Assembly: GCA_036517395.1 (NCBI GenBank)
Contig: DATDWN010000016.1
Span: 11,262-75,261 of the forward strand
DNA: 64,000 nucleotides
Reading direction: 5' to 3'
From: Minisyncoccota bacterium
GTDB taxonomy: Bacteria; Patescibacteriota; Minisyncoccia; Phycocordibacterales; DATDWN01
In this document: positions 1 to 64,000 of the stretch, piece by piece
Position numbering within the stretch: position 1 is the stretch's first letter
Layout of the letters: each line of letters begins with the position of its first letter
The notes under the pieces: generated by a model
The model's database searches: none
What the model was told of the DNA's origin: nothing
What the model saw: only the letters and a program-made list of their open reading frames with translations
Program-made: the position numbers and the translations under genes

Positions 1-653
1 TTTATTGTTTATATGTTATAGTTCAAAGAGACTGTCCAACCATCTCTGCTGAACTGCAGGGGCTTGGGTAAAAACCCAAGTAATCTTCCTGAACTGGAGA
101 GGATCATGTTCAATCGAAAAAAGCGTCCTGTGCTCACTGCGACAACTTGCAACGGAATGGAGAACCTGCGTCTAGCAATTGAGGTTCTCACGAGATAGAT
201 ACAAACATGTTTCTAAGCAACCAGCTTTCCTTCGACGATCCCCAGCAAGTTTTTCAAGGAATAGGTAGACCCTATTATTATCCAGAGTCTGCTTTGAAGA
301 AAGGTTATGCCAAGCCGAAGTCGAAAACTTATAGGATTGGGGTTTATAAAAACTATCCAAAATCTTTCGAGAAAGAAATAAAGTTAGTGGGGATAGAATA
401 ATCCTTAGGTAGTTGCATTTCTTGGTTTCTTTATGTATGCTGTCTCTACTTTTGACTTTATGACTTTATGAATTTTAACTAAATTTTTATGTCACAGGAT
501 AGATTAATACCACTAAGAAACAAGGAATCCGGAGACGTCTTCTGGACTTCGAAAAATAAGAAAAAAGTTGAGCGTAAAATTGAGCTCAAAAAATATAGTA
601 AGACGCTTCGAAAAAGAGTGATTTTTAAAGAGGAGAAGTCACCTCTGAAAGCC

Positions 654-2486
654 TTAAAGAAGTAGAACAAAAAATCGCCAAAAGGGTGTTTTTTTGTTAT
701 ATTGGTGATGTATTGGGGGATTAGTTAAGTGGTATAACAGCGCTCTCCAAAAGCACTGTCGGGAGTTCGATTCTTCCATCCCCCGCATTGTAGCGAATGA
801 AGTCTCAAAAGCTTCTTTTTGCCTTGTAGTATAGCCACGCTTTTTAGGTTCGAGCGAAGCAAAGAGGACTTTCTGAGACCGAAGTTCATTTTCAATGAGC
901 AAATACGGATGTATGCGTTCTATATTGAGCTTTTTATCTTTTAGAGTTAGGTTCGAGCCGATGGTAGAAAATATATTACGCTTCTTTTGAATGTCATCTG
1001 TAACAAAGTGTTTTAACGCAAATCTACAGAAATTAAATGTACGCTCTGTTGTCTCTATGGATTGGTCAAATTTTGTTTTTACTTCATTAAGTTCAGTTTC
1101 AATCGCTCCTCTCTCTTTTAACAACCCTCTTTTCTGTTCAAGATATTCGTCTGGTGTATATAACTCATGATTGATATTTTGAGGTGAAGTATATTCTCGA
1201 TGAAGATTTGCGATACGAGTTTGCACATTATCATAAGTGGCTTGCAGTGAGTCACGAATTCTTTTCTCTCCACTTGTAGAGTCATTTTGTTTTTCAGAAA
1301 GATAATCAAGAGCAACTCTTAGATATTCTTCGTCAATCGTTAGACCAGAAAGAACTTCGTTGAATTGTGTATCGAGGTCTTCAAGTTTTATGGACCTCTG
1401 AGTACAGGTTTTACATGGTCTCTTCGTGCAGTGAAAATAAGTGTAGTGAAGAATGGTGGGATTAATCATCTCTGATATATCTGTTTTACATTTTGCACAA
1501 GCAGTTCTGCCTTCATACGCAAATTTGTATTTACATTTTGTACAAATAATCTGATGTTTTTCTTCTGCTGTGATAGTTCCATTACATTCTCCGCACTTAA
1601 TAAGTCCTGTCGCATAGAAATTTCTAGTTTTTGGTTGAGGCTTACCTTGCCTTCCAAGAAGGACCTGTGCTCGCCAGAATTCTTTTTCCGTAATCATTGG
1701 CTGATGATTACCTTTGTATAATTCTTTTTCTCCGGTCTCATCATTCTTCCATTCAAAAGACCCATAGTAAAAAGGTTCTTTGAACATTTCATAAATCTGT
1801 GTACGACTTAATGGCTTACCACCAAGGCGTTTTCTTATTGTTGTTCTTAGCCCCCATTTGGTATTTGCTGTATCAAGGATTTTGGTCACTGAATATGTGC
1901 CTGTGAGAAACAGGTCCCACATTTTTCGGACAATTTCAAAATTTTTCTCATCGGGTACAATAATTTTTTCTCCTTTGTCGCCTTGATTTTTATAACCTAT
2001 TGGAGCAAGGCTTGGTCGCCAACCCTTTGCGACTCTTGAATTCAAGCCTCGCTTAACATTCTTAGAAAGTCTGACCACATAGTCGGTAGCACGACCACCT
2101 TCAATACTCATAAGAAGACCAGCATCTTCTGGATAGAATGAGCGACTTGGAGTTTTAATTACTTTTATGACAGATTTTTGGAGCATCCATTGTAACCGCC
2201 CATTATCAATCGGATTTCGAGATAAGCGGTCAATATCCCAACACAAAAGACCGTCTGCCTCGCCATTTTGAATACGATCTAGCATTTCATTAAAGACTTT
2301 TCGCCCAGGATCCTTTGCACTCTTTTCTTCAGTGAAAGGTGCTTTTGCTAGAAACAATTCTTCACGGTCTGCAATCTGTTTAAGAGCGTCTGTTTGGTCG
2401 CCAATAGATGCAACTTGCCGTTGAGAGTCTTCAGAACTTTTACGACAGTATACGAAGTATTTTATTTTAGTATTATCTTGGGTCAT
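654..2486 (-). CDS. large serine recombinase (resolvase catalytic domain + recombinase domain + zinc ribbon)
   Basis: N-terminus 'YFVYCRKSSEDSQRQVASIGDQ' is the serine-recombinase catalytic motif; downstream 'CGECNGTI...CTKCKYKF' is a Cys4 zinc ribbon; 610 aa. The ORF reads through tRNA-Trp on the opposite strand. Confidence 0.8.
   Translation of the reverse strand: MTQDNTKIKYFVYCRKSSEDSQRQVASIGDQTDALKQIADREELFLAKAPFTEEKSAKDPGRKVFNEMLDRIQNGEADGLLCWDIDRLSRNPIDNGRLQWMLQKSVIKVIKTPSRSFYPEDAGLLMSIEGGRATDYVVRLSKNVKRGLNSRVAKGWRPSLAPIGYKNQGDKGEKIIVPDEKNFEIVRKMWDLFLTGTYSVTKILDTANTKWGLRTTIRKRLGGKPLSRTQIYEMFKEPFYYGSFEWKNDETGEKELYKGNHQPMITEKEFWRAQVLLGRQGKPQPKTRNFYATGLIKCGECNGTITAEEKHQIICTKCKYKFAYEGRTACAKCKTDISEMINPTILHYTYFHCTKRPCKTCTQRSIKLEDLDTQFNEVLSGLTIDEEYLRVALDYLSEKQNDSTSGEKRIRDSLQATYDNVQTRIANLHREYTSPQNINHELYTPDEYLEQKRGLLKERGAIETELNEVKTKFDQSIETTERTFNFCRFALKHFVTDDIQKKRNIFSTIGSNLTLKDKKLNIERIHPYLLIENELRSQKVLFASLEPKKRGYTTRQKEAFETSFATMRGMEESNSRQCFWRALLYHLTNPPIHHQYNKKTPFWRFFVLLL
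715..785 (+). tRNA. tRNA-Trp (anticodon CCA)
   Basis: Hand-folded cloverleaf: acceptor GGGGGAT/ATCCCCC, D-stem GTTA/TAAC, anticodon loop CTCCAAA (CCA at 747-749), T-arm GGGAG-TTCGATT-CTTCC. One C-A mismatch in the anticodon stem; 3' CCA is not encoded. Confidence 0.75.
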
Positions 2487-2880
2487 AAAATATTTTACCT
2501 ATGTTCAGATTATTATTGTCGTCTTCGTACCCATGAATAATTACTTGTAGACCCGCTGTTTCACCTTTCAGGACTAGTCTCTTTATTTCCATGAGTTGAT
2601 TGAATTTATCCTTCCACATTTCTCCATATTGTTCACGCAAGACCCTTTTAACATTTTTTATATCGTCACTATCAACTACTGGTTTCCGACATTCAAAACA
2701 TTCAATTAATCCGCTTTCATTAATTTTGTAATAATGTGTATGTTTCTGACCCTCACAATTTTTTGAAACATACACATCCACATCTTCAACTGATTTTATT
2801 ATAGCTTTTTTCATATAATTTGTATTTAGTTTACTTGGTAATTTATCAATATAAGCAATATATGCTTGCCGAGTTACCAC
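2473..2880 (-). CDS. hypothetical protein (island)
   Basis: 135-aa ORF overlapping the recombinase start by 14 nt; no recognisable motif. Confidence 0.4.
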   Translation of the reverse strand: MVTRQAYIAYIDKLPSKLNTNYMKKAIIKSVEDVDVYVSKNCEGQKHTHYYKINESGLIECFECRKPVVDSDDIKNVKRVLREQYGEMWKDKFNQLMEIKRLVLKGETAGLQVIIHGYEDDNNNLNIGKIFYDPR

Positions 2881-2941
2881 CCTTTAGCCAAGAAGAAAGA
2901 AAGCCAATTCGGCAAAACGGCAACATATTTATTAACTACTA

Positions 2942-4051
2942 CTAAAATAATCCTTTTTCGTCTTCAACTAAGGGTTTTTCTTCTTCTCTTGGTAGAAAGT
3001 ACAGATTTTGCCTGCCTTGCTTAACACAATCAATCATTCCCTCGTTCACCAACTCTATAAGAGCCATCTGAACATTTTTTGTCCCTGCTGTCTTTTTTAA
3101 CATCTCAACCATCTCTCGTTTGGTTTTACTCCCATCAGGAAGAATGTCCAAAATCTTCTCTTTTGCTTCTTCTTTCTTATTCTCTTGGTCCTCAATCTCT
3201 CCACCATAAGTGAGTTCTGTTTTCACTATTTCGTCTTTAACATGGTCCCGTATAATCGTCTTAAAGGGGTTTATTTCCCTTGTGAGACGGTTTTTTCGCT
3301 GGTATACATCTATCTCTTCTCCTCCTGGTTCGCTCTTCAACATAAGCAGTATTTCCACAGAAGCAGTTTTATCTGTGCTTCCGAAGAGAAATTCTTTTTT
3401 TGGAACCTTGCCCTCAAAGTTGGATGGTTTTCTGAAATGGTCTAAGAAAACTACTGCAACACCCTTATCCTTTAAGATTTTAAGCCTATTAAAGAAGGTT
3501 CTAATTTCATCTGCTTTTTCTTCTTTTATTCCACCTGCAACTGCTCTGAATGTGTCTAGAAATACAACTTTAATATCATAGTAATCAATAACATTTAATA
3601 ACCAGTCAACCCCTCTATCTTCATTGAGGTCTAACTCTGTATCACTATAGACTAAAATCTTTTTGTTAGTTTCACTAAATCCTAATTGTTTTCCTCTTCG
3701 TTGTGCTTCACTTTGCGACATCTCCATGTCGACATAGAGAACATTTCCTGCTTCAGTTTTGAAATCTTTGTTACCAAGAAAATCAATTCCTAATGCGATA
3801 CAACGAGCCATCTCCATCGCAAACCAAGTTTTCTTTTCTCCTGTAACAGAAGCTAGTATGACAAAACCTTCATATGGAATGAGATTTTGGACCAACCATC
3901 TTTGTTTGGAAAATTCTTTATTATCTAGAGTTGTCCAATGCATAGGTTCAAAGAAATGTTTCTCAACTTTTCTTTCTGCTCTTTTATATCCTGCATCCAA
4001 ACCTCTTTCCATAGAAAAATCTTTGAATGTTTGGTTTCTATTTTCCTCCAT
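2942..4051 (-). CDS. RecA-like AAA_25 / RepA-type replication ATPase with C-terminal wHTH
   Basis: Walker-A-like 'SVTGEKKTW', 'YVDMEMSQSEAQRRGKQLGF' and 'VFLDTFR' motifs resemble plasmid/phage RepA-primase-associated ATPases; the C-terminus is wHTH-like. Confidence 0.55.
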   Translation of the reverse strand: MEENRNQTFKDFSMERGLDAGYKRAERKVEKHFFEPMHWTTLDNKEFSKQRWLVQNLIPYEGFVILASVTGEKKTWFAMEMARCIALGIDFLGNKDFKTEAGNVLYVDMEMSQSEAQRRGKQLGFSETNKKILVYSDTELDLNEDRGVDWLLNVIDYYDIKVVFLDTFRAVAGGIKEEKADEIRTFFNRLKILKDKGVAVVFLDHFRKPSNFEGKVPKKEFLFGSTDKTASVEILLMLKSEPGGEEIDVYQRKNRLTREINPFKTIIRDHVKDEIVKTELTYGGEIEDQENKKEEAKEKILDILPDGSKTKREMVEMLKKTAGTKNVQMALIELVNEGMIDCVKQGRQNLYFLPREEEKPLVEDEKGLF

Positions 4052-4220
4052 AATTTTTTGGGATTATTACCTCCTTTGGATTTAAGTGACTTGTTATTGT
4101 ACTAACGAGGCACACTAATTTTTCAAAATACTCAAGAGCCAACTCATCTGATAGAGTCGTTTTGTTTTTAAGCTCGTATAGCTTCCTTACCCTCTGGATG
4201 TACTTCGTTTTATCGACCAA
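4038..4220 (-). CDS. small hypothetical protein (possible excisionase/HTH-like)
   Basis: 60-aa ORF upstream of the ATPase gene. Confidence 0.25.
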   Translation of the reverse strand: MVDKTKYIQRVRKLYELKNKTTLSDELALEYFEKLVCLVSTITSHLNPKEVIIPKNYGGK

Positions 4221-4318
4221 AATAAAAACCCATTCCTAGTTTTGCGGACTACTTGGAGGTTATCCGCAAAACCCGAAATAGGTTAAAGGTTCTCCAAGTA
4301 CAAACACCTACAAAAACA

Positions 4319-4345
4319 ACCGCCTAAAGCGGTGTTTTCTTGCAC
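4319..4345. terminator. bidirectional hairpin (CCGCCTAAAGCGG) followed by a T-run on both strands
   Basis: Stem CCGC/GCGG with TGTTTTCTTG downstream on the + strand and TTGTTTTTG on the - strand. Confidence 0.35.
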
Positions 4346-4791
4346 ATTAATATCAAGTGACAAGAAGACAGTAGCTTTTTAGCTAAACTGAATTTGTCCC
4401 TAGTGAGGTGCCGGTAGCTAGTGCGATGGCGACTGGTATAGTCTTGGAGCCTGTGCTGATGCTGGTGGCTATGAGGGGTGTTTTCTAAACTGAAAATGAA
4501 TTAACCAAAGTATATATCTGTCAAAAAATAAGTCAATCCTATTATCCACCACCTTGAATAAAAGTAATTACTCTGACATGATTAAATTACAACTTAATAA
4601 AAAGTTGACCTAACCCCCATAGTTTTCTGTGGGATATGGTCAAAAACCGGTAAGAGACAAAGAACCCATCATATAGGGCTACTCTTACCGGTCCCTGCGG
4701 GAAACTGCAGGTGGAGGACCTCGGTCCTCACCTATGTGGTGGGCTTTTTGTGTCCAAAATACGAATTATTTTTATTATTAAATAAATTATT

Positions 4792-5013
4792 ATGTATAGT
4801 ATAAAACTACTTCTTGCTATGACTGTTTTTACTTTTTTAAGTTACATGGTTCTTCCTACACTTGTTAAAAAATTACGATTAAAAGACAGTGAAAAAATGA
4901 AGAATAGTTTACCAGTAACCGCAAATGCCAAAGCCGGGTTATTTATTTTAGCAGGAATTATTGGATTATTTTTTATTATTTATATCTTTGGCACAATACT
5001 AGGTTGGGACTAG
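4792..5013 (+). CDS. small membrane protein (2 TM)
   Basis: 73-aa hydrophobic ORF. Confidence 0.35.
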   Translation: MYSIKLLLAMTVFTFLSYMVLPTLVKKLRLKDSEKMKNSLPVTANAKAGLFILAGIIGLFFIIYIFGTILGWD

Positions 5014-5134
5014 TATTTAGTAGATCAAAAAATATTAAAATAATTGCTAGATAAATATTGACTTGTGTTTATATATATTGAGGAGTAACATATGAATACT
5101 TGATTATTAACAAATTACTAATAAAGATACACCT

Positions 5135-5635
5135 ATGTTTTGCGAACATTGTGGAACAAAAATAGAAGGAGGTGCTCAATTCTGCCAAAATTGTGGTAAG
5201 ACAACTTCGGGGACTACCAAAACCACTCCATCAACAAACCCAATTTCTGATCCAGCTGAGGTAAAAACTGAAGCAATAGTTAAATGTGGAAATTGTGATT
5301 ATGTCGGTCCTGGAGAACCAGCGAGATCACCAGGTGCGATTTTTCTAGCTTGGGTTTGTATTGTTATTGCATGGCCAATTACTGTCCTTTATTTTGCAAC
5401 AACTCATAAATATCGATGCCCAAAATGTAAATCAACATTTCTGGGAATTAAGGATAAAGAAGGAAAATTTACGGCTCCAAGTGGTGGTAATAAAAGTCCA
5501 GTAATGATACTTGTTTGGGTTCTTTTAGTAATAGCCATAATCGGCATTCTTTCGTCTGTTGTACTTGCTTCATTGAATACAGCTCGTGAAAAAGGAAGGC
5601 AAGCACAAGAACAAAGTTCAGGACAATATAAGTAA
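5135..5635 (+). CDS. zinc-ribbon domain membrane protein with pilin-like C-terminal helix
   Basis: N-terminal 'CEHCG...FCQNCG' double CxxCG ribbon; a second CxxC pair; C-terminal 'LLVIAIIGILSSVVLASLNTAREKGRQAQ' resembles a pilin/pseudopilin N-helix. Confidence 0.6.
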   Translation: MFCEHCGTKIEGGAQFCQNCGKTTSGTTKTTPSTNPISDPAEVKTEAIVKCGNCDYVGPGEPARSPGAIFLAWVCIVIAWPITVLYFATTHKYRCPKCKSTFLGIKDKEGKFTAPSGGNKSPVMILVWVLLVIAIIGILSSVVLASLNTAREKGRQAQEQSSGQYK

Positions 5636-5641
5636 AAGATT

Positions 5642-6547
5642 ATGTACTGTAAAAACTGTGGCACTAAATCAGATGGTATAAAAAAATTCTGCACTAAATG
5701 CGGTAAAGAATTCTCTAAATCTGACAACGCAAAAGAAAATACAAATTCAGCTCAATCAGCACCAAGCTTTTCACAGACTCCAAGCGAGTCCTCATGGAGT
5801 CCGGGGAGAATAATCGGCATAATTATTGTTCTAGCTTTTATTGGATGGAGTGTATATAGCTCTCAAGATGATGCTGTTGTTGAAAAGAATAACAATGCCA
5901 TAACAGCTTTCGACTCTGGAAATAGTGATCAAGCGATTACCCAATTCCAAGAAGCATCAAAAGATGCAGTGACAAATGATAATAAAATTAATACCTTAAA
6001 AAATCTTGCTTATGTATATTCTTCTAAGGGACAAAATGATTTAGCGATAAGTACATTCAAACAGGCTCTTGCGTTAACTTCAGGAGACTCCTTCGATTAC
6101 TATTTGATTGCTGGAGAAATTGCCATCCTTGAAAATAAGCCGAATTCAGCACAGATATCTTATAATAAAGCATACGAAAAAAACCCTAATGATTTTCAAA
6201 TCAACAATGCTCTCGCTCTTTTCTATCTTGATATAGAGGGTATTGCACCTCAATATGCTGATTATAAAAAAGCTGTTCAATATGCACTAAGAGCGACACA
6301 ACTTACTGATTTACAGTTAGCCAAGCAAAATCTTGGCTTAGCTTATTACTTTAATGAAAACTATCCTCAGGCAATATCGACTTTTAGTAATCTCACTTTG
6401 GACAAAGACTCAACTACTGCATATTGGTTAGGTTTGTCATATGCGAGAAATGGCGATCCGACAAATGCGAAATTTTATCTAAGGAAAGCTATCGCTAATG
6501 GGGTAGATGTACCTCAGGAGGTTTATGATTATATAAATTCAAATTAA
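5642..6547 (+). CDS. zinc-ribbon + TM + TPR-repeat protein
   Basis: N-terminal 'CKNCG...FCTKCG', one TM helix, then TPR-like repeats (LAYVYSSKGQ..., LGLSYARNGD...). Confidence 0.6.
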   Translation: MYCKNCGTKSDGIKKFCTKCGKEFSKSDNAKENTNSAQSAPSFSQTPSESSWSPGRIIGIIIVLAFIGWSVYSSQDDAVVEKNNNAITAFDSGNSDQAITQFQEASKDAVTNDNKINTLKNLAYVYSSKGQNDLAISTFKQALALTSGDSFDYYLIAGEIAILENKPNSAQISYNKAYEKNPNDFQINNALALFYLDIEGIAPQYADYKKAVQYALRATQLTDLQLAKQNLGLAYYFNENYPQAISTFSNLTLDKDSTTAYWLGLSYARNGDPTNAKFYLRKAIANGVDVPQEVYDYINSN

Positions 6548-6548
6548 T

Positions 6549-6941
6549 ATGTACTGCGAACATTGTGGAACAAAAATAGATAAGTCACATAAATTCTGTA
6601 CTAAATGTGGAAATGCAACTGACCCTGCACAAGTAAAGGCCACCGTGACACAACATCCTGTATTAGCACTTAATGACAAGTGGTGGCACCGACTCCTAAA
6701 AGTTTTATATATCATTGTATATTTTCCGTTGTTAGGTATTGTTCCAATGGTTTGGAGTTCAAATGTTCCATATTGCTATGCTTCTTATTCATGCTATGGC
6801 TCATATAGCGAGGCTTTTTGGTACTCAGTTCTCACTTTGGTTATTTATGTAGTGACAATTAGATTAATCAAGATTGCTGTTATATATGTGGCTTTTGGTC
6901 GAAAAGCTGAATGGAAAAAGGAGTTTAAGAAACCTTTCTAA
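6549..6941 (+). CDS. zinc-ribbon domain membrane protein
   Basis: N-terminal 'CEHCG...FCTKCG' followed by TM helices. Confidence 0.55.
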   Translation: MYCEHCGTKIDKSHKFCTKCGNATDPAQVKATVTQHPVLALNDKWWHRLLKVLYIIVYFPLLGIVPMVWSSNVPYCYASYSCYGSYSEAFWYSVLTLVIYVVTIRLIKIAVIYVAFGRKAEWKKEFKKPF

Positions 6942-6945
6942 ATTT

Positions 6946-7410
6946 ATGATCATTTTTGGTTGGGGATTTCAGACAATTAAAAACTTTGGTCCGGCTTTTA
7001 AGAACCTTTGTAGTCATTGTAATAATGAACAGTACTGGGTTCTGACGAGGATCATGACATGGTTTACATTATTTTTTATTCCGATATTTCCATATGAAAT
7101 TACATATCGCCTATCATGTCCTGTATGCAAATATGGACTTACATTAAACCAGAAGCAAGTCAGTGAGATAAAACCGCTTGCTGAGTTAAATCAACTACTT
7201 GTTGAAGGCCAAATCACTCAAGAAGAATATCAAGTTCGGCTAAATCGACTCAATGATGGACCTTCTGAACCAATTGAAGCAGAAATTGTAGAAACTAAGG
7301 CTTTAACTGAAAATGTATCCAGCCTGAGCTACTGTGCAAGCTGTGGGGGCAAGGTTACAGAAGAATTAAGGTTTTGTGGAAATTGTGGAACTCCTACTAC
7401 AACAAAATAA
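6946..7410 (+). CDS. membrane protein with C-terminal zinc ribbon
   Basis: ATG at 6946 directly after the previous stop (the track ORF starting at 6874 overlaps in another frame). C-terminal 'YCASCGG...FCGNCG'. Confidence 0.5.
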   Translation: MIIFGWGFQTIKNFGPAFKNLCSHCNNEQYWVLTRIMTWFTLFFIPIFPYEITYRLSCPVCKYGLTLNQKQVSEIKPLAELNQLLVEGQITQEEYQVRLNRLNDGPSEPIEAEIVETKALTENVSSLSYCASCGGKVTEELRFCGNCGTPTTTK

Positions 7411-7413
7411 TTT

Positions 7414-8361
7414 ATGTTTTGCAAAAATTGTGGCAATGAAATAAAACAAGGAATTAAATTTTGCACTAAATGTGGAAAAGAAAGTTTGCCTATCCAAATC
7501 CCTATTAAAACTAAGTATAAAATACTGTTAAAAAACAAACTGAAGAAATTTCATCAGTTTTTAACAAAGAAAAAATTGATTATTGGGTGGGTCACACTTA
7601 CCATCCTAGTTCTAGGTGCATACTTTATATATACAAAAGGAAAACATAAGATACCGACAGCTGATCAAATACAGAAAGATATTGCGTCTGTTGTTGTAAA
7701 TATCTATTGCGAAGGATCCAATGGGTGGGATGACGAAACTCAAATATCTGGTGGCTCAGGTACTATTATTACTACTGATGGTCTTGTACTTACAAATGCA
7801 CATATAATTCCGCAAGGTAAAGACGAAAGCCTTTACGATAAAAGTTGTTTAGTAAGCCTTCCCGATCCAACAACAGGAGCTTCAAAGGAAATATATTATG
7901 CGAGACCTATTGTGGTCCCAGATATAAGTGAGAAATATGACCTCGCTTTCCTACAAATAGATGATGTTTATTATGATGAAGCAGAAGATAAATTTTATGG
8001 TGAATACCCTAAAGTATTTCCTGCGTATGATGATGAAAAATATTGTAAGGCAGAGGATGTAAAGCTTGGTGAACCAGTTAGAATATATGGTTACCCTGCA
8101 ATAAGTGGTGGATATGCACTCACTATTACTGACGGTATAGTTAGTAGTCTACTCCCAAAATCTGGATACATTATAACTTCTGCAAAAATTAGTCATGGAA
8201 ATTCTGGTGGTCTTGCAGTTGATCAATATGGGTGCAGAATTGGAGTACCATCAATGGTTAGCGGTGATGATTATGAGAGTTTAGGGGTCATCATTTCAAA
8301 CAATCTTATATATGATTTCACGGAGGAAATAAGAACCATATTAAATACTACAGACAACTAA
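7414..8361 (+). CDS. zinc-ribbon + TM + trypsin-like (S1) serine protease domain protein
   Basis: N-terminal 'CKNCG...FCTKCG', TM, 'TDGLVLTNAHI' (His) and 'GNSGG' (Ser) S1 motifs. Confidence 0.65.
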   Translation: MFCKNCGNEIKQGIKFCTKCGKESLPIQIPIKTKYKILLKNKLKKFHQFLTKKKLIIGWVTLTILVLGAYFIYTKGKHKIPTADQIQKDIASVVVNIYCEGSNGWDDETQISGGSGTIITTDGLVLTNAHIIPQGKDESLYDKSCLVSLPDPTTGASKEIYYARPIVVPDISEKYDLAFLQIDDVYYDEAEDKFYGEYPKVFPAYDDEKYCKAEDVKLGEPVRIYGYPAISGGYALTITDGIVSSLLPKSGYIITSAKISHGNSGGLAVDQYGCRIGVPSMVSGDDYESLGVIISNNLIYDFTEEIRTILNTTDN

Positions 8362-9272
8362 TGAATAATTCTAATACTAAAGAACTTGTTATAGGAATAG
8401 TTATTTTAGTCATCTCAGCTTCAAGTCTGCTTATTAAAAGTATTCCTATTATATGGATCGGAGGTTTTATTTGGGGAGGTAGCATGATAGCTAAAGCATT
8501 AAATAACAAAAAACAATATTCTTTTCGGACCACAGAAATTGAAAAAGAAATAATAACATGTGATAACTGTAAACAAAAAATAAGAGTGCCAAAAGACAGA
8601 CAAAGATTTATCAATATTACTTGTCCCCATTGTAAAGAGAGTCCATTTTTGAGTTTATCTGATAGATTTCATAGAAGTCCTAGAAAAACAAAATTGCTTT
8701 GGATTGGAGGTCTAATTTTTGTAATCCTTGTATTTACATATGTGATATTCAAAAGTGGAAATTCTGTTACCACTCCACCTGTAACCCCAGTAGTCGCAAC
8801 CACAATAACACCTCAAAAGACTCAACAACCCTCAATAGTTCCAACCCCAACTAATATAGTTTCTTTTTCAAACGGAGAGTTTCTTACTAAAAATTCTTAC
8901 TATTTACAAGGATCAGGAAACTTAGAAATTAGAAATGGAACCAATAATAACGCAGTAGCGAAACTTGTGAGTACGGTTACAGACAAATCAGTGGCGACTG
9001 TCTATATTGGAGCAAATAACACTTACACCTTAAAAAATATTTCTAATGGAAGTTACAGATTGGTTTTTAACTTAGGTCACGATTGGGATACCATAAGTAA
9101 AAAGTTTACAAGAAATTCTAGCTACTCGGTTTTTGAGGAGAATTTCGACTATACAACAAGATCATCTAGCGATGGCTACTACTACCGAACATTTGAAGTT
9201 ACCCTAAACCCAGTTATTGGTGGGACAGCTGAAACTAATGATATAAACCAAGAAGAGTTTAGTGCTTACTAG
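8361..9272 (+). CDS. membrane protein with internal zinc ribbon (CDNC...CPHC) and Pro/Thr-rich linker
   Basis: TM helices, 'CDNCKQKIRVP...CPHCKE', PT-rich segment, C-terminal beta-rich domain. Confidence 0.5.
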   Translation: MNNSNTKELVIGIVILVISASSLLIKSIPIIWIGGFIWGGSMIAKALNNKKQYSFRTTEIEKEIITCDNCKQKIRVPKDRQRFINITCPHCKESPFLSLSDRFHRSPRKTKLLWIGGLIFVILVFTYVIFKSGNSVTTPPVTPVVATTITPQKTQQPSIVPTPTNIVSFSNGEFLTKNSYYLQGSGNLEIRNGTNNNAVAKLVSTVTDKSVATVYIGANNTYTLKNISNGSYRLVFNLGHDWDTISKKFTRNSSYSVFEENFDYTTRSSSDGYYYRTFEVTLNPVIGGTAETNDINQEEFSAY

Positions 9273-9339
9273 CCACACTCTCGGCCAGGACCATCCATTG
9301 GTCTAGGTAAGTCTTTAATGCTAAACTCAACTTATTACA

Positions 9340-10185
9340 ATGAAAAAATATTTCCTAATTATTATTTTAATAATACTAGTAATTCCATCCGTCACTTTTG
9401 CTTCTTGGTGGAACCCTTTCACTTGGAAAGTCCCTGTTAAAAATAAATCTTCCCAAACAGTACCAGCTCGGCTAGCCACTACGACTCAAGCTAAAAGTGA
9501 GATTGAAGAATTAAAAAATCAACTCAAATTAGAAAGTGAAAAACGCCAAGAATTAGAAAAGAAAATTCAAACTACAAAGGAAAGTCCAAAAACTAAGACC
9601 CAGACAGTTTCTCCGCAACCATCTACATCAGTCCAAAAACCAGTAGAACAAAAAACCTTCACTACACCCAGTGGTAGTGTTATAGACTCCAGTGGAAATG
9701 TAATATCAACACCTAAAATAGACCAGACACAAACAACCGTTCAGCCCACTAGCGACCCAACCATAGGTCCTCGCTATTATGACTCTAAAAAAACTTGTAT
9801 CGGTCTCTCAGGTAGTCAATACTCTGATTGTGTAAACTATGCATTTAGCCCTCAAGTGCAACAAAAAGAAACTCAGCAAAACACGCAACAAAGGACTACT
9901 CAAGGTGAGACGATGTCCTACACTGAGGGAGCTAGGGCGAGAGCACAACAGGATTTAGTTACAGAATATAATAATGCTAAAGCTTATATAGACCAACAAA
10001 TTATTGATATAAAAAATAAGTATTATTTAGACCTAGAACAGAATAACAACCGAGCAGTTCCAATGTCTTTTATAGAAGGAATGGCACAAAAATTACTTAC
10101 AGATGCAAATAATAAAATTAATAAACTTATACTTCAGCAACAACAATTACAGCTTGATTATCAAATAAAACTAAATAATTTATAG
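9340..10185 (+). CDS. secreted coiled-coil / Q-rich protein
   Basis: Signal peptide, 'EIEELKNQLKLESEKRQELEKK' coiled coil, Q/T-rich. Confidence 0.45.
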   Translation: MKKYFLIIILIILVIPSVTFASWWNPFTWKVPVKNKSSQTVPARLATTTQAKSEIEELKNQLKLESEKRQELEKKIQTTKESPKTKTQTVSPQPSTSVQKPVEQKTFTTPSGSVIDSSGNVISTPKIDQTQTTVQPTSDPTIGPRYYDSKKTCIGLSGSQYSDCVNYAFSPQVQQKETQQNTQQRTTQGETMSYTEGARARAQQDLVTEYNNAKAYIDQQIIDIKNKYYLDLEQNNNRAVPMSFIEGMAQKLLTDANNKINKLILQQQQLQLDYQIKLNNL

Positions 10186-10194
10186 ATACTGAAT

Positions 10195-10539
10195 ATGAAA
10201 AAATTAACTTTATTAATAGCATTATTCTGTTTCACTTTCTTTCCCTTAGTTTCTTTTGCTCACCCAGGAAGGACAGACTCATCAGGTTGCCACACCTGCA
10301 AGACTAATTGCCCTAATTGGGGGCTATCATATGGAGAGTATCATTGTCATAACTCCAAAGGCACTACCCAGCCCAAAGAGCCTATAAAGAGCACTTATGG
10401 GGCAAATGGGACCGGTTCCGTTTCTCCAGCTCCTGAGTATAAGACACCAAAGGTGGAGGCAGTTAAAACTAATACTCAAACAAGTGCGAAGACTGCAGAA
10501 AAAAGTAATTGGTTCACTCGATTATTTAGTTGGCTTTAA
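10195..10539 (+). CDS. small secreted Cys/His-rich protein
   Basis: Signal peptide; 'CHTCKTNCPNW...YHCH'. Confidence 0.45.
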   Translation: MKKLTLLIALFCFTFFPLVSFAHPGRTDSSGCHTCKTNCPNWGLSYGEYHCHNSKGTTQPKEPIKSTYGANGTGSVSPAPEYKTPKVEAVKTNTQTSAKTAEKSNWFTRLFSWL

Positions 10540-10796
10540 TAATTAATATGGAAAAGATAAAACAACAAAAATATGTAATTTTAATATCACTAATAATATT
10601 AGGGTTTGTTTTTTATTGGTTTGAATTAAGACCAAATAATATTAGAAAAGAGTGTATAAAAACTTATCCTGATGCTTTTAGAATACCGACTGATGATAAC
10701 GGTATTGGTCGTTTAATAAGTGTCGGTAACTATAAAGGTAGTATTGATAAAGCAGGTTATGAAAAATGTCTACGGGAAAATGGTTTAGATAGATAA
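10530..10796 (+). CDS. small membrane-anchored hypothetical protein
   Basis: 88-aa ORF with an N-terminal TM helix. Confidence 0.35.
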   Translation: MALIINMEKIKQQKYVILISLIILGFVFYWFELRPNNIRKECIKTYPDAFRIPTDDNGIGRLISVGNYKGSIDKAGYEKCLRENGLDR

Positions 10797-10802
10797 AATT
10801 AT

Positions 10803-11114
10803 ATGAGAATTAATAAAATATTATCAATAGTATCTGGAGTAATGCTTCTACTGGCAATTCCATCTATGTGGCCATATGGTTATTATCAATTACTTCGATG
10901 GGTAGTCTCAATAGTCGGAATTTCTAACGCTTATCAGACTTATAAATTAAATTCAAAAGGTTGGGCAATAACAATGGTAGTTATAGCTATTCTTTTTAAT
11001 CCCATAGAACCATTAATTTTCTCAAAAGGAACTTGGATTTTATTTGATTTAGCTACAGCTTTTATTATGTTTACGATGTCGTCTAAATTCAAAAATGAAG
11101 TAATAAAAAATTAA
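10803..11114 (+). CDS. small membrane protein
   Basis: 103 aa, 3 predicted TM helices. Confidence 0.4.
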   Translation: MRINKILSIVSGVMLLLAIPSMWPYGYYQLLRWVVSIVGISNAYQTYKLNSKGWAITMVVIAILFNPIEPLIFSKGTWILFDLATAFIMFTMSSKFKNEVIKN

Positions 11115-11119
11115 TTAAT

Positions 11120-11305
11120 ATGAGAAACTTAATAGCACTTATATCTACAGAAGGAAAGTCTCCGGAACAAATTAAAAAAGAGACAGTTTTGGCATTTCAA
11201 AAATATCAGGAAGTAAAAAGCCAAGTTGAAAAGCAATTAAAAGAAACCCAAAAGGAAGTGAGATCACAGATAGTCTTTATTCCGAAGTTTGTCCCAAAAA
11301 AATAG
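11120..11305 (+). CDS. small charged hypothetical protein
   Basis: 61-aa K/E-rich ORF. Confidence 0.3.
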   Translation: MRNLIALISTEGKSPEQIKKETVLAFQKYQEVKSQVEKQLKETQKEVRSQIVFIPKFVPKK

Positions 11306-11595
11306 GATTTTAGAAAGAGTCGTCATTCATAGATGTCTGTACATCAAAATGAACTTTTACCTCCTAAAAACTCTTCTAAAATGCTGTATTACTTCAAAAA
11401 TGTGGATAACTTGACCTTTTTATGTATGTGGAATAGTATAATGAACCTACACGAATGTACCGTGCTCTATAATTCCTTACGGTACACATACACAAATAAT
11501 TATGTTTTCTTGCCACTTTTTTCTGATAAAGAGAAAAAAGTCTGCGGTCTCCGTGAGGAGCTCTTTTTTATTATATAAAATTTCGGCGTAAGATG

Positions 11596-11698
11596 TGAGC
11601 TGGATAGGACTCGAACCTATATCATGACCTTAGAATGGTCAGCCCTGGGGAGGGTATAGTTTTCAAGACTACTGTTCTATCCATTGAACTACCAGCCC
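11596..11698 (-). tRNA. atypical tRNA, anticodon UGA (Ser-like) with extra hairpin; ~103 nt
   Basis: Reverse complement folds: acceptor GGGCTGG/CCAGCTC, D-arm GTTC-AATGGATA-GAAC, anticodon arm GTAGT-CTTGAAA-ACTAT, variable hairpin CCCT-CCCC-AGGG, an additional TGACC-ATTCTAA-GGTCA hairpin, T-arm ATAGG-TTCGAGT-CCTAT. Confidence 0.55.
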
Positions 11699-12757
11699 AC
11701 ATCCTACTCCAAAATTTGGAGTAGAGAAAAACCAATTAAAGTTTTTTCTTTTTATCAGAAGTGCCTTTCTTCTTTGCGGGAGGGGGCATTTTCTGTTTTT
11801 CCTCGTCAACTTCAAAACAAAACGCTCTCAGACCTTTTTCCCATGCATAAAGTATTTTTCCGTTACGCAAAGTAATAAAAGGTCTACATATGAGTGTAGC
11901 CACTTTATTTTATCTATCTGTATCCTAATAATGCCTTTGCTCTTTAGGCGAGCCGTTACGGCTGACACAATTTTCCGTTGGTATAGTTTAGATTACTTAT
12001 TATATAGCTAATCTTATAAACCCAACTCGGCTTTTTGCTTTAGGAACGATTTAGTGGACAGCACTCTGGGAGTTACCCCTCAAGTTTACACCTGGGAAAG
12101 TTTCCTTCCCCAAAATGCTTTCCACCAAATCTTTCAAAAAACATCTTGTCGAGTGCTGTCCACCAATGACTTATTCATCGGTACCATAATTATACTACAT
12201 ACAGTTTTCATTGCAAATAAAATTTCAATATAAAGTTGTGGACAGCCCAAAAAATCAGAAAAATAAAAAATAGATTTTGACTAATCTGTTTTTATAGAAA
12301 AGCTTGGGTAGGGTATGTACCCCCCCACCCCAAAAACACCCTTTATTGCATGGGATGACCTATTGGCGGTATTTCCTCACCACCCCCTGCCAAAGTCGGG
12401 GGTAGATGCACCTCCACCCCCTGGACCATATACGAAGCTTGGAGCGTGTTATGTTAAGATTGGTACATAAAACATTGTGTTTTGGCTCTCATACCAAGTT
12501 CTAACAGCCTCAACAGTGTTCCGCATATACGACGAACCCCACGCGCTCAGCTTACGCGTGGGGACAGGCTGGTAGCTCTCAGGAGAACAGTGATACTACC
12601 AACCATCGAAGAAGGAACGGGAAACCGAAGACGATCACTATGGTCATGATGACCATGCCAAGCAGTAGGGCTTGGCCGTCATGCTCAGTGCAAGACTCGG
12701 GACTGGTCACAATTACCCTCCACTATTCTTTTTACTACAAAACCAATTTTTAATCAA

Positions 12758-12788
12758 CCCTGTAGTGAGTTTCGCTCTACTACGGGGC
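12758..12788. repeat. family B (CCCTGTAGT...ACTACGGGG) element, short copy upstream of miaA
   Basis: CCCTGTAGTGAGTTTCGCTCTACTACGGGG. Confidence 0.6.
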
Positions 12789-12809
12789 AAGGAATCTCTT
12801 AATTTCTCT

Positions 12810-13694
12810 CTAAATCCTAGTTATTTCACCAGGTTTAAACCATTTTATTCTTTTGTCTCTCTTAAACCAGACCATTTGGCGTTTGGCATAGTGCCAGATT
12901 TCGGTTTCGAGTTTTTTGATAAAGTTTTCTTTCGTAATTTTCTTTTCCATAAAATCGGCGAGATATCTATACTCCAAACCAAGCTCTCTCATACGTTTCC
13001 AAGATAGGCCGTTTTTATGTAGATTTTTTGCCTCGGTTATCATGCCTGCTCTAATTCGCGCGAATAGGCGAACATGTATTCTCTTTTTTAATTCTTTATC
13101 AGGCAACCTCAATCCTATTTGTAAAAATTTGTAAGGATTTTCACCCATTTTTATTTCCGGAGTTCTGCCTAGTGCTGTTGCAATTTCAATGGCTCGTATT
13201 AGTCTCACAGGGTTTTTAATATCAATATTTGAAAATCGTCTTGGGTCTAATTTAACCAAGATTGTTTGTAATTCCGCCAAACCTTTTTTCTCTAATTTTT
13301 TTCGCAATACTTTATTTGGTGGTACTTCTGGTAGGATAACATTTTCAACTATTGATTGAATATAAAATCCAGTGCCCCCACAGATTATGGGCAGTTTGCC
13401 TCGAGAGATTATGTTTTTAATTATTTTTTCCGTTTTTTCCTTCCATTCGCTTACCGTAAAAACTTTTTTTGGCGATACTATGTCTAGCATATGGTGGGGA
13501 ACACCTCGCATCTCTTTTTTCGTAATTTTTCCCGTACCGATATCCAAATCTTTGTAAACCTGTCTCGAATCAGCAGAAATCACCTCGCCCTTATATTTTC
13601 GAGCGAGTTTTACAGCCAAACCGCTCTTGCCCGTGGCTGTTGGGCCAAGAATTACAAGAATTTTAGAACTATTTTTGCTTGATTTTTCTCTCAT
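12810..13694 (-). CDS. miaA: tRNA dimethylallyltransferase
   Basis: P-loop 'GPTATGKSGLAVKLA', 'ISADSRQVYKDLDIGTGK', 'VPHHMLD'. Confidence 0.9.
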   Translation of the reverse strand: MREKSSKNSSKILVILGPTATGKSGLAVKLARKYKGEVISADSRQVYKDLDIGTGKITKKEMRGVPHHMLDIVSPKKVFTVSEWKEKTEKIIKNIISRGKLPIICGGTGFYIQSIVENVILPEVPPNKVLRKKLEKKGLAELQTILVKLDPRRFSNIDIKNPVRLIRAIEIATALGRTPEIKMGENPYKFLQIGLRLPDKELKKRIHVRLFARIRAGMITEAKNLHKNGLSWKRMRELGLEYRYLADFMEKKITKENFIKKLETEIWHYAKRQMVWFKRDKRIKWFKPGEITRI

Positions 13695-13715
13695 TTCCGT
13701 TATTATACATTACAT

Positions 13716-13801
13716 GTCGGAGTGGCGGAACGGTAGACGCGATGGACTCAAAATCCATTGATGGCAACATCATGAGAGTTCAAGTCTCTCCTCCGACACC
13801 A
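13716..13801 (+). tRNA. tRNA-Leu (anticodon CAA), class II
   Basis: Acceptor GTCGGAG/CTCCGAC, anticodon arm ATGGA-CTCAAAA-TCCAT, long variable arm TGATGGCAACATCATGA, T-arm GAGAG-TTCAAGT-CTCTC, CCA encoded. Confidence 0.8.
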
Positions 13802-13807
13802 GTTTAA

Positions 13808-15160
13808 TTAATCCAAGACTTTTATATTTGCTCCAATAGCGTTTAGTCTTTCAGCTATATTTTCATATCCGCGTTTTATGGAATACACATTGCGCAAAGT
13901 GGATTCTCCCTTAGCACCGAGCATCGCAACCAAAATCATCGTTGCTGGGCGTAGAGCGGGGGGACACACAAGATCATTTCCCTTCAGATCTGTTGGCCCC
14001 TGGACAAAAACTCTATGTTGATCAGCTAAAACAATATTTGCGCCAAGGTGATTTAACTCGGTAAAATAAATTGCCCGATTTTCCCACATCCAATCATGAA
14101 TCAGTGTCGTGCCGTTAGTCGCTGTAGCAATAGGCACAAAAAACGGCAAATTATCACTGTTAATTCCAGGATATGCCGAGGCGTGGATTTTTTCGCCTAA
14201 AGCTTGGAGTAGGGAAGGGTGGATCGTGATGTCGCACAAACGAGTTCGGCCGTTTTGAGCGAAATATATTTCTGATTTTTCATAATTTAGTCCCATTTTC
14301 TCAAGTTTCAAAAGTTCAAGGGATAAAAAGTCAATCGGGCATCGTGTTATAGACAACGTGGAGCCTGTGACAATAGCGGCAGAAATAAACATCATTGATT
14401 CTGTCGGGTCTTCGCTGTTGAAATACTCTATGGGTTTGTTTATCTCCTTTATTCCATGGACTACAAGAGTCGATGTGCCAATTCCGTCAATTATTACTCC
14501 GCATTTTTCCAAGAAAAAACAAACCTCTTGGACTTGGTAGTTCGGTGGGGTAAATCGCAAAGTGGTTTGGCTGGGAATCAATGCTGAAGTCAAAAGAAGA
14601 TTTTCTGTAGCGGTGTCTGAGGCTTCGTAGAGGACAATGTCCGCTGGTTTCAATTTATTACAGGAAATTTCGTAATAGGATTCTTTTGTCAAAATTTTTA
14701 CACCCAATGATTCCAAACCATATTTGTGAGCGGCAATAGTTCGCTGTCCCATTTTACATCCGCCGGCGTGTGGTAGGCTAAATTTTTTCTCGAAATGTAT
14801 TAAAGCTCCGATTCCCATTATTATTGAACGGATTCTACTAGATGCCTTACTGTTTATTTTTTCAATATGAAACTTTTTGGGTGGAGTAATTCTAACAGAG
14901 TTTTTTCCAATCCATTCCACTTTTACTCCTATGCTTTCAAATATTTCTATAATACGAAATATTTCCTCTATGCGAGGAATACCATGCAGTATGGTCTCTG
15001 CTTTATTCAGAAGTGATGCACAAAACAGTCCCATGGCACCGTTTTTGGAAGTGTTTGTCTGTATCGTGCCAGAAAGTTTCCTCCCTCCGACTATCTTGAA
15101 ATTGTCAGTTTCGCTTGTTGTTTTTTCCATCAGGCGGATTATAGCATATCGATTATGCAT
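13808..15160 (-). CDS. murA: UDP-N-acetylglucosamine 1-carboxyvinyltransferase
   Basis: Whole-length similarity to MurA, e.g. 'RVFVQGPTDLKGNDLVCPPALRPATMILVAML...', 'IKRGYENIAERLNAIGANI'. Confidence 0.9.
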   Translation of the reverse strand: MHNRYAIIRLMEKTTSETDNFKIVGGRKLSGTIQTNTSKNGAMGLFCASLLNKAETILHGIPRIEEIFRIIEIFESIGVKVEWIGKNSVRITPPKKFHIEKINSKASSRIRSIIMGIGALIHFEKKFSLPHAGGCKMGQRTIAAHKYGLESLGVKILTKESYYEISCNKLKPADIVLYEASDTATENLLLTSALIPSQTTLRFTPPNYQVQEVCFFLEKCGVIIDGIGTSTLVVHGIKEINKPIEYFNSEDPTESMMFISAAIVTGSTLSITRCPIDFLSLELLKLEKMGLNYEKSEIYFAQNGRTRLCDITIHPSLLQALGEKIHASAYPGINSDNLPFFVPIATATNGTTLIHDWMWENRAIYFTELNHLGANIVLADQHRVFVQGPTDLKGNDLVCPPALRPATMILVAMLGAKGESTLRNVYSIKRGYENIAERLNAIGANIKVLD

Positions 15161-15241
15161 TAATCATTTGAGCTCATAGTTGTTCCGTGATATTATTATT
15201 GGACTTTCACACTTTATACTTTCAACTTTTAACTAATCATC

Positions 15242-16276
15242 ATGTCACAATTTTATAACGATTCTATTTTCTGGGTTGATGTGGACAAAATACATCCAAA
15301 CCCCTTTCAGCCAAGGCGGGAGTTTGACCCCGCTCAAATGCAAAGCCTTTCTGACTCCATAAGACAGTACGGTGTGTTGCAGGCCCTTGTCGTAACTCGT
15401 GTAGAAAAGCCAAAAGAGGACGGGGGACTGGCTGTGGAGTATGAACTCATAGCAGGTGAGCGCCGTCTTCGCGCCTCTAAACTGGCTGGACTTTCACAGG
15501 TGCCTGTTCTGATAAAAGTGGGAGATGAAGGCAACGACTTGATGAAACTTGAGCTGGCTATAATAGAAAACATTCAGCGCGAGGATCTCAATCCTGTTGA
15601 TCGTGCTCGTGCTTTCCAGCGTTTGATAGACGAGTTTGGTTTTACACACACGGCAATCGCCAAAAAAGTTGGAAAGAGTCGCGAGTATGTTTCCAACTCT
15701 GTCCGTCTTCTTGCTCTTCCTCCTGAAATTTTGGACGCACTATCTCAAGGTAAAATTTCCGAAGGGCACGCTAGACCTCTCATGATGCTCGGTGACAGAC
15801 CAGAAGAACAGAATACGTTGTTTAAAGAAATAATGTTCAGAAAGCTTACTGTTCGCGAGGCAGAAGCCATAAGTCGTCGTATCGCTTATGACAAAATCAG
15901 GAAGAAGGGTGCAACTCTTGACCCGGAAACACAGGAAATGGAAGAGAAACTAACCGAGACACTTGGTACGCGAGTTTCCATAGAAAAGCGTGAAAACGGT
16001 GGTAAGATTTTGATAGATTTTTTCTCAACTGAAGATCTGAAGGGGATATTGGAACTTTTGAAATCAAATAAAACAAAATCCCCAACAGAACTTCTAGACA
16101 AGCACATAGGAGCCAACCCGATCCCGCCAGTAAACGAATTTGTCCCAAACTATGTTCGCGACGAAAAACTAGCTGATATGACGCTGGCTGACTTGGATGA
16201 CAGAACTCCAGAGCAAAAGAAGCAAGAAGAGAATAGTGAGGATGAGATATACTCGATAAAAAATTTTAGTATATAA
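15242..16276 (+). CDS. parB: ParB/Spo0J-like partition protein
   Basis: 'LIAGERRLRASKLAGL' ParB box and 'IENIQREDLNPVDRA' HTH region; no adjacent parA. Confidence 0.8.
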   Translation: MSQFYNDSIFWVDVDKIHPNPFQPRREFDPAQMQSLSDSIRQYGVLQALVVTRVEKPKEDGGLAVEYELIAGERRLRASKLAGLSQVPVLIKVGDEGNDLMKLELAIIENIQREDLNPVDRARAFQRLIDEFGFTHTAIAKKVGKSREYVSNSVRLLALPPEILDALSQGKISEGHARPLMMLGDRPEEQNTLFKEIMFRKLTVREAEAISRRIAYDKIRKKGATLDPETQEMEEKLTETLGTRVSIEKRENGGKILIDFFSTEDLKGILELLKSNKTKSPTELLDKHIGANPIPPVNEFVPNYVRDEKLADMTLADLDDRTPEQKKQEENSEDEIYSIKNFSI

Positions 16277-16284
16277 ATGTAAAA

Positions 16285-16400
16285 AATAAACCTCGTCGAA
16301 CCAAATCTTTTGGAAGACTCCGCAGACGATTTGGAAATTAAGAAGGTAATCCGACTATAATTTCCTAGATCGTCGAGGCTAAGCAAAATCGTACCAACGA
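16285..16400. repeat. family E-related palindromic element between parB and relA
   Basis: AACCTCGTCGAACC...GATCGTCGAGGC arms; core GGAAATTAAGAAGGTAATCCGACTATAATTTCC resembles the 39750 core. Confidence 0.45.
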
Positions 16401-16438
16401 TTTATGCGGTCTGGAAAAAGGGTTGGTGAGTAAGAGAT

Positions 16439-17899
16439 TTATTTTTTACTGTCCAAGGCGTTATTGATTCGCCTCTTTGCCATTGTTGTCTTGCAAAACG
16501 GCAACCATTTTTGATTTGGTTTGGCACTTTTTTTGGTTTCTATCTCCACCCGATCACCACTAACCAGTGTGCTTGTTATGGCTACCATCTTTCCATTGAC
16601 CTTTGCTCCTGACATATGGTCACCGACGTCGGTGTGTATTGCATAGGCAAAGTCTATGGTCGAAGAACCCTTTGGCAGATCAATAACATCGCCGATGGGC
16701 GTGAAGACAAAAATACGTTCTTCAAAAAAGTCATGTTTGATTCCTTCTACGAATTCATCCCCAGCCTCTTTTTGATATTCGATCAGCTCTTTAATCCATC
16801 CCGCCACACCTTCTTCTTTATATGATAGATGCGAGGCTATTCCATGCTCGGCTTCTTTATGCATATCTTCCGTTCGTATCTGAACTTCGATAATACCTCC
16901 GTCACCGGTAAATATAGTGGTGTGGATAGATTTGTAACCATTTAACTTTGGTGAGGCAATATAGTCCTTGATCCTTCCCGGAAGAGGTCTCCATGAACCA
17001 TGTATTATGCCTAGTATTTTATAGCAATCAGAAAGTTTCGAAACAATTATTCTCAAAGCCGAGATATCATAAATGTTTTCTACATTTTCCTTGTACTTCT
17101 GCATTTTCTTGTAGAGGGAATATATGCTTTTGACACGGTGGTCCATGCTGAAATCGGTGATACCGTTTTTGGCCAACTCTTTCTTTAAGGATTTTTGAAA
17201 TTTGTCCAGATGCTTTTCCACTTCTCCTCTTTTCTCTTTCATTATTTTTTTTATCTCTTTTGATTTTTCCGGATAAAGATAAGCAAAAGACAAATCCTCC
17301 AACTCTCTTTGCAGTTTTTTGATTCCTAATCGGTATGCTAAAGGGGCGTATATTTCCAGAGTCTCTTGGGCGATGCTAAGTTGTTTCTCTTTTGGAAGAA
17401 ACTCCAAGGTTTGCATATTGTGTAAGCGATCACAGAGCTTTATGATTAATACTCTCAAGTCTTTTGAGACCGCTAAGAAAAATTTACGTAAACTTTCATT
17501 GTATCGGTTTGTACCCCCGTATTTTATTTTTCCAAGTTTTGTCACACCCTCCACAAGAAATAAAATCTCATCACCAAACTCCTTTTTTATATCCTCTGCT
17601 GTAGTTTTCCTATCTTCTATGCAGTCATGCAAAAAGCCAGCAGCAATAGTTGAGACTCCCATACCCAGTTCGGCGATATTTTTTGCTACTGCAAAGAGGT
17701 GATCAAAATATGGCCCACCGCTTTTTCGGAGATGACCCTCATGAGCTTTTTGGCTAAAAGCATAGGCTTTTTGGATTAAATCAAGATCTTTTGGGCTTGG
17801 ATTATCCAAAAAAGATGTAATTTCTTTTACATTGTTCATTCCCCAATTGTAGTCAAAATAGGATAGATTACAATTACTTTGATTTCTTTTTGAAACCAC
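16439..17899 (-). CDS. (p)ppGpp synthetase/hydrolase, short RelA/SpoT form (HD + synthetase + TGS)
   Basis: HD 'FLHDCIEDRKTTAEDI', synthetase 'YDISALRIIV', TGS 'GDVIDLPKGSSTIDFAYAIH'. No C-terminal ACT. Overlaps topA by 26 nt. Confidence 0.8.
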   Translation of the reverse strand: MVSKRNQSNCNLSYFDYNWGMNNVKEITSFLDNPSPKDLDLIQKAYAFSQKAHEGHLRKSGGPYFDHLFAVAKNIAELGMGVSTIAAGFLHDCIEDRKTTAEDIKKEFGDEILFLVEGVTKLGKIKYGGTNRYNESLRKFFLAVSKDLRVLIIKLCDRLHNMQTLEFLPKEKQLSIAQETLEIYAPLAYRLGIKKLQRELEDLSFAYLYPEKSKEIKKIMKEKRGEVEKHLDKFQKSLKKELAKNGITDFSMDHRVKSIYSLYKKMQKYKENVENIYDISALRIIVSKLSDCYKILGIIHGSWRPLPGRIKDYIASPKLNGYKSIHTTIFTGDGGIIEVQIRTEDMHKEAEHGIASHLSYKEEGVAGWIKELIEYQKEAGDEFVEGIKHDFFEERIFVFTPIGDVIDLPKGSSTIDFAYAIHTDVGDHMSGAKVNGKMVAITSTLVSGDRVEIETKKSAKPNQKWLPFCKTTMAKRRINNALDSKK

Positions 17900-20159
17900 G
17901 CCTTTTTTTCTCTTCCTGCAAAATTTCTAGTGCGCGGGGAAGTTCTATTGTGTACACATCATCTTCTTTCAGAGAGCGAAAATCTTTTTGATGTACTATG
18001 TATGGCCCGAAACGTCCAATGTTTGCCGTTATCTTTTCACCGGTATCAGGATGAACCCCCAAGACTTTCGGAAGCGACAAATATTTTAGTGCATCAGCCA
18101 ATGTCACCGTGCTCAAATCTTTCTCTCTCGGTATTGATGCCATTTTTGGCTTAATTGCTTTTTTCGAACCCTTGCCCTTCACCCTCTCTCCAACCTGAAC
18201 ATATGGCCCGTACTTTCCAATATTTACAAAAATCGGCAAACCAGATTCCGGATCAACTCCTACGGGTTCATCCTTTTTAATCTCCTCTCCCGCCATAGTC
18301 AAAGCACCTTCACAGTCAGGATAGTTAGAACAGGAAAGAAACTTGCCGTTTCGAGAAAGTTTTATAATCATATCTTTGCCACATTTTGGACATCGGAATT
18401 CGAGACCGGCGTCACCCAGGTTTGTGATCTTATCAATTTTTTCCTTGGCTTTTACATCGGCCAAAAATGGCTTATAAAAAGTAGCCAATGTTTTTACATA
18501 TTCTTCCTTACCCTCGGCTATGAGGTCGAGTTTATCTTCCATGTCAGCCGTGAAGCTGTCGCTTATGTACTCGGCAAAATTTGCTTCCAAAAAACTAGAT
18601 ACAACATCGCCCGTGTCAGTGGGTACCAGTGCCTTGCTCACTTTCTCCACGTAACCTCTATCCTCCAAAGTTTTTATGGTTGAAGCGTATGTACTAGGCC
18701 TTCCTATGCCTCTTTTCTCAAGTTCCTTAATCAATCCTGCTTCAGAGTATCTTCCTGGTGGTTCGGTCTGCTTTTCTTCTGTATTAATTTTTTTCAAATT
18801 AAGAGCCTCACCGATTTTGACTTTTGGCAATTCAACATCATCTCCTCGCGAAGCCGGATCTCCGAGGAGCCATCCAGCAAATTTAATTTGCGAACCAGTT
18901 ATAGAAAAATCCGGAATATGTGTGTCAAGGACAGTCCTTGACATTGACACATTTGCTGATATTTTGGTTCGAAGTGTCAGAGCATCTTTCATTTGCGATG
19001 ACACAGTTCGTCGCCATATGAGCTTATAAAGTTTTTTCTGTTCATCATTAAAACCGACATGCTCGGCTTCAAAATGTGTTGGGCGTATAGCCTCGTGCGC
19101 CTCCTGTGCGTTTTTGGATTTAGTTGCAAATTTTCGTATTTGTAAATATTCTTTACCAAACTTTTTCTCCACCACTGCCGCAATCTGTGCTATAGCAACA
19201 CCACTCAAGTTTGTCGAGTCCGTGCGCATGTATGTAATATGTCCACACTCATATAATTTCTGTGCAATACCCATTGTTCTTGATGGAGAAAATCCTAGCC
19301 GTGATGATGCTGTCTGTTGAAGTGTGGAGGTTATGAAAGGCGCACGAGGGGATTTTTTCACATCCGTCTCTTTTACATCTTTCACAAACCAGCTGTTTTC
19401 CTTTCCTCCCTTTTCTGCAATTTCCACAATCCGCTCCATTTCTTTTTTATCTGTTGGTTCTTCTTCGCAGACAACAGTAAAAATCTGTTTTCCCCTAGGC
19501 AACGCCTCGGGAGATTTATCTGAGGTATCCGAGGCGTTGCCTAGGGAAGAGATCTCTGCTGAAATAATCCAGAAAGCATGAGACTTAAAAGCCCGGATTT
19601 CTCTCTCGCACTCCATGATAATGCGCAGAGCGGGGGATTGGACGCGTCCGGCAGAGAGGCCATATCGTACTTTTTTCCATATCAAACCCGACAAGTCGTA
19701 TCCCACGAGCCTATCGAGGACTCGCCTTGCTTCCTGCGCTTGTCGCAAATTCTGATCGATATCCCGTGGATTTTTCAAAGCTTCCTCTATCGCTTCCTTA
19801 GTAATTTCCTGATATGAAACCCTCTTCACTTTTTTGTTATGTACTATATGTTCTGTGCCCTTATCATTAATAAGTTCTGCCAAGTGCCATGCTATCGCCT
19901 CACCCTCGCGGTCGGGGTCAGTTGCAAGCAGAACTTCACTGGACTTTTTGGCCAAAGCTTTTATACCATTGACCACTTTCTCCTTGCCTTTGGAAATTTC
20001 ATAGTGCGGCACGAAACCACCCTCGATGTCGATGGCCACTTTGTTCGACTTTGGCAAATCACGAACATGGCCGACAGAAGCAACCACTTCATATCCACTT
20101 CCAAGATATTTTGAAATAGTCTTGGCTTTGGCGGGGGACTCAACGATAAGTAACTTCAT
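17874..20159 (-). CDS. topA: DNA topoisomerase I
   Basis: Toprim 'LLIVESPAKAKTISKYLG', active-site region, C-terminal Zn ribbons 'CPKCGKDM', 'CSNYPDC'. Confidence 0.9.
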   Translation of the reverse strand: MKLLIVESPAKAKTISKYLGSGYEVVASVGHVRDLPKSNKVAIDIEGGFVPHYEISKGKEKVVNGIKALAKKSSEVLLATDPDREGEAIAWHLAELINDKGTEHIVHNKKVKRVSYQEITKEAIEEALKNPRDIDQNLRQAQEARRVLDRLVGYDLSGLIWKKVRYGLSAGRVQSPALRIIMECEREIRAFKSHAFWIISAEISSLGNASDTSDKSPEALPRGKQIFTVVCEEEPTDKKEMERIVEIAEKGGKENSWFVKDVKETDVKKSPRAPFITSTLQQTASSRLGFSPSRTMGIAQKLYECGHITYMRTDSTNLSGVAIAQIAAVVEKKFGKEYLQIRKFATKSKNAQEAHEAIRPTHFEAEHVGFNDEQKKLYKLIWRRTVSSQMKDALTLRTKISANVSMSRTVLDTHIPDFSITGSQIKFAGWLLGDPASRGDDVELPKVKIGEALNLKKINTEEKQTEPPGRYSEAGLIKELEKRGIGRPSTYASTIKTLEDRGYVEKVSKALVPTDTGDVVSSFLEANFAEYISDSFTADMEDKLDLIAEGKEEYVKTLATFYKPFLADVKAKEKIDKITNLGDAGLEFRCPKCGKDMIIKLSRNGKFLSCSNYPDCEGALTMAGEEIKKDEPVGVDPESGLPIFVNIGKYGPYVQVGERVKGKGSKKAIKPKMASIPREKDLSTVTLADALKYLSLPKVLGVHPDTGEKITANIGRFGPYIVHQKDFRSLKEDDVYTIELPRALEILQEEKKRRGFKKKSK

Positions 20160-20198
20160 AGCTATTGATTATTACCTCAAAAAAAATATTTGTCCAAT

Positions 20199-20350
20199 TT
20201 TATCTGCGACGAGAGAGGAGCGCGTGAATGTGTAATCACATTCACAGCGTCCGAACGAGGAGTAGCAATGGTAAAAACCCCGCCCCTCTGGGGCGGAACA
20301 GGGGTCCAGGGCTTGCCCTGGGGTTTCATACCATTGATTAAAAACAATTG
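20199..20350. repeat. 140-bp structured repeat (family C), copy 1, between topA and dprA
   Basis: Near-identical to 42403-42540; hairpins GTGAATGTG-TAAT-CACATTCAC, GCCCC-TCTG-GGGGC, CCAGGGC-TT-GCCCTGG; carries the SD and mini-ORF. Confidence 0.8.
20267..20350 (+). CDS. 27-aa mini-ORF (MVKTPPLWGGTGVQGLPWGFIPLIKNN) inside the 140-bp repeat, perfect SD
   Basis: GAGGAG 5 nt upstream of the ATG. A second copy at 42471 differs by a synonymous CCC/CCA change. Confidence 0.4.
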
Positions 20351-20570
20351 AGCCTCGTGATGGAATCACGAGGCTCTCAAGAACGACGGAGTGTCTTACG
20401 GAGTTGTCTCAACTCCAGTGGCCATTTGCCCGAGCGGACGAGGTGGTCTTCCTACCCACGAATCCTCGACTCGTTTCGACCAACATCTTTCACAGAATGC
20501 TGCTCTTGTTCCTGGTGGGACGAGTGGTCCCCAGTGGTGAATGCACACATTCCCCACTTGAACACAAATT

Positions 20571-21425
20571 CTATTTCAAATGTATCTCACCCATCATTTC
20601 CTCAATCAGTCCCTTTATCTCCATCGTAGCAATTATAGTCTGAGCCGCGTAAACTGGTTTCCCTAGGCGGCGGATTATTTCATCTCGGGAAAGCGGCTCG
20701 TGCAAAAGCTCAATCAGCTCGCGTTCGTCCGTCGAGCAGTCGGAGTAGTCACGCATTTGGACCAGCTCGTCGCGCGGGCGCAGGCCGAGAGCTGTGACTA
20801 TGTCACTTGACTGTGTTATGGGTGTTGCCCCAAGTCGCAGAAGCATGTGTGGCCCCTCGGAAGTTTTGGAAAAAATAGAGTTCGGTACGGTGAAAACATC
20901 ACGGTTGTATTCGGTGGCGTATTTTGAAGTGATGAGTGTGCCTGATTTCAATTCCGCTTCGACAACTAGTGTTGCCTGACTTATTCCCGCAATGATTCGA
21001 TTGCGTTGTGGAAAATTATATGGAAACGAGGGGTAGCTATCTTCAAATTCAGAAATGAGTGCGCCTCCACTTTCTACAATTTCTTCAGCAAGTTTTCTAT
21101 GGCTGTGAGGATATAAAACTTTTTCCGAAAGCCCAGATCCGGGAACCGCCACAGTTGGTAAACCAGTTTTCAGAGCCGCACGATGTCCGATTGAATCAAT
21201 ACCCAAAGCCAGACCGGACACTATGGTAATAGAATATCCACGCAAGCCTTCAATTAATTTCTCACAAACATTTCTCCCATACTCGCTATATTTTCTTGAA
21301 CCAACCACAGATAAATATTTCTCCGTCTTCGGCAACTCGCCCACGATTCGCATTTTTTCCGGCGGGTCGTGTATTTGAAGCAGGAGTGGAGGAAAATCTT
21401 TTTTCAATAAATCTCTAATTTCCAT
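20571..21425 (-). CDS. dprA: DNA processing protein DprA/Smf
   Basis: 'VVGSRKYSEYG...IVSGLALGIDSIGHRAAL' Rossmann-like DprA core. Confidence 0.85.
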   Translation of the reverse strand: MEIRDLLKKDFPPLLLQIHDPPEKMRIVGELPKTEKYLSVVGSRKYSEYGRNVCEKLIEGLRGYSITIVSGLALGIDSIGHRAALKTGLPTVAVPGSGLSEKVLYPHSHRKLAEEIVESGGALISEFEDSYPSFPYNFPQRNRIIAGISQATLVVEAELKSGTLITSKYATEYNRDVFTVPNSIFSKTSEGPHMLLRLGATPITQSSDIVTALGLRPRDELVQMRDYSDCSTDERELIELLHEPLSRDEIIRRLGKPVYAAQTIIATMEIKGLIEEMMGEIHLK

Positions 21426-21520
21426 AGCTTTATTATATTGGAAATTATAAATTAAGTCATTGAAAATTGACTGAAAATTGGAAATTGTAAATTGAAAATT
21501 CCAATAGTGTTTGGTACACT

Positions 21521-22810
21521 ATGGCTATGCTAGATATAAAATTCATAAGGGAAAACAAAGATCTTATTTCTGCTGGAGCTCTAAAAAAGCACATCCAGTT
21601 TGATGTGGAAGCACTTCTCAAACTTGATGACAAGCGTCGTGAGCTTATGACTTCTATCGAGCAGAAGAGGGCCGAACAAAATGAAGTTAGTGAGAAAATA
21701 GTCAAAATCTCTGACAAGGCTGAAAAAGAGCAAATGATAGCCGAGATGAAGTTGGTCAAGGACGAGTTGCAAAAAGAAGAAGAGGAGCTGAAAACGGTTA
21801 TGCACGACTGGCAGGTACTGATGGTAGCTGTGCCAAACATACCCGATATATCCGTGCCTGATGGTGTGGACGACAAAGACAATAAAGAGCTTAAACGATG
21901 GTCTCTTTTTGGGGGCGATATTCCAAAGTTCGATTTCACACCGAAAGACCATATCGAGCTTATGCAAAATCTCGGCATACTCGACATCGAGCGTGGGGTA
22001 AAAGTGGCGGGCTTTCGAGGGTACTTTCTCAGAGGCGATGGCGCAAGACTGCAGTTTGCCTTGTGGAGATTTGTCGAGGATTTCTTTTCCAAAAAGGAAG
22101 GCTTTGTGCCGATGATTGCTCCTACGCTTTTAAAAAGAGAAACTTTTATGGGTACTGGCTATATTCCGCAGGGCGAGGAGGATTTGTATAAAACTCAAGA
22201 TGGCGAATATCTGGCGGGTACGGCCGAAGTCGGAATGATGGGCTACTACATGGATGAAGTTTTGCAAAAAAAAGATTTGCCAATAAAAATGCTTGGATTC
22301 TCTTCTTCTTTTCGTCGTGAGGCCGGAAGTCATGGCAAGGACACTCGGGGTATTTTGCGTGTGCACGAGTTTTATAAATTTGAACAAGTTGTTTTGTGCG
22401 AAGCTTCACACGCCGAGTCAGTAAAATATCATGAGGAAATACAGCGCAATACAGAGGAGATTACGGAGGCTTTGGGTTTGCCATATCACGTCGTAGCGAA
22501 TTGTGGAGGGGATCTCGGGTTGGGACAGGTCAAAAAATATGATATCGAAGTCTGGCTTCCATCGGAAAATACGTATCGCGAGACAGGCTCGGCTTCTTAC
22601 TTTCACGATTTTCAGACTCGTCGCTTAAACATCCGCTACAAAGATGACGACGGCAAAATGAAGTTTGCTCACTCGCTAAACAATACCGCTCTTTCTGGTA
22701 GGCCACTTATTATGATTGTAGAAAACGGACAGCAGGCTGATGGTTCGATAAAAATTCCAAAAGTGCTTCAGCCGTACATGAACGGTCAAACAACTATTTC
22801 AAGGAAATAG
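21521..22810 (+). CDS. serS: seryl-tRNA synthetase
   Basis: N-terminal coiled coil and class II motifs ('FRREAGSHGKDTRGILRVHEF', 'GRPLIMIVENGQ'). Confidence 0.9.
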   Translation: MAMLDIKFIRENKDLISAGALKKHIQFDVEALLKLDDKRRELMTSIEQKRAEQNEVSEKIVKISDKAEKEQMIAEMKLVKDELQKEEEELKTVMHDWQVLMVAVPNIPDISVPDGVDDKDNKELKRWSLFGGDIPKFDFTPKDHIELMQNLGILDIERGVKVAGFRGYFLRGDGARLQFALWRFVEDFFSKKEGFVPMIAPTLLKRETFMGTGYIPQGEEDLYKTQDGEYLAGTAEVGMMGYYMDEVLQKKDLPIKMLGFSSSFRREAGSHGKDTRGILRVHEFYKFEQVVLCEASHAESVKYHEEIQRNTEEITEALGLPYHVVANCGGDLGLGQVKKYDIEVWLPSENTYRETGSASYFHDFQTRRLNIRYKDDDGKMKFAHSLNNTALSGRPLIMIVENGQQADGSIKIPKVLQPYMNGQTTISRK

Positions 22811-22888
22811 TTGTAATTTAGACTTTTTAATTTAGAATTTAAAAATTAAGTCTAAATTCTAAATTTTAAATTAAAAATTTACTACCTT
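22811..22888. repeat. AT-rich palindromic repeat (family D) 5' of the ftsQ-like gene
   Basis: AATTTAGACTTTTTAATTTAGAATTTAAAAATTAAGTCTAAATTCTAAATTTTAAATT; a similar copy lies at 23792-23875. Confidence 0.65.
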
Positions 22889-23791
22889 ATGATTTCCTCA
22901 ACTTCGTCATCACTCTCTCACGAGGTATACCTGAGAAAAAAGAGAAACAAAAAACTTTTTCGGTATGGGTTAATTATTTTTATCATCGTAGCTCTCGTCG
23001 CTCTTGTTTCTTATGTTTCTCACAGACCACAGATTCGTATATCAAAGGTTGAACTTTCTGGAGGTGTTTTGGTTACAGAGACCGATGTCGATGCCAAATC
23101 CCGAGAGTATTTGTCCGGCTCGTATCTCTGGCTTTTCCCAAAGAACAACACTTTTTGGTATTCCGAGGGAGGCCTAGCGGACTATCTCAAGGAAAGTTTT
23201 AAAAGAATTGACACCATAAGTATTCACAGAAAAGATCTGAAAACTTTGGTGGTGGAAATAAAAGAACGCAAACCAGTAGCCATGTGGTGCGAAGGTAATC
23301 CAGGAGAAGTGCGACCAAGCTTGAATGCTGGGTCAGAAGTGCAACCGAGCGGGAGCGAGGGCGTACTGAGCTCAGCAGAGCGAACGTGCTATTTCCTAGA
23401 CCAGAATTCAACCATTTTTGCCAAAGCCCCAAACTTCTCGGGTGATGCCTATTTCAAATTTTATGGTTCGATTTCCGGAAACAATCCAATCGGCACGGAA
23501 TATATAGCAAGTAGCACAGAGTTCGCCGAGCTTTCTGATTTTATAATAAAGACAAAACAACTTTCACTTCGGCCTCAATATATGATTGCAAAAGATGGCG
23601 GGGAATTTAGTCTAGTTATTGCCGGTGGCGGACAGATTATGTTTGATATGCGCTTGCCCTTAGCAACTGTTGCTCAAAATCTTGAAGCGCTTTTGCGTAC
23701 ACAAGTATTGGCTACTAGCACAAGCGGAGTTCTCCCTGTCGAGTATATTGATCTGAGATATGGAAATAAGCTATTTTACAAAATAAAATAG
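22889..23791 (+). CDS. FtsQ/DivIB-like cell division protein (TM + POTRA)
   Basis: N-terminal TM, POTRA-like 'IRISKVELSGGVLVTETDV', beta domain. Confidence 0.55.
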   Translation: MISSTSSSLSHEVYLRKKRNKKLFRYGLIIFIIVALVALVSYVSHRPQIRISKVELSGGVLVTETDVDAKSREYLSGSYLWLFPKNNTFWYSEGGLADYLKESFKRIDTISIHRKDLKTLVVEIKERKPVAMWCEGNPGEVRPSLNAGSEVQPSGSEGVLSSAERTCYFLDQNSTIFAKAPNFSGDAYFKFYGSISGNNPIGTEYIASSTEFAELSDFIIKTKQLSLRPQYMIAKDGGEFSLVIAGGGQIMFDMRLPLATVAQNLEALLRTQVLATSTSGVLPVEYIDLRYGNKLFYKIK

Positions 23792-23875
23792 CAATTTAAA
23801 ATTTAGACTTTAAAATTTAAAAATTAACTATAAATTCTAAAGTCTAAATTTTAAATTTATAATGTTGAACTTCTC
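23792..23875. repeat. AT-rich palindromic repeat (family D) 3' of the ftsQ-like gene / 5' of dus
   Basis: Direct near-repeat of 22811-22888. Confidence 0.65.
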
Positions 23876-23900
23876 GTCTAAGTTAAGATAATTTATAAAT

Positions 23901-24962
23901 ATGAACTTCTGGCATCAACTCAAACGCCCTATCATGGTTCTCGCGCCCATGGCTGACGTAACGGATGCGGCTTTTCGTCGCATCATTGCAAAATATGGTA
24001 AGCCGGACGTCATGTGGACAGAATTTGTTTCGGCTGACGGTCTGTTTATGGGAGGATATGAACATCTAATAAAAGATCTGGCTTTCACAGAAGCCGAGAG
24101 ACCTATCGTGGCCCAATTTTTCACAAGTAAACCGGAGATGATGGAGAAAGCGGCGGAGCTGGCGTGTGATCTAGGTTTTGATGGGATAGATATAAACATG
24201 GGATGTCCCGACAAATCAGTGGAAAAGCAGGGAAGTGGTTCAGCTCATATAAAAGATTATAAAAATGCTCAAAAAATTATTCGCGCGGCCATGAGAGGTG
24301 CGGAGAAAGCATTCCAAAGGTCCGACCTTAAAAACCCAAACTCCCAAGGTCGGACCTTGGGTCCCATACCCGTTAGTGTCAAAACGCGTATTGGTTACAA
24401 TAAAAATGAACTTGATACATGGCTACCGGCACTTCTTGAGACCAATCCCGCGGTGATAACAATCCATGCACGAACCAGAAAAGAAATGTCCTCTGTTCCT
24501 GCTCGTTGGGAGCATGTGAAGGAAGCTGTGGAGATAAGAAATAAATTTTTTGATTCTAGTGGCAAGAAAAGTCAGACGCTGATTTTTGGCAATGGAGATG
24601 TCGTAGGCACTGATGACGCTAGGAGAAAGTGTGAAGAAACCGGATGTGACGGTGTCATGCTCGGTCGCGCGATTTTCGGAAACCCGTGGCTTTTTAACAA
24701 ACCACTCCAGATGTCAAGGACAGTCCTTGACACGAAAGATAAGGAGGTCTCGATTCCAGAAAGGTTGAGAATAATGGTTGAGCACACGAAACTTTTTGAA
24801 GAAATATTGCCATACAAAAGTTTTGCAATAATGAAAAAACACTACAAAGCCTACGTGACGGGTTGGCCTGATGCAAAAGAACTAAGATTGAAACTGATGG
24901 AAGCCAAAGATGCTGGGGAAGTGGAGGCTGTTGTGGGAGAGTATCTAGCTAGTCTGACTTGA
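23901..24962 (+). CDS. dus: tRNA-dihydrouridine synthase
   Basis: 'MVLAPMADVTDAAFRRI', 'GFDGIDINMGCP', TIM-barrel Dus motifs; contains two palindromic in-frame segments. Confidence 0.85.
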   Translation: MNFWHQLKRPIMVLAPMADVTDAAFRRIIAKYGKPDVMWTEFVSADGLFMGGYEHLIKDLAFTEAERPIVAQFFTSKPEMMEKAAELACDLGFDGIDINMGCPDKSVEKQGSGSAHIKDYKNAQKIIRAAMRGAEKAFQRSDLKNPNSQGRTLGPIPVSVKTRIGYNKNELDTWLPALLETNPAVITIHARTRKEMSSVPARWEHVKEAVEIRNKFFDSSGKKSQTLIFGNGDVVGTDDARRKCEETGCDGVMLGRAIFGNPWLFNKPLQMSRTVLDTKDKEVSIPERLRIMVEHTKLFEEILPYKSFAIMKKHYKAYVTGWPDAKELRLKLMEAKDAGEVEAVVGEYLASLT

Positions 24963-25299
24963 CTTATTTTTCATATAAGCAGATTCTATAAGTAGAAATC
25001 ACAGGTATGGGGTAGCGGGATACTGCGGGATGTTTCCCGGCGACCCATAACTGGGTCTTAATGGCTCTCGCGTTTCTTACTGTGATTTTTAGGGCTTGAC
25101 GTGCTGGGGCGTCTTGGGGGCGTCGGTATGTGCATGAAGTGCACGCCGATTTACATAGCTCCGAGACGCAGCTGGTGTCTCCCCGCATTCTCTGAAAGGA
25201 GATTGCAATCGCTAGATCAGACTTTATACCTCGGGGTCGGGACGAGACCCCGAGGTATCCAACGCCGACTCGCATACGAGCGGTGTTTTTTGTTATACT

Positions 25300-25440
25300 A
25301 TATCCGCACACTAACTTTGCTCTCGTTGCATTCAGTCTCAAAATATAGATGTATATCTTAGATTTAGATATAATTTCTAACTTTTGCTTGATTGTTAATG
25401 TGGCAACAGGGAGACAAGAGCAAAGTTAGTGTGCGGATAA
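25300..25440. repeat. family A MITE-like element, copy 1 (TIR TATCCGCACACTAACTTTGCTCT), abuts dnaX ATG
   Basis: Terminal inverted repeats; right end GTGTGCGGATAAATATG includes the dnaX start codon. Confidence 0.8.
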
Positions 25441-25442
25441 AT

Positions 25443-26462
25443 ATGTCAGAAGCTCTCTATCGAAAATACAGGCCGAAAAAGTTTGGCGATGTCATCGGTC
25501 AGGATCACATCGTCAAGGTCCTAGAAGCCGAGGTCAAGTCGGGAGACATCTCTCATGCTTATCTTTTTTCTGGTACTCGAGGAACGGGCAAGACCTCTGT
25601 AGCTAGGATTTTTGCAAGCGGAATCGGAACATCACCAAACGATATTTATGAAATCGACGCGGCTTCAAATACTTCGGTTGAGGATGTTCGGGCGTTGAAC
25701 GAGTCAGTTTTCACGTTACCCTTTGAATCAAAATACAAAGTCTATATATTGGACGAGGTCCATATGCTTTCCAAGTCGGCTTCAAACGCTTTGCTTAAAA
25801 CTCTGGAGGAGCCACCAACTCATGTGGTTTTTATTCTTGCCACCACGGAAACCCACAAGATTTTGGAAACTATTTTTTCTCGATGTGAGGTTTACGCTTT
25901 CAAAAAGCCTTCTCAAGAAATTTTGAAGAAAGTTGCAATGGCAACGGCCAAAAAAGAAGGATATGGAATCGACGAGCCTTCAGCCGAGATCATCGCACTT
26001 CTCGGTGACGGCTCTTTCAGGGATACACTGGGGATTGTTCAGAAGATTTTAGCATACTCCCAAAGTAAGAAAATATCCGAAGAAGAGGTTCGTCTGGTTA
26101 CTGGTGCTCCGGCAATCGAACTGGTCCATGGCGTGGTCTCTGCCATTGCCGAAAAAGATTTACTCAGCGGTTTAACTGTTGTAAAAAAAGCAGTTAGTCA
26201 AAATATAGATATGTCCGTATTTCTAAAACTCATACTCCATACAACTCGCGCGGTTATGTTGGTGCGATTTGGCGCAGGAAACTCTGTCAAAGATGATTTG
26301 TCTGAAAAAGAGTTTGAGTTTGTTTCGGGTCTAGCCAAGACGGGCGATAATTTCTCGTCCCAAACCCTGGTCGAACTTTTGACGGCGTATGAACGCACGA
26401 CAGGTGCGTATATTTCACAACTTCCTCTTGAACTGGCGTTAGTAACCATTTGTTCTAAATAA
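25443..26462 (+). CDS. dnaX: DNA polymerase III gamma/tau subunit (short form)
   Basis: 'YRPKKFGDVIGQDHIV', 'GTRGTGKTSVARIFA', 'ILDEVHMLS', 'FILATTE'. The ATG is fused to the MITE terminal repeat. Confidence 0.85.
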   Translation: MSEALYRKYRPKKFGDVIGQDHIVKVLEAEVKSGDISHAYLFSGTRGTGKTSVARIFASGIGTSPNDIYEIDAASNTSVEDVRALNESVFTLPFESKYKVYILDEVHMLSKSASNALLKTLEEPPTHVVFILATTETHKILETIFSRCEVYAFKKPSQEILKKVAMATAKKEGYGIDEPSAEIIALLGDGSFRDTLGIVQKILAYSQSKKISEEEVRLVTGAPAIELVHGVVSAIAEKDLLSGLTVVKKAVSQNIDMSVFLKLILHTTRAVMLVRFGAGNSVKDDLSEKEFEFVSGLAKTGDNFSSQTLVELLTAYERTTGAYISQLPLELALVTICSK

Positions 26463-27629
26463 ATGAAACAACGGCAAAAGTTTAACAAATACAGACCATC
26501 CATATCATTTATTTTTGTTATGTGTGTTTTTATTGTCTCTATTATTTTATATAAAGTTGTTAAAGTTCCAAGGCAACTAGAATTTGTTAGTTTTGCAACA
26601 ACTCCATATCCAGTTCAATACTCGGATGAGCATATTACAGAAAACGCCATAGCTACGGCGCCAAAGTTTCGACAGATAACATTTGCTAATAACGTAAATC
26701 AGTTTGCAAATATCATAAGTTCCATAAATAAAAACAGTGATGTCATAAAATCCGAAGGTCCAGAAAACGGCACATGGTTGTGGACTCCGATTCTTTCTAT
26801 TACTCCACAATACAGAAAAACGATAATATCTAACGCAAAAAACAGGGGAATAAAAAACATTTATATTTCTATTGATTCTTATTTGGATATATATGTTATG
26901 CCTGATGGTTCAGAGAAAATTGCTAAGAAAAAAGCTTTTGATGCTGTGCTTGCGGCGTTTATACAACTTGCAAATAAAAACGGCATAAGTGTTGACGCCG
27001 AGGCTGGTTGGCGAAACTGGGCCGAGGATGGTAATACATACAAAGCTTTTGCTACCGTTAACTATGCTATTGAGTTCAATAAAAACCACCAAACCAAACT
27101 GCGAGGTTTTCAGTATGATGTCGAGCCGTATCTGCTAGATAGGTACAAAAAAGAAAAGGCAGATGTCCTTGTAAGTTTTATAAAACTTGTTGACCAGACG
27201 GTCTCTCAGCTTTCGGATAGCGATTTGCAGTTCATGGTAGTTATTCCAGAGTTTTATGATAAATCAAGTGGCTCACCAAAATTTGTCTACAAAAATGTCT
27301 CAGGGTTTGCCATTGATCACTTGCTTTCAGTGCTAGATCAGAGAGAGGGAAGTAAAATAATTATCATGTCGTATCGCAATTGGAGTCTTGGCGAGGACAG
27401 CTCGGTGGAAATTTCTCAAGACGAGATTAGGACGGCTGATTCTCACCAGACTAAAATAGTAGTGGCTCAGGAAACGGGCGATGTTATGCCATCATACGTC
27501 ACATTTCACAACACTTCTCGAGCTTATCTCAAAAGCCAGACCACCAATATCCAAAAAGCATTTGCAAAAAATAAAAGTTTTGGCGGCTTGGCTGTGCACT
27601 ACATAAATGCGTTCATGGAGCTGAAATGA
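26463..27629 (+). CDS. membrane-anchored hypothetical protein
   Basis: 388-aa ORF with an N-terminal TM helix; no motif recognised. Confidence 0.45.
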   Translation: MKQRQKFNKYRPSISFIFVMCVFIVSIILYKVVKVPRQLEFVSFATTPYPVQYSDEHITENAIATAPKFRQITFANNVNQFANIISSINKNSDVIKSEGPENGTWLWTPILSITPQYRKTIISNAKNRGIKNIYISIDSYLDIYVMPDGSEKIAKKKAFDAVLAAFIQLANKNGISVDAEAGWRNWAEDGNTYKAFATVNYAIEFNKNHQTKLRGFQYDVEPYLLDRYKKEKADVLVSFIKLVDQTVSQLSDSDLQFMVVIPEFYDKSSGSPKFVYKNVSGFAIDHLLSVLDQREGSKIIIMSYRNWSLGEDSSVEISQDEIRTADSHQTKIVVAQETGDVMPSYVTFHNTSRAYLKSQTTNIQKAFAKNKSFGGLAVHYINAFMELK

Positions 27630-27682
27630 TTAATGGAATTGAGTCAGGTGGAATTTACAAATAGGCAGATAGGGCGGTTCCT

Positions 27683-27714
27683 CTTGATACCCACTTAACT
27701 TACGCGGTCGCGAG
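27683..27714. repeat. 32-bp hairpin, left partner of inverted pair flanking the PaaX-like gene
   Basis: CACTTAA-CTTACGCGGTCGCGAGAT-TTAAGTG is the reverse complement of 28329-28360 (1-2 mismatches). Confidence 0.7.
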
Positions 27715-27743
27715 ATTTAAGTGGAGGTGATAATATTTCATAT

Positions 27744-28319
27744 ATGGGGAATATCGAAATTAAATCTCGCAAAAGAAAGTCAAGAAAGGATATTCAGAAA
27801 GCTATTCTCACTTCTGTCAAAATGGCGGGATTGTTAAGTATTGCGCTTGTCGCTCCAAATGCTGTTCAATGCTTAAAATCATTTGGTCTGCTTTCAGGAA
27901 GGAGACAAGAAGAAATCATGAATAGATCTAGAGAAAATCTTATTAGAGATGGTCTTTTGAAATATGAAAAAGGATTTCTCGAATTGACCAATAAAGGCCA
28001 AACTCGTCTAGACTTTTTGGAAATGAATGATTGGAAAATGAATAGACCTCGCAAATGGGATGGTAGGTGGCGGATGCTTATATTTGATATACCGGAAAGA
28101 AGAAAAGGCCTCAGGGATAAAATTCGAAACACTCTTTTAAGTATGGGATTTCTCAAACTTCAAAATAGTGCTTGGATATACCCTTATGATTGCGAAGATT
28201 TGATCAATTTACTGAAAGCGGATTTCAAAGTCGGCAAAGACCTTCTGTATCTTATTGTTGATTCCATAGAGAACGACAAGAGTTTTCGAAAATCGTTTGC
28301 TCTACCATTAGAAAAATAA
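27744..28319 (+). CDS. PaaX-like protein: N-terminal wHTH + C-terminal Cas2-like domain
   Basis: C-terminal 'WRMLIFDIPERRKGLRDKIRNTLLSMGFLKLQNSAWIY' resembles the Cas2 / PaaX central-domain fold (compare Cas2 'LVLVTYDV...RVQNSVF'); the N-terminus is wHTH-like. Confidence 0.55.
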   Translation: MGNIEIKSRKRKSRKDIQKAILTSVKMAGLLSIALVAPNAVQCLKSFGLLSGRRQEEIMNRSRENLIRDGLLKYEKGFLELTNKGQTRLDFLEMNDWKMNRPRKWDGRWRMLIFDIPERRKGLRDKIRNTLLSMGFLKLQNSAWIYPYDCEDLINLLKADFKVGKDLLYLIVDSIENDKSFRKSFALPLEK

Positions 28320-28328
28320 ATTCCAATT

Positions 28329-28360
28329 ACACTTAAATCTCGCGACCGCTAAAGTTAAGT
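28329..28360. repeat. 32-bp hairpin, right partner of the inverted pair
   Basis: CACTTAA-ATCTCGCGACCGCTAAAG-TTAAGTG; embedded in a longer palindrome CCAATTACACTTAA...TTAAGTGTAATTGG. Confidence 0.7.
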
Positions 28361-28452
28361 GTAATTGGTTATATTGATTATATACTTTATTTAAGAAAAT
28401 AAATGGAAAATAAAGTCTAAATGTGTTATAAATTAGAGCGTTGATCGAATAT

Positions 28453-28526
28453 TGCCCGATCGTCTAATGGTAGGACACTAGGTTTTGGTCCTAGGTATCG
28501 TGGTTCGAGTCCATGTCGGGCAGCCA
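28453..28526 (+). tRNA. tRNA-Gln (anticodon UUG)
   Basis: U1-A72 acceptor TGCCCGA/TCGGGCA, D-arm GTCT-AATGGTA-GGAC, anticodon arm CTAGG-TTTTGGT-CCTAG, T-arm CGTGG-TTCGAGT-CCATG, CCA encoded. Confidence 0.75.
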
Positions 28527-28636
28527 AAGTTTAGAGAGTTCACAACTCAGACATAATACAAATTATAAGTGATATACTTTAGGTATTATTCACTAACATA
28601 ATTACTACTATAGATGTATAGATATAGTAGAATGAT

Positions 28637-29029
28637 ATGAAAACATACGAGTGGTACCAAACTCTATCAAAGCCGATGTGGGCTCCGCCAACGTGGCTGT
28701 TTGCTCCAGTATGGACAGCTCTTTATACAATAATCGCAATATCATATGGATATGTCGGTTATCTATTTTTTGCCAAGAAGATTTCTTTTATCATAGTTTT
28801 GCCATTTGTTCTCAATCTAATATTCAACTTCGCTTTTACTCCGATACAATTTGGTTTGCAAAATAATTTTCTTGCGGCGCTTGATATTCTTCTAGTTCTT
28901 GGAACTTTGGTGTGGGCGCTGGTTGCTGTCTATCCACATGTAAAATGGGTTACATATGTAAACATTCCATATTTAGTTTGGGTTTTGTTTGCTACTGTAC
29001 TTCAGCTCACCATAACTTTTACCAATTAA
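28637..29029 (+). CDS. TspO/MBR-like tryptophan-rich membrane protein
   Basis: 'WYQTLSKPMWAPPTWLFAPVWTALY' matches the TspO signature; 4-5 TM. Confidence 0.6.
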   Translation: MKTYEWYQTLSKPMWAPPTWLFAPVWTALYTIIAISYGYVGYLFFAKKISFIIVLPFVLNLIFNFAFTPIQFGLQNNFLAALDILLVLGTLVWALVAVYPHVKWVTYVNIPYLVWVLFATVLQLTITFTN

Positions 29030-29317
29030 CTCACACAATATGAAAGGATATATTGCAAATATTGAAAAACTAATATGGCAAAACACTTAATTCAAAAGAG
29101 TTTTTAGAAAGTTGGTCAAATAGAAAATAAAATAATTGATTACTTGACTGTTTAAGGCTTTACTCATACCTCTTGCCGTGCCCCAGCCATGGCAAATGTT
29201 CTGTAAGTACGAATGAAGAAGCCCCGTCCGTTGCCTAGCGCGTCGTCCAGAGGCTTTTTTCATATAAAAGCCCAACTGATTTGAAAAAGGTTTTATAAAA
29301 TGTTAGATTAGTTTTAT

Positions 29318-29854
29318 ATGGGACTTGATGCTCCAAAAAGTAATGAAATGTTTGCTGGTAATAACTGGGAGTTGCCTACTGATATACATTTAGTTGATTC
29401 AGCCGCTGATGCATTTGTTGACAGGCTTGTTGAAGCAGGATGGGACAGAGAGTCTGACAATGTTTTTTATTTGCAAATTGCATTTCGAGAAGCTCTTGCA
29501 AATGCTATTGCTCATGGAAATTTAGGAGTTGCAATGCCCGAGAACAGTGATCAAACCATTAGCCAAATAGCAGAAGCGGAACAAGAAAGAAACCCTAGTG
29601 AAAAAAAAGTTCACGTTGATATTGAAGTTGATGATAGAAAGGTTTCTGTGACTATTACTGATGAGGGTACAGGGTTTGACTTTGAAAACCCACCAAATGT
29701 GGCGGAGGGAGAGAAAGCGCTACAGGCCAGTGGTAGAGGGATTATGGTCATGAAAGGATCATTTGATTCTGTTGCCTATAGTAAGGAGGCTGGAGGAGGA
29801 ACAAGAGTGACAATGACTAAAGAGAGACAGGAGGAATCAGCAATTTCTGCATAA
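29318..29854 (+). CDS. anti-sigma regulatory factor-like HATPase_c (RsbW/SpoIIAB family)
   Basis: 'EALANAIAHGN', 'DEGTGFD', 'GRGIMVMKGSFDSVAY' GHKL-ATPase motifs in a 178-aa protein. Confidence 0.6.
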   Translation: MGLDAPKSNEMFAGNNWELPTDIHLVDSAADAFVDRLVEAGWDRESDNVFYLQIAFREALANAIAHGNLGVAMPENSDQTISQIAEAEQERNPSEKKVHVDIEVDDRKVSVTITDEGTGFDFENPPNVAEGEKALQASGRGIMVMKGSFDSVAYSKEAGGGTRVTMTKERQEESAISA

Positions 29855-29858
29855 TGAC

Positions 29859-30311
29859 ATGAAGAAAAATATTATATATGTATTAACAGCCTGTGCTCTT
29901 CTTGTCCTGTTTTTGTTCGGTATGTATTCTATATTCTTAAATGGATTTTTTACTCCTCCTAAACACCCTATCACTTACACCAACGCAACGGCTGACAATA
30001 TAAAAGTCACATTTCCTATTCCGGATGCCGTCGTCGGTAAAGAATTTTTGGTAACAGGATCAGCTCGTGGAACATGGTTTTTCGAGGCATCTTTTCCAGT
30101 GGAGGTTTTGGATAAAGACGGAAAAGTACTGGTGGCAACTCCGGCTCAGGCAGAAGGCGAGTGGATGACTCCTGACTTTGTTCCTTTCAAAGCAGATATT
30201 AAAATACCGGACTCATACACAGGTCCAGCTACTCTGGTTTTGAATAGAGACAATCCATCTGATTTACCACAAAACGCCGCGTCTATTTCATTCCCTATAA
30301 CCATCAAATAA
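29859..30311 (+). CDS. secreted/membrane-anchored hypothetical protein
   Basis: Signal or TM helix plus a beta-rich domain. Confidence 0.4.
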   Translation: MKKNIIYVLTACALLVLFLFGMYSIFLNGFFTPPKHPITYTNATADNIKVTFPIPDAVVGKEFLVTGSARGTWFFEASFPVEVLDKDGKVLVATPAQAEGEWMTPDFVPFKADIKIPDSYTGPATLVLNRDNPSDLPQNAASISFPITIK

Positions 30312-30312
30312 T

Positions 30313-31440
30313 ATGAATGAGACCCGTACATATTATCGAAACAAAGTTGTTTCCAATTTGTACAGAAATCTTCTCAAACCAGTTTTTTTTCACAATGACC
30401 CGGAGTTTGTTCATGATTGCATGACAGGATTTGGTGCTTTTTTGGGTCGCTATACTTTGGGGCAGAGAATGACAAAAAGTTTTTTTGATTATGAAAATTC
30501 GGCTTTAATACAGGATGTGCTAGGTATTAGTTTCAGAAATCCCATTGGTCTCTCGGCGGGTTTTGATAAAAATGCAGAGCTTGTAGATATTTTGCCGTCT
30601 GTTGGGTTTGGTTTTGCTGAAATCGGCTCTATCACCGGAAACCCGTGTTTAGGAAATGCTAAACCTCGACTGTGGCGTTTGCCAAAATCCAAAAGTCTCC
30701 TCGTTTATTATGGTTTAAAAAATGACGGCTGTGTGGCTATCGCAGAAAAACTGCATGATAAGTTTTTTACCATCCCGATGGGCATGAGTATTGCCATGAC
30801 GAATTGCGAGGAGAATTTGGTTCTAGAAAATGCCATAAAAGATTACGCAAAAGCTTTTGCCACTATGGAGCCTTTTGGTAACTACATAACTATAAATATT
30901 AGTTGTCCGAATGCTCTCGGTGGTCAGCCCTTTATTGCTCCAGACAAACTTGAACACTTATTGGACACTTTAGACAAGATTCCTAGTCAAAAACCAATTT
31001 TTATTAAACTCTCCCCTGATCTCAGTAATGCAGAGTTAGACGCTCTTCTTGATGTTGCTCGTCGTCACAGGGTTCACGGTATTATTTGCACAAACTTGAG
31101 CAAAAAAAGAGACAATCCAAAAATCATCGACGCTGGTATACCTTCAAAGGGTGGTTTCAGTGGCAAAGTAGTTCAACAGCTTTCTGATGACATGCTCTCT
31201 TATATTTACAAAAAAGAGGGACAGAGATTTATTCTTGTTGGCTGTGGCGGAGTTTTCACGGCGGAAGATGCTTACAAAAAAATCCGGCTTGGAGCATCTC
31301 TTGTCCAGTTGATTACCGGAATGATTTTTGAAGGCCCACAGGTCATAAGCCAGATTAATCAAGGCCTTGCGGAACTGTTAAAACGAGATGGTTTTGCCAA
31401 TATTAAAGAGGCTGTTGGTGTGGATTCATCCACACACTAA
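30313..31440 (+). CDS. pyrD: dihydroorotate dehydrogenase (quinone, class 2)
   Basis: 'GLSAGFDKNAE', 'GFAEIGSIT', 'ITINISCPN', 'GCGGVFTAEDAYKKIRLGASLVQL'. The last 4 codons and stop lie in the MITE repeat. Confidence 0.9.
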   Translation: MNETRTYYRNKVVSNLYRNLLKPVFFHNDPEFVHDCMTGFGAFLGRYTLGQRMTKSFFDYENSALIQDVLGISFRNPIGLSAGFDKNAELVDILPSVGFGFAEIGSITGNPCLGNAKPRLWRLPKSKSLLVYYGLKNDGCVAIAEKLHDKFFTIPMGMSIAMTNCEENLVLENAIKDYAKAFATMEPFGNYITINISCPNALGGQPFIAPDKLEHLLDTLDKIPSQKPIFIKLSPDLSNAELDALLDVARRHRVHGIICTNLSKKRDNPKIIDAGIPSKGGFSGKVVQQLSDDMLSYIYKKEGQRFILVGCGGVFTAEDAYKKIRLGASLVQLITGMIFEGPQVISQINQGLAELLKRDGFANIKEAVGVDSSTH

Positions 31441-31500
31441 CTTTGGTATTGTGTATTTTCAAAACGTGGTGAAGTAATGTAAAAGTTAGTGTGTGGATAA
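31428..31500. repeat. family A element, copy 2 (short, ~73 bp)
   Basis: ATCCACACACTAA...TTAGTGTGTGGATAA; the left TIR provides the pyrD stop codon. Confidence 0.75.
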
Positions 31501-31553
31501 GTATGTCTAGACTCAGGTATATAATATAGCGGTTATTATCTAACTAAAATATT

Positions 31554-32348
31554 ATGAAACAAAAATCTCTTGCAGATTTGTTTAATCTCGTGGGCAAAAC
31601 AGCTATTGTCACGGGTGGGGCAATGGGTATAGGTTTGGGGATTGTCAGACGACTTGCAGAAGCTGGGGCAAATGTAGTAATCGCTGATATAAATGAAGAG
31701 GCGGGGAATGCCGCTGTCAAAGAAATCGAGAGTTCCGGTTTTAAGGCTGTGTTTGTAAAAACCGATGTTTCGGATGAAAAAAGTGTTGGTGATGCTACTG
31801 ATTTTGCTATGAAAACTCATGGTGGAGTTGACGTGCTGGTAAACAATGCCGGAATTTATCCGACTATTCCGGTTATGCAAATGAAGACCGCTGATTTTGA
31901 GAAAATAATTGCGGTTAATTTGAAAAGCGTCTTCCTCTTCACAAAAGCGGTGTCGGAGGTGATGATAAAACAGGGGCGAGGTGGCAAGATTATAAACATT
32001 ACTTCCATCGACGCTCTGCATCCGTCATCCGTTGGGCTTGCAGTTTATGATGCTTCTAAACACGGTCTGTGGGGATTTACAAAAAACACAGCTTTGGAAC
32101 TGGCGCCACACAACATATCTGTCAATGCTATTGCCCCAGGGGGAATTACCACTCCTGGAACTGGGGCGGATGGTCCGGTAAGCGCTGAGATGGAGGAGAT
32201 TTTGAAAAAATTTATGCTTAAAATCCCAATGAAGCGCATGGGTGAGCCGGATGATATAGGTATGGTGGCCTTGTTTCTGGCTTCTGGTCTCTCGAGCTAC
32301 ATGACCGGCTCACAAGTTGTTGTAGATGGTGGTGTGCTTCTGTCTTAA
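31554..32348 (+). CDS. SDR family oxidoreductase (FabG-like)
   Basis: 'TGGAMGIGLGI' Rossmann motif, 'NNAG', 'YDASKHG' catalytic YxxxK. Confidence 0.85.
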   Translation: MKQKSLADLFNLVGKTAIVTGGAMGIGLGIVRRLAEAGANVVIADINEEAGNAAVKEIESSGFKAVFVKTDVSDEKSVGDATDFAMKTHGGVDVLVNNAGIYPTIPVMQMKTADFEKIIAVNLKSVFLFTKAVSEVMIKQGRGGKIINITSIDALHPSSVGLAVYDASKHGLWGFTKNTALELAPHNISVNAIAPGGITTPGTGADGPVSAEMEEILKKFMLKIPMKRMGEPDDIGMVALFLASGLSSYMTGSQVVVDGGVLLS

Positions 32349-32379
32349 ATCCAAGTTTTTTGTTATACTCGTTTCTATT

Positions 32380-33246
32380 ATGAAGACATCAAATAAAGTC
32401 CTTGGGTTTTTTCTTTGTCTGGCTTTTTTCGTCCCGACTCTAATTTTTGCCGCTTCGGAGGTTCATATAACAAGCGACGGCAAAGCTACAGTCTCGCAGT
32501 TAAAAGTTATGCAAATATTTGGCAGTACTCTGGCCACTCGGATGTATTGGGGTAGTGCCTACGTCAGGCTGACTGTGAAAACTGGTGATAAAACCAAGTT
32601 TTACAGAGGTACAGGAGAGGTGACTACTCTCTCTGAAATAACCGAGGGGAATATTCTTGATATAACTGGAGAGTTGGAGTCGGGAAGTGACAGTCTTTCT
32701 CTGGTTGCCTCAACGGTTAAAAACTCTTCTGTTCAAAAACAACAGACAGTCATCTCTGGTGTGGTAACTGGCGTTGATTTAGGAAACAAAAGGTTTAGTA
32801 TGAAGAGTTCAAAATATGGCGTGGTGACTATAAATGCAAGCGGAGGGACGGTTTTTACAAAAGGCACACGAAGCCTCGATATCGAGCATGTTAAAGTAGG
32901 AGATATGGTGACAAAAGCCTCTGGTGATTATGACTTGAGCACAAAAACCATGACTGCTACATCTGTCACAACATTCATTGATCCAAAAACTTTTGTGGCC
33001 AAAAACTATGAGGGCTCTCTCGTCGAAGTGGGCTCTGCTACATTACCGACAACCCTGAAAGTAAAAATAGGCTCTCTCACATACATAGTAAACTTGAGTG
33101 CCAAAGCGTCAGTTTTGAGAAAAAACCGAAATGCTGTCGGACTGAATCGATTTGTTGCTGGTGACTCTGTGCGTTTGTATGGTGCCATCCGCGAAGTTGA
33201 TGACCCTATAATAGATGCGGAGATAATAAGGAATCTTAGTTTATAA
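32380..33246 (+). CDS. secreted hypothetical protein
   Basis: Signal peptide 'MKTSNKVLGFFLCLAFFVPTLIFA'. The track start at 32326 overlaps the SDR gene; the internal ATG at 32380 is preferred. Confidence 0.45.
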   Translation: MKTSNKVLGFFLCLAFFVPTLIFAASEVHITSDGKATVSQLKVMQIFGSTLATRMYWGSAYVRLTVKTGDKTKFYRGTGEVTTLSEITEGNILDITGELESGSDSLSLVASTVKNSSVQKQQTVISGVVTGVDLGNKRFSMKSSKYGVVTINASGGTVFTKGTRSLDIEHVKVGDMVTKASGDYDLSTKTMTATSVTTFIDPKTFVAKNYEGSLVEVGSATLPTTLKVKIGSLTYIVNLSAKASVLRKNRNAVGLNRFVAGDSVRLYGAIREVDDPIIDAEIIRNLSL

Positions 33247-33731
33247 TGGACAAAATGAATAATTATGCTTTTATAGACAGTAACAATGTGTATCTCTCAA
33301 TAAGATCGCAAGGATGGAGTATTGAATGGGAGAGATTTAGAGTTTATCTTAGAGAGCATTATCGTGTCGCTATTGCCTATCTCTTCATTGGCTATATTGA
33401 AGGTAATAATGATGTTTATGTTCGACTACAAAAAGCAGGATTTATTTGCATTTGGAAACCAGTTCTTACATACAAAGACGGAACAGTAAAAGGAAATGTG
33501 GATGCGGAACTAGTTCTTCATACGATGATACAACTACCTAATTTTGACAAAGCGGTGATTGTAACAGGAGATGGCGATTTTTATTGCCTTGTTCAATATT
33601 TGTTGGAGCAAAATAAATTACAAACCGTCCTTGTACCAAATCAACATAAATACTCAGCACTTTTGAAGAAATTTGCTAAAAAGAATATCGCTTTTATGAA
33701 TGACTTGAAAAATAAAATAGGCTTAAAATAG
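33246..33731 (+). CDS. NYN/LabA-like PIN-fold domain protein
   Basis: 'AFIDSNNVY', 'VDAELVLHTM', 'AVIVTGDGDF' acidic PIN-like residues. Confidence 0.55.
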   Translation: MDKMNNYAFIDSNNVYLSIRSQGWSIEWERFRVYLREHYRVAIAYLFIGYIEGNNDVYVRLQKAGFICIWKPVLTYKDGTVKGNVDAELVLHTMIQLPNFDKAVIVTGDGDFYCLVQYLLEQNKLQTVLVPNQHKYSALLKKFAKKNIAFMNDLKNKIGLK

Positions 33732-33862
33732 AATAGAAATAAAAAGGACCCTTGCGGGACGAACCTGCAAGGGGACTTTTCGTGGTGATGAGTATATCCT
33801 AGCAAATCACATATAAATGTCAAGTAAAGAATGAAAGTTAAGTTTTAGGTTATAATATATAG

Positions 33863-34426
33863 ATGAAAAGAGTAATTGTTGTGCATAAGTGGTCTGGTAG
33901 TCCGAGGGATGATTGGCGGCCATGGTTGAAATCTGAGTTGGAAAAACTGGGATACGAAGTCTCAGTTCCAGAAATGCCAGAGGCGGACGCTCCTGTTATA
34001 GAAAAATGGACTGCAAAGTTGGCAGAAGTTGTTGGTACTCCAGACTCCGAGACGTATTTTGTCGGTCATAGTATTGGATGTCAGACAATTCTTCGATACT
34101 TGGAAACCATAAATACACCAGTTGGAGGTGCTGTTTTTGTGGCTGGCTGGTTTAATTTAGAAAATCTTGAAGACGAAGAAACAAAAGAAATAGCGAAACC
34201 ATGGATTGAAACTCCTATCGATTTAAAAAAAGTAAGAGCAGTTCTTCCCAAATCAACCCTGATTATTTCGGACAATGATCCTTATGATTGTTTTGAAGAA
34301 AATAAAAAGAAGTTTGCTGAAGTAGGATCTAAAATAATTGTTCTGCCAAACGCAGGGCATATTACAAGCGAGGATGGATTTTTAGAGTTTCCGGAAGTAT
34401 TATTTGCCTTAAATACCATATCATGA
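33863..34426 (+). CDS. alpha/beta serine hydrolase, YdeN/RBBP9 family
   Basis: 'VVHKWSGSPRDDW...FVGHSIGC' nucleophile elbow; ~190-aa single domain. Confidence 0.6.
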   Translation: MKRVIVVHKWSGSPRDDWRPWLKSELEKLGYEVSVPEMPEADAPVIEKWTAKLAEVVGTPDSETYFVGHSIGCQTILRYLETINTPVGGAVFVAGWFNLENLEDEETKEIAKPWIETPIDLKKVRAVLPKSTLIISDNDPYDCFEENKKKFAEVGSKIIVLPNAGHITSEDGFLEFPEVLFALNTIS

Positions 34427-34764
34427 GTACTCGCATTCTTAGATTTAGAAAAGTTAATAAAGCAGACTTTGAAAGATTACGAAATGGAATTAAATCCGTG
34501 GAAACTCGTGCTGCTAGTCTCAAGTATAGATCACTTGAAGAAGGCGACATTCTGATTTTTGTTTGTGGCAAGGACAAGTTTTCTAAAATCATAAAAAAGA
34601 AATATCATTTCAAAAGTATTGACGCTATGTTCAAAAAAATACCATTTAAAAAAATCTGGCCTGAAGTAAAATCAGCAAAAGAGCCCGAGAAAATATACTA
34701 CTCCTACCCAAACTATGAGGAGAAAATAAAGAATTTTGGTATACTGGCTTTTAAGTTGAAATAA
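34423..34764 (+). CDS. ASCH/PUA-like domain protein
   Basis: 'KSVETRAASLKY...GDILIFV'. Confidence 0.45.
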   Translation: MSTRILRFRKVNKADFERLRNGIKSVETRAASLKYRSLEEGDILIFVCGKDKFSKIIKKKYHFKSIDAMFKKIPFKKIWPEVKSAKEPEKIYYSYPNYEEKIKNFGILAFKLK

Positions 34765-34805
34765 AACATCAAGACCGGCGGCTTATATTTTGAGTATAGG
34801 TAAAA

Positions 34806-35348
34806 ATGAAATATCTTTTAGTTACATTAGGAATAGTCCTCGTCGTGGGTGGAGGGGTTGCTCTGGCCTATCATTATAGGAGTCCAGCTCCGGACAACGG
34901 TGGAGTTGCCTGTACCATGGAGGCCAAGATTTGTCCTGATGGCAGTGTTGTTGGACGTACTGGGCCTAAATGTGAGTTTGCTGAGTGTCCTGCCTACTCT
35001 CCTCCAGCTTCCACAACTCCTCCAGTTTCAAAAAGCGAAGAGGGTAGCGTTTTGGGTAGAATCACTTTAGGTCCGACGTGTCCCATAGAACGCAATCCGC
35101 CCGACCCAAACTGTGCTCCAAGGCCGTACCAGACATATGTCAACATAATAAATCTTTCAAACAGTAAAGTCGTAAAAACCATCAAATCAGATTCAAACGG
35201 TCAATTTAGTACAAATCTTTCGGTTGGTTCGTACAGACTGGACGCCTTGGGAGCACAGGTCTACCCAAGGTGTAGCCCTGTGGAGGTAAAAATAATCGCC
35301 AATAAAAATACTGTGTCTGACATATCATGTGACACTGGTATTCGGTAA
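34806..35348 (+). CDS. secreted Cys-containing hypothetical protein
   Basis: Signal peptide; paired Cys residues; beta-sandwich-like C-terminus. Confidence 0.4.
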   Translation: MKYLLVTLGIVLVVGGGVALAYHYRSPAPDNGGVACTMEAKICPDGSVVGRTGPKCEFAECPAYSPPASTTPPVSKSEEGSVLGRITLGPTCPIERNPPDPNCAPRPYQTYVNIINLSNSKVVKTIKSDSNGQFSTNLSVGSYRLDALGAQVYPRCSPVEVKIIANKNTVSDISCDTGIR

Positions 35349-35378
35349 TAAAATCCATAGACCTACGGCTTCCATAGT

Positions 35379-35744
35379 ATGATTATACTTCTTATTCTCG
35401 GTATACTCTTGGGTGGAGCGGCTGTTGTATTTGCACTACAGAACACTACAGCTATAACGGTGACCTTTTTCGCTTGGCAACTCGGTGGGTCGCTCTCCAC
35501 CATAATCATATTGGCGATTCTCTCAGGAGTTGTTGCCTCGCTTCTTATTGTCTTACCTGAAAGTGTAAGTAATTATTTCAGATATCGTAAATTGAAAAAA
35601 GAAAATGTAAAGCTTGAAGAACTATTGCGCAAACAAAAGGAACTGACAGTTTTCGCTAAAGACACCCCGCCTGATATTAAAACTATAGAAAAAATCGAAA
35701 ATGGGGCAATACATCATGAGTTGTTAGACGATCGTTCTCTATAA
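35379..35744 (+). CDS. small membrane protein (LapA/DUF1049-like, TM + coiled coil)
   Basis: Two TM helices, then 'KLKKENVKLEELLRKQKE'. Confidence 0.4.
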   Translation: MIILLILGILLGGAAVVFALQNTTAITVTFFAWQLGGSLSTIIILAILSGVVASLLIVLPESVSNYFRYRKLKKENVKLEELLRKQKELTVFAKDTPPDIKTIEKIENGAIHHELLDDRSL

Positions 35745-35766
35745 CTGTCTGTGTTATTATGGGTGA

Positions 35767-36312
35767 ATGACATTACTAGCAAAAATCGAGGTGCAAAAAC
35801 TTTTGGAAGAACACGTACAGGACCAGTACCAGCGTTATCATGCCCTGATGGTGGCTACAGCTATGGAAGGCTACGCAAAGACGCTGGGTGAGGACGAGGG
35901 TCTCTGGTATATCACAGGGCTTTTACATGATATTGATTTTGAAAAATACCCAGAGGCTCATCCTCGGGAGTCTCTGGGCTGGTTTAAGGAGTGGGGATAT
36001 CCGGAAGACTTGTCACACGCTATTGAGGCGCACGCCTATGGTTTCAATGGATTTACGACCTTACCTCAAAGCAAACTGGCGGCGGGTTTGATGGCTTGTG
36101 ACGAAATCAGCGGAATTTTTTACGCATACAAAAAACTCAATCCTATTTCATATGGCGAAATGAAGGTTAGTTCCATAAAAAAGCGTCTCGCCGAAAAATC
36201 CTTTGCCGCCAAAATAGACCGCCAAACCGTCTATCGTGGTTGTGAATCTTTGGGTGTTTCTGTCGACGAACACATTGCTAACCTCATCAAATTTTTCGCT
36301 GTTTTAGTTTGA
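35767..36312 (+). CDS. HD-domain phosphohydrolase
   Basis: 'HALMVATAM...LLHDIDF' HD motif. Confidence 0.6.
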   Translation: MTLLAKIEVQKLLEEHVQDQYQRYHALMVATAMEGYAKTLGEDEGLWYITGLLHDIDFEKYPEAHPRESLGWFKEWGYPEDLSHAIEAHAYGFNGFTTLPQSKLAAGLMACDEISGIFYAYKKLNPISYGEMKVSSIKKRLAEKSFAAKIDRQTVYRGCESLGVSVDEHIANLIKFFAVLV

Positions 36313-36396
36313 AATTAAACTCTTTTTAATGAGAAAGAGATTTGGATCCCTGAAATATCTCCTAGCGAAAAGTTGTATTAGTTGTATAGTAGATAA

Positions 36397-36969
36397 ATGA
36401 ACATTCATGGCTCAGATTTTTCTGACGAAGAGTTGGCACAAAAAGTCCAAGGAGGGGACTCTGAGCTTTTTGGTATTCTAATGGAACGTTACCAAGCAAA
36501 AATATTTCGTTACGGCAAAAAATTTCTTTCCAGCGAAGAAAATATAGAAGATGTTGTCCAAGAAGTTTTTATAAAAACATATCAAAATATTCAAAGTTTT
36601 GATGTTTCTCAAAAGTTTTCCCCGTGGATTTATCGGATTGCCCACAACACATTTATAAACACCCTTAAAAAATATTCACGAGGCCCGCTTTATCTTTTTG
36701 ACTTTGACACATTCCTCTCCTATACCGTCACCGATGACCCGATAGCAAAAGAGCGTGAAAATGAAGAAATGAAAGCTGTAGTGGACAAGGGTCTTAAAGA
36801 ACTAGAACCGAAATACAGAGAAATATTGGTTCTATATTATCTCGAGGAACTGAGCTATAAAGAAATTGCCGATGTCTTGCATATTCCTATAGGTACTGTG
36901 GGAATACGCATCTTGCGGGCCAAAGAGGCATTGAGGAAGACATATAAAAAATTAGGAATTGAAATATAA
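36397..36969 (+). CDS. RNA polymerase sigma-70 ECF-type sigma factor
   Basis: Region 2 'VQEVFIKTYQNI...WIYRIAHNTFIN', region 4 'LSYKEIADVLHIPIGTVGIRILRAKEALRK'. Confidence 0.85.
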   Translation: MNIHGSDFSDEELAQKVQGGDSELFGILMERYQAKIFRYGKKFLSSEENIEDVVQEVFIKTYQNIQSFDVSQKFSPWIYRIAHNTFINTLKKYSRGPLYLFDFDTFLSYTVTDDPIAKERENEEMKAVVDKGLKELEPKYREILVLYYLEELSYKEIADVLHIPIGTVGIRILRAKEALRKTYKKLGIEI

Positions 36970-37702
36970 AAGTATGGACAACAACACACAACAAAATAAT
37001 ATTAAGCAGGATGTTCTAGAAAAAATAAAAACCGGACAAATCCAGATGAAGTCGCGGGCTCGCTTCATTTCCGGTGTGACCGTATTAGTTTGCGTTACGA
37101 TATTGGTTTTTATAATCTCAGCTTTACTCATAAGTTATATTTTCTTTAGTATTTATACGAGTGGTCATTTATTTCTTCTTGGTTTTGGGACAAGAGGTTT
37201 TTACCAGTTTATCTTATATTTTCCATGGCTTCTTCTTGCTTTAGATGCTCTCCTTCTTTTACTTCTTGATTTCTTGTTAAAGCGGTTCAAGTTTGTTTAT
37301 CACCGCCCCGTTCTCATCATATTTTTAGGAACATTATTTCTAATTGCCTTCATAGGTTTTCTAGTTGACTTAACCTCTCTTCATAGAGCTATGATGTATC
37401 GTGCCGAAGAAAGAAATCTTCCGGTTTTTGGAGGTTTTTATGATGGTTTAAGAAAATCACACAGAGAAAGGGGAATTGTTCACGGGGAAGTTATTTCTAT
37501 AAATGGCAGTGAGCTTGTTCTGAGGCGTGACGATTATGATGACTATGGTTTTGCCACTGCCAGTTCTACACTGAGAGTGGTCGCCCCCATTAGCCTAAAA
37601 GTCGGTACATTTTTACAGGTGGGAGATGAAGTCTTTGTGGCTGGAGATATAATAAATGGCGAGATTCATGCTTATGGAATAAGAAAAATAAATACTAACT
37701 GA
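36959..37702 (+). CDS. membrane protein, putative anti-sigma factor partner
   Basis: Overlaps the sigma gene stop; multi-TM. Confidence 0.4.
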   Translation: MKYKSMDNNTQQNNIKQDVLEKIKTGQIQMKSRARFISGVTVLVCVTILVFIISALLISYIFFSIYTSGHLFLLGFGTRGFYQFILYFPWLLLALDALLLLLLDFLLKRFKFVYHRPVLIIFLGTLFLIAFIGFLVDLTSLHRAMMYRAEERNLPVFGGFYDGLRKSHRERGIVHGEVISINGSELVLRRDDYDDYGFATASSTLRVVAPISLKVGTFLQVGDEVFVAGDIINGEIHAYGIRKINTN

Positions 37703-37741
37703 TAAACGAAATAAACTTCTATCCTCTATTGTATATAAGGT

Positions 37742-38119
37742 ATGGCAAACAAAAAATATAGAAAAATGAAGAAGGTTTTATTGGCTAGTGCTAGTACGGG
37801 TATAGTGGCGGGTATGTTTCTACTCGGTTCTGCGCCGGTTTTGGCCGAGAATGTGGATTCTTTTGTGCCAGCTTACACCCAGAATACGCTCAACACGGGT
37901 ATGCATATGATGCATCGTTGGAATTCCACCACAAAAGTAAACGCCTTGGCAAATCGCCTAGGTCTTGATCCGGTAGCTGTAAATTCGGAGCTTAAATCCG
38001 GTAAAACATTGAAGCAGATCTTGCAGGAAAACGGTATAGTGCCAGATCAGTTGCATAAAGTTATCACTACTAAAAAAGCTAGTAATAAAATGTGGAAGAA
38101 TCACAGAAGCTCCTTGTAA
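37742..38119 (+). CDS. small secreted protein
   Basis: Signal peptide. Confidence 0.4.
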   Translation: MANKKYRKMKKVLLASASTGIVAGMFLLGSAPVLAENVDSFVPAYTQNTLNTGMHMMHRWNSTTKVNALANRLGLDPVAVNSELKSGKTLKQILQENGIVPDQLHKVITTKKASNKMWKNHRSSL

Positions 38120-38173
38120 ACCAATTTCAAATCAAATATAATCATCTGGATTAATACTAATTAAATAATATTC

Positions 38174-38713
38174 ATGGATGGAAAAAGAGGGAGCAGTTCT
38201 GTTCTCGTGTGGTCGGTTGTTGTGATTGTTGTAGTTGCAGGTGTTTATGGGATTTTTCGATATACACAAAAAAGCTCTAAAAGCGTAGCTCAAGTGCCAA
38301 TCGATACTTCCCTAGATACTGCTACACAGACTCCACCGATAGAAAATACAGCGACCCAAACTCTGCCAGTAGTTCCGCCTGTCACACCGCCAAAACCAAA
38401 ACCAACTACATTTGTATACAAAAATGCTACATACTCTGCCGACGGAAACTATTTCTCACCAGGAGGTTCAGAGCAGATTGCTGTTAGTGTTACTATAAAA
38501 GACGATGTTGTAACAGCTGCATCTGTAAATGCCAATGCTCCGTCTGGACCAACAGCAGCTAAATATCAAAGTATATTTGTAGATAATTTCAAGCAATATG
38601 TCGTTGGCAAGAAAATAGATGAGATAAATCTGACAAAAGTTTCCGGATCATCTCTCACTCCAAAGGGTTTTAATGATGCTTTAGCCAAAATAAAAGTTGA
38701 GGCCAAAGCCTAG
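38174..38713 (+). CDS. membrane-anchored FMN-binding domain protein
   Basis: 'YKNATYSADGNYFSPGGSEQIAVSVTIKDDVVTAASV' FMN_bind-like (Thr flavinylation context); N-terminal TM. Confidence 0.5.
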   Translation: MDGKRGSSSVLVWSVVVIVVVAGVYGIFRYTQKSSKSVAQVPIDTSLDTATQTPPIENTATQTLPVVPPVTPPKPKPTTFVYKNATYSADGNYFSPGGSEQIAVSVTIKDDVVTAASVNANAPSGPTAAKYQSIFVDNFKQYVVGKKIDEINLTKVSGSSLTPKGFNDALAKIKVEAKA

Positions 38714-38716
38714 GGT

Positions 38717-38804
38717 AATTTACAATTATCAATTTACAATTTCCAATCAATTCTCAATGTTCCAATGATTCAATTTGAAAATTGAGAACTGAAAATTGAA
38801 AATT
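38717..38804. repeat. ~88-bp AT-rich repeat (family D) abutting the apbE ATG
   Basis: ...CAATTCTCAATGTTCCAATGATTCAATTTGAAAATTGAGAACTGAAAATTGAAAATT-ATG; ~95% identical to 41342-41430. Confidence 0.75.
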
Positions 38805-39671
38805 ATGCAATTCGATGCTATTGGTACTCACTGGCAGATAGATATAAATGAAGAGGTGGAGGAGTCAAAAGTCCATAAAGTCAGAAAGTCTATAAAGGAG
38901 AGAATAGATATTTTTGACAAAGACTACTCGCGTTTTCGTGATGACTCGCTGGTGACGAAGATGTCACATGAGTCCGGTGGTTTTGTCTTGCCAAGTGATG
39001 CGGATAAAATGGTTTCTCTTTATAAAAAAATGTACGATATCACGGGTGGGCTTGTCACGCCTCTCATAGGTCAAGCCATATCAGACGCTGGATATGATGC
39101 AAAATATTCTCTCTCACCAAAACCTATGACCAAAGCACCCAAGTGGGAGGATGTTTTAATTTGGCATAACCCCAAACTTATGCTTTCAAAACCTGTCCTT
39201 CTTGATTTTGGTGCTTGTGGCAAGGGTTATCTAGTAGATATAGTTTCTGAAATATTAGAAGGTATTGGAATCAAATCCTACTGCGTTGATGCTGGGGGTG
39301 ACATGAGATGTAGAAGCGCAAAAGTTAAAAGTGAAAAGTTAAAAGTAGGGTTGGAGAATCCAAATAATAAAGAAGAGGTGATTGGTGTCATAAATCTAGG
39401 GAATCAAAGCTTATGTGGTTCCAGCGGCAACAGGAGGACGTGGGCAAATTTTCACCACATCATAAACCCAGAAACACTTACTTCACCTCGTGAAATTTCA
39501 GCTGTCTGGGTAGTGGCAGACGAAACTATCAAAGCCGACATCCTAACCACAGGACTTTTCTTTGTTTCTCCCGAAACTCTCTTAAAACATTTTGATTTTC
39601 AGTATCTTATTCTATATCCCGACTTTTCCATCAAAAAATCCGATGGATTTGATGCGAAAATATTTACGTAA
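38805..39671 (+). CDS. apbE: FAD:protein FMN transferase (ApbE family)
   Basis: 'FDKDYSRFRDDS', 'LDFGACGKGYLVD', 'DAGGDM' ApbE motifs; ATG at 38805 (the track start at 38796 is TTG). Confidence 0.75.
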   Translation: MQFDAIGTHWQIDINEEVEESKVHKVRKSIKERIDIFDKDYSRFRDDSLVTKMSHESGGFVLPSDADKMVSLYKKMYDITGGLVTPLIGQAISDAGYDAKYSLSPKPMTKAPKWEDVLIWHNPKLMLSKPVLLDFGACGKGYLVDIVSEILEGIGIKSYCVDAGGDMRCRSAKVKSEKLKVGLENPNNKEEVIGVINLGNQSLCGSSGNRRTWANFHHIINPETLTSPREISAVWVVADETIKADILTTGLFFVSPETLLKHFDFQYLILYPDFSIKKSDGFDAKIFT

Positions 39672-39715
39672 AAACAAACTGAAAGTGATACCAACAAAAT
39701 CTCCCCTCCTCATGT

Positions 39716-39850
39716 TTCGAGAAAGGCCTTTCGCAGGAGCTTAGAAAATAACGAGGTAATCCGAGATTATTTTCTTGAGCGACGAGAAGTTCGCTGGGCG
39801 AGCTCGCCCAGACAGATTGCCTTTCGAGGAATATGAGGAGGGGAGATTTT
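39716..39850. repeat. long palindromic element (family E): 19-bp perfect arms CAAAATCTCCCCTCCTCAT / ATGAGGAGGGGAGATTTTG around a ~100-bp structured core
   Basis: Seen directly; the core shares GAAAATAACGAGGTAATCCGAGATTATTTTC with 16330-16380. Confidence 0.6.
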
Positions 39851-39871
39851 GTACTGTGATATAATTTTCAT

Positions 39872-41341
39872 ATGAAATTCATGGATAACTTTCTCAATAA
39901 GATAACAATGTACAGGCTGGTTTTGTACGGTCTTTTTGTGCTAGCTGGATTGGCAATTATTTTCGGATTTACGGGAATACTCTCATACTCGGGCCTTAGC
40001 CTTATTTATTCTCTGCTCGTTATTATCGCAGTTTGTGGTGTGGCAAACTATATCTTGGCAAAACTCTTCAAAGTTCAAACAAACGTCGAGTCGGTCTGGA
40101 TTACATCTCTTATTTTATTTCTTATACTTTTTCCCATAGCATCTTGGACCGACTTCGGAACCTTTATTCTCGCCGGTGTCTTGGCAATGGGGTCAAAATA
40201 TATTCTGGCTATAAATAAAAAGCACATATTTAACCCCACAGCTATATCAGTTTTCATACTCGGGCTTTTTGGTTTCGGAATATCTTGGTGGGTAGGGAGC
40301 TCGGTTATGTTTATTCCGGTCGCTGTTCTCGGTTTGCTAGTCCTTCGTAAGATTCGCCGGTTTAGTTTATTTTTCTCATTTCTTTTGGCCAGTGTGGCAA
40401 GTATTTTTGCCGTAGGTTTTTCTCAAGGGATTGGATTTTATGAAATTCTCGGCTCGACACTTATATCAGGCCCAATTATTTTTTTCGGTACGATAATGCT
40501 GACCGAGCCATCGACTACTCCGCCAACAAGAAAGTTACAGATTGTGTACGGTTTGATAGTCGGCGGAATTTTCGGATTACAGTTCCATTTTGGACCAATA
40601 TACTCGTCGCCAGAGCTTGCTTTGATTCTCGGTAACTTGTTCTCATACTTTGTAAGTCCGAAAATTCGCTCGGTGTTGACACTAGTCAGAAAAGATAAAT
40701 TAACGGCAGATGTTTATGACTATGTTTGGCAACCAGACAGAAAGGTATCATTTAATGCGGGACAATATTTGGAGTGGACATTGGGACACTGGCCATCCGA
40801 CAGCAGGGGAAACAGGAGGTATTTTACTATTGCTTCATCTCCAACAGAGGAAAATATTCATCTAGGTGTAAAGTTTTATCCAAACGGGAGTAGTTTCAAA
40901 AATAAATTATCGCAACTTAACGCAGGGGATACTATCGTCGCCTCACAACTCTCTGGCGACTTTGTCCTGCCAGAAAACAAAAACCAAAAACTTGTTTTTA
41001 TTGCTGGGGGTATTGGTGTCACGCCTTTCCGAAGCATGGTCAAATATCTTGTTGATGCCAACGAAAAAAGAGATGTCGTACTTTTTTACTCAAACAGAAC
41101 TCCGGAAGATGTTGCCTACAAAGACCTGTTTGACTCGGCAGGGCAGAGTATAGGATTCAAAGTGATTTACGCTGGGCTGATAGATAAGAATATGATTATA
41201 AAAGAAGTGCCGGATTATACGCAAAGAAAGTTTTATATTTCCGGACCGCATGGCATGGTTGATGTTTTTGAAGGCGTTTTGAAGGATATTGGGGTGAAAA
41301 ATAGCAATATAAAAGTGGATTTCTTCCCGGGATATGTTTAG
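39872..41341 (+). CDS. membrane oxidoreductase: polytopic N-domain + C-terminal FNR-like FAD/NAD(P)-binding domain
   Basis: 8+ TM helices; 'RRYFTIASSP' (RxYS FAD motif) and 'GGIGVTPFRSM' (NAD-binding) motifs. Confidence 0.6.
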   Translation: MKFMDNFLNKITMYRLVLYGLFVLAGLAIIFGFTGILSYSGLSLIYSLLVIIAVCGVANYILAKLFKVQTNVESVWITSLILFLILFPIASWTDFGTFILAGVLAMGSKYILAINKKHIFNPTAISVFILGLFGFGISWWVGSSVMFIPVAVLGLLVLRKIRRFSLFFSFLLASVASIFAVGFSQGIGFYEILGSTLISGPIIFFGTIMLTEPSTTPPTRKLQIVYGLIVGGIFGLQFHFGPIYSSPELALILGNLFSYFVSPKIRSVLTLVRKDKLTADVYDYVWQPDRKVSFNAGQYLEWTLGHWPSDSRGNRRYFTIASSPTEENIHLGVKFYPNGSSFKNKLSQLNAGDTIVASQLSGDFVLPENKNQKLVFIAGGIGVTPFRSMVKYLVDANEKRDVVLFYSNRTPEDVAYKDLFDSAGQSIGFKVIYAGLIDKNMIIKEVPDYTQRKFYISGPHGMVDVFEGVLKDIGVKNSNIKVDFFPGYV

Positions 41342-41430
41342 GAATTTTCAATTATCAATTTACAATTTTCAATCAATTCTCAATGTTCCAATGATTCAAT
41401 TTGAAAATTGAGAACTGAAAATTGAAAATT
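41342..41430. repeat. ~88-bp AT-rich repeat (family D) abutting the msrA ATG
   Basis: Near-identical to 38717-38804. Confidence 0.75.
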
Positions 41431-41433
41431 ATC

Positions 41434-41982
41434 ATGCATACTAAAATAGAAACAGCAATCTTGGGTGGAGGTTGCTTCTGGTGTACGGAGGCAGTTTTTC
41501 AGATGTTGAAGAGCGTGAAATCTGTCGAGCCGGGTTATGCAGGTGGAAATGTATCAAACCCAATATATGAACAAGTTTGCGGGGGAAACACTGGTCATGT
41601 TGAGTGCATAAAAATAGAGTTTAACCCAGAAGAAATTTCATATCGAGATTTATTGACCGTCTTTTTTGGAAGCCATGATCCAACAACACTAAATATGCAG
41701 GGAAATGATATTGGCACTCAATACCGCTCTGTTATTTTTTATACAACGCCAAAGCAGAAAGAAACAGCCGAAAGTTTTATACAAGAATTAAATGACTCCA
41801 GCCCAGACGGTCGACCTATTGTCACAGCGGTTGAACCGCTGGAGAGTTTTTACGTTGCTGAAAACTATCACAAGGATTATTATGAGAGAAATAAAGAAGC
41901 CCCCTATTGCCAGGTCATTATCAATCCAAAATTAGAAAAAGTACAAAAACAATTTGCAAGTCTTTTAAAAACTAATAAATAG
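41434..41982 (+). CDS. msrA: peptide methionine sulfoxide reductase A
   Basis: 'GGGCFWCTEAVF' active site; ATG at 41434. Confidence 0.9.
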   Translation: MHTKIETAILGGGCFWCTEAVFQMLKSVKSVEPGYAGGNVSNPIYEQVCGGNTGHVECIKIEFNPEEISYRDLLTVFFGSHDPTTLNMQGNDIGTQYRSVIFYTTPKQKETAESFIQELNDSSPDGRPIVTAVEPLESFYVAENYHKDYYERNKEAPYCQVIINPKLEKVQKQFASLLKTNK

Positions 41983-42030
41983 AATAAAATCATTCCGACA
42001 TTCTCAAGAATGTCGGAATGATTTACTAAA

Positions 42031-42438
42031 ATGGATATGGATATAGACGAGGAAGAATTAAAAAATAAACTTACGCCAGAGGAGTATGCGGTTTTGAGAG
42101 AAAAGGGAACAGAAACTCCATTTAGCGGAAAGCTTTTACACGATGATAGAAATGGAATGTATAAATGCAAAGTCTGCGGCGCTTCACTTTTTTCATCCGA
42201 TGCCAAGTTTGATTCTGGTACCGGTTGGCCAAGTTTTGATCAGGCCATTCCCGGAAGTGTCAAAGAAGTGAAGGATGACACCCTCGGAATGAGTCGTATA
42301 GAAGTGGTTTGCGCAAAATGTAACTCTCATCTCGGTCACTTATTTGATGACGGTCCAACTAAAACTGGAAAAAGATATTGCTTGAACTCCGTCTGCCTTG
42401 ATTTATCTGCGACGAGAGAGGAGCGCGTGAATGTGTAA
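42031..42438 (+). CDS. msrB: peptide methionine sulfoxide reductase B
   Basis: 'CKVCGASLF', 'CAKCNSHLGHLFDDGP', 'RYCLNS'. The last ~10 codons extend into the 140-bp repeat. Confidence 0.9.
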   Translation: MDMDIDEEELKNKLTPEEYAVLREKGTETPFSGKLLHDDRNGMYKCKVCGASLFSSDAKFDSGTGWPSFDQAIPGSVKEVKDDTLGMSRIEVVCAKCNSHLGHLFDDGPTKTGKRYCLNSVCLDLSATREERVNV

Positions 42439-42590
42439 TCACATTCACAGCGTCCGAACGAGGAGTAACAATGGTAAAAACCCCGCCCCTCTGGGGCGGA
42501 ACAGGGGTCCAGGGCTTGCCATGGGGTTTCATACCATTGATCCGCACACTAATTCTGCCATGGTCCTGTTTTGAAATAATCCTAAAATAA
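42403..42590. repeat. 140-bp structured repeat (family C), copy 2, after msrB; mini-ORF 42471-42590
   Basis: Two substitutions versus copy 1; the one inside the mini-ORF is synonymous (CCC to CCA). Confidence 0.8.
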
Positions 42591-42677
42591 ATATCCATAA
42601 AATTTATTACAGTATATTGTTACAAATTCTGAAATTTAGTCAGGACAAAAAACAATGGCAGATTTAGTGTGCGGATG
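42541..42677. repeat. family A element, copy 3
   Basis: TCCGCACACTAATTCTGCCATGGTCCTG ... CAGGACAAAAAACAATGGCAGATTTAGTGTGCGGATG. Confidence 0.8.
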
Positions 42678-42766
42678 TAGGAGAGTAAATAATTCTTTGT
42701 GCATAACTCCTACCAGTCTCTCGCTTGTTTGATATAATTAAGGATATAAACTAACCCTTAATTATT

Positions 42767-43261
42767 ATGCAATCAATAAACAATTTTCTTTTTTCAAACC
42801 CAAAACTTTCTTGGTTCTGGCTTATTGTTAGAGTTTATGTAGGATATGAATGGATTATGGCTGGATATGAAAAAATAATAAATCCGGCATGGGTAGGGAG
42901 TTCCGCTGGGGGAGCGATAACCGGTTTTGTAAATGGGGCTTTGGCAAAAACTGCGGGAGCTCATCCGGACGTCTCAGAGTGGTATGCTTGGTTTCTAACT
43001 CACGCTGTTTTGCCCAATGCAAACCTCTGGTCTCATGCTGTTGCATACGGCGAGCTCGCGGTTGGTTTGGGTTTGATTTTTGGAGTGCTCACATTCTGGG
43101 CCGCTTTCTTTGGTTTCTTTATGAACTTAAATTACCTTCTGGCCGGAACCGTAAGCACGAATCCAGTTTTGCTCGTTCTCGCTCTTCTCATAATGCTGGC
43201 ACATCGCGTAGCTGGACGTATTGGATTTGATTACTATATATTTAAAAATAGATTTAGTTAG
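42767..43261 (+). CDS. DoxX-family membrane protein
   Basis: 'WLIVRVYVGYEWIMAGYEKI' DoxX-like; 4 TM; flanked by two direct MITE copies. Confidence 0.5.
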   Translation: MQSINNFLFSNPKLSWFWLIVRVYVGYEWIMAGYEKIINPAWVGSSAGGAITGFVNGALAKTAGAHPDVSEWYAWFLTHAVLPNANLWSHAVAYGELAVGLGLIFGVLTFWAAFFGFFMNLNYLLAGTVSTNPVLLVLALLIMLAHRVAGRIGFDYYIFKNRFS

Positions 43262-43262
43262 T

Positions 43263-43401
43263 TTATCCGCACACTAAATATGCCATCGTCCTGTTTTTAA
43301 ATAATATAAAAATAAATATCTTCTAATTTATCACAGTATATTGTTACAAATTATAAAACTAAGTCAGGACAAAAAACAATGGCAGAATTAGTGTTCGGAT
43401 G
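43263..43401. repeat. family A element, copy 4 (same orientation as copy 3, ~85% identical)
   Basis: TTATCCGCACACTAAATATGCCATCGTCCTG ... GGCAGAATTAGTGTTCGGATG. Confidence 0.8.
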
Positions 43402-43483
43402 AATACGAAGAATGGCAGGTCGCGTTGACCTGCCATCTAGGGGATTGACCCTATCTCGGTTTTGTCCCGCCGAGTTGCGGGTG

Positions 43484-44710
43484 TTACTTGTCGGTGCCGG
43501 TCCGAGCCGTCAGCGCCTTGGAACGGCGCTGACGCTTCGGAGTGACCGACATGTTGAACGAGGAGCCCGTCATCGTGATCATACCGGTCGCTTCGTCCAC
43601 CGTGAAGTGGGCGCCGCGATCGAACGTGATGACCCGATCGCCGATGGTGACCGTGGACCGACCCTCCGTCTCCGCTCCCGCACGAATGCGGGCGACGGCG
43701 ATTGAGGGGTGGGGAAGCGCCTGAGGTGCGGGTTGAACCGGTTCCGGTGCGGGCACCGCGACGGCGCGGGCCGTGAACGTGAATCCACTGAGACCCCCGC
43801 CGTAGAAGACGGGGTTCATGCATCCCTGAAGCGACATGAGCTCAGGCTCGCTGCCGTCGGGGAAGTGGAATCGTGCCCTGTACCCGGGTTGCGGTGGGTT
43901 GATCCGGCGCGGACGGGCGCGGTCGGCGTAACCGACCATGCCCTCCCCCGAGATCATACCTTCCTCGACTGGTCCGATGCGTCGGATGTTCTGGCGAACC
44001 GTGGCGGCTTCTGCACCGGGTGTCGCGCGAATGTACTGCGCGACCGCCTGGTCCTGGAAGTGGTTCGTCAAACGCTCCGTCTCCGTCGGCGTGATGCCGC
44101 CGACAACGATTGGAGGACCAGACGTGACCGGATTCTGCTCCAGCTCACGACCCCAGTGTTCACGGGCGTTCTCCTCGCGCTCCCTCGCCATCGCCGCATC
44201 ATGTCGTCTTGCGATGTAATCGCGAAGGAACCAGAGTGCGATGAATGTGACGGCGCCCAGCAGAAGCAGTAGGGAGAACCACAGATAGTTATCGTACCTG
44301 CTCGCCGATGCAGTCGCCGTGGTGCTTTCGGGCTTCTTCTCCTCGGCCGCCTTGACCACGTGGGTCTCGGGCGGGGGAGGTGTCGCCGCCTCGTTCGTGA
44401 TGAACTCGTTCACCGCCATGCCGGCGGGAACACACAACACGTCACCACGCGAATCGTACAGCCATGCGATGGTGTCCTTGCCCTTGCCTGACACCCGGGC
44501 TTGAAGCCCCGGGTTCGTGGCGAGTAGCATATTCCACTTGGGTCCGTATTTCTGGTACAACACGTCGCCGTGCTGGACCGTATAGACGGTTCCGTTGTAG
44601 ATCGCTTTGCAGTTGGTCGCGGTGAGCGGCGTGATGCGGTTGATCGTCTGCGCCGCGGCCGTGACGGCCGAGAGCGCGAGAACGATCGCGAGAGACGTGA
44701 TACGTTTCAT
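43484..44710 (-). CDS. high-GC LysM domain protein with signal peptide and central TM (foreign origin)
   Basis: ~65% GC versus an AT-rich flank; LysM 'YTVQHGDVLYQKYGPKWNMLLATNPGL'; signal 'MKRITSLAIVLALSAVTAAAQ'; TM 'LWFSLLLLLGAVTFIALWF'. Confidence 0.7.
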   Translation of the reverse strand: MKRITSLAIVLALSAVTAAAQTINRITPLTATNCKAIYNGTVYTVQHGDVLYQKYGPKWNMLLATNPGLQARVSGKGKDTIAWLYDSRGDVLCVPAGMAVNEFITNEAATPPPPETHVVKAAEEKKPESTTATASASRYDNYLWFSLLLLLGAVTFIALWFLRDYIARRHDAAMAREREENAREHWGRELEQNPVTSGPPIVVGGITPTETERLTNHFQDQAVAQYIRATPGAEAATVRQNIRRIGPVEEGMISGEGMVGYADRARPRRINPPQPGYRARFHFPDGSEPELMSLQGCMNPVFYGGGLSGFTFTARAVAVPAPEPVQPAPQALPHPSIAVARIRAGAETEGRSTVTIGDRVITFDRGAHFTVDEATGMITMTGSSFNMSVTPKRQRRSKALTARTGTDK

Positions 44711-44824
44711 CGACTGGTCCTTTCAAGTAACATCGCAGGTATCTAGTCCCTAGGGGACGAGCTATACCGCGATTCTGGCGAGTACCATAGCATAGTCTAT
44801 ATATACTGTCAAGCACTTTATTGA

Positions 44825-44893
44825 CCCCAGTAGTAAAGTACCCCGTAGTACAGCAGAGCTGACTACGGGGCAAAGAAGCTCACTACGGGGTAG
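44825..44893. repeat. family B element copy between the LysM island and the DEAD-box gene
   Basis: CCCCAGTAGTAAAGTACCCCGTAGTACAGCAGAGCTGACTACGGGGCAAAGAAGCTCACTACGGGGTAG. Confidence 0.65.
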
Positions 44894-44948
44894 ACATCAA
44901 AGTAGATTTACTGTATAGTGGCCTTATTGAGCCTTCTCATTAAAACAT

Positions 44949-45081
44949 GCATCCCGTTAGAAATCATTCAGTTTGTTAATGAGAATAATGTATTTTAATA
45001 AGGGTCATATTTACTAACACAATATAAATAATAACTACGGAAAGGCTTTAGCAAAAGGCTTTCCTATTTCTAACGGGATGC
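44949..45081 (+). promoter_or_regulatory. 16-bp inverted repeat pair (GCATCCCGTTAGAAAT / ATTTCTAACGGGATGC) whose downstream arm contains the DEAD-box helicase start codon
   Basis: Arms at 44949-44964 and 45066-45081; the ATG is at 45078-45080. Confidence 0.4.
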
Positions 45082-46301
45082 AAACAAGAACATTTAGAAA
45101 ACCTAGCTTTGGGGGTGGGCGGAATCGACCACGATTTTCTGGAGGAGGAAGACCTGTCCGCCGTAGCTTTAGCGGAGGTGGAGGCCATGGACCTAGCAAA
45201 TACATAGACCCCAACAAGTTTATAAACAAAGCGGTCATAACAGAGCAGGCGTCGCATTTTGTGCCCGAGCACAATTTTATTGATTTTGAGGTTGACGCAA
45301 AACTGAAAGCAAATATTATTTCAAAAGGATATTCAACACCGACGCCGATTCAGGATAAAGCAATTCCACATGTTTTAAAAGGACAGGATGTGGTAGGTAT
45401 CGCAAACACAGGTACTGGCAAGACCGCGGCATTTCTCATACCCCTCATACACAAAGTTCTAACTGAGCACAAAGAAAATATTTTGATTGTCGTACCAACC
45501 CGAGAGCTTGCTCTACAGATCGAGGAGGAGCTGACAGGTTTTATCATGGGCATGAAATTGTATTCTACGGTTTGTGTTGGTGGTACTCCTATCGGTTCGC
45601 AAATTCGCGCTCTACGATATAGAAACGAGTTTGTCATTGGAACTCCGGGAAGGATCAAAGATTTGGTTGAAAGAAAGTGCCTTCACCTGGGGCACTTTAA
45701 AACAGTGGTTCTAGATGAAGCGGACAGAATGCTGGACATGGGTTTCATAAACGACATGCGATTTTTTATGAACCTGATGTCGAAAAATCGTCACACACTT
45801 TTCTTTTCAGCTACATGGTCACCAGAAATTGAAAAATTAGTCAAAGAGTTTCTGAAGGATCCGGTTATGATTTCAGTTAAAACACAGGACACGGCCAAAA
45901 ATGTTGACCAAGATGTTGTGCGTGTGGGCAGGGGCGACAACAAGCTTGATATTCTCCACAGCATGCTTATAAAACCCGACTTCAACAAAGTTCTGATTTT
46001 CGGAAGGACAAAACATGGGGTGGAGAAACTAACCTCCCTACTAGTTGCTCGCGGTTTCAAAGCCGAATCGATTCACGGAAATAAAAATCAGTCCGGCCGA
46101 CAGCGCTCTCTCAAACTTTTCAAAGAAGGCAAGGTTCAAGTGCTTGTGGCGACAGATGTAGCTGCAAGGGGTCTCGACATAAGCGATGTCTCGCATGTAA
46201 TAAATTTTGATATTCCCGCAACGTACGAGGACTATGTACACAGAATAGGCCGAACGGGTCGGGCAGGTAAAAAGGGGAAGGCACTGACTTTTGTTGAATA
46301 A
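45078..46301 (+). CDS. DEAD-box ATP-dependent RNA helicase with N-terminal RGG-rich tail
   Basis: Q-motif, 'ANTGTGKT', 'PTRELA', 'DEAD', 'SAT', 'HRIGRTGRAG'; N-terminal 'GGGRNRPRFSGGGRPVRR'. Confidence 0.9.
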   Translation: MQTRTFRKPSFGGGRNRPRFSGGGRPVRRSFSGGGGHGPSKYIDPNKFINKAVITEQASHFVPEHNFIDFEVDAKLKANIISKGYSTPTPIQDKAIPHVLKGQDVVGIANTGTGKTAAFLIPLIHKVLTEHKENILIVVPTRELALQIEEELTGFIMGMKLYSTVCVGGTPIGSQIRALRYRNEFVIGTPGRIKDLVERKCLHLGHFKTVVLDEADRMLDMGFINDMRFFMNLMSKNRHTLFFSATWSPEIEKLVKEFLKDPVMISVKTQDTAKNVDQDVVRVGRGDNKLDILHSMLIKPDFNKVLIFGRTKHGVEKLTSLLVARGFKAESIHGNKNQSGRQRSLKLFKEGKVQVLVATDVAARGLDISDVSHVINFDIPATYEDYVHRIGRTGRAGKKGKALTFVE

Positions 46302-46317
46302 GAACTCAGACTCTTCG

Positions 46318-46472
46318 AATAATACTTTTCAAAACATTCGCAGACCCCGAGCTTGGCGTTGTCAACGACCCTGAGCGAAGCGAAGGGCTCTTGACAACGA
46401 GGGGTCGAGGACCCGAACGAGGCTTCCGCAGGAAGAAGCCGAGTGTTTTTGAAAAGTATTATTCGAAGAGTC
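46318..46472. repeat. long palindromic element (family E-like): 27-bp perfect arms ACTCTTCGAATAATACTTTTCAAAACA / complement around a GC-rich palindromic core
   Basis: Seen directly; located 3' of the DEAD-box helicase gene. Confidence 0.6.
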
Positions 46473-46493
46473 TTGTGATACAATAGTCGGATG

Positions 46494-46640
46494 CCCTAGT
46501 AGTAGAGCAGAGCTCACTACAGGGCTATCCCGTAGTGAAAATGAAATTATGCACAAAAACACAAACTGGTCGGCATTATTAACATATAATCTTGAAATGA
46601 TACTAGGATCATAAGGCAATTTCATTTTCTACTACTGGGA
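46494..46640. repeat. family B element copy with TIRs (CCCGTAGTGAAAATGAAATT / AATTTCATTTTCTACTACTGGG), abuts dedA ATG
   Basis: Left CCCTAGTAGTAGAGCAGAGCTCACTACAGGG; right end ...CTACTACTGGG-ATG. Confidence 0.65.
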
Positions 46641-47254
46641 TGCACTATCTGATTGATCTAATTACTACTGTCGGGTATTTCGGCTACGCAATTGTTTTTG
46701 TCATTATTTTACTTGAATCTTTTCCACCGACATTTTTTCTACCCGGAGACAGTCTGCTTTTCACGACGGGGTTTTTGGCTTCACAGGGTTATTTTAATTT
46801 TGCTTTGCTGGTGGGTGTTTTGTATATCGGCAGTGTCTTGGGTTATATGTTCAGTTATGCTATGGGTCAAAAAATTCGCGACGTCATTTTGCGAAATCCA
46901 GATAAATATTGGTTCAAGAAAAAGCATTTAGACTATACAGAGGAGTTTTTTGGCAAGTATGGTGATAAAACAGTAGTTATAGGACGGTTTATTCCCATAG
47001 TCAGGTCTTTTGCACCAACTCTGGCTGGTTCTGTCAGGATGCCATATCGTAAATTTATTCGTGATGTGCTTATCGGCGGATTTTTGTGGACAGGAGGTTT
47101 AACCAGCATAGGATTTTATCTTGGACGCATAATTCCTCACGCTGATAGATTTCTGACACCGATTATTATATGTATAATATTTGTTTCACTTTTGCCAGCT
47201 ATAATTGAATACATTAATAGGTTGAGGAAGAGAAATAAAATTTCCAATGACTAA
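46640..47254 (+). CDS. DedA/TVP38 family membrane protein
   Basis: 'LLESFPPTFFLPGDSLLFTTGFLASQG' DedA signature. Confidence 0.7.
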   Translation: MHYLIDLITTVGYFGYAIVFVIILLESFPPTFFLPGDSLLFTTGFLASQGYFNFALLVGVLYIGSVLGYMFSYAMGQKIRDVILRNPDKYWFKKKHLDYTEEFFGKYGDKTVVIGRFIPIVRSFAPTLAGSVRMPYRKFIRDVLIGGFLWTGGLTSIGFYLGRIIPHADRFLTPIIICIIFVSLLPAIIEYINRLRKRNKISND

Positions 47255-48350
47255 TAAAGTTGTCTCTATCAGTGATTATCTCAATAAGCTAAATAGTACT
47301 CTGAGAGGGGAGAAAGCTAAAATCGTCGGTGAAGTTTCTGAGCTGAAAATGTATGAGGGCAAGAGCTATTTGTTTTTCTCTCTTCGTGATAAAAAAGATC
47401 AGAGTGTCATAAACTGTATAATGTGGAAGAGAGATTTTGTTATTTCTGGTGTGGAATTGCGAGACGGTTTGGAAGTTATCATCAGCGCCTATCCTGAGGT
47501 GTACAAACCGAGCGGTCGCATGACTTTCAAGGTGGAGGCAGTTGAGCTTGTGGGCGAAGGAGCTCTGCAGATCGCATATGAGAAACTAAAAAAGAAACTG
47601 GAAATAGAGGGACTTTTTGCTGAGGAGAGAAAAAGATTACTGCCACAATACCCGCATAAGATAGGAGTGATAACATCGAAAAGCGGAGCGGTCATAAACG
47701 ATTTTCTCTCAAACATAGGCAAATTTGGCTACGAGATTTTATTTGTGGATTCTCGTGTAGAAGGCGTTGAGGCAATAAAAGATTTGTTGTCGGCGGTTGA
47801 AACTCTGAAAAAAAGTGATATAGATGTTCTGGTTATAATGCGGGGAGGCGGCTCTCTGGAATCTTTTCTTTCTTTCAACAACGAGACTCTAGTGCGGGCC
47901 GTGGCGGATTTCCCCGTACCAGTTTTAACAGGCATTGGCCATGACAAAGACATACCGCTAGTCTCTCTGGTTTCAGATAAAAATGTTTCTACGCCCACGG
48001 CCGTAGCCAATCTTTTGAACTCTAGCTGGATTGAAGCCGTGGTTGAGGTCAGGATCTCAGAAGAAAAGATCATGAGACATTTTAGTGCGCTATTGGATGT
48101 GTTCCATCGCGCCGAAGAGACCATGCTCCGGGCGATGGACAGAATAGAGTCAGGAATAAAAGGAGTTTCTGATCTTTTAAAACATTCAGAAAGAGTTATC
48201 CTCTTAGGCAGTCCAGAGCGGATTATCTCCAGTGGTTATAGTATTGTGCGTCTGGGTGGAAAAATATTGAGGAGCATAAAAAAAGTGAGAGAGGGGGACA
48301 ATCTTGATATTCTGGTTTCAGACGGTATAATCAAATCACAAGTAACATGA
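47247..48350 (+). CDS. xseA: exodeoxyribonuclease VII large subunit (short form)
   Basis: N-terminal OB fold 'ISDYLNKLNSTL...KIVGEVSE', catalytic 'VITSKSGAVINDF', 'RGGGSLE'. Confidence 0.8.
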   Translation: MTNKVVSISDYLNKLNSTLRGEKAKIVGEVSELKMYEGKSYLFFSLRDKKDQSVINCIMWKRDFVISGVELRDGLEVIISAYPEVYKPSGRMTFKVEAVELVGEGALQIAYEKLKKKLEIEGLFAEERKRLLPQYPHKIGVITSKSGAVINDFLSNIGKFGYEILFVDSRVEGVEAIKDLLSAVETLKKSDIDVLVIMRGGGSLESFLSFNNETLVRAVADFPVPVLTGIGHDKDIPLVSLVSDKNVSTPTAVANLLNSSWIEAVVEVRISEEKIMRHFSALLDVFHRAEETMLRAMDRIESGIKGVSDLLKHSERVILLGSPERIISSGYSIVRLGGKILRSIKKVREGDNLDILVSDGIIKSQVT

Positions 48351-48373
48351 CTAAATCAAAGCCATCTCAAACA

Positions 48374-48450
48374 AACCCGCACACTAAAATTGGCATCGTC
48401 GGGATTACCGACAGTACAAAACATAATGCCAATATTAGTGTGCGGGTAAA
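48374..48450. repeat. family A element, copy 5 (short) in the xseA-xseB junction
   Basis: AACCCGCACACTAAAATTGGCAT...ATGCCAATATTAGTGTGCGGGTAAAC. Confidence 0.75.
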
Positions 48451-48628
48451 CATAAACGACACTTTAAAGAAACTAGCTAAAATAGTGGACTGGTTTGAAT
48501 CCCAAAACGAACTGGATGTGGAAAAAGGTTTGGAATATGTAAAAGAAGGAGCCACTCTCATAAAAGCCTCACGCCAAAGACTTTCCGAAATAGAAAACGA
48601 ATTCAAGGAGATAAAGAAAACGATTTAG
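48440..48628 (+). CDS. xseB: exodeoxyribonuclease VII small subunit
   Basis: 'LKKLAKIVDWFESQNELDVEKGLEYVKEGATLIKASRQRLSEIENE' XseB helix pair. The preferred start is GTG at 48440 inside the MITE repeat (the track ORF from 48347 includes the repeat). Confidence 0.65.
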   Translation: MRVNINDTLKKLAKIVDWFESQNELDVEKGLEYVKEGATLIKASRQRLSEIENEFKEIKKTI

Positions 48629-48634
48629 CCTTTT

Positions 48635-49426
48635 TTAGTCGTACTTGATTATTCTGCCGTCTCCTGGTTCTATTACGATGCCGTGTTTTTCTAGGTCGTT
48701 ATGTGAGTATGAAAACCCGATTCCGTTTCGCACAGGCGTGTTGCGGATTATTTTTAAAATTTCATCTTCATCATCTATTATTGTGTAAAGGGTTAAGTCT
48801 TCGGCGTCTATCATTCCACGGCTGAGCATCTCTTTTCTCATTAGTTCGTCTAGATGCTTCCAAAATTCCTTACCCACCAGTATGATTGGCACTTTTTCTA
48901 TTTTACCGGTTTGGACTAGTGTGATAATCTCAAAAAATTCGTCAAATGTTCCAAAACCTCCTGGAAAAAATATATATGATTCGGCCGAGAAACCCAGACA
49001 GACTTTCCGGCTAAAAAAATAGTGAAAGTTCAAGTATCGGTTTATATATGGATTTTGGACTTGATGATGGGGCAGTTCAACATTGAGACCGACAGATTCT
49101 CCACCAGCCTCGAAGGCTCCACGATTTGCCGCTTCCATAATTCCCGGACCTCCACCTGTAAATATGGCATATTTTAGTTCTGTTGCTATTCGGTGCCCAA
49201 GGTTGCGGGCTTTTATATAGTAGGGATTATCTTCTTTTATTAAGTTTCCGCCAAAAATAGTAACCGATTTTGGATAATTTCGTAAAAAATTAAAACCATC
49301 CGTGAACTCTTTAGATATGAGGTGTACTCTCTCCACGGCCGTGTCGTGAATCTCCTGTTTTGTAAGAGGTTGTATTCCAAGGTCTTTTGTCGGTAGATTT
49401 ATTTTTGGTTTTTCTGATTCTAGCAT
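48635..49426 (-). CDS. LOG family protein (Rossmann-fold nucleotide-binding / cytokinin riboside 5'-monophosphate phosphoribohydrolase-like)
   Basis: 'IFTGGGPGIMEAANRGA', 'PGGFGTFDE' LOG motifs. The ATG abuts the MITE repeat. Confidence 0.8.
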   Translation of the reverse strand: MLESEKPKINLPTKDLGIQPLTKQEIHDTAVERVHLISKEFTDGFNFLRNYPKSVTIFGGNLIKEDNPYYIKARNLGHRIATELKYAIFTGGGPGIMEAANRGAFEAGGESVGLNVELPHHQVQNPYINRYLNFHYFFSRKVCLGFSAESYIFFPGGFGTFDEFFEIITLVQTGKIEKVPIILVGKEFWKHLDELMRKEMLSRGMIDAEDLTLYTIIDDEDEILKIIRNTPVRNGIGFSYSHNDLEKHGIVIEPGDGRIIKYD

Positions 49427-49428
49427 AA

Positions 49429-49571
49429 TTTATCCGCACACTAACTTCTGTCTCGTTACCTGTGCAATGTATTAAAAGTTTATATAATTCTATTCCGCTA
49501 ATAATTATTATACCATGACAAATCTATAACAGGTAACAAAATGCACAAGATAGAAGTTAGTGTGCGGACAG
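49429..49571. repeat. family A element, copy 6, abuts LOG start (minus strand)
   Basis: Reverse complement of the left end reads GTGTGCGGATAAATTATG, which is the LOG start. Confidence 0.8.
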
Positions 49572-49603
49572 GTTATACTTTTTTGACCGAGTGTTTGCAA
49601 TTT

Positions 49604-50353
49604 TTACAACCCAACACTTTTCAAAAATACATTCAACTCCTCTCCAACTATTTCTCGGTAAGTGTTTTGAGCGATTTTTCCCAGTTCTATATTTTGAACA
49701 CGAACTCTTCGAAGATCTCGAACAGTGTACCCAAGCTTCTCGGTCATTCTTCTCAACTGGCGATTCTTGCCTTCAGTTAGCACAATGCTGAAAAAATTTT
49801 CCGACAGCTTTTTCACTATTGCCGGTTTAGTCACCCCATCTCCAATGTTCACCCCATCTTGCATGTGTTTCAGAAATGCCGGTGTAAATTTTCTATCAAC
49901 TTCTACAATATATTCTTTCTCATGATCATGCGCGGGGTTGAGAAGTCGGTCGGTTATCCTACCGTCGTTTGTCATAATCAATAGCCCGTAAGACTCCTTG
50001 TCCAGTCTCCCAACAGGGAACACCCCTGCGGGGAACTTTGCGCTCTGCATTATTCCTTTCTCTTTTTCTTGAGGGTTTGTACTGACTACCCCTCTCGGTT
50101 TGTTGTAGGCCAGATAAATGAGCTTCTTTTTTGTATGCACTCCTCTGATTTCCACATTGTCGCTTTCCATAACTTTATCACCGAGGATTGCCACTCGTCC
50201 GTTTATTAGAACCTTCTTACTTTTTATAAGCTCATCCACTCCCGTGCGAGTGGCTACGCCTTTGTGGGCGAGGTATTTATTTATCCGCACACCAACTCTG
50301 GCATCGCTTTTTGTGTTCTGGCTTAGTTTTGTAGCGTATTTTTTATTTTTCAT
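49604..50353 (-). CDS. rluB: rRNA pseudouridine synthase (RsuA/RluB family, S4 + catalytic domain)
   Basis: S4 'RINKYLAHKGVATRTGVDELI', catalytic 'PVGRLDKESYGLLIMTNDG'. The N-terminal ~24 codons lie inside a MITE copy, so the true start is uncertain. Confidence 0.8.
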   Translation of the reverse strand: MKNKKYATKLSQNTKSDARVGVRINKYLAHKGVATRTGVDELIKSKKVLINGRVAILGDKVMESDNVEIRGVHTKKKLIYLAYNKPRGVVSTNPQEKEKGIMQSAKFPAGVFPVGRLDKESYGLLIMTNDGRITDRLLNPAHDHEKEYIVEVDRKFTPAFLKHMQDGVNIGDGVTKPAIVKKLSENFFSIVLTEGKNRQLRRMTEKLGYTVRDLRRVRVQNIELGKIAQNTYREIVGEELNVFLKSVGL

Positions 50354-50424
50354 AAATTGATTTCAAGGGATAATTTTAGTTAAAAAGCAGAACAATGCTA
50401 GAGTTGGTGTGCGGGTTTATCCTC
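50281..50424. repeat. family A element, copy 7, contains the rluB 5' end
   Basis: TTATCCGCACACCAACTCTGGCATCGC ... GCTAGAGTTGGTGTGCGGGTTTATCC. Confidence 0.75.
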
Positions 50425-50443
50425 ATGGGATATGCATCCATAT

Positions 50444-50577
50444 TTACCCACACACTAAATCTGCCATTGTTTTGTCCTGGTTCTGTCTATAATCTGCTAT
50501 TATACATTATAGTAGATTTGTAAGTGTTGTATAATATTATAAAAAAAGGACGATGGCAGAATTAGTGTGTGGGTTTA
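50444..50577. repeat. family A element, copy 8 (tandem with copy 7, upstream of the FKBP gene)
   Basis: TTTACCCACACACTAAATCTGCCATTGTTTTGTCCTGG ... GACGATGGCAGAATTAGTGTGTGGGTTTAC. Confidence 0.75.
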
Positions 50578-50608
50578 CAATATATATTACCCATAATATA
50601 ATACAAGG

Positions 50609-51067
50609 ATGAAAACACTAAAAAAAGAAGAGTGGGTGGCGGTTATTATCGCTGTTTTTGTCGTCGGTTTTGTATTTATATTTGGTCAGGGTTTAATGTC
50701 GATATTTAATAATAAAAAATTAGGAACTAGCATGACCCAAGCACCAAAAGTTTTGATACAAGATGAGGTATTTGGCACAGGGGAAATGGCGGCAGTGGGT
50801 GATCGTGTCATTGTGAACTATGTTGGACATTTTGTTGATGGTAGAGTTTTCGATAGCTCCCTCGCTCGTAACGAGCCATTCCAGTTTGTTCTGGGTGTAG
50901 GTCAGGTCATAAAGGGATGGGATGAGGGTATAGTCGGTATGCGAGTTGGTGGAAAGAGGCTTCTCCAAATACCTTCGAGCCTTGGTTATGGGGTTAATGA
51001 TTACGGTCCGATTCCGGGCGGCTCGACATTGATTTTTGAAGTGGAGCTTTTGAAAGTGGAGAAGTAA
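50609..51067 (+). CDS. FKBP-type peptidyl-prolyl cis-trans isomerase (membrane-anchored)
   Basis: 'VNYVGHFVDGRVFDSS...FVLGVGQVIKGWDEGIVGM...GSTLIFEVELLKV'. Confidence 0.85.
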   Translation: MKTLKKEEWVAVIIAVFVVGFVFIFGQGLMSIFNNKKLGTSMTQAPKVLIQDEVFGTGEMAAVGDRVIVNYVGHFVDGRVFDSSLARNEPFQFVLGVGQVIKGWDEGIVGMRVGGKRLLQIPSSLGYGVNDYGPIPGGSTLIFEVELLKVEK

Positions 51068-51134
51068 ACTCTACCTGACTCTTTAAACAAAAAAGTCTTA
51101 AAATAAGGGCTTTTTTGTTGTCCACAAAATCTGC

Positions 51135-51163
51135 TTGACAGCATAGACATAGTATGCTAAGCT
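51135..51163 (+). promoter_or_regulatory. near-consensus sigma-70 promoter (TTGACA-17-TGcTAAGCT, extended -10)
   Basis: TTGACA at 51135-51140, 17-nt spacer, TG at -15/-14, TAAGCT at 51158-51163. Confidence 0.55.
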
Positions 51164-51169
51164 ATACAT

Positions 51170-51576
51170 CAGGAAGGGTGCCTGATCAATAGAGCATCCG
51201 AGGGGACAACGTTGCAGGGGCGAAAAAAAAGAAAGGTCCATTTTTTCAGCGTCAGTCCCGAGGAGGCCAGATTGGCTTGATGTTTCTAGGGCATCAAACG
51301 GGTGAGAAGAGCTAGACTTCTGCCCGGAGCCAGTCTGATGGTTGTGTGGCCGCCTCAATGTTTCACACTCGGCGGGGGGTTATCCCGCTTAAATACATCC
51401 AGGCAGTTACGTTCATGTTGCCTAAGTGCCATGTATGTAACACCCGTCAGAGCGGAAGCGTTTATTGCTTTCGCCGAGGACAACCTGTTTAGTTAGAGGG
51501 GTAGAGGGCCGACGAAAAACTAGCCGCCGACTCTCTCACCCAATCACGCGCCGATCCCTCTGGGCTCGGCGTTTTG
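51170..51576 (+). ncRNA. candidate structured RNA (~400 nt) or long cis-regulatory leader of tgt; class undetermined
   Basis: GC-enriched relative to flanks; starts downstream of the promoter; ends in hairpin GCCGATCCCTCTGGGCTCGGC plus a T-run, 47 nt before the tgt ATG; no convincing ORF. Confidence 0.4.
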
Positions 51577-51622
51577 CATTATAAAAATTTCTTTTTTTAT
51601 GCATAAATGCTAATCTGGTTTA

Positions 51623-52909
51623 GTGAAATCTTTTTCTTTTGATATACATTCTGAACTTCCAAATTCTCTCGGACGAGTTGGTACAATACACACTCCACAT
51701 GGTGACATACAAACACCGGCATTTGTCGCAGTTGGAACAAAAGGCACGGTAAAAAGTTTGACGCCGGAACAGGTCGCAGATACTGGCACACAAGTCATAA
51801 TCGCAAATACATATCATTTATATTTAGAGCCCGGAGACGAAAAGATAAAAAATATTGGAGGGTTGCACAAAGCGATGAACTGGTCTGATCCTCTTATGAC
51901 CGACTCTGGCGGCTTCCAAGTTTTTTCTCTAGGTGTCGCATATGGCAAAAAGATTAGCAAAGTTTCAAAAAAAGATGAACTAATACTATCCAAGCCTCTC
52001 CCTATGTCCGACATAGGGAGATTTGCGGAAACAAGACTTCAACAAGATGAGGCAGTACCAAAGATTGCTCGAATTGATTCCAATGGGGTAATGTTCCGCG
52101 ATCATATATCGGGCAGCGCTCACTATTTTACTCCGGAAAAATCGATAGAGATTCAGCACAATCTCGGCGCAGATATTATTTTTGCCTTTGACGAATGCAC
52201 CTCACCTCATGAGTCGCTTCATTATCAGAAAGAAGCGCTTGAGAGAACTCACCGCTGGGCTCGACGTTCTCTTGAACATCATTCCGACATTCTCAAGAAT
52301 GTCGGAATGAATGGCCCTGCGATTTTTGGCATTGTGCAGGGCGGGCGAGATGAAACCTTGCGTAAAGAAAGTGCAAAATATATGGCAGATTTAAGGGCCG
52401 GAGGTCCTGAACGAAGCGAAGGATTCGACGGTTTCGGAATAGGCGGATCATTTGAAAAAGAAGATATGAGCAAGGCAGTAGAATGGTGCAATCAGATTTT
52501 GCCAAGAGAGAAGCCAAGGCATCTGCTTGGTATCGGCGAGCCAACCGATTTATTTATGGCGGTTGAGTTCGGGTGTGATTTGTTTGACTGTGTTTCACCC
52601 ACTCGTATCGCTCGAAACGGCGGAGTTTATACAAAAGAAGGAAGAGTCAATTTACTGAATCAAGAATTTCGAGAAGATTCAAAACCTCTCGACCAAGGTT
52701 GTCTCTGCTACACATGCAAAAACTTTTCGTGCGCTTATGTTGCACATCTCTTTCATGCAAAAGAAATTTTGGCTTATACGCTGGCATCAATACACAACCT
52801 TTATTTTATAACTCACATGGTGGATGGTATGCGCGAGACTATGCAAAGCGGGGATTTTGAAAGCTACAAAAAAGATTTTTTAAGTAAATACTACAGGACT
52901 AATTTGTGA
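51623..52909 (+). CDS. tgt: queuine tRNA-ribosyltransferase
   Basis: 'LMTDSGGFQVFSL', 'DCVSPTRIARNGG', Zn site 'CLCYTCKNF...H'; carries a 30-bp palindromic segment at 52290-52319. Confidence 0.9.
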   Translation: MKSFSFDIHSELPNSLGRVGTIHTPHGDIQTPAFVAVGTKGTVKSLTPEQVADTGTQVIIANTYHLYLEPGDEKIKNIGGLHKAMNWSDPLMTDSGGFQVFSLGVAYGKKISKVSKKDELILSKPLPMSDIGRFAETRLQQDEAVPKIARIDSNGVMFRDHISGSAHYFTPEKSIEIQHNLGADIIFAFDECTSPHESLHYQKEALERTHRWARRSLEHHSDILKNVGMNGPAIFGIVQGGRDETLRKESAKYMADLRAGGPERSEGFDGFGIGGSFEKEDMSKAVEWCNQILPREKPRHLLGIGEPTDLFMAVEFGCDLFDCVSPTRIARNGGVYTKEGRVNLLNQEFREDSKPLDQGCLCYTCKNFSCAYVAHLFHAKEILAYTLASIHNLYFITHMVDGMRETMQSGDFESYKKDFLSKYYRTNL

Positions 52910-52921
52910 TATATTAGGCGA

Positions 52922-55021
52922 ATGCAGTTTAAAATACACAGGGAGTTCGAGCCCGCGGGGGATCAGCCCAAAGCTATTGAAGCATTAGTTGATGGAGTAA
53001 AAAAAGGTCTGAAACATCAGACACTTTTTGGTGTGACTGGATCCGGTAAAACTTTCACGGTAGCAAACGTCATACAAGAAATCCAAAAACCAACTCTGGT
53101 CATCGCCCACAACAAAACTCTAGCCGCTCAGCTGGCTCAGGAATATCGCGAATTTTTCCCGAACAACGCCGTGCATTATTTTGTTTCTTATTACGACTAC
53201 TACCAACCCGAGGCCTACATGCCCGTCTCTGACACATATATAGAGAAGGAAGCAATGATAAATGAGGAGATTGAGAGACTTCGTCACGCTTCGACGCAGG
53301 CTCTTCTCACACGAAAGGATGTTATCATCGTCGCCTCAGTTTCTTGCATCTATGGCCTCGGTTCTCCCGTCGAATATGAAAAAGTAAATATGAAAATAGC
53401 CGTGGGACAGGAAATTTCTCGGGCGGAATTTATCAGAAGTTTAGTTGATGTCCATTTTGAGAGGACTAGCGCAGATCTTTCGTCGGGACAATTTCGAGCC
53501 ATAGGGAACATGTTAGAAATTATGCCGATTTCAGAAAAAAATATTTACCGTATTGAAATCGAGGCCGGCAACCACAGTACCAGAGCAAAGCTCGGTACGG
53601 GGCATAGAATAAAACAAATATTGGAAATTGACTCGATTACTCGAAGTATAGTAAGAGAAGTCAGCGCATTTTTTCTTTTTCCCGCCAAACATTTCATTTC
53701 CACGAAAGAGCAAAACGAAAGAGCCTTCAAATCTATCAAAGCGGAACTGACCGAGCGACTAAAAGAATTAGAAAAAGAAGGCAAGTTGCTCGAAGCGGAA
53801 AGGCTGAAGAGACGCACGACTTATGACTTGGCTCTTATCCGCGAGATGGGATATTGCAACGGCATAGAAAACTACTCTCGGCATTTTTCTGGGAAGATGG
53901 CGGGAGAAGCGCCTGACACTTTGCTTTCATATTTTCCCCACAAGGCCGACGGTTCGGCAGATTTTTTGACGATTATCGATGAGTCTCACGTTACGGTTCC
54001 GCAAATAGGTGCTATGTATGGAGGGGATTCATCTCGAAAACAGTCGCTTGTTGATTTCGGATTTCGATTACCAAGCGCAAAAGACAACAGGCCTTTGAAA
54101 TTTAAAGAGTTTGAAGAGAGGATGGGACAGTGTATATATACGAGCGCCACCCCGAATGATTATGAAAGAGAACACTCACAGCAGACCGTGGAGCAGGTTA
54201 TACGACCGACGGGTCTTATTGATCCAGTTGTTGAGGTTCGACCAATAGTATCCTCCCCGAGGTCTGACCTTGGGAAATTAGATGTTAAAGGTCAGACCTC
54301 TGGAATTCCGTATCCGGGTCAAATAAAAGATTTCATACAAGAATCCGAGAAAGCCATAAAAAAAGGTGGGAGGGTTATAGCCACAACTCTAACTAAAAAG
54401 ATGGCAGAAGATTTAAGCGAATATTTGAAAGAGGGGAATATTAAAGCGGAATATTTGCACAGTGATATAAAAACAATACAGCGCATTGAGATACTGACAG
54501 CTTTTCGTCGCGGTGAATTTGATATTTTAGTCGGAGTGAATTTGCTTCGAGAAGGTTTGGATTTGCCGGAGGTGACGCTTATTGGTATTTTGGAAGCGGA
54601 TAAAGAAGGATTTCTACGAAGCGAAACTTCTCTTATACAAATTATAGGTCGTGCGGCGCGAAATGTAGATGGAAAAGTCATTTTGTACGCCGATCACATG
54701 ACCGGTTCGATGGAGTATGCCATAAACGAGACAAACCGCAGACGCGCTCTGCAAGTGGACTACAACACAAAACACGGTATCACTCCGAAAACTATAATAA
54801 AAAAGATTCAGGACATAACCGACCAGATGAAGACAGAACATGCGAAAACTGTGAGCGATTTACTCGAAATTGATAAAAAACTATTTGAAAAAGATCCACA
54901 GAAATTGATAAAGCAAAAAGAAAAACAAATGGAGGGAGCTGTGAAAATCTTGGACTTTGAGACGGCCGCTATCTTGCGTGACGAGGTTTTGGAATTACAG
55001 AGGTTACTTGGAAAAAAATGA
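52922..55021 (+). CDS. uvrB: excinuclease ABC subunit B
   Basis: 'GDQPKAI', 'GVTGSGKTFT', helicase motifs, C-terminal UvrB/C interaction 'AAILRDEVLELQ'. Confidence 0.95.
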   Translation: MQFKIHREFEPAGDQPKAIEALVDGVKKGLKHQTLFGVTGSGKTFTVANVIQEIQKPTLVIAHNKTLAAQLAQEYREFFPNNAVHYFVSYYDYYQPEAYMPVSDTYIEKEAMINEEIERLRHASTQALLTRKDVIIVASVSCIYGLGSPVEYEKVNMKIAVGQEISRAEFIRSLVDVHFERTSADLSSGQFRAIGNMLEIMPISEKNIYRIEIEAGNHSTRAKLGTGHRIKQILEIDSITRSIVREVSAFFLFPAKHFISTKEQNERAFKSIKAELTERLKELEKEGKLLEAERLKRRTTYDLALIREMGYCNGIENYSRHFSGKMAGEAPDTLLSYFPHKADGSADFLTIIDESHVTVPQIGAMYGGDSSRKQSLVDFGFRLPSAKDNRPLKFKEFEERMGQCIYTSATPNDYEREHSQQTVEQVIRPTGLIDPVVEVRPIVSSPRSDLGKLDVKGQTSGIPYPGQIKDFIQESEKAIKKGGRVIATTLTKKMAEDLSEYLKEGNIKAEYLHSDIKTIQRIEILTAFRRGEFDILVGVNLLREGLDLPEVTLIGILEADKEGFLRSETSLIQIIGRAARNVDGKVILYADHMTGSMEYAINETNRRRALQVDYNTKHGITPKTIIKKIQDITDQMKTEHAKTVSDLLEIDKKLFEKDPQKLIKQKEKQMEGAVKILDFETAAILRDEVLELQRLLGKK

Positions 55022-55050
55022 TTTTATGATATTCTGTGTGAGGAGGGGTT

Positions 55051-55152
55051 ATGATGCACATTCTCGCCTGGGCATTTGTGCCGGTGCTTGTGATTCTGGT
55101 TTTCGGGTCTGTGCTGAATCTCAGCACAACCAAGATCACCAAGCGCTGAATA
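55051..55152 (+). CDS. 33-aa GC-rich hydrophobic mini-ORF with strong SD (MMHILAWAFVPVLVILVFGSVLNLSTTKITSAE)
   Basis: AGGAGG 4-5 nt upstream; single TM helix; followed by hairpin GGCGGGTC-GACCA-GACCCGCC and a T-rich tail. Confidence 0.4.
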
Positions 55153-55162
55153 GGTTTTGAGG

Positions 55163-55200
55163 CGGCGGGTCGACCAGACCCGCCGTTCGTCGTATTTGTG
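55163..55200 (+). terminator. intrinsic terminator-like hairpin after the mini-ORF
   Basis: 8-bp GC stem followed by TTCGTCGTATTTGTGTG. Confidence 0.45.
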
Positions 55201-55252
55201 TGTTTGTGGTAAGATATTGTCCTCACCCAATAGGCAGTCGGGGAGTTTATTT

Positions 55253-55394
55253 GCATGTCCGCACACCAACTTTGGCATTGTCTCTTTGTTGCTAGGTTAG
55301 GAATTACATCAAATTTTAGATGTATATCTATATATGGATGTATGTATAAACTCTGAGACAGGGCAATGATGCCAAAGTTGGTGTGCGGATAAAT
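55253..55394. repeat. family A element, copy 9, abuts uvrA ATG
   Basis: CATGTCCGCACACCAACTTTGGCATTGTCTC ... GATGCCAAAGTTGGTGTGCGGATAAATATG. Confidence 0.8.
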
Positions 55395-58013
55395 ATGAAA
55401 AATGAAGGTTTAATCATCGTTAAAGGGGCGCGGACCCATAACTTGAAAAATATCACAGTCGAAATGCCACGGAACAAAATGATGGTTTTTACCGGTTTGT
55501 CTGGCTCGGGCAAATCCTCTCTGGCTTTTGATACTATATTTGCCGAGGGACAGAGACGATACGTTGAGTCTTTGTCCTCATACGCTCGACAATTTTTGCG
55601 TCAGATGCAAAAGCCGGATGTGGACGAAATATCCGGCCTCTCCCCTGCCATTTCCATTGATCAGAAATCTCGTTCAAACAACCCACGATCGACCGTGGCC
55701 ACTATCACAGAAATTTACGACTACTTGCGTATTTTGTATTCACGCATCGGCCATCCGCATTGTTTGGTTTGTGGCGATGAAATCACAAAGCTCTCGAACG
55801 AAGAAATTAAGAATTTTGTCTTGGAGAAAATTTCTAATTATCTTACACCAACACGAAGTGTTGGCACAGAAAGGTATAAGGCGTCAGCTACGACAGAAAT
55901 ATACGCTCCGGTGGTTAAGGGTCGCAAGGGTGAATATTATCAAATGCTTTATGACTTGCTAGGCAAAGGCTACTCGCATGTCCTTATAGACGGTGAGAAA
56001 AAATCACTTCGAGAGAAAATTGAACTTTCGAAAACAAAAAGACATGTTATAGATGTGCTTGTGGATAGTATTTCTCTATTAGATTTTAGGATAGATAAAA
56101 AAAGCGCAGAAGAGAGGCTGTCGGAAGATTTGGAAAAGGCGCTTGGTGAGTCGGATGGTCAGGTCAAAGTGGTTTTCCGAGATATGGCCCTTGAAAAAAA
56201 CAAGGACTATAAGCCCGAAAAAGTTTTCATGTCCTCCAAGCTGTCGTGTCCCAAAGATGGCTACTCCTATCCTGAAGTCGAACCACGGCTTTTTTCTTTC
56301 AACTCTCCTTATGGTGCCTGTCAAGAATGTAATGGTTTGGGCACACGACATTTTTTCGGCAAGGAAGCTTGTCCCAAGTGTAAGGGCGCTCGTCTGCGCG
56401 AGGAAGCGCTTCACGTTTTGATTGGAAAGCGCAATATCGTCGAGCTGACTGCGATGTCCATAAAAGATGCTTATGATTTCGTAACAAATTTAAAACTGAC
56501 AGAACGAGAGAAAAATATTTCCAAAGTTGTTATGCGAGAAATCGAGTCACGACTTCTTTTTATGATTAATGTCGGTATTGAATATCTTTCTCTGGACAGG
56601 CGTGCTCACACTCTTTCTGGCGGAGAAGCTCAGAGAATTCGCCTAGCATCCCAACTTGGTTCCGGACTTGTTGGCGCTCTGTATGTTCTTGACGAGCCCA
56701 CTATCGGACTACACTCTCGCGATAACGATCGGCTAGTTAAAACACTTCTTAACCTGCGAGATCTAGGAAACACTATTATTGTGGTCGAGCACGATGAAGA
56801 CACTATTTTCGCCTCGGATTATATTGTTGATATCGGGCCTCGTGCCGGAGTTCACGGTGGCCATGTTGTTGTGGCGGATTATCTAGACAAACTAATCACG
56901 GCAAAAACTAATCCTTCTGGATCTCTGACGCTCGACTATTTGCGCGGAGATAAAGTTCTGGAAGTGCCAGAAGAGAGACGAACATATCCAAAAGGCGATC
57001 TACAAATCCGTGGTGGAAAGATTTTTAATATAAAAAATATGAACGTCGATATTCCGCTCGGCAGATTTATTGCCGTCACAGGCGTTTCTGGCTCGGGCAA
57101 GTCTTCTTTTGTTTACGAAATTCTGCACAAAAACCTCCAAGCGCGTTTTGAGAGAAAATATCGCTCGGCAGAAATTTTTAACTGCAAATCTTTCACTGGC
57201 ACAGAATATCTAGGCAGGGCGATTTTGATAGATCAATCCCCAATAGGTCGAACGCCTCGATCGAACCCAGCGACATACACAGGTTCGTGGACATTTATTC
57301 GGGATTTATTCGCCGAATCAGCCGAAGCTCGAGCTCGTGGTTGGAAAGCCAATAGATTTTCTTTCAATGTGAAGGGTGGTCGATGCGAAACATGTCAGGG
57401 TAACGGTATGATAGAAGTGGAGATGCATTTCTTGCCGACTGTTTATGTGCCGTGCGATGTCTGCAAAGGTAAAAGATTTATGAAAGAGACCTTGGAAGTG
57501 CATTATAAGAAAAAAAATATTTATGATGTGTTGAAAATGACCGTGGAGGAGGCGTTAAAGTTTTTTGAAGATATCCCGTCGATATACGATCGTCTGAAAT
57601 CAATGGATGATGTTGGTCTTGGCTATCTCGAGCTCGGGCAGAGCGCCACAACTCTTTCTGGTGGCGAAGCTCAGAGAGTGAAAATATCCTCAGAGCTTTA
57701 TCGTCCGCATTTACAAAAAACTATTTATCTTTTGGACGAGCCAACTATCGGTTTGCACTATGAAGATGTCAAAAAATTAATCGAGATTTTGCAAAAGCTT
57801 GTGAACAAAGGAAACACCGTTCTTGTCATCGAGCACAATATGGATATTATAAAGTCGTGTGACTATGTTTTGGACATAGGCCCAGAGGGTGGAGATGGTG
57901 GGGGGCAACTGGTGGCCAAAGGTACACCTGAGGAAGTAGCGGAGAATGAGAAGTCGTACACTGGTAAGTATTTAAAGAAAGCACTTAAACAATATAAGGC
58001 GTATAGGAAATAA
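55395..58013 (+). CDS. uvrA: excinuclease ABC subunit A
   Basis: '[10 protein letters not shown]', two ABC modules '[14 protein letters not shown]' / 'GVSGSGKSS', 'LSGGEAQR' x2, Zn fingers. ATG at 55395 is fused to the MITE repeat (alternative GTG at 55383). Confidence 0.95.
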
Positions 58014-58020
58014 ACAAAAC

Positions 58021-58044
58021 GGCGCCGAGGTTGTCCTCGGCGCC
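58021..58044 (+). terminator. perfect 10-bp GC hairpin after uvrA (GGCGCCGAGG-TTGT-CCTCGGCGCC)
   Basis: Seen directly; lacks a U-tract. Confidence 0.4.
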
Positions 58045-58062
58045 TACCAGACTCATCCAGGC

Positions 58063-58236
58063 TTATCGTCGCCGAAGCCGAATCGTGTCACAGATCTCGT
58101 CGATGATGCAACCAAGCATGGTCAGCCCTGCTCCCAAAGCGAGAGTATGACGAATCGTCATCATGTCCGCTGTGAGCAACACTATCGCCATCTCGAGAAG
58201 TGCAAACCACAGGTTGTTTCGTTGCCTCTCAGTCAT
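58063..58236 (-). CDS. 57-aa GC-rich small membrane protein with strong SD (MTERQRNNLWFALLEMAIVLLTADMM...)
   Basis: AGGAGGG 4 nt upstream of the ATG on the minus strand; two hydrophobic helices; GC-rich versus flanks. Confidence 0.4.
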   Translation of the reverse strand: MTERQRNNLWFALLEMAIVLLTADMMTIRHTLALGAGLTMLGCIIDEICDTIRLRRR

Positions 58237-58270
58237 GAGCCCTCCTACTTCGTATAATATCATATTTATA

Positions 58271-59668
58271 ATGAATAATCGAAATATTAAAAAAGTAATA
58301 TCTAAATTCCCGGATTCTCCTGGGGTGTATATTTTCCTTGGCTCGCCGAAACGTAGTGGAGGCGGCAAGTCCAAAAGTGAAATTCTTTACATAGGCAAAG
58401 CCACATCCCTCCGTGACCGAGTTAGAACTTACATGTCAAGGACAGTCCTTGACACTCGAAGTCCACTCATAGCTAAGATGCTGGAGGAGTTTGAAGATAT
58501 CGAATACATAAAAACAGATTCTGTTTTGGAAGCACTTGTTTTGGAAGCCAATCTCATAAAAAAACACCAGCCGGAAGCAAATATAAAAGAAAAAGATAAT
58601 AAAAGTTTTAACTTTGTTGTGATTACCAAAGAAGATTTTCCTCGTGTTTTAGTTATCCGCGGTCGTGAACTGCTGCAATCGCGCATTATGTCAAGGACGC
58701 CCCTTGCCAAAAATTCAAAAATGGCAAAGGGCGTCTTTGACATTAAAAATCAGTTCGGTCCATTTCCAAACGGCGGACAGCTGAAGGAAGCACTGAAAAT
58801 AATTCGCAAGATGTTTCCGTATCGGGATAAGTGTAATTCTGCGGAAGTCCGACTTCCGCAGAAAACGTATTCAGGGAAGCGACCGAGCGGGAACGATGGG
58901 AGTACTGAGGCCAACAGGCCGAATGTAGCCTGTTTTAATCGTCAGATAGGTTTGTGTCCAGGAGTTTGTACAGGAGAAATTACAAAAGAGGATTATCAGA
59001 AACAAATCCAAAATATTATTTTGTTTTTTCGGGGTAATAAAAAGCGATTGCTGAAAAACCTTGAGAAACAAATGCGAGGTTTCGCAAAAAATCGAGAGTT
59101 TGAGAAAGCCGGCGAAGCTAAAAAAACAATTTTTCTTCTAAAACATATTCAGGATATATCGCTTATAAAAGAAGATTGCAAAGGTTCGACCTTAAAGAAT
59201 GGTGCCCAAGGTCGAACCTTGGATTCAGAGACATTCCGAATCGAATCTTATGATGTCGCACACATGTCTGGACAAAATGTTGTTGGGGTTATGATTGTTG
59301 TCGAGGATGGTGAAGTGAAGAAGTCTGATTATAGGAAGTTCAAAATAAAAAACAATCCAAGTGTAAACGATACTAAAGCCTTGACAGAAGTACTGTCGAG
59401 AAGGTTGGCACATATAGAATGGCGATTTCCTGATTTGATTGTTGTCGATGGAGGGACGGCGCAAAAGAGAGTGATGGAAAAGATTTTGCGGGAGAATAAA
59501 GTGAATATTCCCGTTGTTTCTGTTGTCAAAGATGAGAGACATAAACCGAAGAATATACTAGGTGACAGACAGTGGTTAAAATATGAGAGAGAAATAATTC
59601 TAGCAAACAGCGAATCACATAGATTTGCTATTGGATATCATAGAAAGCTCAGAGGGAAGTTTGGATAA
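58271..59668 (+). CDS. uvrC: excinuclease ABC subunit C (short form, lacks C-terminal HhH)
   Basis: GIY-YIG 'GVYIF...ILYIGKATSLRDRV', UvrBC-binding 'LLKNLEKQMRGFAKNREFEKAGEAKK', RNaseH-like endonuclease domain. ATG at 58271 preferred over the track start. Confidence 0.85.
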   Translation: MNNRNIKKVISKFPDSPGVYIFLGSPKRSGGGKSKSEILYIGKATSLRDRVRTYMSRTVLDTRSPLIAKMLEEFEDIEYIKTDSVLEALVLEANLIKKHQPEANIKEKDNKSFNFVVITKEDFPRVLVIRGRELLQSRIMSRTPLAKNSKMAKGVFDIKNQFGPFPNGGQLKEALKIIRKMFPYRDKCNSAEVRLPQKTYSGKRPSGNDGSTEANRPNVACFNRQIGLCPGVCTGEITKEDYQKQIQNIILFFRGNKKRLLKNLEKQMRGFAKNREFEKAGEAKKTIFLLKHIQDISLIKEDCKGSTLKNGAQGRTLDSETFRIESYDVAHMSGQNVVGVMIVVEDGEVKKSDYRKFKIKNNPSVNDTKALTEVLSRRLAHIEWRFPDLIVVDGGTAQKRVMEKILRENKVNIPVVSVVKDERHKPKNILGDRQWLKYEREIILANSESHRFAIGYHRKLRGKFG

Positions 59669-59771
59669 TTTCAAATTTCAAAATCCAAATTTCCAATCAG
59701 TATCAAAGAATCAAATGTCAAAGTTTTGGATTTCGATATTTGGATTTGGTTTGACATTGGAAGTTTAGGTT

Positions 59772-60770
59772 TTGATATTATACAATATATCTATGCCAAC
59801 TCTTTCTCCATCACTTCACATAGGCGTACTTCGTGGGGGACCGTCGTCGGAGTATGATGTCTCACTAAAAAGTGGTGCTAATGTCCTACGGCATCTTTCG
59901 GAAACTCACAGGCCGCTGGATATTTTTATTTCTCGTGATGGCAAATGGCATATAGCGGGTGTGGAGAGATCACCGGAAAGAATTTTGCAAAATGTCGATG
60001 TTGTTTTCAATGCTTTGCACGGTGCCTATGGTGAGGATGGTGGAGTACAGGAAGTTCTCGGCTACCTCGGCGTTCCGTATACCGGCTCCGGGCGGTATGA
60101 GTCCGCTATCGCCATGAATAAATGGATGACAAAGGAAAGGGCGACGGCGGCCGGAATAAAAACACCAGTTTTTGCCATTGTGAGAGAGACTGACAATTTG
60201 GCGCAAAAAGCCAAAGAGATTTTCAACTCCATACCGCATCCGCTCATAGTTAAACCAGCATGTGGAGGCTCGTCCCTAGGGCTTTATAAAGTGTCCTCCT
60301 ATAGCGAACTCTTGTCCGCTCTGGAAAGTGTCTTGTCTGAGCATGGTTCGGCGATCGTGGAGGAGTGTATTATTGGTAAAGAAGCTACATGTGGTGTTAT
60401 AAATAATTTTCGTGAGCGAGATGTGTATGCACTACCTCCTATCGAGATTATTCCGCCAAAAGGCAAACTGTTTGACTATGATTCAAAATATAATGGAGAG
60501 AGTAGGGAAATCTGCCCTGGGAATTTTAGTCAATTGGAGAAAAAAGAAATAGAAAGATTATCGGCTCTCATTCACCAAACTCTGGGCTTATCGCATTATT
60601 CTCGATCAGATTTTATTGTTTCACCACGTCGTGGGATTTATTTTCTGGAGGTCAATACTCTTCCCAGATTAACTCCAGAGTCTCTTCTACCAAAGTCTCT
60701 CAAAGCTATTGGTTCTAGTGTTCAGGAGTTTTTGCATCATGTTATCGGCCTTGCATTAAATAAAAAATAG
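59772..60770 (+). CDS. ddl: D-alanine--D-alanine ligase
   Basis: 'GVLRGGPSSEYDVSLKSG', ATP-grasp 'VKPACGGSSLGL', 'EVNTLP'. Confidence 0.85.
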   Translation: MILYNISMPTLSPSLHIGVLRGGPSSEYDVSLKSGANVLRHLSETHRPLDIFISRDGKWHIAGVERSPERILQNVDVVFNALHGAYGEDGGVQEVLGYLGVPYTGSGRYESAIAMNKWMTKERATAAGIKTPVFAIVRETDNLAQKAKEIFNSIPHPLIVKPACGGSSLGLYKVSSYSELLSALESVLSEHGSAIVEECIIGKEATCGVINNFRERDVYALPPIEIIPPKGKLFDYDSKYNGESREICPGNFSQLEKKEIERLSALIHQTLGLSHYSRSDFIVSPRRGIYFLEVNTLPRLTPESLLPKSLKAIGSSVQEFLHHVIGLALNKK

Positions 60771-60782
60771 AAGGATAGGTTA

Positions 60783-60937
60783 CCCCAGTAGTAGAGCGTA
60801 GCTCACTACAGGGTAAACCCCGTAGTGAAAATGACATAAAATTTTATGCAAAGTTATTACTTTGCCATGTCATTTTCTACTACGGGGTTATCCACAGCGC
60901 ACTTGACTTGTGATACCCCGTAGGGGTATAGTGAGTT
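60783..60937. repeat. family B element copy containing the csoR promoter/operator
   Basis: CCCCAGTAGTAGAGCGTAGCTCACTACAGGG...CCCCGTAGTGAAAATGACAT...ATGTCATTTTCTACTACGGGG...ATACCCCGTAGGGGTAT. Confidence 0.65.
60903..60932 (+). promoter_or_regulatory. csoR-copA promoter (TTGACT-18-TATAGT) with embedded CsoR-type operator palindrome ATACCCCGTAGGGGTAT
   Basis: Perfect 7-3-7 palindrome at 60913-60929, like known CsoR operators (B. subtilis copZA type). The -10 box ends 6 nt before the csoR ATG, implying a leaderless mRNA. Confidence 0.55.
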
Positions 60938-60938
60938 T

Positions 60939-61202
60939 ATGAATACAAACAAGCAAAAACTTATTCGTCGGTTGAAGATAGTGGAAGGTCAGGTTCGTGG
61001 ATTGCAGGACATGCTTTCCAAAGACGCATACTGTATTGATGTTATTACTCAAACATCCGCTGTAAAACAGGCGCTCTCTGGTATTGAAGACGCTATAATG
61101 GAAAGTCACTTGAGTACATGTGTTGTGCCTCAAATAAAAAAAGGCAAAGGCGAGGCATCAGTCAAGGAAATATTAAAAGTTTATCGGCTAAAACGAAAAT
61201 AG
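60939..61202 (+). CDS. csoR: CsoR/RcnR-family copper-sensing transcriptional repressor
   Basis: '[16 protein letters not shown]...[16 protein letters not shown]' with Cys/His ligands. Confidence 0.85.
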
Positions 61203-61203
61203 T

Positions 61204-63489
61204 ATGGCATTCACTTCAGTATATAAAATAAATGGCATGCACTGCGCTTCGTGCGCTGGTATCATAGAAAAGATTTTTAGAAAAACAGATGGTGTCGTGT
61301 CAGTAGATGTGAATTATGGAACTGAGAGCGCCAGACTGTCATTTGATAACACAAAAACTAATCCGGCAGAACTTTCAAGGCAAATCGAAAAACTTGGCTA
61401 CTCCTTGGTTTTGCCCAACAAAGAATCAAAACGGGAAAAATTATCTGAATTGAAATCTATGCGAAACAAGGTTTTTTCCGCTATGCCTCTGGCTGTTATA
61501 AGCGTTGTTATCATGGGTTGGGATATTTTTTCTAGGTTTGGTCTTGTTCCAGAGATGTCATATTTTTGGCAAAACATTTTTCAATATCTGCTTCCACTGA
61601 TGGCCATCGCTACATTTGTTATCCTCGGTAAACCATATTTGCTCGGAGTATATCGTTTTCTACGTTATGGCAGGGCGAACATGGACACGCTCATAGGCAT
61701 AGGCACATCCGTCGCTTTTCTCTACAGTTCTGTCGTCACGGTTTTTGGAGAAAGTCTAAAAGCATTTATAAATACTCAAAGCACATATTTTGATGTTACC
61801 ATTATCGTTATTACTTTCATTGCTCTTGGAAAGTATCTTGAGGCACGGTCAAAATTGAAAACAGGAGATGCTATAGAAAAACTTTTGAACCTTCAAGCCA
61901 AAACAGCGCTAGTGGTCCGTGATGGCAAAGAAATTGAAATCTCAGTTGACCAAGTGGTGCATGGTGATTTGATTGTGGTAAAACCTGGGAGCGCTATTCC
62001 TGTTGATGGTATTTTGACCAAAGGGTCTTCGTATATAGATGAATCAATGATTACAGGTGAGCCGATGCCAGTGGCTAAAAAAGTTGGTGATGCTGTGGTT
62101 TCTGGCACGATAAATACGACGGGTTCATTTATTTTTGAAGCTACAAAAATCGGTTCGGAAACTATACTGTCTCGAATTATAAAAATGGTAGAAGAGGCGC
62201 AAGGGAGCAAGGCGCCTATCCAAGCACTGGCTGATAAAATCTCTAGTATTTTTGTGCCGGTGGTTTTAGTTTTGTCTTTTGTGGCTCTGGGATTGTGGCT
62301 TGTTATTGGCACGCAGTATCTCGGTTTTTCTCAAGCACTCTCTTTCGGTCTGGTTTCTTTTGTCGGTATTCTCGTCATCGCCTGTCCATGCGCATTGGGA
62401 CTTGCAACTCCCACGGCTATTATTGTCGGTGTTGGTAAGGGAGCAAGAGAAGGTATACTAATAAAAGATGCGGGGACTCTAGAAAAACTTGGCAAAGTAA
62501 ATGTGGTTGTGGTGGACAAGACGGGAACGCTAACACGAGGAAAACCCGAACTTGTCTCTATTAAAAATTTTTCTAACAAAAAAGACGCAGAATTAATTTC
62601 AATCCTTGCTTCACTTGAAAATAAATCAGAACACCCCATCGCTCACGCAGTTGTCTCTTATGCAATTGAAAATAAAATCGGTTTAACTGCTCTGGATACT
62701 TTTGAGGCGATTAAAGGCAAGGGTGTCAAAGGGGTTGTTGAAAATACGGAATATTATGCGGGCAACACTAAACTTGTAAAAGATCTCAGACTTCATTTTG
62801 ATAGCACGGGGAATGAGAAAGAAACGCTAGAAGGGAAAACTCCTGTTATTTTGACAACAAAAGAAAAAGTTCTCGGGGTTTTTATGATAGCAGATAGCAT
62901 TAAACCGGAGGCTGTAGAAGCGGTAAAAAATCTGCATAAACTGGGCATAAAAGTTGTCATGCTTACTGGGGATGATAGAAATACTGCCACATTTATTGCA
63001 AGGCAGGTTGATATAGACGAAGTTGTTGCGGAGGTCATGCCAGAGGACAAACTTAGGATAATAAAGGAATTACAGGAAGGAAGATTTGAAAATTGGAAAT
63101 TGGAAATTGGAAATTCCAACCGAAGGTTGGTGGTGGCCATGGCTGGGGATGGAGTGAACGATGCACCAGCTCTGGCACAGGCCGATGTCGGTATTGCTAT
63201 GGCTACGGGGACAGATGTGGCTATTGAGAGCGCCGGCATTACTCTGCTTCATGGTGATATTTCTAAACTAGTCAAGGCTATAAATCTGTCAAAAATAACA
63301 ATGCGAGGCATAAGACAAAATCTGTTCTGGGCTTTCTTTTACAATATTATTGGTATCCCACTTGCTGGTGGCTTGTTTTATCCAATTTTTGGCTGGATGC
63401 TCTCACCCGTGTTTGCTGGGTTTGCCATGGCCATGTCTAGCGTCTCGGTGGTTAGCAATTCATTAAGGTTAAAAACTAAAAAATTATAA
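61204..63489 (+). CDS. copA: copper-translocating P-type ATPase
   Basis: N-terminal HMA 'GMHCASCAG', 'CPC' ([11 protein letters not shown]), 'DKTGTLT', '[10 protein letters not shown]'. Contains an in-frame (GAAATTG)n insertion at 63088-63117. Confidence 0.9.
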
Positions 63490-63493
63490 AACT

Positions 63494-64000
63494 ATGAAAA
63501 CATATACATTTCATGTCCAAGGTATGCATTGTCACGCTTGTATTTTATTGACGGAAAGTGAACTCGAGGAAGTATCCTATGTCACAAAGGCAAAATCTAG
63601 TTTGAGTAATCACACTGTCGAGATTCTGGGTGAGTTTGGTGACAAATCACAAGATATGATTGCAGAGGAACTGTCGCAAGTCCTTATTAAGCATGGATAT
63701 TCTCTGTCGGTTGAGCGGGAGGAGAAAATAAAAAATTGGTCTGATTTTAAAATCGCTATACCTATAGCACTAGGCTTTGCGGTTTTGTTTGTAGTTTTGC
63801 AGAAAATCGGTTTAGTTAATCTGGTTGGCACAAACAGCGTCTCGTACGGCACAGCATTTGTTATTGGTATCATCGCATCGCTTTCTACATGTATGGCTGT
63901 GGTGGGAGGACTTTTGCTTTCTATGTCGGCAACATTTGCCAGAGAAGGGGATAAAGTTAAACCACAAATTCTTTTTCATGTTGGTCGTATCATTTCTTTC
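63494..64000 (+). CDS. HMA-domain membrane protein (partial, runs off window); CcdA/DsbD-like permease core likely
   Basis: 'GMHCHAC' HMA motif, then TM helices with 'SLSTCMAVVGG'. Confidence 0.45.
   Translation, partial: MKTYTFHVQGMHCHACILLTESELEEVSYVTKAKSSLSNHTVEILGEFGDKSQDMIAEELSQVLIKHGYSLSVEREEKIKNWSDFKIAIPIALGFAVLFVVLQKIGLVNLVGTNSVSYGTAFVIGIIASLSTCMAVVGGLLLSMSATFAREGDKVKPQILFHVGRIISF

What the first reader, a model, noticed from the sequence alone, without database searches (positions are those of the whole stretch)
58045..58260. Second GC-rich small membrane ORF (57 aa, minus strand) with strong SD immediately after uvrA
The ORF MTERQRNNLWFALLEMAIVLLTADMM... has AGGAGGG 4 nt upstream, lies on the strand opposite uvrA/uvrC, and sits in a GC-rich ~200-bp patch. 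Together with the 55051 ORF, uvrA is flanked on both sides by GC-rich mini-ORFs.
Basis: seen in the sequence. Interest (0 to 1): 0.5.

Follow-up and report, generated by a model that had tools for sequence, protein, structure and literature searches.

The report
Small membrane-protein gene between uvrA and uvrC
The 57-codon reading frame is very probably a real, self-contained gene for a tiny two-helix membrane protein that sits backwards between the DNA-repair genes uvrA and uvrC of an uncultured Parcubacteria (CPR) bacterium; related genomes keep a fast-evolving gene of this kind in the same slot, and what it does is unknown.

Summary
The ORF runs on the minus strand from ATG 58236 to TAA 58063 (57 aa). 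AGGAGGG lies 3 nt, not 4, before the ATG. A 10-bp GC hairpin plus T-run follows the stop and ends on the uvrA stop codon. The ORF has 53% GC and GC3 of 0.61, in a 40% GC genome whose ordinary genes have GC3 of 0.48 or less.

This combination is unlikely by chance. An ATG ORF of at least 50 codons with an SD and membrane-grade hydrophobicity appears in 0.07% of shuffles of the spacer.

The organism is a Paceibacteria/Zambryskibacteria-like CPR bacterium. In 25 distinct uvrA-uvrC spacers of its clade, 20 carry a hydrophobic small ORF on the same antisense strand, against 4 on the sense strand. These ORFs are also GC3-rich, often SD-led, and have dN/dS of 0.1-0.4. The ATG/SD/-10 module facing uvrC aligns across genomes.

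Sequence homologues are only a handful of 54-57 aa ORFs in that same slot. No Pfam, NCBIfam, PHROG or PADLOC family matches. The RNA is not unusually structured.

Verdict: a real, lineage-restricted small membrane-protein gene. It probably shares a bidirectional promoter with uvrC. Its function is not established. It is a new member of a known kind and of modest interest.

The parts
58063..58236 (-). Coding sequence of the 57-aa small protein. ATG 58236-58234, stop TAA 58065-58063. Two hydrophobic helices and a basic C-terminus (RLRRR).
   Evidence: GC1/2/3 is 0.54/0.42/0.61. Shuffle test. JGI gene callers called a 66-aa version from ATG 58263.
58240..58246 (-). Shine-Dalgarno-like AGGAGGG, 3 nt (CTC) upstream of the ATG.
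   Evidence: Only 6 of 49 large genes in the window have even a 4-mer SD, and 1 of 49 has a 5-mer.
58253..58264 (.). Shared AT-rich -10 region between the two divergent start codons. Plus strand: TATAAT at 58253-58258, 12 nt before the uvrC ATG. Minus strand: TATTAT at 58259-58254, within TATGATATT at 58264-58256. Inferred to be a bidirectional promoter.
   Evidence: Sequence. TATGATATT matches exactly only 5 times in the window, and 2 of these precede the two SD-led mini-ORFs flanking uvrA. TATAAT is invariant in the alignment with L002, L013 and L003. The module recurs in most of 25 relatives. Transcription start sites were not measured.
58011..58044 (-). Intrinsic terminator of the mini-gene. 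Hairpin GGCGCCGAGG-ACAA-CCTCGGCGCC at 58044-58021, then GTTTTGTTTA at 58020-58011, which overlaps the uvrA stop codon. There is no T-run on the plus-strand side.
   Evidence: The same layout (uvrA stop, A-run, GC hairpin) appears in many relatives.
58271..59668 (+). uvrC (465 aa), the divergent neighbour. Its ATG is 34 bp from the mini-gene ATG. Context only.
55395..58013 (+). uvrA (872 aa), the convergent neighbour. Context only.
55025..55197 (+). Sister unit on the other side of uvrA. TATGATATT at 55025-55033, AGGAGGG at 55041-55047, a 32-aa hydrophobic ORF at 55051-55149, and a terminator hairpin at 55161-55187 followed by GTTCGTCGTAT.
   Evidence: Relatives also carry plus-strand small hydrophobic ORFs in the uvrB-uvrA spacer.

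Best explanation
This is a genuine, independently expressed small gene. It encodes a 57-aa protein with two hydrophobic helices. By the positive-inside rule, both ends probably face the cytoplasm and the two helices sit in the cell membrane. The gene lies antisense in the spacer between uvrA and uvrC of a Paceibacteria (Parcubacteria, CPR) genome.

Shown by sequence:
- The unit is complete and compact: a -10-like element, AGGAGGG, ATG, 57 codons, TAA, then a strong hairpin plus T-run that stops exactly at the uvrA stop codon.
- It is the local representative of a positionally conserved small membrane-protein gene. That gene evolves very fast, is GC3-rich, and fills this slot throughout the clade.

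Inferred:
- It is transcribed from a bidirectional promoter shared with uvrC. One near-symmetric AT-rich -10 element can be read on both strands, with predicted start sites about 13-18 bp apart. RNA polymerase could then bind in only one orientation at a time, so the mini-gene and uvrC would compete for initiation.
- uvrA has no plus-strand T-run terminator. Read-through from uvrA towards uvrC would therefore be antisense to the mini-gene.
- The SD, exceptional in a genome whose ordinary genes lack one, would give the mini-gene its own mode or strength of translation initiation.

My guess is that the protein acts in the membrane as a small accessory or modulatory subunit rather than as an enzyme. 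Its partner and physiological role are not established.
For: Anatomy.

Chance is unlikely: ORF plus SD plus hydrophobicity occurs in 0.07% of shuffles.

Taxon and synteny: uvrA-uvrC adjacency holds in 57 related loci.

Strand asymmetry of hydrophobic ORFs in 25 distinct spacers: 20 on the minus strand (13 with an SD) against 4 on the plus strand (none with an SD). More distant relatives (UvrA 67-79% identical) also carry minus-strand 60-115 aa two-helix ORFs there.

The ATG/SD/-10 module aligns across genomes. Minus-strand terminators abutting the uvrA stop recur in relatives.

Weak but specific homology to same-slot ORFs:
- BLASTP 33% identity over 58 columns, single-pair E = 7e-6.
- Best non-self phmmer hit among 3049 small ORFs, E = 0.12.
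- Shared C-terminal motif I[IM]DE[IV]C.[AT]IR.

Slot ORFs behave as coding sequence: dN/dS of 0.10-0.43 in 7 of 8 measurable pairs, and the replacements in the one pair listed codon by codon (L011/L095) are mostly conservative hydrophobic swaps.

The mRNA body is not structured (z = -0.04). This argues against a non-coding RNA.

Published work describes bidirectional promoters built on a symmetric -10 element, with start sites usually 18 bp apart (PMC10268837).
Against: - No expression data exist for this ORF.
- No close homologue of this ORF exists, so selection on it cannot be measured.
- The family link rests on marginal statistics: E = 0.12 to 0.43 against a few thousand ORFs. Exhaustive profile searches of 5.8 and 1.84 billion proteins returned only the input sequences.
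- GC3 (0.61) and codon usage sit in the extreme 2.6% of 57-codon windows of the window's large genes. This could mean foreign or non-adapted DNA.
- Some Parcubacteria lack the anti-SD motif (PMC9297842). The 16S rRNA is not in the window, so AGGAGGG may not act as an SD here.
- The promoter call comes from consensus matching in AT-rich DNA. The standard scan reported no full -35/-10 promoter there.
- AlphaFold gave one long helix at pLDDT 72, which is uninformative.
Confidence: 0.65

Rival explanations
1. It is the toxin of a type I toxin-antitoxin-like module, or a DNA-damage-linked membrane peptide in the manner of TisB or DinQ. The small hydrophobic protein would depolarise or perturb the membrane. 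It would be held in check by antisense RNA, here uvrA read-through or the 5' end of the uvrC transcript, and its expression would be tied to the repair genes.
For: - The product is under 60 aa and hydrophobic, and the gene lies in an intergenic spacer.
- Relatives carry 2-3 tandem copies (L011, L016).
- Sequence turnover is rapid.
- Antisense transcription from uvrA is plausible, because the hairpin has no plus-strand T-run.
- The gene shares a promoter region with a repair gene.
- TisB and DinQ are SOS-induced membrane peptides (PMC8145889, PMC3567139). Type I toxins are typically under 60 aa and paired with an sRNA (PMC11264685).
Against: - No plus-strand promoter/terminator pair for an antitoxin sRNA was found in the spacer.
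- Only 34 bp separate the ATG from the uvrC ATG, and the predicted start sites at 58247-58252 would leave a leader of about 10-16 nt. That leaves no room for the long structured 5' UTR that sequesters the SD in known type I toxin mRNAs.
- The mRNA body is not structured (z = -0.04).
- The protein has two helices and a conserved, charged, Cys-containing C-terminal motif. This suggests a specific interaction rather than generic membrane damage.
- No LexA-type box was identified.
- There are no PADLOC, Pfam or NCBIfam hits.
Confidence: 0.1
2. It is a remnant of horizontally acquired DNA, a cassette or 'moron' from a mobile element or another organism, lodged in a permissive spacer. It would be expressed from its own imported signals but have no role tied to this host or to the uvr genes.
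For: - GC3 is 0.61, against 0.48 or less for all native large genes. Only the clearly foreign-looking gene 43484-44710 (GC3 0.77) is higher.
- It has a perfect SD in a genome that otherwise lacks SDs.
- Spacer content is highly variable in relatives, from 1 to 6 small genes, including an acidic 70-135 aa protein.
- All slot ORFs are GC3-rich: 0.55-0.75 against 0.25-0.35 for uvrA/uvrC.
Against: - The start codon, SD and -10 module are alignable and positionally fixed across the clade. Occupancy extends to relatives with UvrA only 67-79% identical. This indicates long residence, not recent arrival.
- No flanking repeats, integrase or tRNA are present.
- There is no match in viral contigs or PHROGs.
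- Profile searches found the family only in this slot.
Confidence: 0.12
3. It is a chance ORF. The spacer would really be non-coding: a terminator for convergent transcription plus the uvrC promoter, GC-rich for structural or insulating reasons.
For: - An ATG ORF of at least 50 codons arises in 14.5% of shuffles of this GC-rich spacer.
- AGGAGGG is not enriched in the window.
- Codon usage is atypical.
- There are no database homologues outside the slot.
Against: - The joint occurrence of ORF, SD and hydrophobic profile appears in 0.07% of shuffles.
- A minus-strand terminator has no purpose without a minus-strand transcript, yet it is conserved in relatives.
- Hydrophobic ORFs in relatives show a 20:4 strand asymmetry.
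- dN/dS is below 1 in slot ORFs.
- The AGGAGGG-N3-ATG arrangement and the TATGATATT motif are repeated at the 55051 ORF.
Confidence: 0.08
4. It is a structured non-coding RNA. GC-rich islands in AT-rich genomes are often RNA genes.
For: The patch is GC-rich. The whole spacer folds better than shuffles on both strands (z = -2.4 and -2.8).
Against: - The excess stability comes from the terminator hairpin. Without it, z = -0.04.
- No Rfam family reaches threshold; the best hit is 20.8 bits against a gathering score of 43.
- The body of the spacer is not alignable between relatives, while the ORF property is kept.
Confidence: 0.02

Closest known systems
Unnamed 54-57 aa 'hypothetical proteins' in the uvrA-uvrC spacer of other Paceibacteria MAGs. 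These are P0002, P0003, P0004 and P0006 of the L011 type, and P0005, annotated by NCBI as 'MAG: hypothetical protein V4690_01430 [Patescibacteria group bacterium]'.
   Same: - Same slot and same antisense orientation.
- Same length.
- Two hydrophobic segments and a polar N-terminus.
- Shared C-terminal motif I[IM]DE[IV]C.[AT]I[RK] followed by basic residues.
- SD-led and GC3-rich.
   Different: Identity is only 13-38% and the statistics are marginal. In those genomes the gene is duplicated (2-3 copies) and is the distal part of a 4-6 gene antisense mini-operon with 70-135 aa soluble proteins. The window has a single gene.
SOS-linked type I toxins TisB/IstR-1 and DinQ/AgrB of E. coli (PMC8145889, PMC3567139, PMC5066626).
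   Same: A small hydrophobic inner-membrane peptide gene in an intergenic spacer, genetically tied to DNA-damage genes, with potential antisense transcription across it.
   Different: TisB and DinQ have a single helix of 27-29 aa. They have dedicated sRNA antitoxins and long structured, processed 5' UTRs. None of these features is seen here. No LexA box was identified, and toxicity is unknown.
Bidirectional bacterial promoters built on a near-symmetric -10 element (Warman et al. 2021, as summarised in PMC10268837 and PMC12825309).
   Same: A single AT-rich hexamer region reads TATAAT on one strand and TATTAT on the other. It sits between two divergent genes whose start codons are 34 bp apart. 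Predicted start sites are about 18 bp apart.
   Different: This is a sequence inference only, with no start-site mapping. Promoter rules in CPR bacteria are not established.
Small bacterial membrane proteins that modulate larger membrane complexes, for example AcrZ, KdpF, MgtS and CydX. This comparison rests on my own knowledge and was not tested here.
   Same: Proteins under 60 aa, consisting of little more than a membrane helix or helices, with poor sequence conservation and frequently unannotated.
   Different: Those proteins are usually single-helix and encoded next to, or co-regulated with, their partner. Here the neighbours are cytoplasmic repair proteins and no partner can be named.

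Membership tests
Same-slot two-helix small protein family (P0002-P0006 type, unnamed) | Length 54-57 aa with two hydrophobic segments. | tested here: met
   The window ORF is 57 aa, with segments at about residues 9-28 and 32-48. Members are 54-57 aa.
Same-slot two-helix small protein family (P0002-P0006 type, unnamed) | C-terminal motif I[IM]DE[IV]C.[AT]I[RK] followed by basic residues. | tested here: met
   The window has IIDEICDTIRLRRR. The members have IMDEVC[IK]AI[RQ] and NQICEAIR. C49 and I52 are invariant in alignment A2.
Same-slot two-helix small protein family (P0002-P0006 type, unnamed) | Encoded between uvrA and uvrC on the opposite strand. | tested here: met
   every contig that carries a member shows this arrangement.
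Same-slot two-helix small protein family (P0002-P0006 type, unnamed) | Statistically significant sequence similarity. | tested here: inconclusive
   Single-pair BLASTP E = 7e-6. phmmer E = 0.12 among 3049 small ORFs, where it is the top non-self hit. An HMM built from 5 relatives, without the window ORF, scores it E = 0.43 among 5476 ORFs, the second-ranked non-member.
Type I toxin-antitoxin system | Small (under 60 aa) hydrophobic membrane protein. | tested here: met
   Definition from PMC11264685.
Type I toxin-antitoxin system | A cis- or trans-encoded antisense sRNA antitoxin gene. | tested here: not met
   No plus-strand promoter-like or terminator-like pair lies within 58014-58270. No Rfam sRNA reaches threshold. 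Antisense RNA by uvrA read-through remains possible but is not a dedicated gene.
Type I toxin-antitoxin system | A structured toxin mRNA or long 5' UTR that occludes the ribosome-binding site. | tested here: not met
   With the predicted start sites the leader can be only about 10-16 nt, because the uvrC ATG is 34 bp away. The mRNA body has z = -0.04.
Type I toxin-antitoxin system | Toxicity or membrane depolarisation on overexpression. | not testable with these tools
   Requires an experiment.
Class II (two-helix) phage holins | Two membrane helices plus a charged C-terminus. | tested here: met
   The holin features themselves are recalled from general knowledge.
Class II (two-helix) phage holins | A phage or lysis-cassette context with an adjacent endolysin. 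| tested here: not met
   The neighbours are uvrA and uvrC. There is no significant PHROG hit (best E = 0.11). A partner gene of the cassette found in relatives (the 93-aa L011 protein) has no relative in viral contigs; the scan with the small-protein alignment itself could not be run.
Bidirectional promoter with a symmetric -10 element | Overlapping -10 hexamers on opposite strands between divergent genes. | tested here: met
   TATAAT at 58253-58258 (+) and TATTAT at 58259-58254 (-). TATAAT is conserved in the alignment with relatives.
Bidirectional promoter with a symmetric -10 element | Divergent transcription start sites 7-25 bp apart, typically 18 bp. | not testable with these tools
   Needs dRNA-seq or 5' RACE. 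Criterion from PMC10268837.
Any curated protein family (Pfam, NCBIfam, PHROGs, PADLOC) | Score above the family's threshold. | tested here: not met
   no hit, or only sub-threshold membrane-helix noise.
Any Rfam RNA family | Score at or above the gathering threshold. | tested here: not met
   best hit 20.8 bits against a threshold of 43.

The most novel reading that the evidence does not exclude
The mini-gene and its sister at 55051 may belong to a previously undescribed class of CPR mini-genes. Members would be GC3-rich, SD-led units each with its own terminator, encoding small membrane proteins in a lineage that otherwise translates without an SD.

The uvrA-uvrC copy would be hard-wired to nucleotide-excision-repair expression in two ways: a shared bidirectional promoter with uvrC, and antisense read-through from uvrA. 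The effect would be a membrane-acting switch coupled to DNA damage, functionally analogous to TisB or DinQ but built differently and conserved by position across Paceibacteria.
Probability: 0.1. Interest if true: 0.6.

Novelty: new member of a known kind. Interest (0 to 1): 0.33.

Why it matters
Small membrane proteins are routinely missed or dismissed in annotation, and CPR genomes are full of orphan genes.

Here a 57-codon orphan can be argued to be real on several grounds: positional conservation, strand asymmetry, a conserved start/SD/promoter module, and purifying selection in related slot genes. This holds although sequence searches over billions of proteins find essentially nothing.

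It also raises three testable oddities:
- Synonymous sites in these slot genes stay GC-rich in AT-rich genomes.
- They carry perfect SD sequences where housekeeping genes have none.
- Sharing one -10 element with uvrC may couple their expression to DNA repair.

If that coupling is real, it would be a compact example of promoter competition in an uncultured lineage. If not, the gene remains an ordinary lineage-specific small membrane protein.

Tried and rejected
- Repeat or mobile-element origin. The 301-bp region has no other copy in the window, only a 15-nt hairpin match at 51472-51486. No tRNA or integrase lies nearby.
- Known RNA family. Rfam at gathering and permissive thresholds gave nothing credible. 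The apparent structure is only the terminator.
- Database homology. The word-indexed search with the single protein found only the protein itself. The profile search of 5.8 billion proteins and the exhaustive HMM search of 1.84 billion representatives returned only the input sequences.
- Curated families. Pfam, PHROGs, PADLOC and NCBIfam were scanned for this ORF, for its cassette partners in relatives, and for slot ORFs of distant relatives. Nothing exceeded a threshold.
- Structure. AlphaFold2 gave a single long helix (pLDDT 72, pTM 0.29). Foldseek against the PDB gave no hit. This was uninformative and not pursued.
- Viral link. A viral-contig scan with the 93-aa cassette partner found nothing. 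The small-protein alignment was too variable to scan with.
- Closer relatives for a direct dN/dS on this ORF. Neither genome contigs nor metagenome contigs holds anything closer than about 66% UvrC identity.
- Shared upstream motif with the 140-bp repeat ORF. None was found.
- jackhmmer from the window ORF over local small ORFs did not grow beyond the query.
Full report
1. WHAT IS IN THE SEQUENCE

The finding is accurate. On the minus strand an ATG at 58236 opens a 57-codon frame that ends with TAA at 58065-58063. The product is MTERQRNNLWFALLEMAIVLLTADMMTIRHTLALGAGLTMLGCIIDEICDTIRLRRR.

AGGAGGG lies at 58246-58240.

Eighteen nucleotides after the stop comes a perfect 10-bp hairpin with 9 GC pairs (58044-58021). 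It is followed by GTTTTGTTTA, which runs into the uvrA stop codon at 58011-58013. On the plus strand the same hairpin is preceded by an A-run and followed by no T-run. It therefore reads as a terminator for the minus strand only.

uvrA (ATG 55395 to 58013) is convergent with the ORF. uvrC (ATG 58271, 465 aa) is divergent, and only 34 bp separate the two start codons.

The ORF has 52.6% GC, against 40.4% for the window. A Kyte-Doolittle filter finds two hydrophobic stretches, about residues 9-28 and 32-48. The short polar N-terminus and the RLRRR C-terminus suggest a helical hairpin with both ends in the cytoplasm. That topology is an inference from the positive-inside rule.

2. IS IT MORE THAN CHANCE?

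An ORF alone is not. In 20,000 shuffles of the 257-nt spacer, an ATG ORF of at least 50 codons appears in 14.5%. Requiring a 4-mer SD leaves 1.3%. Requiring a membrane-grade 17-mer as well leaves 0.07%.

AGGAGGG as a word is not enriched: 5 copies found, 4.8 expected. Its placement is what stands out.

The genome hardly uses SDs. Of 49 large genes in the window, 6 have even a 4-mer SD and 1 has a 5-mer. This fits the report that the anti-SD motif is often undetectable in Parcubacteria 16S rRNA (PMC9297842).

The ORF is also a compositional outlier:
- GC1/2/3 is 0.54/0.42/0.61, against 0.50/0.37/0.37 for the window's genes.
- It lies in the top 2.6% of 57-codon windows for GC3 and the bottom 2.6% for synonymous codon fit.
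- All the higher windows appear to come from one foreign-looking gene at 43484-44710 with GC3 of 0.77; it is the only large gene with GC3 above 0.48.

3. NOT AN RNA GENE, NOT A REPEAT

Rfam gives nothing at gathering thresholds and only noise below them. The spacer folds better than shuffles (z = -2.4 and -2.8), but this is the terminator. The mRNA body without it has z = -0.04. The region has no second copy in the window.

4. WHO CARRIES IT, AND WHAT DO RELATIVES HAVE THERE?

UvrC-based searches place the window in Paceibacteria/Zambryskibacteria-like Parcubacteria. The best species-level relatives have UvrC 61-66% and UvrA 84-94% identical.

uvrA followed by uvrC is kept in 57 fetched loci, but the spacer ranges from 22 to about 2460 bp.

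In the close clade (UvrA at least 80% identical) there are 25 distinct spacers:
- 20 contain an ATG/GTG ORF of at least 30 aa with a hydrophobic helix on the minus strand, and 13 of these have an SD.
- Only 4 have such an ORF on the plus strand, and none has an SD.

More distant relatives (UvrA 67-79%) again show minus-strand two-helix ORFs of 60-115 aa in the slot. A few genomes have uvrA and uvrC almost abutting (22-79 bp; L021, L060, L074).

The slot ORFs belong to several sequence groups that BLAST cannot connect. All are GC3-rich, 0.55-0.75 against 0.25-0.35 for the flanking uvrA/uvrC. Where two related copies exist they evolve like coding sequence. Nei-Gojobori dN/dS was 0.10, 0.14, 0.24, 0.32, 0.36, 0.36 and 0.43, with one pair at 0.74. 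In the one pair listed codon by codon (L011/L095) the replacements are mostly conservative hydrophobic swaps. A caveat applies: distant pairs were chosen by protein similarity, which biases the ratio downward. The close pairs are the fair ones (L011/L095 0.36; L003/L006 0.10; L011/L012 0.36).

Many relatives repeat the layout 'uvrA stop, A-run, GC hairpin'. That is a minus-strand terminator ending at uvrA.

5. THE CONSERVED PART IS THE DIVERGENT START MODULE

A DNA alignment of the window with L002, L013 and L003 shows that the body of the spacer is unalignable. The uvrC-proximal end does align. Read on the plus strand, it consists of:
- CAT, the mini-gene's ATG;
- 3-10 nt;
- CCTCC, the SD;
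- 5-15 nt;
- an invariant TATAAT;
- 8-13 nt;
- the uvrC ATG.

Most of the 25 upstream regions show the same order of elements.

In the window, TATAAT (58253-58258, plus strand) overlaps TATTAT (58259-58254, minus strand). The latter sits within TGATATTAT and TATGATATT. The predicted start sites, about 58265 (+) and about 58247-58252 (-), are 13-18 bp apart. This is the geometry described for bidirectional promoters built on a near-symmetric -10 element, in which polymerase binds in one orientation or the other (PMC10268837, PMC12825309).

This remains an inference. The standard -35/-10 scan reports no canonical promoter there, and CPR promoter rules are unknown.

6. SEQUENCE RELATIVES OF THIS PARTICULAR ORF

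The single-protein search of 5.8 billion sequences found only the ORF itself, as a 66-aa JGI gene call from ATG 58263.

By eye and by local tests, the ORF resembles 54-57 aa ORFs in the same slot of L011 (two tandem copies), L016 (three copies) and L095-L099. The shared features are a polar N-terminus with S/N-N-L, two helices, and a C-terminal I[IM]DE[IV]C.[AT]I[RK] motif followed by basic residues. The statistics are:
- BLASTP 33% identity over 58 columns, E = 7e-6 as a single comparison.
- phmmer top non-self hit, E = 0.12 among 3049 small ORFs.
- An HMM built without the window ORF ranks it second among non-members, E = 0.43 among 5476 ORFs. The first-ranked non-member is the small ORF in the uvrB-uvrA spacer of L003, which carries ...ATIVEAIRKK.

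I regard membership as probable, not proven.

Profile searches of 5.8 billion and 1.84 billion proteins found no further members. Every contig that carries a member shows the uvrA/uvrC context.

In L011 and L016 the two-helix genes are the distal genes of a 4-6 gene antisense mini-operon. It starts next to uvrC and includes 79-aa, 93-103-aa and acidic 70-135-aa proteins. None matches Pfam, PHROGs or PADLOC. The window keeps a single gene.

7. THE SISTER MINI-ORFS

- TATGATATT at 55025-55033, then 7 nt, AGGAGGG, 3 nt, ATG.
- A terminator at 55161-55187.

TATGATATT occurs exactly only five times in the window. Two of those copies are these, at matching distance from the SD. L013 has TATGATATTAT before its slot ORF as well.

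A third unit at 12710-12579 (-, 43 aa, 52% GC, GGAGGG-N5-GTG) ends with a hairpin followed by GTTCGTCGTAT. The same 11-mer follows the 55051 unit's hairpin.

Relatives also carry plus-strand small hydrophobic ORFs in the uvrB-uvrA spacer. So 'uvrA flanked by GC-rich mini-ORFs' is true here and recurs in the clade. The ORF of the 140-bp repeat (20199-20338 and 42402-42541) does not share these upstream motifs.

8. HOW IT MOST LIKELY WORKS

Shown: this is a complete, compact transcription-translation unit for a two-helix small protein. It sits in a slot that the clade keeps filled with such genes.

Inferred:
- Transcription starts from a -10 element shared with uvrC, so the two genes would compete for initiation.
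- uvrA read-through is antisense to the mini-gene, because no plus-strand U-tract terminator precedes uvrC.
- The SD gives the mini-gene a mode or strength of translation initiation that its SD-less neighbours lack.
- The product inserts into the cell membrane and acts through protein-protein or protein-lipid contacts. The conserved acidic/Cys/basic C-terminal motif favours a specific partner.

I put about 0.65 on 'real small membrane-protein gene, positional orthologue of the clade's slot gene'.

9. RIVALS

- Type I-toxin-like or DNA-damage-linked peptide (0.10). Size, hydrophobicity, tandem copies in relatives and possible antisense transcription fit. A dedicated sRNA, a long structured leader and an SOS box are absent.
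- Foreign cassette remnant (0.12). GC3, the SD and variable content fit. The fixed, alignable start module, deep positional conservation, and the lack of mobile-element or viral links argue against it.
- Chance ORF in a regulatory spacer (0.08). Argued against.
- Structured RNA (0.02). Argued against.

10. NOVELTY AND SCORE

The gene is already called as a 'hypothetical protein' in JGI data. One probable homologue in an NCBI MAG (P0005) is also annotated as hypothetical. It belongs to the known kind 'lineage-specific small membrane protein'.

What is new is modest:
- positional conservation of a fast-evolving antisense mini-gene inside the uvrA-uvrC pair of Paceibacteria;
- its GC3-rich, SD-led character in an AT-rich, SD-poor genome;
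- the shared -10 element with uvrC.

Interest is 0.33. The most novel reading not excluded is a repair-coupled membrane switch or a distinct class of CPR mini-genes. It has a probability of about 0.1 and would deserve about 0.6.

Noticed in passing
window 25295-25445, 31421-31505, 42533-42678, 43258-43402, 48377-48449, 49422-49579, 50276-50418, 50448-50576, 55250-55397: A dispersed family of intergenic elements of about 45-150 bp, bounded by the inverted repeat ATCCGCACAC(T/C)AA ... TT(A/G)GTGTGCGGAT. The right arm often ends GGATAAATATG, directly at a start codon. Examples are uvrA at 55395 and, apparently, the gene beginning near 25443 (position estimated from the repeat table, not checked). 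The elements look MITE/REP-like or regulatory. No Rfam family matches them.
   Followed up: no
window 55025-55197 (+): A second SD-led mini-gene between uvrB and uvrA: 32 aa (MMHILAWAFVPVLVILVFGSVLNLSTTKITKR), 52% GC, with its own terminator. It shares TATGATATT and AGGAGGG-N3-ATG with the studied ORF. Relatives also carry plus-strand small hydrophobic ORFs in the uvrB-uvrA spacer.
   Followed up: partly
window 12527-12710 (-): A third GC-rich (52%) SD-led small hydrophobic ORF: 43 aa, GGAGGG-N5-GTG. It is followed by a hairpin and the 11-mer GTTCGTCGTAT, which also follows the hairpin of the 55051 unit. These are the only two exact copies in the window.
   Followed up: partly
window 20199-20338 and 42402-42541: A 140-bp direct repeat, 99% identical, 22 kb apart and GC-rich. 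It contains an internal hairpin (GTGAATGTG-TAAT-CACATTCAC) and a GAGGAG-led short ORF (MVKTPPLWGGTGVQGLPWGF...). It does not share the upstream motif of the uvrA-flanking mini-ORFs.
   Followed up: partly
window 12757-12787 (-), 46478-46531 (+), 60767-60820 (+): Three copies of a hairpin-forming motif, CCCnAGTAGTAGAGCnnAGCTCACTACAGGG, in intergenic regions. One lies just upstream of the 12710 mini-ORF and one between ddl and the CsoR-like/copper-ATPase genes. It may be a regulatory RNA or operator element.
   Followed up: no
window 43484-44710 (-): A 408-aa ORF whose N-terminus looks like a signal peptide, with GC1/2/3 of 0.62/0.52/0.77 in a genome where all other large genes have GC3 of 0.48 or less. 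It looks horizontally acquired and is flanked by the CCGCACAC inverted-repeat elements.
   Followed up: no
window 51098-51579: A 47% GC non-coding stretch that JGI annotates as a feature with a 19-residue product. This could be a tmRNA with a tag peptide. Neither ARAGORN nor Rfam recognises it, which could mean a divergent CPR tmRNA or another structured RNA. It contains a 15-nt exact match, on the opposite strand, to the loop and distal-arm part of the studied terminator hairpin (51472-51486).
   Followed up: partly
window 11596-11698 (-): Rfam finds a tRNA (61 bits) spanning 103 nt that ARAGORN does not call. It may be a tRNA gene with an insertion or intron.
   Followed up: no
window 4607-4729 (+): A LOOT RNA (RF03000) match at 71.8 bits, well above the gathering score.
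   Followed up: no
whole window: Ordinary genes essentially lack Shine-Dalgarno sequences: 6 of 49 have a 4-mer and 1 of 49 a 5-mer. -10-like boxes often sit 8-15 nt before start codons, which suggests leaderless or very short-leader mRNAs.
   Followed up: partly
L011 2511-3960, L016 2187-3955, L096-L099: In some relatives the uvrA-uvrC slot holds a 4-6 gene antisense mini-operon. It comprises a 79-aa protein (MxxxIxVKLxY...), a 93-103-aa protein, a very acidic 70-135-aa protein and 2-3 tandem two-helix proteins. All are GC3-rich and SD-led, and none has a Pfam, PHROG or PADLOC match.
   Followed up: partly
window 5135-8361 (+): Four consecutive genes begin with the same zinc-ribbon-like N-terminus, M(Y/F)C(E/K)(H/N)CG...KFC.KCG, with 70-72% DNA identity over 71 nt. 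They form a tandem paralogous family.
   Followed up: no
window 38717-38806 and 41343-41432; also 21436-21504, 22801-22883, 23784-23874, 63087-63119: AT-rich intergenic repeats built on GAAAATTG/CAATTTTC-like units. One pair is 90 nt long and 98% identical, and several copies form inverted pairs flanking genes.
   Followed up: no

What the first reader, a model, noticed from the sequence alone, without database searches (positions are those of the whole stretch)
59181..59220. Sister copy of the AAGGTYCGACCTT palindromic element inside uvrC
See the dus copy. Two members of one palindromic family lie in-frame inside two different DNA-repair or tRNA-modification genes within 35 kb.
Basis: seen in the sequence. 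Interest (0 to 1): 0.6.

Follow-up and report, generated by a model that had tools for sequence, protein, structure and literature searches.

The report
REP hairpin repeat inside uvrC gene
The 40-base hairpin inside uvrC is a copy of a small mobile palindromic repeat (a REP doublet) that is linked in related bacteria to an IS200-like transposase; it sits in frame in many housekeeping genes of these tiny bacteria and adds a short loop to the protein, as is already known from other bacteria.

Summary
Window 59181-59220 is a perfect 13-bp inverted repeat (AAGGTTCGACCTT / AAGGTCGAACCTT) with a 14-nt spacer. It lies in frame in uvrC and encodes KGSTLKNGAQGRTL.

The organism is a Candidate Phyla Radiation (CPR) bacterium (Paceibacterota). 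A scan of 185,579 species genomes found the same two-arm motif in at least 119 loci, almost all CPR. About half the copies sit inside long ORFs, in every frame and in both orientations. The two free central bases of the arms are complementary in 123 of 137 copies.

In related CPR genomes the same palindrome flanks an IS200-like tyrosine (Y1/HUH) transposase gene on both sides. Of 73 such genes, 66 have matching palindromes on their two flanks. These palindromes include the cores of the window's other two palindrome families.

The element is therefore a REP doublet ("REPIN") of a system of REP-associated tyrosine transposases (RAYTs), tolerated as a peptide in an interdomain linker. Intragenic REP dimers, including copies in uvrA and uvrB, were described in 2013, so this is a new member of a known kind. 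No transposase gene lies in the window or within 10 kb either side. Conservation at orthologous sites remains unexplained.

The parts
59181..59220 (.). The finding: a REP doublet (REPIN-like hairpin). Arm AAGGTTCGACCTT (59181-59193), spacer 59194-59207, arm AAGGTCGAACCTT (59208-59220). It is translated as KGSTLKNGAQGRTL in the UvrC linker.
   Evidence: The same arms flank a RAYT-like gene in L166.
58163..59668 (+). Host gene uvrC. The annotated product starts at 58271 (465 aa). Domains: GIY-YIG, weak UVR motif, RNase H-like endonuclease domain; no (HhH)2 domain.
24317..24358 (.). Sister REP doublet in dus (AAGGTCCGACCTT, 16 nt, AAGGTCGGACCTT). It encodes QRSDLKNPNSQGRTL. The site is empty in the L086 ortholog.
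54259..54300 (.). Third REP doublet, in uvrB (GAGGTCTGACCTT, 16 nt, AAGGTCAGACCTC). It is part of a roughly 20-aa insert (residues 443-462) relative to solved UvrB structures.
58434..58454 (.). REP singlet of a second family (TGTCAAGGACAGTCCTTGACA) in uvrC, encoding MSRTVLDT. Identical copies lie at 18923-18943 (topA) and 24712-24732 (dus).
   Evidence: The core AAGGACNGTCCTT occurs only next to RAYT-like genes in the independent locus set (5 of 5).
58837..58863 (.). Perfect 13-bp palindrome TTCTGCGGAAGTC-C-GACTTCCGCAGAA in uvrC. Its core GAAGTCNGACTTC forms doublets in other CPR loci.
19493..19546 (.). An 18-bp perfect hairpin (CCCTAGGCAACGCCTCGG, 18 nt, its reverse complement) in frame in topA. 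It occupies the same protein site where L086 and L107 carry AAGGTC-family copies.
   Evidence: The core AGGCAACGCCT flanks the RAYT-like gene of L161.

Best explanation
The element is a REP doublet (a "REPIN"): two inverted copies of a roughly 13-15-nt REP (CAAGGTC-N-GACCTTG) separated by a 12-18-nt spacer. It belongs to a family of short palindromic repeats spread through Candidate Phyla Radiation (Patescibacteria) genomes. In related genomes the family is physically associated with a RAYT-like Y1 (HUH/tyrosine, IS200-like) transposase.

Inferred mechanism, by analogy with E. coli TnpA-REP and the IS200/IS605 family: the transposase recognises the repeat as a hairpin in single-stranded DNA. 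It cuts and rejoins that strand, copying the doublet to new sites without a target-site duplication.

Copies that land in frame, carry no stop codon and sit in a tolerant surface or linker segment of a protein survive and are translated. Here the result is 14 hydrophilic residues between the UVR motif and the endonuclease domain of UvrC.

Shown here: family membership, dispersal, the hairpin with compensatory changes, insertion relative to orthologs, and the transposase association in other CPR genomes. Inferred: that a transposase of this kind moved this particular copy, that the insert is translated, and that it is harmless.
For: 1. Dispersal. The two-arm pattern hit at least 119 loci in species-representative genomes, nearly all CPR. 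My own estimate of chance is about 4 hits in 596 Gb.
2. Hairpin under maintenance. The two unconstrained central bases of each arm are complementary in 123 of 137 copies, where chance is 1 in 16. Six different base combinations occur. The orthologous uvrC copy in L001 differs by TC/GA to CT/AG.
3. The signal is in the nucleic acid, not the protein. Of 137 copies, 72 sit in ORFs of at least 200 aa, in all three frames. The spacer orientation is 42 same and 21 opposite relative to the gene. Hosts are unrelated housekeeping genes.
4. These are true insertions with presence/absence among orthologs. Most UvrC orthologs lack it. Dus site 1 is filled in the window and in L065 but empty in L086. UvrB has about 20 extra residues relative to solved structures. 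TsaD has three sites that are filled or empty in different lineages.
5. Transposase link. The gene L064:3282-4004 matches Pfam Y1_Tnp (32.4 bits, cut-off 23) and has the HUH motif (NHFHVLL) and the tyrosine motif (YIHLNPVK). It is flanked by 3 + 2 copies of GGTAC[GA]AGGTCCGACCT[CT]GTAC, with one more inside the gene. L094 shows the same arrangement.
6. Independent confirmation. In 80 loci fetched through the protein alone, AAGGTC-type arms flank the gene on both sides in 9. Of the 31 arms found, 28 lie next to the gene, although that zone is only 40% of the sequence (P = 8e-9). Left and right flanks share an 11-mer or longer in 66 of 73 loci, against a mean of 5.4 for permuted pairs.
7. The cores of the window's other two palindrome families occur only next to such genes in that set (5 of 5 and 2 of 2).
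8. Literature. REPINs are defined as inverted REP doublets that form hairpins with compensatory changes, linked to flanking RAYT genes (PMC3116915). Intragenic REP dimers encoding 20-30 aa, including copies in uvrA and uvrB, are described in PMC3733652. Y1 enzymes act on hairpins in single-stranded DNA (PMC3479197).
Against: - No RAYT-like gene is present in the 64-kb window or in 10 kb on either side (tblastn). The rest of the genome could not be examined.
- The three window copies differ in spacer and central bases, so nothing shows recent movement in this genome.
- The window copies lack the 5' GTAG or CGTC tag of classical REPs.
- The transposase scores 41.8 bits against the NCBIfam model REP_Tyr_transpos, below its cut-off of 80.
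- Orthologous copies are 78-100% identical while host four-fold degenerate sites are saturated at 35-46%. Pure selfish tolerance does not predict this.
- About a quarter of copies have copy-specific flanks that extend the palindrome. A simple cut-and-paste model does not predict this either.
- No biochemical evidence exists for any CPR enzyme of this kind.
Confidence: 0.75

Rival explanations
1. The hairpin is a host-selected cis-element, with or without a mobile origin. It could be an mRNA stem that slows ribosomes or RNases at a domain boundary, or a DNA hairpin or palindrome bound by a conserved CPR protein. On this view it is kept by purifying selection.
For: Orthologous copies keep 78-100% nucleotide identity (arms 92-100%) while four-fold degenerate sites of the host genes are only 35-46% identical. 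The high identity does not extend into the flanks. The arm sequence is the same across very distant CPR lineages. The stems are stable. The REPIN literature itself argues that these systems benefit the host (bioRxiv 10.1101/2021.07.10.451892).
Against: Orthologs with empty sites are common. Copies occur in all frames and in both spacer orientations. Different palindrome families occupy the same protein site in different lineages. Decayed single arms occur in many UvrC orthologs. No Rfam family matches.
Confidence: 0.15
2. It is a miniature inverted-repeat element (MITE or RPE type) moved by a DDE transposase, with the 13-bp arms acting as terminal inverted repeats.
For: It has two inverted 13-bp arms around a short core. 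In Lloydbacteria the copies are bounded by TA on both sides (TAC...GTA), which resembles a Tc1/IS630-type TA duplication. Its in-frame location resembles that of the Rickettsia palindromic elements (PMC10969869).
Against: There is no target-site duplication outside Lloydbacteria. Single arms are themselves repeated and palindromic. The gene flanked by the arms is a Y1 transposase, not a DDE enzyme. At 40 nt it is far shorter than RPEs, which are about 150 bp.
Confidence: 0.05
3. The palindromes arise in place, by template switching or quasipalindrome correction during replication, rather than by movement of an element.
For: 35 of 137 copies have copy-specific flanks that extend the palindrome by 4-18 nt, where 0.5 is expected. 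In L086 topA the 3' flank GTTTCGGG is the exact complement of the 5' flank CCCGAAAC, whereas the L107 ortholog has GAATCG. uvrB natively encodes arm-like sequence just upstream of its copy (AGGTTCGACCA, which encodes EVRP).
Against: Local copying cannot explain why the same 13-mer occurs in more than 100 unrelated genes and genomes. It also cannot explain the link to a transposase gene. Template switching probably maintains and extends the hairpins, but it does not create the family.
Confidence: 0.03
4. The arms are DNA uptake signal sequences of naturally competent CPR bacteria, kept by biased uptake and recombination.
For: The motif is conserved at the scale of the whole radiation. Copies sit in poorly conserved protein segments in several frames. 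Known uptake sequences are enriched in genome-maintenance genes (my recollection of Davidsen et al. 2004, not checked here).
Against: In the loci fetched for the two-arm motif, arms are mostly paired (291 paired against 33 single), and the window has no single arm. The central bases are complementary rather than identical, which uptake would not require. Density is only about 1 doublet per 20 kb. The motif flanks a transposase gene.
Confidence: 0.02

Closest known systems
REPIN-RAYT systems: REP doublets forming hairpins, with REP-associated tyrosine transposases (Pseudomonas, E. coli; PMC3116915, PMC5581495, PMC3479197)
   Same: Short palindromic REPs occur mostly as inverted doublets with a less conserved spacer. 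They form a hairpin, and compensatory changes in the stem are common. Copies are many and dispersed. A Y1/HUH transposase gene is flanked by the same REPs. There is no target-site duplication.
   Different: - The doublet is far shorter: 38-44 nt, against REP-to-REP spacings of 71-110 bp in P. fluorescens.
- Each arm is itself a near-perfect palindrome (AAGGTC-N-GACCTT).
- There is no 5' GTAG tag.
- Half or more of the copies are intragenic and translated.
- The host lineage is CPR/Patescibacteria. None of the 36 papers returned for RAYT, REPIN or 'Candidate Phyla Radiation' (at least two of the three terms) contains the CPR phrase.
- The transposase is below NCBI's RAYT cut-off.
- The transposase gene often carries one REP inside its own ORF.
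Intragenic GTAG/CGTC REPs (Di Nocera et al. 2013, PMC3733652)
   Same: REP singlets and dimers are inserted in frame in known genes and encode roughly 20-30 aa. The hosts include uvrA, uvrB, other replication and repair genes, and tRNA synthetases. Some genes carry two inserts.
   Different: In those species the intragenic copies are a minority of mostly extragenic families, and they carry GTAG or CGTC tags. Here intragenic copies are about half of all copies, the tag is absent, and the same protein sites recur across many lineages.
Rickettsia palindromic elements (RPEs; Ogata et al. 2000 and 2002, as reviewed in PMC10969869)
   Same: A palindromic repeat is inserted in frame in unrelated housekeeping genes of a small-genome bacterium and is compatible with protein function.
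   Different: RPEs are about 150 bp, encode a conserved peptide and have no known dedicated transposase. This element is 40 nt, is read in any frame and is linked to a Y1 transposase.

Membership tests
REP / REPIN-RAYT system | A short (about 20-40 nt) palindromic sequence present in many dispersed copies | tested here: met
   There are 3 copies in the window and at least 119 loci in CPR genomes. One Lloydbacteria genome has at least 20 copies.
REP / REPIN-RAYT system | Two REPs in inverted orientation with a spacer, forming a hairpin with compensatory changes (the REPIN) | tested here: met
   The arms are complementary at the free positions in 123 of 137 copies. Fold energy is -21 to -31 kcal/mol, z from -3.8 to -5.0. 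The ortholog in L001 carries a compensatory change.
REP / REPIN-RAYT system | A Y1 (HUH + Tyr) transposase gene flanked by the same REPs | tested here: met
   This holds in related CPR genomes: L064, L094, L166, L132, L129, L164 and others. Both-side flanking was found in 9 of 80 loci for AAGGTC-type arms. Any shared palindrome between the two flanks was found in 66 of 73 loci, against 5.4 in the control.
REP / REPIN-RAYT system | A cognate RAYT gene present in the same genome as the repeats | tested here: inconclusive
   tblastn with six RAYT-like proteins finds nothing in the window or in 10 kb on either side.
REP / REPIN-RAYT system | A conserved 5' GTAG (or CGTC) tetranucleotide at the foot of the hairpin | tested here: not met
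   The window copies are preceded by TGCA, TTCCA and CCCG. Across copies, position -1 is C or A and position +1 is G or A, and no tetranucleotide is conserved. Some RAYT-flanking copies have GTAC or CTAC...GTAG.
REP / REPIN-RAYT system | Extragenic location | tested here: not met
   All three window copies, and 72 of 137 copies overall, lie in long ORFs. Intragenic exceptions are documented in PMC3733652.
REP / REPIN-RAYT system | The transposase passes curated family thresholds | tested here: inconclusive
   Pfam Y1_Tnp scores 32.4 bits, above its cut-off of 23. NCBIfam REP_Tyr_transpos scores 41.8 bits, below its cut-off of 80. One source names a homolog a REP-associated tyrosine transposase (P0216).
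Rickettsia palindromic elements (RPE) | An element of about 100-150 bp that encodes a conserved peptide | tested here: not met
   This element is 40 nt and is read in three frames and two orientations, giving the peptides RSDL, QGRTL and KVRP.
MITE | Terminal inverted repeats plus a direct target-site duplication | tested here: not met
   There is no direct duplication. Where flanks are related at all they are inverted.
DNA uptake sequences | A single short motif that is highly over-represented, mostly as isolated copies | tested here: not met
   The window has no isolated arms. In the loci fetched for the two-arm motif there are 291 paired and 33 single arms, and central bases are complementary.

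The most novel reading that the evidence does not exclude
The intragenic REP doublets of CPR bacteria may not be merely tolerated. They may be kept by purifying selection at the nucleotide level as part of a domesticated RAYT-REPIN system that does something for the host from inside essential genes, for example structured DNA or RNA at domain boundaries. That would explain why orthologous copies stay nearly identical across divergences that saturate synonymous sites, and why the transposase gene carries its own REP in frame.
Probability: 0.2. Interest if true: 0.7.

Novelty: new member of a known kind. Interest (0 to 1): 0.4.

Why it matters
This explains one class of the short, odd-looking insertions found in housekeeping proteins of CPR bacteria. 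They are translated copies of REP repeats, not assembly errors and not lineage-specific functional motifs. That affects gene calling, alignments and structure prediction in these genomes.

It also extends REPIN-RAYT systems to a large, poorly studied bacterial radiation. There the repeats are unusually small, and about half of the copies lie inside genes.

Many copies sit at alignable, orthologous positions in conserved genes. They therefore give a direct way to measure how long REPINs persist and whether selection keeps them, which is an open question in the REPIN field.

For uvrC itself the consequence is probably small: 14 extra hydrophilic residues in an interdomain linker.

Tried and rejected
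- **Structure prediction.** The AlphaFold2 model of UvrC from a 16-sequence alignment was too poor to use (mean pLDDT 48). It shows coil at residues 292-321, but I do not rely on it.
- **Rfam.** There is no meaningful match to the hairpin (best E about 1, all eukaryotic miRNA models). There is nothing in the dus-dnaX gap either.
- **Literature.** Searches for palindromic or MITE-like elements in CPR found nothing specific.
- **Uptake-sequence idea.** Rejected: arms are mostly paired and their centres are complementary.
- **TA target duplication.** Seen only in the Lloydbacteria subfamily.
- **Homing by recombination after DNA uptake.** Not supported: nucleotide identity rises only within the element, not in its flanks.
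- **Spacer length modulo 3.** If the unit had fixed ends, in-frame copies should be enriched for one spacer-length class. Coding and non-coding copies do not differ.
- **Origin from native uvrB sequence.** The arm-like AGGTTCGACCA that encodes EVRP lies just upstream of the uvrB copy. This may be coincidence or microhomology, but it cannot explain the family.
- **Bias towards repair genes.** Not seen in the CPR host list, although the literature reports such a bias elsewhere (PMC3733652).
- **Transposase in or near the window.** The search was negative.
Full report
**1. What is at the coordinates**

Window 59181-59193 reads AAGGTTCGACCTT. Window 59208-59220 reads AAGGTCGAACCTT, its exact reverse complement. 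The 14-nt spacer is AAAGAATGGTGCCC.

The motif, allowing one mismatch, occurs 6 times in the window against 0.12 expected. None of 100 dinucleotide-preserving shuffles reached 6. The local RNA fold is -21 kcal/mol, z = -3.8.

The element lies in frame in an ORF that Pfam identifies as UvrC (GIY-YIG plus the UvrC RNase H domain) and reads KGSTLKNGAQGRTL. The identical protein is annotated in a Candidatus Paceibacterota metagenome-assembled genome, and the nearest relatives are Zambryskibacteria. The organism is therefore a member of the Candidate Phyla Radiation (CPR). The hairpin is identical in two independent assemblies from different samples.

**2. Sister copies and other palindromes in the window**

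A third copy lies in uvrB at 54259-54300, encoding PRSDLGKLDVKGQTS. The three copies differ at the centre of the arms (CC/GG, CT/AG, TC/GA), but each pair stays perfectly complementary.

The window holds 24 perfect GC-containing hairpins with stems of at least 9 bp. Codon-block shuffles give 0-3. Several more of these hairpins lie in frame in housekeeping genes:
- TGTCAAGGACAGTCCTTGACA occurs three times, in topA, dus and uvrC, each time encoding MSRTVLDT.
- An 18-bp hairpin lies in topA.
- A 13-bp palindrome lies at 58837-58863 in uvrC.
- Two palindromes lie in tgt.

**3. They are insertions in tolerant places**

*UvrC.* Most of 120 UvrC orthologs have a shorter linker at this point. The closest one (66% identity; locus L001) has a hairpin at exactly the same place: AAGGTCTGACCTT, 14 nt, AAGGTCAGACCTT. 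In the 465-aa numbering the insert is residues 304-317. It sits after the weak UVR motif (258-291) and just before the RNase H-like endonuclease domain (Pfam 317-448; solved structures align from residue 321).

*UvrB.* The protein has about 20 extra residues (443-462) relative to solved structures, at the point where the alignment splits.

*Dus.* Site 1 is filled in the window (60 extra nt) and in L065 (48 nt, in another frame), but empty in L086. At Dus site 2 the window has the MSRTVLDT palindrome, L086 has an AAGGTC-type doublet, and L065 is empty.

*TopA and TsaD.* The window's unrelated 18-bp hairpin in TopA sits where L086 and L107 carry AAGGTC-type copies. TsaD has three sites that are filled or empty in different lineages.

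*The UvrC linker across orthologs.* In other orthologs this linker carries a range of palindrome-derived peptides: VSRTVLDT, QGSTL, QGLTLH, SRSNL and PRFDLG.

**4. The family**

I scanned one genome per species (185,579 species) for AGGTNNGACCTT-N12-18-AAGGTCNNACCT. My estimate of chance is about 4 hits.

Properties of the 137 copies:
- The free central dinucleotides are complementary in 123, where chance is 1 in 16.
- The spacer is 12-18 nt, most often 14, and tends to start with A and end with C.
- 72 lie in ORFs of at least 200 aa, in all three frames. The spacer orientation is 42 same and 21 opposite relative to the gene.
- Hosts are housekeeping genes of many kinds: TsaD 8, class I tRNA synthetases 5, LepA, Def, RecJ and SMC 3 each, and TopA, GatB, Dus, ComEC and UvrC 2 each.

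The conserved unit is therefore nucleic acid, not peptide. There is no special tie to repair genes in this data set.

**5. The key result: a transposase**

In Lloydbacteria locus L064, single AAGGTCCGACCT palindromes with GTAC feet are arranged around one gene: three upstream, one inside it in frame, and two downstream. The gene matches Pfam Y1_Tnp (IS200-like) above threshold. It has the HUH motif (NHFHVLL) and the tyrosine motif (YIHLNPVK). It matches NCBI's REP-associated tyrosine transposase model, but below that model's cut-off. Homologs lie in five more of the 120 motif-selected loci, and L094 shows the same flanking pattern.

I then fetched 80 metagenome loci through the protein alone, with no use of the DNA motif:
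- AAGGTC-type arms flank the gene on both sides in 9 loci.
- 28 of the 31 arms lie within a few hundred bases of the gene, although that zone is only 40% of the sequence (P = 8e-9).
- Left and right flanks share an 11-mer or longer in 66 of 73 loci, against a mean of 5.4 for permuted pairs.

The flanking palindromes form one superfamily, (N)AAGG-xxxxx-CCTT(N), whose inner bases differ from locus to locus:
- L166 has TACAAGGTTCGACCTTGTA on the left and TACAAGGTCGAACCTTGTA on the right. These contain the uvrC arms of the window.
- L121 and L160 carry AAGGACWGTCCTT, the core of the window's MSRTVLDT palindrome.
- L161 carries AGGCAACGCCT, the core of the window's topA hairpin.

In the independent set these two cores occur only next to the transposase gene (5 of 5 and 2 of 2). 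The protein family is large: more than 7,700 relatives at E <= 1e-10, named 'transposase' or 'hypothetical' in Parcubacteria-group genomes and, by one source, 'REP-associated tyrosine transposase'.

**6. Interpretation**

The anatomy is that of REP sequences and their doublet form, the REPIN. These are inverted REP pairs with a less conserved spacer. They form hairpins, often show compensatory changes, and are proximal to RAYT genes (PMC3116915, PMC5581495).

By analogy with E. coli TnpA-REP and IS200/IS605 enzymes, the enzyme would bind the hairpin in single-stranded DNA and cut and rejoin that strand through a tyrosine (PMC3479197). The lack of direct target duplications here fits what I recall of IS200/IS605 integration, which I did not check in a paper. 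This step is inferred; nothing here tests the enzyme.

Copies inside genes that keep the frame, carry no stop and fall in a loop or linker survive. The arm sequence has no stop codon in any frame except TGA when the central base is T, and it encodes G, S, T, R, D, Q and K-rich peptides.

**7. What is already known**

Di Nocera et al. [quoted passage not shown] They found more than half as dimers encoding 20-30 aa. Their examples include uvrA in Opitutus and Thioalkalivibrio, uvrB in Rickettsia, and tRNA synthetases (PMC3733652). Rickettsia palindromic elements are the classic in-frame case (PMC10969869).

The kind of element is therefore known. What I did not find described:
- the CPR lineage (none of the papers returned for RAYT/REPIN contains the CPR phrase);
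- the very small size;
- the absence of a GTAG or CGTC tag;
- the high intragenic fraction.

**8. What remains unexplained**

- Orthologous copies are 78-100% identical, with arms at 92-100%. Four-fold degenerate sites of the host genes are 35-46% identical, which is saturated. The flanks show no tract of raised identity. Either selection acts on the element or the same sites are re-colonised. Frame and length differences between the two filled Dus sites argue for independent insertion there.
- 35 of 137 copies have copy-specific flanks that extend the palindrome by 4-18 nt, also inside ORFs. The L086 and L107 topA pair suggests that one flank was rewritten to complement the other. This would fit template switching on the hairpin, which would also keep the arms perfectly paired.
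- No RAYT-like gene lies in the 84 kb I could see of this genome, and the three window copies are not recent duplicates of one another.

**9. Verdict**

The element is a REP doublet of a CPR REP/RAYT-like system, translated as a linker peptide in UvrC. It is a new member of a known kind and of moderate interest, mainly as a way to study how REPINs persist.

Noticed in passing
window 4607-4729 (+): Rfam LOOT RNA (RF03000), 71.8 bits against a gathering score of 46.4, in a 1-kb intergenic region.
   Followed up: no
window 11596-11698 (-): Rfam calls a 103-nt tRNA (61 bits). ARAGORN does not call it, even when run locally. It may be a tRNA with an intron or an unusually long arm.
   Followed up: partly
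window 1-12000: A large serine recombinase (654-2486, -) lies next to tRNA-Trp (715-786) and an AAA_25 gene (2942-4051). The region has lower GC (0.34-0.37) and many Zn-ribbon or unknown ORFs. It may be an integrated element.
   Followed up: no
window 20224-20245 and 42427-42448: An identical 22-nt palindrome, GTGAATGTGTAATCACATTCAC, occurs in two intergenic regions. It looks like an operator.
   Followed up: no
window 24964-25391: A 430-nt gap between dus and dnaX has no convincing gene and contains a 13-bp GC-rich hairpin (25226-25258). There is no Rfam match even at E <= 0.1. It may be an undescribed RNA.
   Followed up: partly
window 51997-52021, 52279-52310 and 41987-42024: tgt (51623-52909) carries two perfect palindromes in frame. 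The arms of the second (TCATTCCGACATTCT) recur as an 18-bp hairpin in the intergenic region after msrA. I could not link either family to a transposase-flanking REP in my locus set.
   Followed up: partly
window 22797-22879, 23790-23874, 38747-38792, 41343-41430: AT-rich inverted repeats of a shared type (AATTTAGA..., TCAATTCTCAATGTTCCAAT / ATTTGAAAATTGAGAACTGA) lie in several intergenic regions.
   Followed up: no
window 58271-59668: This UvrC ends right after the RNase H-like domain and has no (HhH)2 domain. Close orthologs are also only 400-480 aa.
   Followed up: no
L064 3443; L094 1739; L132 2656; L125 2656; L186 2669; L124 1202: CPR RAYT-like transposase genes often carry one copy of their own flanking REP in frame inside the ORF, at about the same position, upstream of the HUH motif.
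   Followed up: partly
window 23306-23354 (ftsQ-like ORF 22889-23791): There is a direct repeat GAAGTGCGACCAAGC / GAAGTGCAACCGAGC, which encodes EVRPS...EVQPS. It resembles an arm but is not inverted.
   Followed up: no

Follow-up and report, generated by a model that had tools for sequence, protein, structure and literature searches.

Uptake sequences, the DUS of Neisseria and the USS of Pasteurellaceae, are single 9-12-mers that occur approximately once per kb and are lineage-specific. Cyanobacteria reportedly carry tandem heptanucleotide sequences called STRRs, work attributed to Mazel et al. in 1990 and Vioque in 1997. The term, short for short tandemly repeated repetitive, is used in PMC2858038. 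Rickettsia palindromic elements (RPEs; Ogata et al. 2000) are palindromes of ~100-150 bp with a family-specific conserved peptide, restricted to Rickettsia (PMC10969869). The same paper notes that REP/BIME elements and prokaryotic MITEs are sometimes intragenic, as in-frame fusions. Phase-variable contingency loci include the heptanucleotide tracts of Haemophilus (PMC8262952). We describe here a heptamer array in a copper ATPase gene of a Patescibacterium that shares features with each of these systems.

The array lies in copA, in a window of 64,000 nucleotides, the whole stretch of DNA that was analyzed. Coordinates are those of the window, and all features are on its + strand. The open reading frame at 61204-63489 is an intact gene for a P1B-type copper ATPase (CopA) of the Cu(I) type with 761 amino acids. 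The protein scored 580 bits against the NCBIfam model TIGR01511 (cut-off 397) and 622 bits against TIGR01525 (cut-off 346). It has the Pfam domains HMA, E1-E2_ATPase and Hydrolase and the complete set of signature motifs (GMHCASC at residue 11, TGE at 284, CPC at 394, DKTGT at 438, SEHP at 475, MLTGD at 586 and GDGVND at 648). Directly 5' of copA, in an operon context, is a gene for a CsoR/RicR-type copper repressor (60939-61202; Pfam Trns_repr_metal), which matched the NCBIfam RicR model with E = 1.4e-19, below that model's cut-off.

We found that the repeat in copA is in frame and leaves the gene intact, as the first-pass annotation of this DNA had stated in placing a heptamer insertion in the HAD domain before GDGxND. 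Positions 63088-63117 read exactly GAAAATTGGAAATTGGAAATTGGAAATTCC. The array itself (63088-63115, 28 nt) contains four units, one GAAAATT followed by three GGAAATT. Tandem Repeats Finder reported it as 63086-63115 (period 7, 4.3 copies, 95% matches), the top-scoring heptamer array in the window. It encodes F628-639, after LQEGR. Alignment to solved CopA proteins delimits a 14-codon (42-nt) insertion, G626-N639 (63079-63120), whose edges are ambiguous by a few bases. Against Legionella CopA (3RFU) the gap is exactly 14 residues, so that an earlier estimate of about 13 added residues was right to within one; against the solved P/N-domain chains of A. fulgidus CopB (3SKY/3SKX) it is 15 residues. 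The site is a P-domain loop before GDGVND, between the helix ending in IKELQ and the strand LVVAMAGDG. A short form, LQxxGK-IVAMAGDG, lacks the insert and is present in 108 of the 120 closest homologues. The alignments show a true insertion, which the solved CopAs and 90% of the closest homologues lack. Comparison with orthologues had been proposed as a check, with an unrelated loop of similar length as the outcome that would refute a recent expansion. This outcome was half realized. Close orthologues had either no loop or the same repeat-encoded loop. More distant P1B ATPases, 24 of the 150 best 50% representatives, had loops of unrelated composition at the site.

In an AlphaFold2 model built from 58 sequences (mean pLDDT 72), the insert was a low-confidence coil with pLDDT below 50 at residues 633-639. 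Because this model is poor around the insert, we based the placement as a surface loop on the 3RFU alignment, which suggests that the loop is surface-exposed.

Three other accounts of the region were considered and dropped. An internal start at M646 was rejected: this Met is part of the AM motif that precedes GDG and is invariant in 120/120 close homologues. Programmed frameshifting was rejected because no slippery sequence of the form X XXY YYZ is present. We also rejected an assembly artefact: the array is below read length, it was recovered by several assemblers, including in long-read MAGs, and its flanks are co-adapted.

We found that the number of units is constant. All ten insert-bearing copA genes that were read as DNA (the window copy and nine orthologues) have four units, as do all five contigs of this species (L001-L005; 57-nt spacing) and one further copA allele from a metagenome scan (L143). 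The CopA protein is identical on 12 contigs. Among 124 arrays of at least three perfect units from many genomes (below), 62 had four units, 58 had three, three had five and one had six; the distribution has its maximum at 3-4 units and shows no geometric decay. These results bear on an earlier suggestion that an intergenic unit recently expanded inside copA by strand slippage, giving a length-variable, phase-variation-like tract. A perfect tandem heptamer array, built from a motif common to the genome's intergenic arrays, is what slippage could produce, and a change of one unit in either direction would cause a frameshift, as it does in classical contingency loci. As in those loci, the unit is not a multiple of three and resides inside a coding sequence (contingency repeats may also be in promoters). 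However, copy number in contingency loci varies between and within strains, whereas the copA tract has four units in every copy seen, its unit number is constant across assemblies, and the size distribution across genomes is not the one typical of slippage, in which many short arrays are followed by a decaying tail. Moreover, the insertion is common to alleles that are only 67-78% identical (below), which does not fit a recent event. The copA repeat is not a slippage-prone microsatellite. Slipped-strand expansion is largely refuted, and we give it almost no credence. In practical terms, copA is an intact gene whose repeat is not a switch.

We found that the array is conserved in nucleotide sequence to a degree not seen elsewhere in copA. 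In an 11-codon core, F628-S638 (63085-63117; TTT GAA AAT TGG AAA TTG GAA ATT GGA AAT TCC), pairs of sequences with the same amino acid used the same codon in 302/310 cases (0.974). The gene-wide fraction was 0.42, corresponding to 158 expected pairs. The core ranked first of 708 sliding windows by this measure. The codons adjoining it on both sides were at background, saturated with synonymous change, so that the edges are sharp to a single codon. Within the core, Ser was TCC in 9/9 sequences, Gly was GGA in 8/8 and Leu was TTG in 8/9. This is not codon bias, because the gene-wide same-codon rates are only 0.35 for Ser, 0.32 for Gly and 0.27 for Leu. The amino acid changes that do occur in the core map to the two variable positions of NNAAATT. 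In one allele (L010) the peptide is radically altered (NSKFKFTNS) and the AAATT periodicity is retained. What is preserved is most likely the DNA (or RNA) sequence and not the peptide.

The same data speak to the idea that the loop is adaptive, with the peptide selected for regulation of CopA or for a protein contact and the DNA repeat incidental. The peptide is similar across 12 alleles, a residue of the neighboring helix covaries with the insert (below), and we read a WKLEI-GN strand-turn pattern in its sequence. But selection on a protein does not freeze synonymous sites (0.974 vs 0.42). None of ten orthologues encodes the same peptide with scrambled codons, and L010 kept the AAATT periodicity while its peptide changed. 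In addition, the loop was a low-confidence coil in the AlphaFold model, and the array recurs in rRNA and, on one strand or the other, in dozens of unrelated proteins. We regard an adaptive loop as very unlikely.

The motif of the copA array is also found between genes of the same genome, and an earlier observation that it builds AT-rich intergenic repeats was correct. Allowing up to two mismatches, the two-unit motif occurs 14 times in the window (1.9 expected), a count that none of 100 shuffled sequences reached. Positions 63087-63120 in copA match 21472-21505 at 31 of 34 bases (none such expected by chance). The latter belong to an intergenic module (21472-21528) in which the units GAAAATT, GGAAATT, GTAAATT and GAAAATT are followed by a stem-loop, CCAATAGTG..CACTATGG (hairpin read by eye), that extends into the initiation codon of a gene at 21521. 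A second type of intergenic element is a heptamer palindrome of ~90 nt at 38717-38804, (AATTTNC)4 ... (GNAAATT)4, detected with Tandem Repeats Finder; it folds at -19.6 kcal/mol (z = -2.5). A near-identical second copy is at 41343-41430, and there is a third at position 15792 of contig L001. Arrays of at least four NNAAATT units in the window are all intergenic apart from the one in copA. There are at least eight arrays in the 64 kb from this genome, and array density in the window is approximately one per 7 kb, a value that applies to loose variants only.

The copA array belongs to a family that is dispersed across genomes. Arrays of at least three GGAAATT units were present in genomes of >120 species, mostly Patescibacteria, where ~1 would be expected by chance; (GGAAATT)3 loci likewise numbered >120, vs 0.3-1.6 expected, in a scan that was seeded with the exact motif and so cannot rank GGAAATT against other heptamers. 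The family extends over many classes of Patescibacteria and into other phyla; one array-bearing genome (L075) is that of a filamentous cyanobacterium. Another 68 heptamer arrays, of other unit types, were found in 848 kb of array-bearing loci. Our literature search returned no match for the DNA strings or peptide strings of the repeat, or for heptamer repeats in Patescibacteria.

Many arrays are in genes. Approximately 64% (79/124) were within frames that are open for at least 40 amino acids on both sides, and 64 of these 79 have AATTTCC on the sense strand (64 vs 15, p = 2e-8). The element is stop-free in all six frames. Its hosts comprise >25 different housekeeping families, including LeuRS (at two sites, in four and three genomes), MnmA, Fmt, PolA, LigA, IleRS, LepA, MurC, TsaD and SufC. 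Gaps against solved LepA and LeuRS structures confirm that the arrays there are insertions. Other arrays are in 23S rRNA genes, within rRNA helices or hairpin loops. A 23S rRNA copy is flanked by two diverged copies of its target hairpin, an arrangement that resembles a target duplication of 15-17 nt; the rRNA insert measures ~125 nt. Perfect stems of 8 bp or more adjoined 9.8% of arrays, compared to 0.8% of random positions, and intergenic copies are often palindromes in which a hairpin separates an array from an inverted array.

We found that the copA insertion is shared by diverged alleles. Eleven other CopA alleles, 67-78% identical, have the same 42-nt insertion at the same codon, and this is one reason that a recent expansion of the local intergenic unit does not hold. 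The insert-bearing alleles do not form a group. One of them (P0002) is 91% identical to two insert-free proteins (P0018 and P0021) and at most 78% identical to other insert-bearers. A clade of insert-bearers was recovered in 0/100 bootstrap trees, and mean identity was 0.748 among insert-bearers vs 0.753 between insert-bearers and the rest. The trees and identities show that the distribution is not monophyletic.

In one pair of alleles, the patch by which the insert arrived could be resolved at the DNA level; this is the only such case. L006 (with the insert) and L008 (without) differ in length only by the 42 nt. Their overall identity is 0.84, with 0.78-0.93 in the 45-nt windows that flank the array region, and it falls to 0.57 and 0.46 in two windows, from -45 to +45 nt. 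In contrast, L006 and the insert-bearing L009 are 0.93 identical in the -45 to +45 patch and 0.69 elsewhere. L006 is a mosaic, with an insert-carrying patch of ~80-90 nt in an insert-free backbone. For at least one lineage, then, diverged alleles recombined homologously and the insert arrived on the exchanged patch.

The insert is associated with changes in the flanking protein. Codon 619 (63058-63060; Ile in the window), in the helix preceding the insert, covaries with its presence in the homologue alignment. Residue 619 was Lys in 105 of 108 insert-free proteins and V, I, L, T or A in all 12 insert-bearing proteins (Fisher p = 4e-14); the change from Lys to a hydrophobic residue was thus found in 12/12 vs 3/108. 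The hydrophobic residue at 619, the LQxG spacing and a downstream [RK][LM]V are common to 12/12 insert-bearers.

A shared site in alleles that do not group together could also result from independent insertions, by a hairpin-targeting mobile element that struck the same copA codon repeatedly; the frozen core would then reflect recent arrival. The polyphyletic distribution in the copA tree fits this idea, as do the LeuRS sites that are occupied in several genomes, the 23S rRNA copy between diverged hairpin copies, and the enrichment of stems beside arrays. It does not account for the flanking states common to all 12 insert-bearers, and the resolved case is a recombination patch including ~45 nt of donor flank, not a bare insertion. 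Furthermore, the stem-loop and the flanks are by now as diverged as the background, so the inserts are old. We consider independent insertions quite improbable.

In the other insert-bearing genomes, intergenic arrays were lacking within 5 kb of copA, and the ~70 kb that flank their copA genes had no other arrays. The copA copy therefore does not depend on the intergenic family of this genome. A protein search with a 45-amino acid fragment around the insert gave no scorable candidates.

A short stem-loop, CCAACC-GAA-GGTTGG (63116-63130), adjoins the copA array. Across the 10 orthologues, 91.7% of stem cells were paired, and five cells were changed on both sides, a number reached in 1/500 shuffles. 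Variants of the stem include CCAATC/GATTGG, CCAGCC/GGCTGG and CCAGC/GCTGG; another, ACAATCAT/ATGATTGT, is displaced by 2 nt. In DNA folding, the stem of the window copy was weak (-5 kcal/mol, z = -0.4). We give the stem-loop little weight because its folding is no more stable than that of shuffled sequence.

The array and stem-loop together might be a nucleic-acid signal that is useful to the host, a site of DNA or RNA binding or processing with the peptide as a by-product. It could be bound by a nucleoid or recombination protein, serve as a signal for DNA uptake or a recombination hotspot, or mark where RNA synthesis pauses or RNA is processed. The frozen synonymous sites with their very sharp edges are as expected for such a signal. 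So are the amino acid changes that respect the AAATT core, the compensatory changes that keep the adjacent stem paired, the module of array and hairpin that is also found just upstream of start codons in this genome and in rRNA helices, and the strand bias relative to host genes (64 vs 15, p = 2e-8). However, no single positional role suits the middles of essential genes, the hairpin loops of rRNA and intergenic palindromes alike, and 90% of close CopA homologues manage without the element. A scan of 62800-63600 for promoters and terminators found no -35/-10 site and no G+C-rich stem with a T-run at 63085-63130 on either strand, and a scan of 62800-63400 with Rfam covariance models gave chance-level matches only (E above 3). 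Array density is also well under that of known uptake sequences. We retain some probability for a host function, because conservation this strict is more usual at functional sites than in junk, and consider it unlikely.

Our results are best explained if the copA repeat belongs to a dispersed family of selfish repeats, this copy being translated and tolerated, that is spread by short-patch recombination, and we favor this reading with moderate confidence. Each copy would be a discrete element of about four GGAAATT-type heptamers (28 nt), usually adjoining a short stem-loop. In copA it is probably translated and tolerated as an extra P-domain loop, because the frame is always kept, stops are absent, a residue of the neighboring helix has co-adapted and the loop has unrelated insertions in other P1B ATPases. 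The element would persist and spread as selfish or driven DNA, housed in loops that tolerate insertions and deletions. Short-patch recombination would carry it from one allele to another, plausibly once DNA had been taken up. Its bases may be held constant by biased transmission or by a factor that binds them. Any genome-wide drive, such as an uptake signal, would have to act at low density, because arrays are lacking within 5 kb of copA in the other insert-bearing genomes. We do not claim strict mobility, because for the copA copy we could define neither a transposase nor a target duplication, and no terminal inverted repeats are visible there.

A broader proposal is that there is a cross-phylum family of ~28-nt heptamer-array elements, so far undescribed, that settle beside or inside stem-loops, with the copA insert as one visible member. 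They would enter 23S rRNA helices and, in frame, essential protein genes, stay constant in nucleotide sequence and propagate by short-patch recombination. Such elements might be a new kind of mobile or driven DNA that targets hairpins. Alternatively, they might be an uptake or recombination signal, the first to be recognizable in Patescibacteria. We put this forward tentatively, as a possibility that we think doubtful.

The selfish element that we favor resembles RPEs in several respects. Both are short repeats without coding capacity of their own. They are inserted without a frameshift into a wide range of genes, often essential ones and unrelated to each other, and are translated with them; both also occur in non-coding DNA. 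Both are lacking from orthologues (108/120 homologues are without the copA insert) and compatible with the fold and function of the protein, the copA copy being in a variable loop, and neither has a known transposase. Unlike an RPE, a 100-150 bp palindrome of Rickettsia, the copA copy is 42 nt with a 28-nt direct array and its host is one of the Paceibacterota. The heptamer element is a tandem of ~28 nt with a locus-specific stem, occurs in many Patescibacteria classes and in other phyla, travels on a recombination patch between alleles and has frozen synonymous sites.

Like STRRs, the elements are dispersed tandem heptanucleotide arrays, with numerous copies and several families of units in a genome. 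Both can occupy the gene for a structural RNA, which is RNase P RNA in the case of STRRs and 23S rRNA in the case of the heptamer element. STRRs differ in unit sequence (for example, CCCCAAT) and host range, being mainly intergenic in heterocystous cyanobacteria, whereas the GGAAATT arrays are mainly in Patescibacteria. We know of no description of STRRs that includes in-frame residence in housekeeping genes, a size of 3-4 units or an adjacent stem-loop.

Like DUS and USS, the heptamer motif is conserved at the nucleotide level independent of frame, is tolerated in variable parts of proteins, and is found in both orientations and as intergenic inverted pairs. Uptake sequences spread by transformation and recombination and have a patchy, mosaic distribution, to which that of the heptamer element may be likened. 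They are not tandem arrays, however, and the heptamer arrays are common to several phyla and occur roughly once per 10 kb or less, not approximately once per kb. REP/BIME elements and MITEs are also small, non-autonomous, hairpin-forming and often intergenic. For the copA copy, by contrast, we found neither short target duplications nor terminal inverted repeats that are conserved, and the stem beside the array differs from locus to locus.

Genomes of Patescibacteria are tiny and are thought to be streamlined, yet the repeat appears inside essential genes and 23S rRNA. If our favored reading is correct, this would be a second, independent case of selfish DNA inside proteins, so far known mainly from Rickettsia. 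The repeat would also be a marker of recombination between diverged lineages of unculturable organisms, and would provide a defined sequence for tests of uptake, recombination or protein binding in the few transformable Patescibacteria.

A protein search with (GNWKLEI)x6 revealed no host families and matched only short hypothetical ORFs of 32-74 amino acids. Such ORFs were presumably called across long arrays between genes. The element, if it is what we propose, would account for such spurious short ORFs and for odd low-complexity peptides (ISNFQFPIS, GNWKLEI) in CPR annotations.

We found that copA (61204-63489, + strand, 761 aa) is an intact gene carrying an in-frame heptamer repeat. It encodes a P1B ATPase of the copper type (TIGR01511 of NCBIfam: 580 bits, cut-off 397) with the full set of motifs GMHCASC, TGE, CPC, DKTGT, SEHP, MLTGD and GDGVND. 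A csoR-type repressor gene precedes it; an HMA/DsbD_2 protein gene and a cupredoxin gene follow it. The identical protein occurs on 12 contigs from several samples (Rifle aquifer metagenomes; Candidatus Paceibacterota, Patescibacteria/CPR). Tandem Repeats Finder placed a period-7 array at 63086-63115 (4.3 copies, 95% matches), the top-scoring heptamer array of the window; the sequence at 63088-63117 is GAAAATTGGAAATTGGAAATTGGAAATTCC. The repeat encodes CopA residues F628 to 639, and (GGAAATT)3 in this frame reads GNWKLEI. Sequence, repeat finder, 761-aa ORF and motifs all confirm the first-pass annotation of an in-frame repeat ahead of GDGxND.

In an alignment to Legionella CopA (3RFU), the insert falls opposite a gap of exactly 14 residues that separates ..SELKD from KGLIVAMAGDG, in the loop joining a P-domain helix to the strand leading into GDGxND. 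In an AlphaFold2 model (mean pLDDT 72), the insert is a coil connecting helix 613-625 to strand 644-648; pLDDT drops under 50 for residues 633-639, and the model is too weak for any structural claim. We surveyed loop length in the best 150 50%-identity representatives matching a 105-aa P-domain fragment. Spacing was canonical in 123 and longer in 25; 24 of the 25 longer loops were of unrelated composition, and one (LEIENLDIKNLLKIENLKIENS, in protein P0248) looks heptamer-derived. These alignments indicate that the site is a general indel-tolerant loop.

The insert is not private to this genome. Of the best 120 CopA homologues (67-76% identity), 108 have the short form LQxxGK-IVAMAGDG and 11 have a homologous insert at the same position (e.g., FENWNLKIGNSSHK), longer in two of them. 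Nor do the assembled copies support a phase-variation tract, as had been suggested: the unique flanks lie 57 nt apart, a spacing of four units, in each of the five contigs compared for this species, all ten insert-bearing genes compared have four units, and so does one further metagenome allele. A differing unit number was seen in none of these copA alleles. Short inserts also occur at other variable CopA sites, after residues corresponding to 72, 457 and 533 of P0001 (homologues P0002-P0120), with recurring, repeat-like peptides (AHSTGSGPS, VRSSNSGPSAHSSDSGS, PVRGREGLQRGFTSNG, AGKGRTLEISERFDL, LKSGFSRSNL); these suggest further translated repeat-element families in Paceibacterota genes.

We compared DNA from ten genes with the insert, the window copA among them, and from one neighbour that lacks it. 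The ten insert-bearing genes have in common an 11-codon core, TTT NNA AAT TGG AAA TTG RAA ATT GGA AAT TCC. Among same-amino-acid pairs in the core, 302/310 (0.974) used the same codon; elsewhere in the gene the fraction was 0.42, and amino-acid-specific rates predict 158 pairs for the core. By codon conservation the core ranked first among 708 sliding windows, and its edges were abrupt on both sides (alignment columns 709/710 and 720/721). Codon bias does not explain why Ser is encoded by TCC (9/9), Gly by GGA (8/8) and Leu by TTG (8/9); outside the core, of the columns whose amino acid is invariant and degenerate, just 1.7% keep to one codon. Amino-acid replacements in the core are located at the two variable bases of NNAAATT, and the insert-bearing locus L010, with the peptide ENSKFKFTNS, still retains the AAATT periodicity. 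The nucleotide pattern is therefore conserved, not the peptide. Recent arrival does not explain this invariance, since for most pairs of insert-bearing genes the flanks are as diverged as the remainder of the gene. This divergence, with the homologous insert in 11 diverged alleles, speaks against the recent microsatellite expansion proposed at first. The main rival to a selfish element is a host-beneficial signal; the fixed bases of the core would fit either a transmission bias or a bound factor.

The insert-bearing alleles do not form a clade. On 720 well-aligned columns, excluding the insert region, mean identity was 0.748 among insert-bearers and 0.753 between them and the rest, no higher within the group. 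They were united in 0 of 100 bootstrap neighbour-joining trees. On the same columns, insert-bearing P0002 shares 91% identity with insert-free P0018 and P0021 and no more than 78% with any of the other insert-bearers; a small sub-group (P0031, P0071, P0072 and P0108) looks vertically related. The insert-bearing locus L006 and the insert-free locus L008 are 0.84 identical overall and 0.78-0.93 in flanking 45-nt windows, but the two windows that span -45 to +45 nt around the array reach only 0.57 and 0.46. Across that same interval L006 is 0.93 identical to insert-bearing L009, compared with 0.69 elsewhere. Base by base, the donor-like tract runs from ~45 nt upstream of the array to the array's 3' edge. 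This pattern is that of a short-patch homologous recombination event, which brought the cassette into a diverged allele; such transfer between diverged alleles would account for the polyphyly of the insert-bearers.

All 12 insert-bearers have flanking protein states in common, most clearly at position 619, which is hydrophobic in 12/12 of them and Lys in 105/108 insert-free proteins (Fisher p = 4e-14). These states are compatible with a single origin followed by patch transfer, and also with packing of the translated loop on the preceding helix. The P0007 contig, where the insert in CopA is 18 residues long, has an IS200/IS605-type Y1 transposase gene (PF01797, 6818-7468) ~3 kb downstream of copA. 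The proximity may be coincidence; we record it because Y1 enzymes act on DNA hairpins.

Directly 3' of the copA array is a six-pair stem (CCAACC-GAA-GGTTGG in the window). Variants with two-sided changes retain pairing (CCAATC/GATTGG, CCAGCC/GGCTGG, CCAGC/GCTGG); 91.7% of cells were paired, and the double changes, in five cells, were matched by 1/500 shuffles. The stem is weak, with a stability in the window copy not above that of shuffled sequence, and its conserved pairing is suggestive only.

The tie drawn earlier between the insert and an intergenic repeat family is real. Apart from copA, all NNAAATT arrays of at least four units in the window are intergenic (21433-21505, 22815-22882, 23793-23874, 38717-38804, 41343-41430 and 59664-59691). 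The stretch 21472-21505 equals the copA copy at 31/34 bases, with no such match expected by chance, and is likewise followed by a stem-loop. Three intergenic copies form a ~90-nt palindrome, (AATTTNC)4 ... (GNAAATT)4: those at 38717-38804 and 41343-41430 are near-identical, with right arms ending 0-3 nt ahead of the next gene's start codon, and that at L001:15792-15880, on a contig of this species, has the same arms and a different centre. The predicted RNA fold of the palindrome has -19.6 kcal/mol (z = -2.5). AT-rich palindromic AATTTAG/CTAAATT-type arrays (22815-22882, 23793-23874) flank the gene at 22889-23791 on both sides, and the array at 59664-59691 is just upstream of a D-Ala-D-Ala ligase gene. 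No further arrays were found within 5 kb of copA in the other insert-bearing genomes, and the copA copy is not derived in any simple way from the intergenic family of this genome. The repeated intergenic units GAAAATT, GTAAATT and CTAAATT contain stop codons; GGAAATT has no stop in any of the six frames, presumably the reason that genes carry this variant.

An exact scan for (GGAAATT)3, with one genome per species, found at least 120 loci against 0.3-1.6 predicted by chance, with 124 arrays among the matches listed. By record titles, about 64 of the 120 listed loci bear Patescibacteria names from many classes; the titles of the remainder, some of them perhaps wrong, give Nitrospirae, Bacteroidota, Planctomycetota, Acidobacteriota, a cyanobacterium and further groups. 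The copA site holds none of the 124 listed arrays. The arrays show no avoidance of coding DNA, since 79/124 of those listed lie in frames that stay open over 40 codons or more to either side, close to the 72% for random positions in the same loci. The sense strand reads AATTTCC in 64 of these 79 (peptide ..ISNFQFPIS..; p = 2e-8), so that copA has the minority orientation. Hosts among the matches listed include LeuRS (one site in four genomes, a second in three), MnmA, Fmt, PolA exonuclease, LigA, IleRS, LepA, MurC, TsaD, SufC, Pth and TopA; alignment to solved structures identifies the LepA and LeuRS arrays as insertions or loop replacements. In many coding inserts GGAAATT arrays are joined to arrays of the GGGATTT or GGAATTT type; the resulting peptides include NKIPNSKSQIPN.

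The listed arrays have four (62 arrays), three (58), five (3) or six (1) perfect units, with a degenerate extra unit 5' in which ATT is 78-91% conserved. The element is discrete and does not form a continuum of slippage products. Perfect stems starting no more than 8 nt from the array 3' end occur in 21% of cases for lengths of at least 6 bp (4.7% at random positions) and in 9.8% for at least 8 bp (0.8%). In LepA (L059), both arms of an 11-bp stem are taken to be on host codons, not inserted sequence, by alignment to Aquifex LepA 2YWE; in IleRS (L040), both 11-bp arms are on what we presume, from a consensus, to be host codons. Intergenic copies are often array-hairpin-inverted-array palindromes. 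The 848 kb of scanned loci (L017-L136) contain 68 further heptamer arrays, ~1 per 12 kb, with units including AAAATTG, AATCCGC, AAATTAG, AAATCCC and ACGCCCC. A stem-loop of the type AGCGTTCACGGAACGCT (or AACCGTTCACGGTT) adjoins arrays in L066, L076, L084, L104, L106 and L109, from MAGs labelled 'bacterium', 'uncultured bacterium', Nitrospirae or Deltaproteobacteria; this conserved AGCGTTCACGGAACGCT-type stem-loop looks like a lineage-specific, REP-like partner of the array.

Arrays also occur in 23S rRNA genes (L105, L125, L138, L139 at two sites, L145 and L157), with (GGAAATT)4 at L125:5082-5109, L139:~589-616 and 1568-1595, and L145:715-745. In L145, covariance-model alignment places a ~125-nt insert in a helix loop at Rfam LSU model positions 1206-1226. 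In four genomes native upstream sequence is followed by a hairpin copy (CCAGTGC-TAT-GCACTGG), (AAATCCN)n, AT-rich sequence, (GGAAATT)4, a second hairpin copy (CCAGCGC-GTA-GCGCTGG) and native downstream sequence. The second site has an equal layout, with hairpins CCGTGC-ATA-GCACGG and CCGCGC-TGT-GCGCGG. The two hairpin copies bounding the insert have diverged from each other. This layout resembles a duplicated target stem-loop or a palindromic extension of the helix; on either reading, the element exists at the nucleic-acid level independently of any peptide.

Our results best support the view that a dispersed heptamer-array element, one that behaves like selfish DNA, has a translated and tolerated copy in copA. 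We infer that the element has been spreading among copA alleles on short recombination patches. Cyanobacterial STRR heptamer arrays, which also occur in RNase P RNA, are a close analogue, including in that RNA location, and DNA uptake sequences are analogous in nucleotide-level conservation and mosaic spread. Rickettsia palindromic elements, in-frame and fold-compatible within many essential genes (PMC10969869), also belong with the closest analogues. The term STRR appears in PMC2858038. The heptamer element fully fits the definition of none of the three. In the literature searched, one limited collection, we found neither the DNA and peptide strings of the array nor a description of heptamer arrays in Patescibacteria. 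The copA insert reveals a widespread element class apparently without earlier description as far as we found, and is for that reason of greater interest than first proposed.

The array also appears in public metagenome annotations: at least 120 short 'hypothetical proteins' (274 at E <= 10; P0121-P0240) are largely translated GNWKLEI repeats, 32-74 aa long among the 120 listed. They are probably spurious gene calls over long stop-free heptamer arrays.
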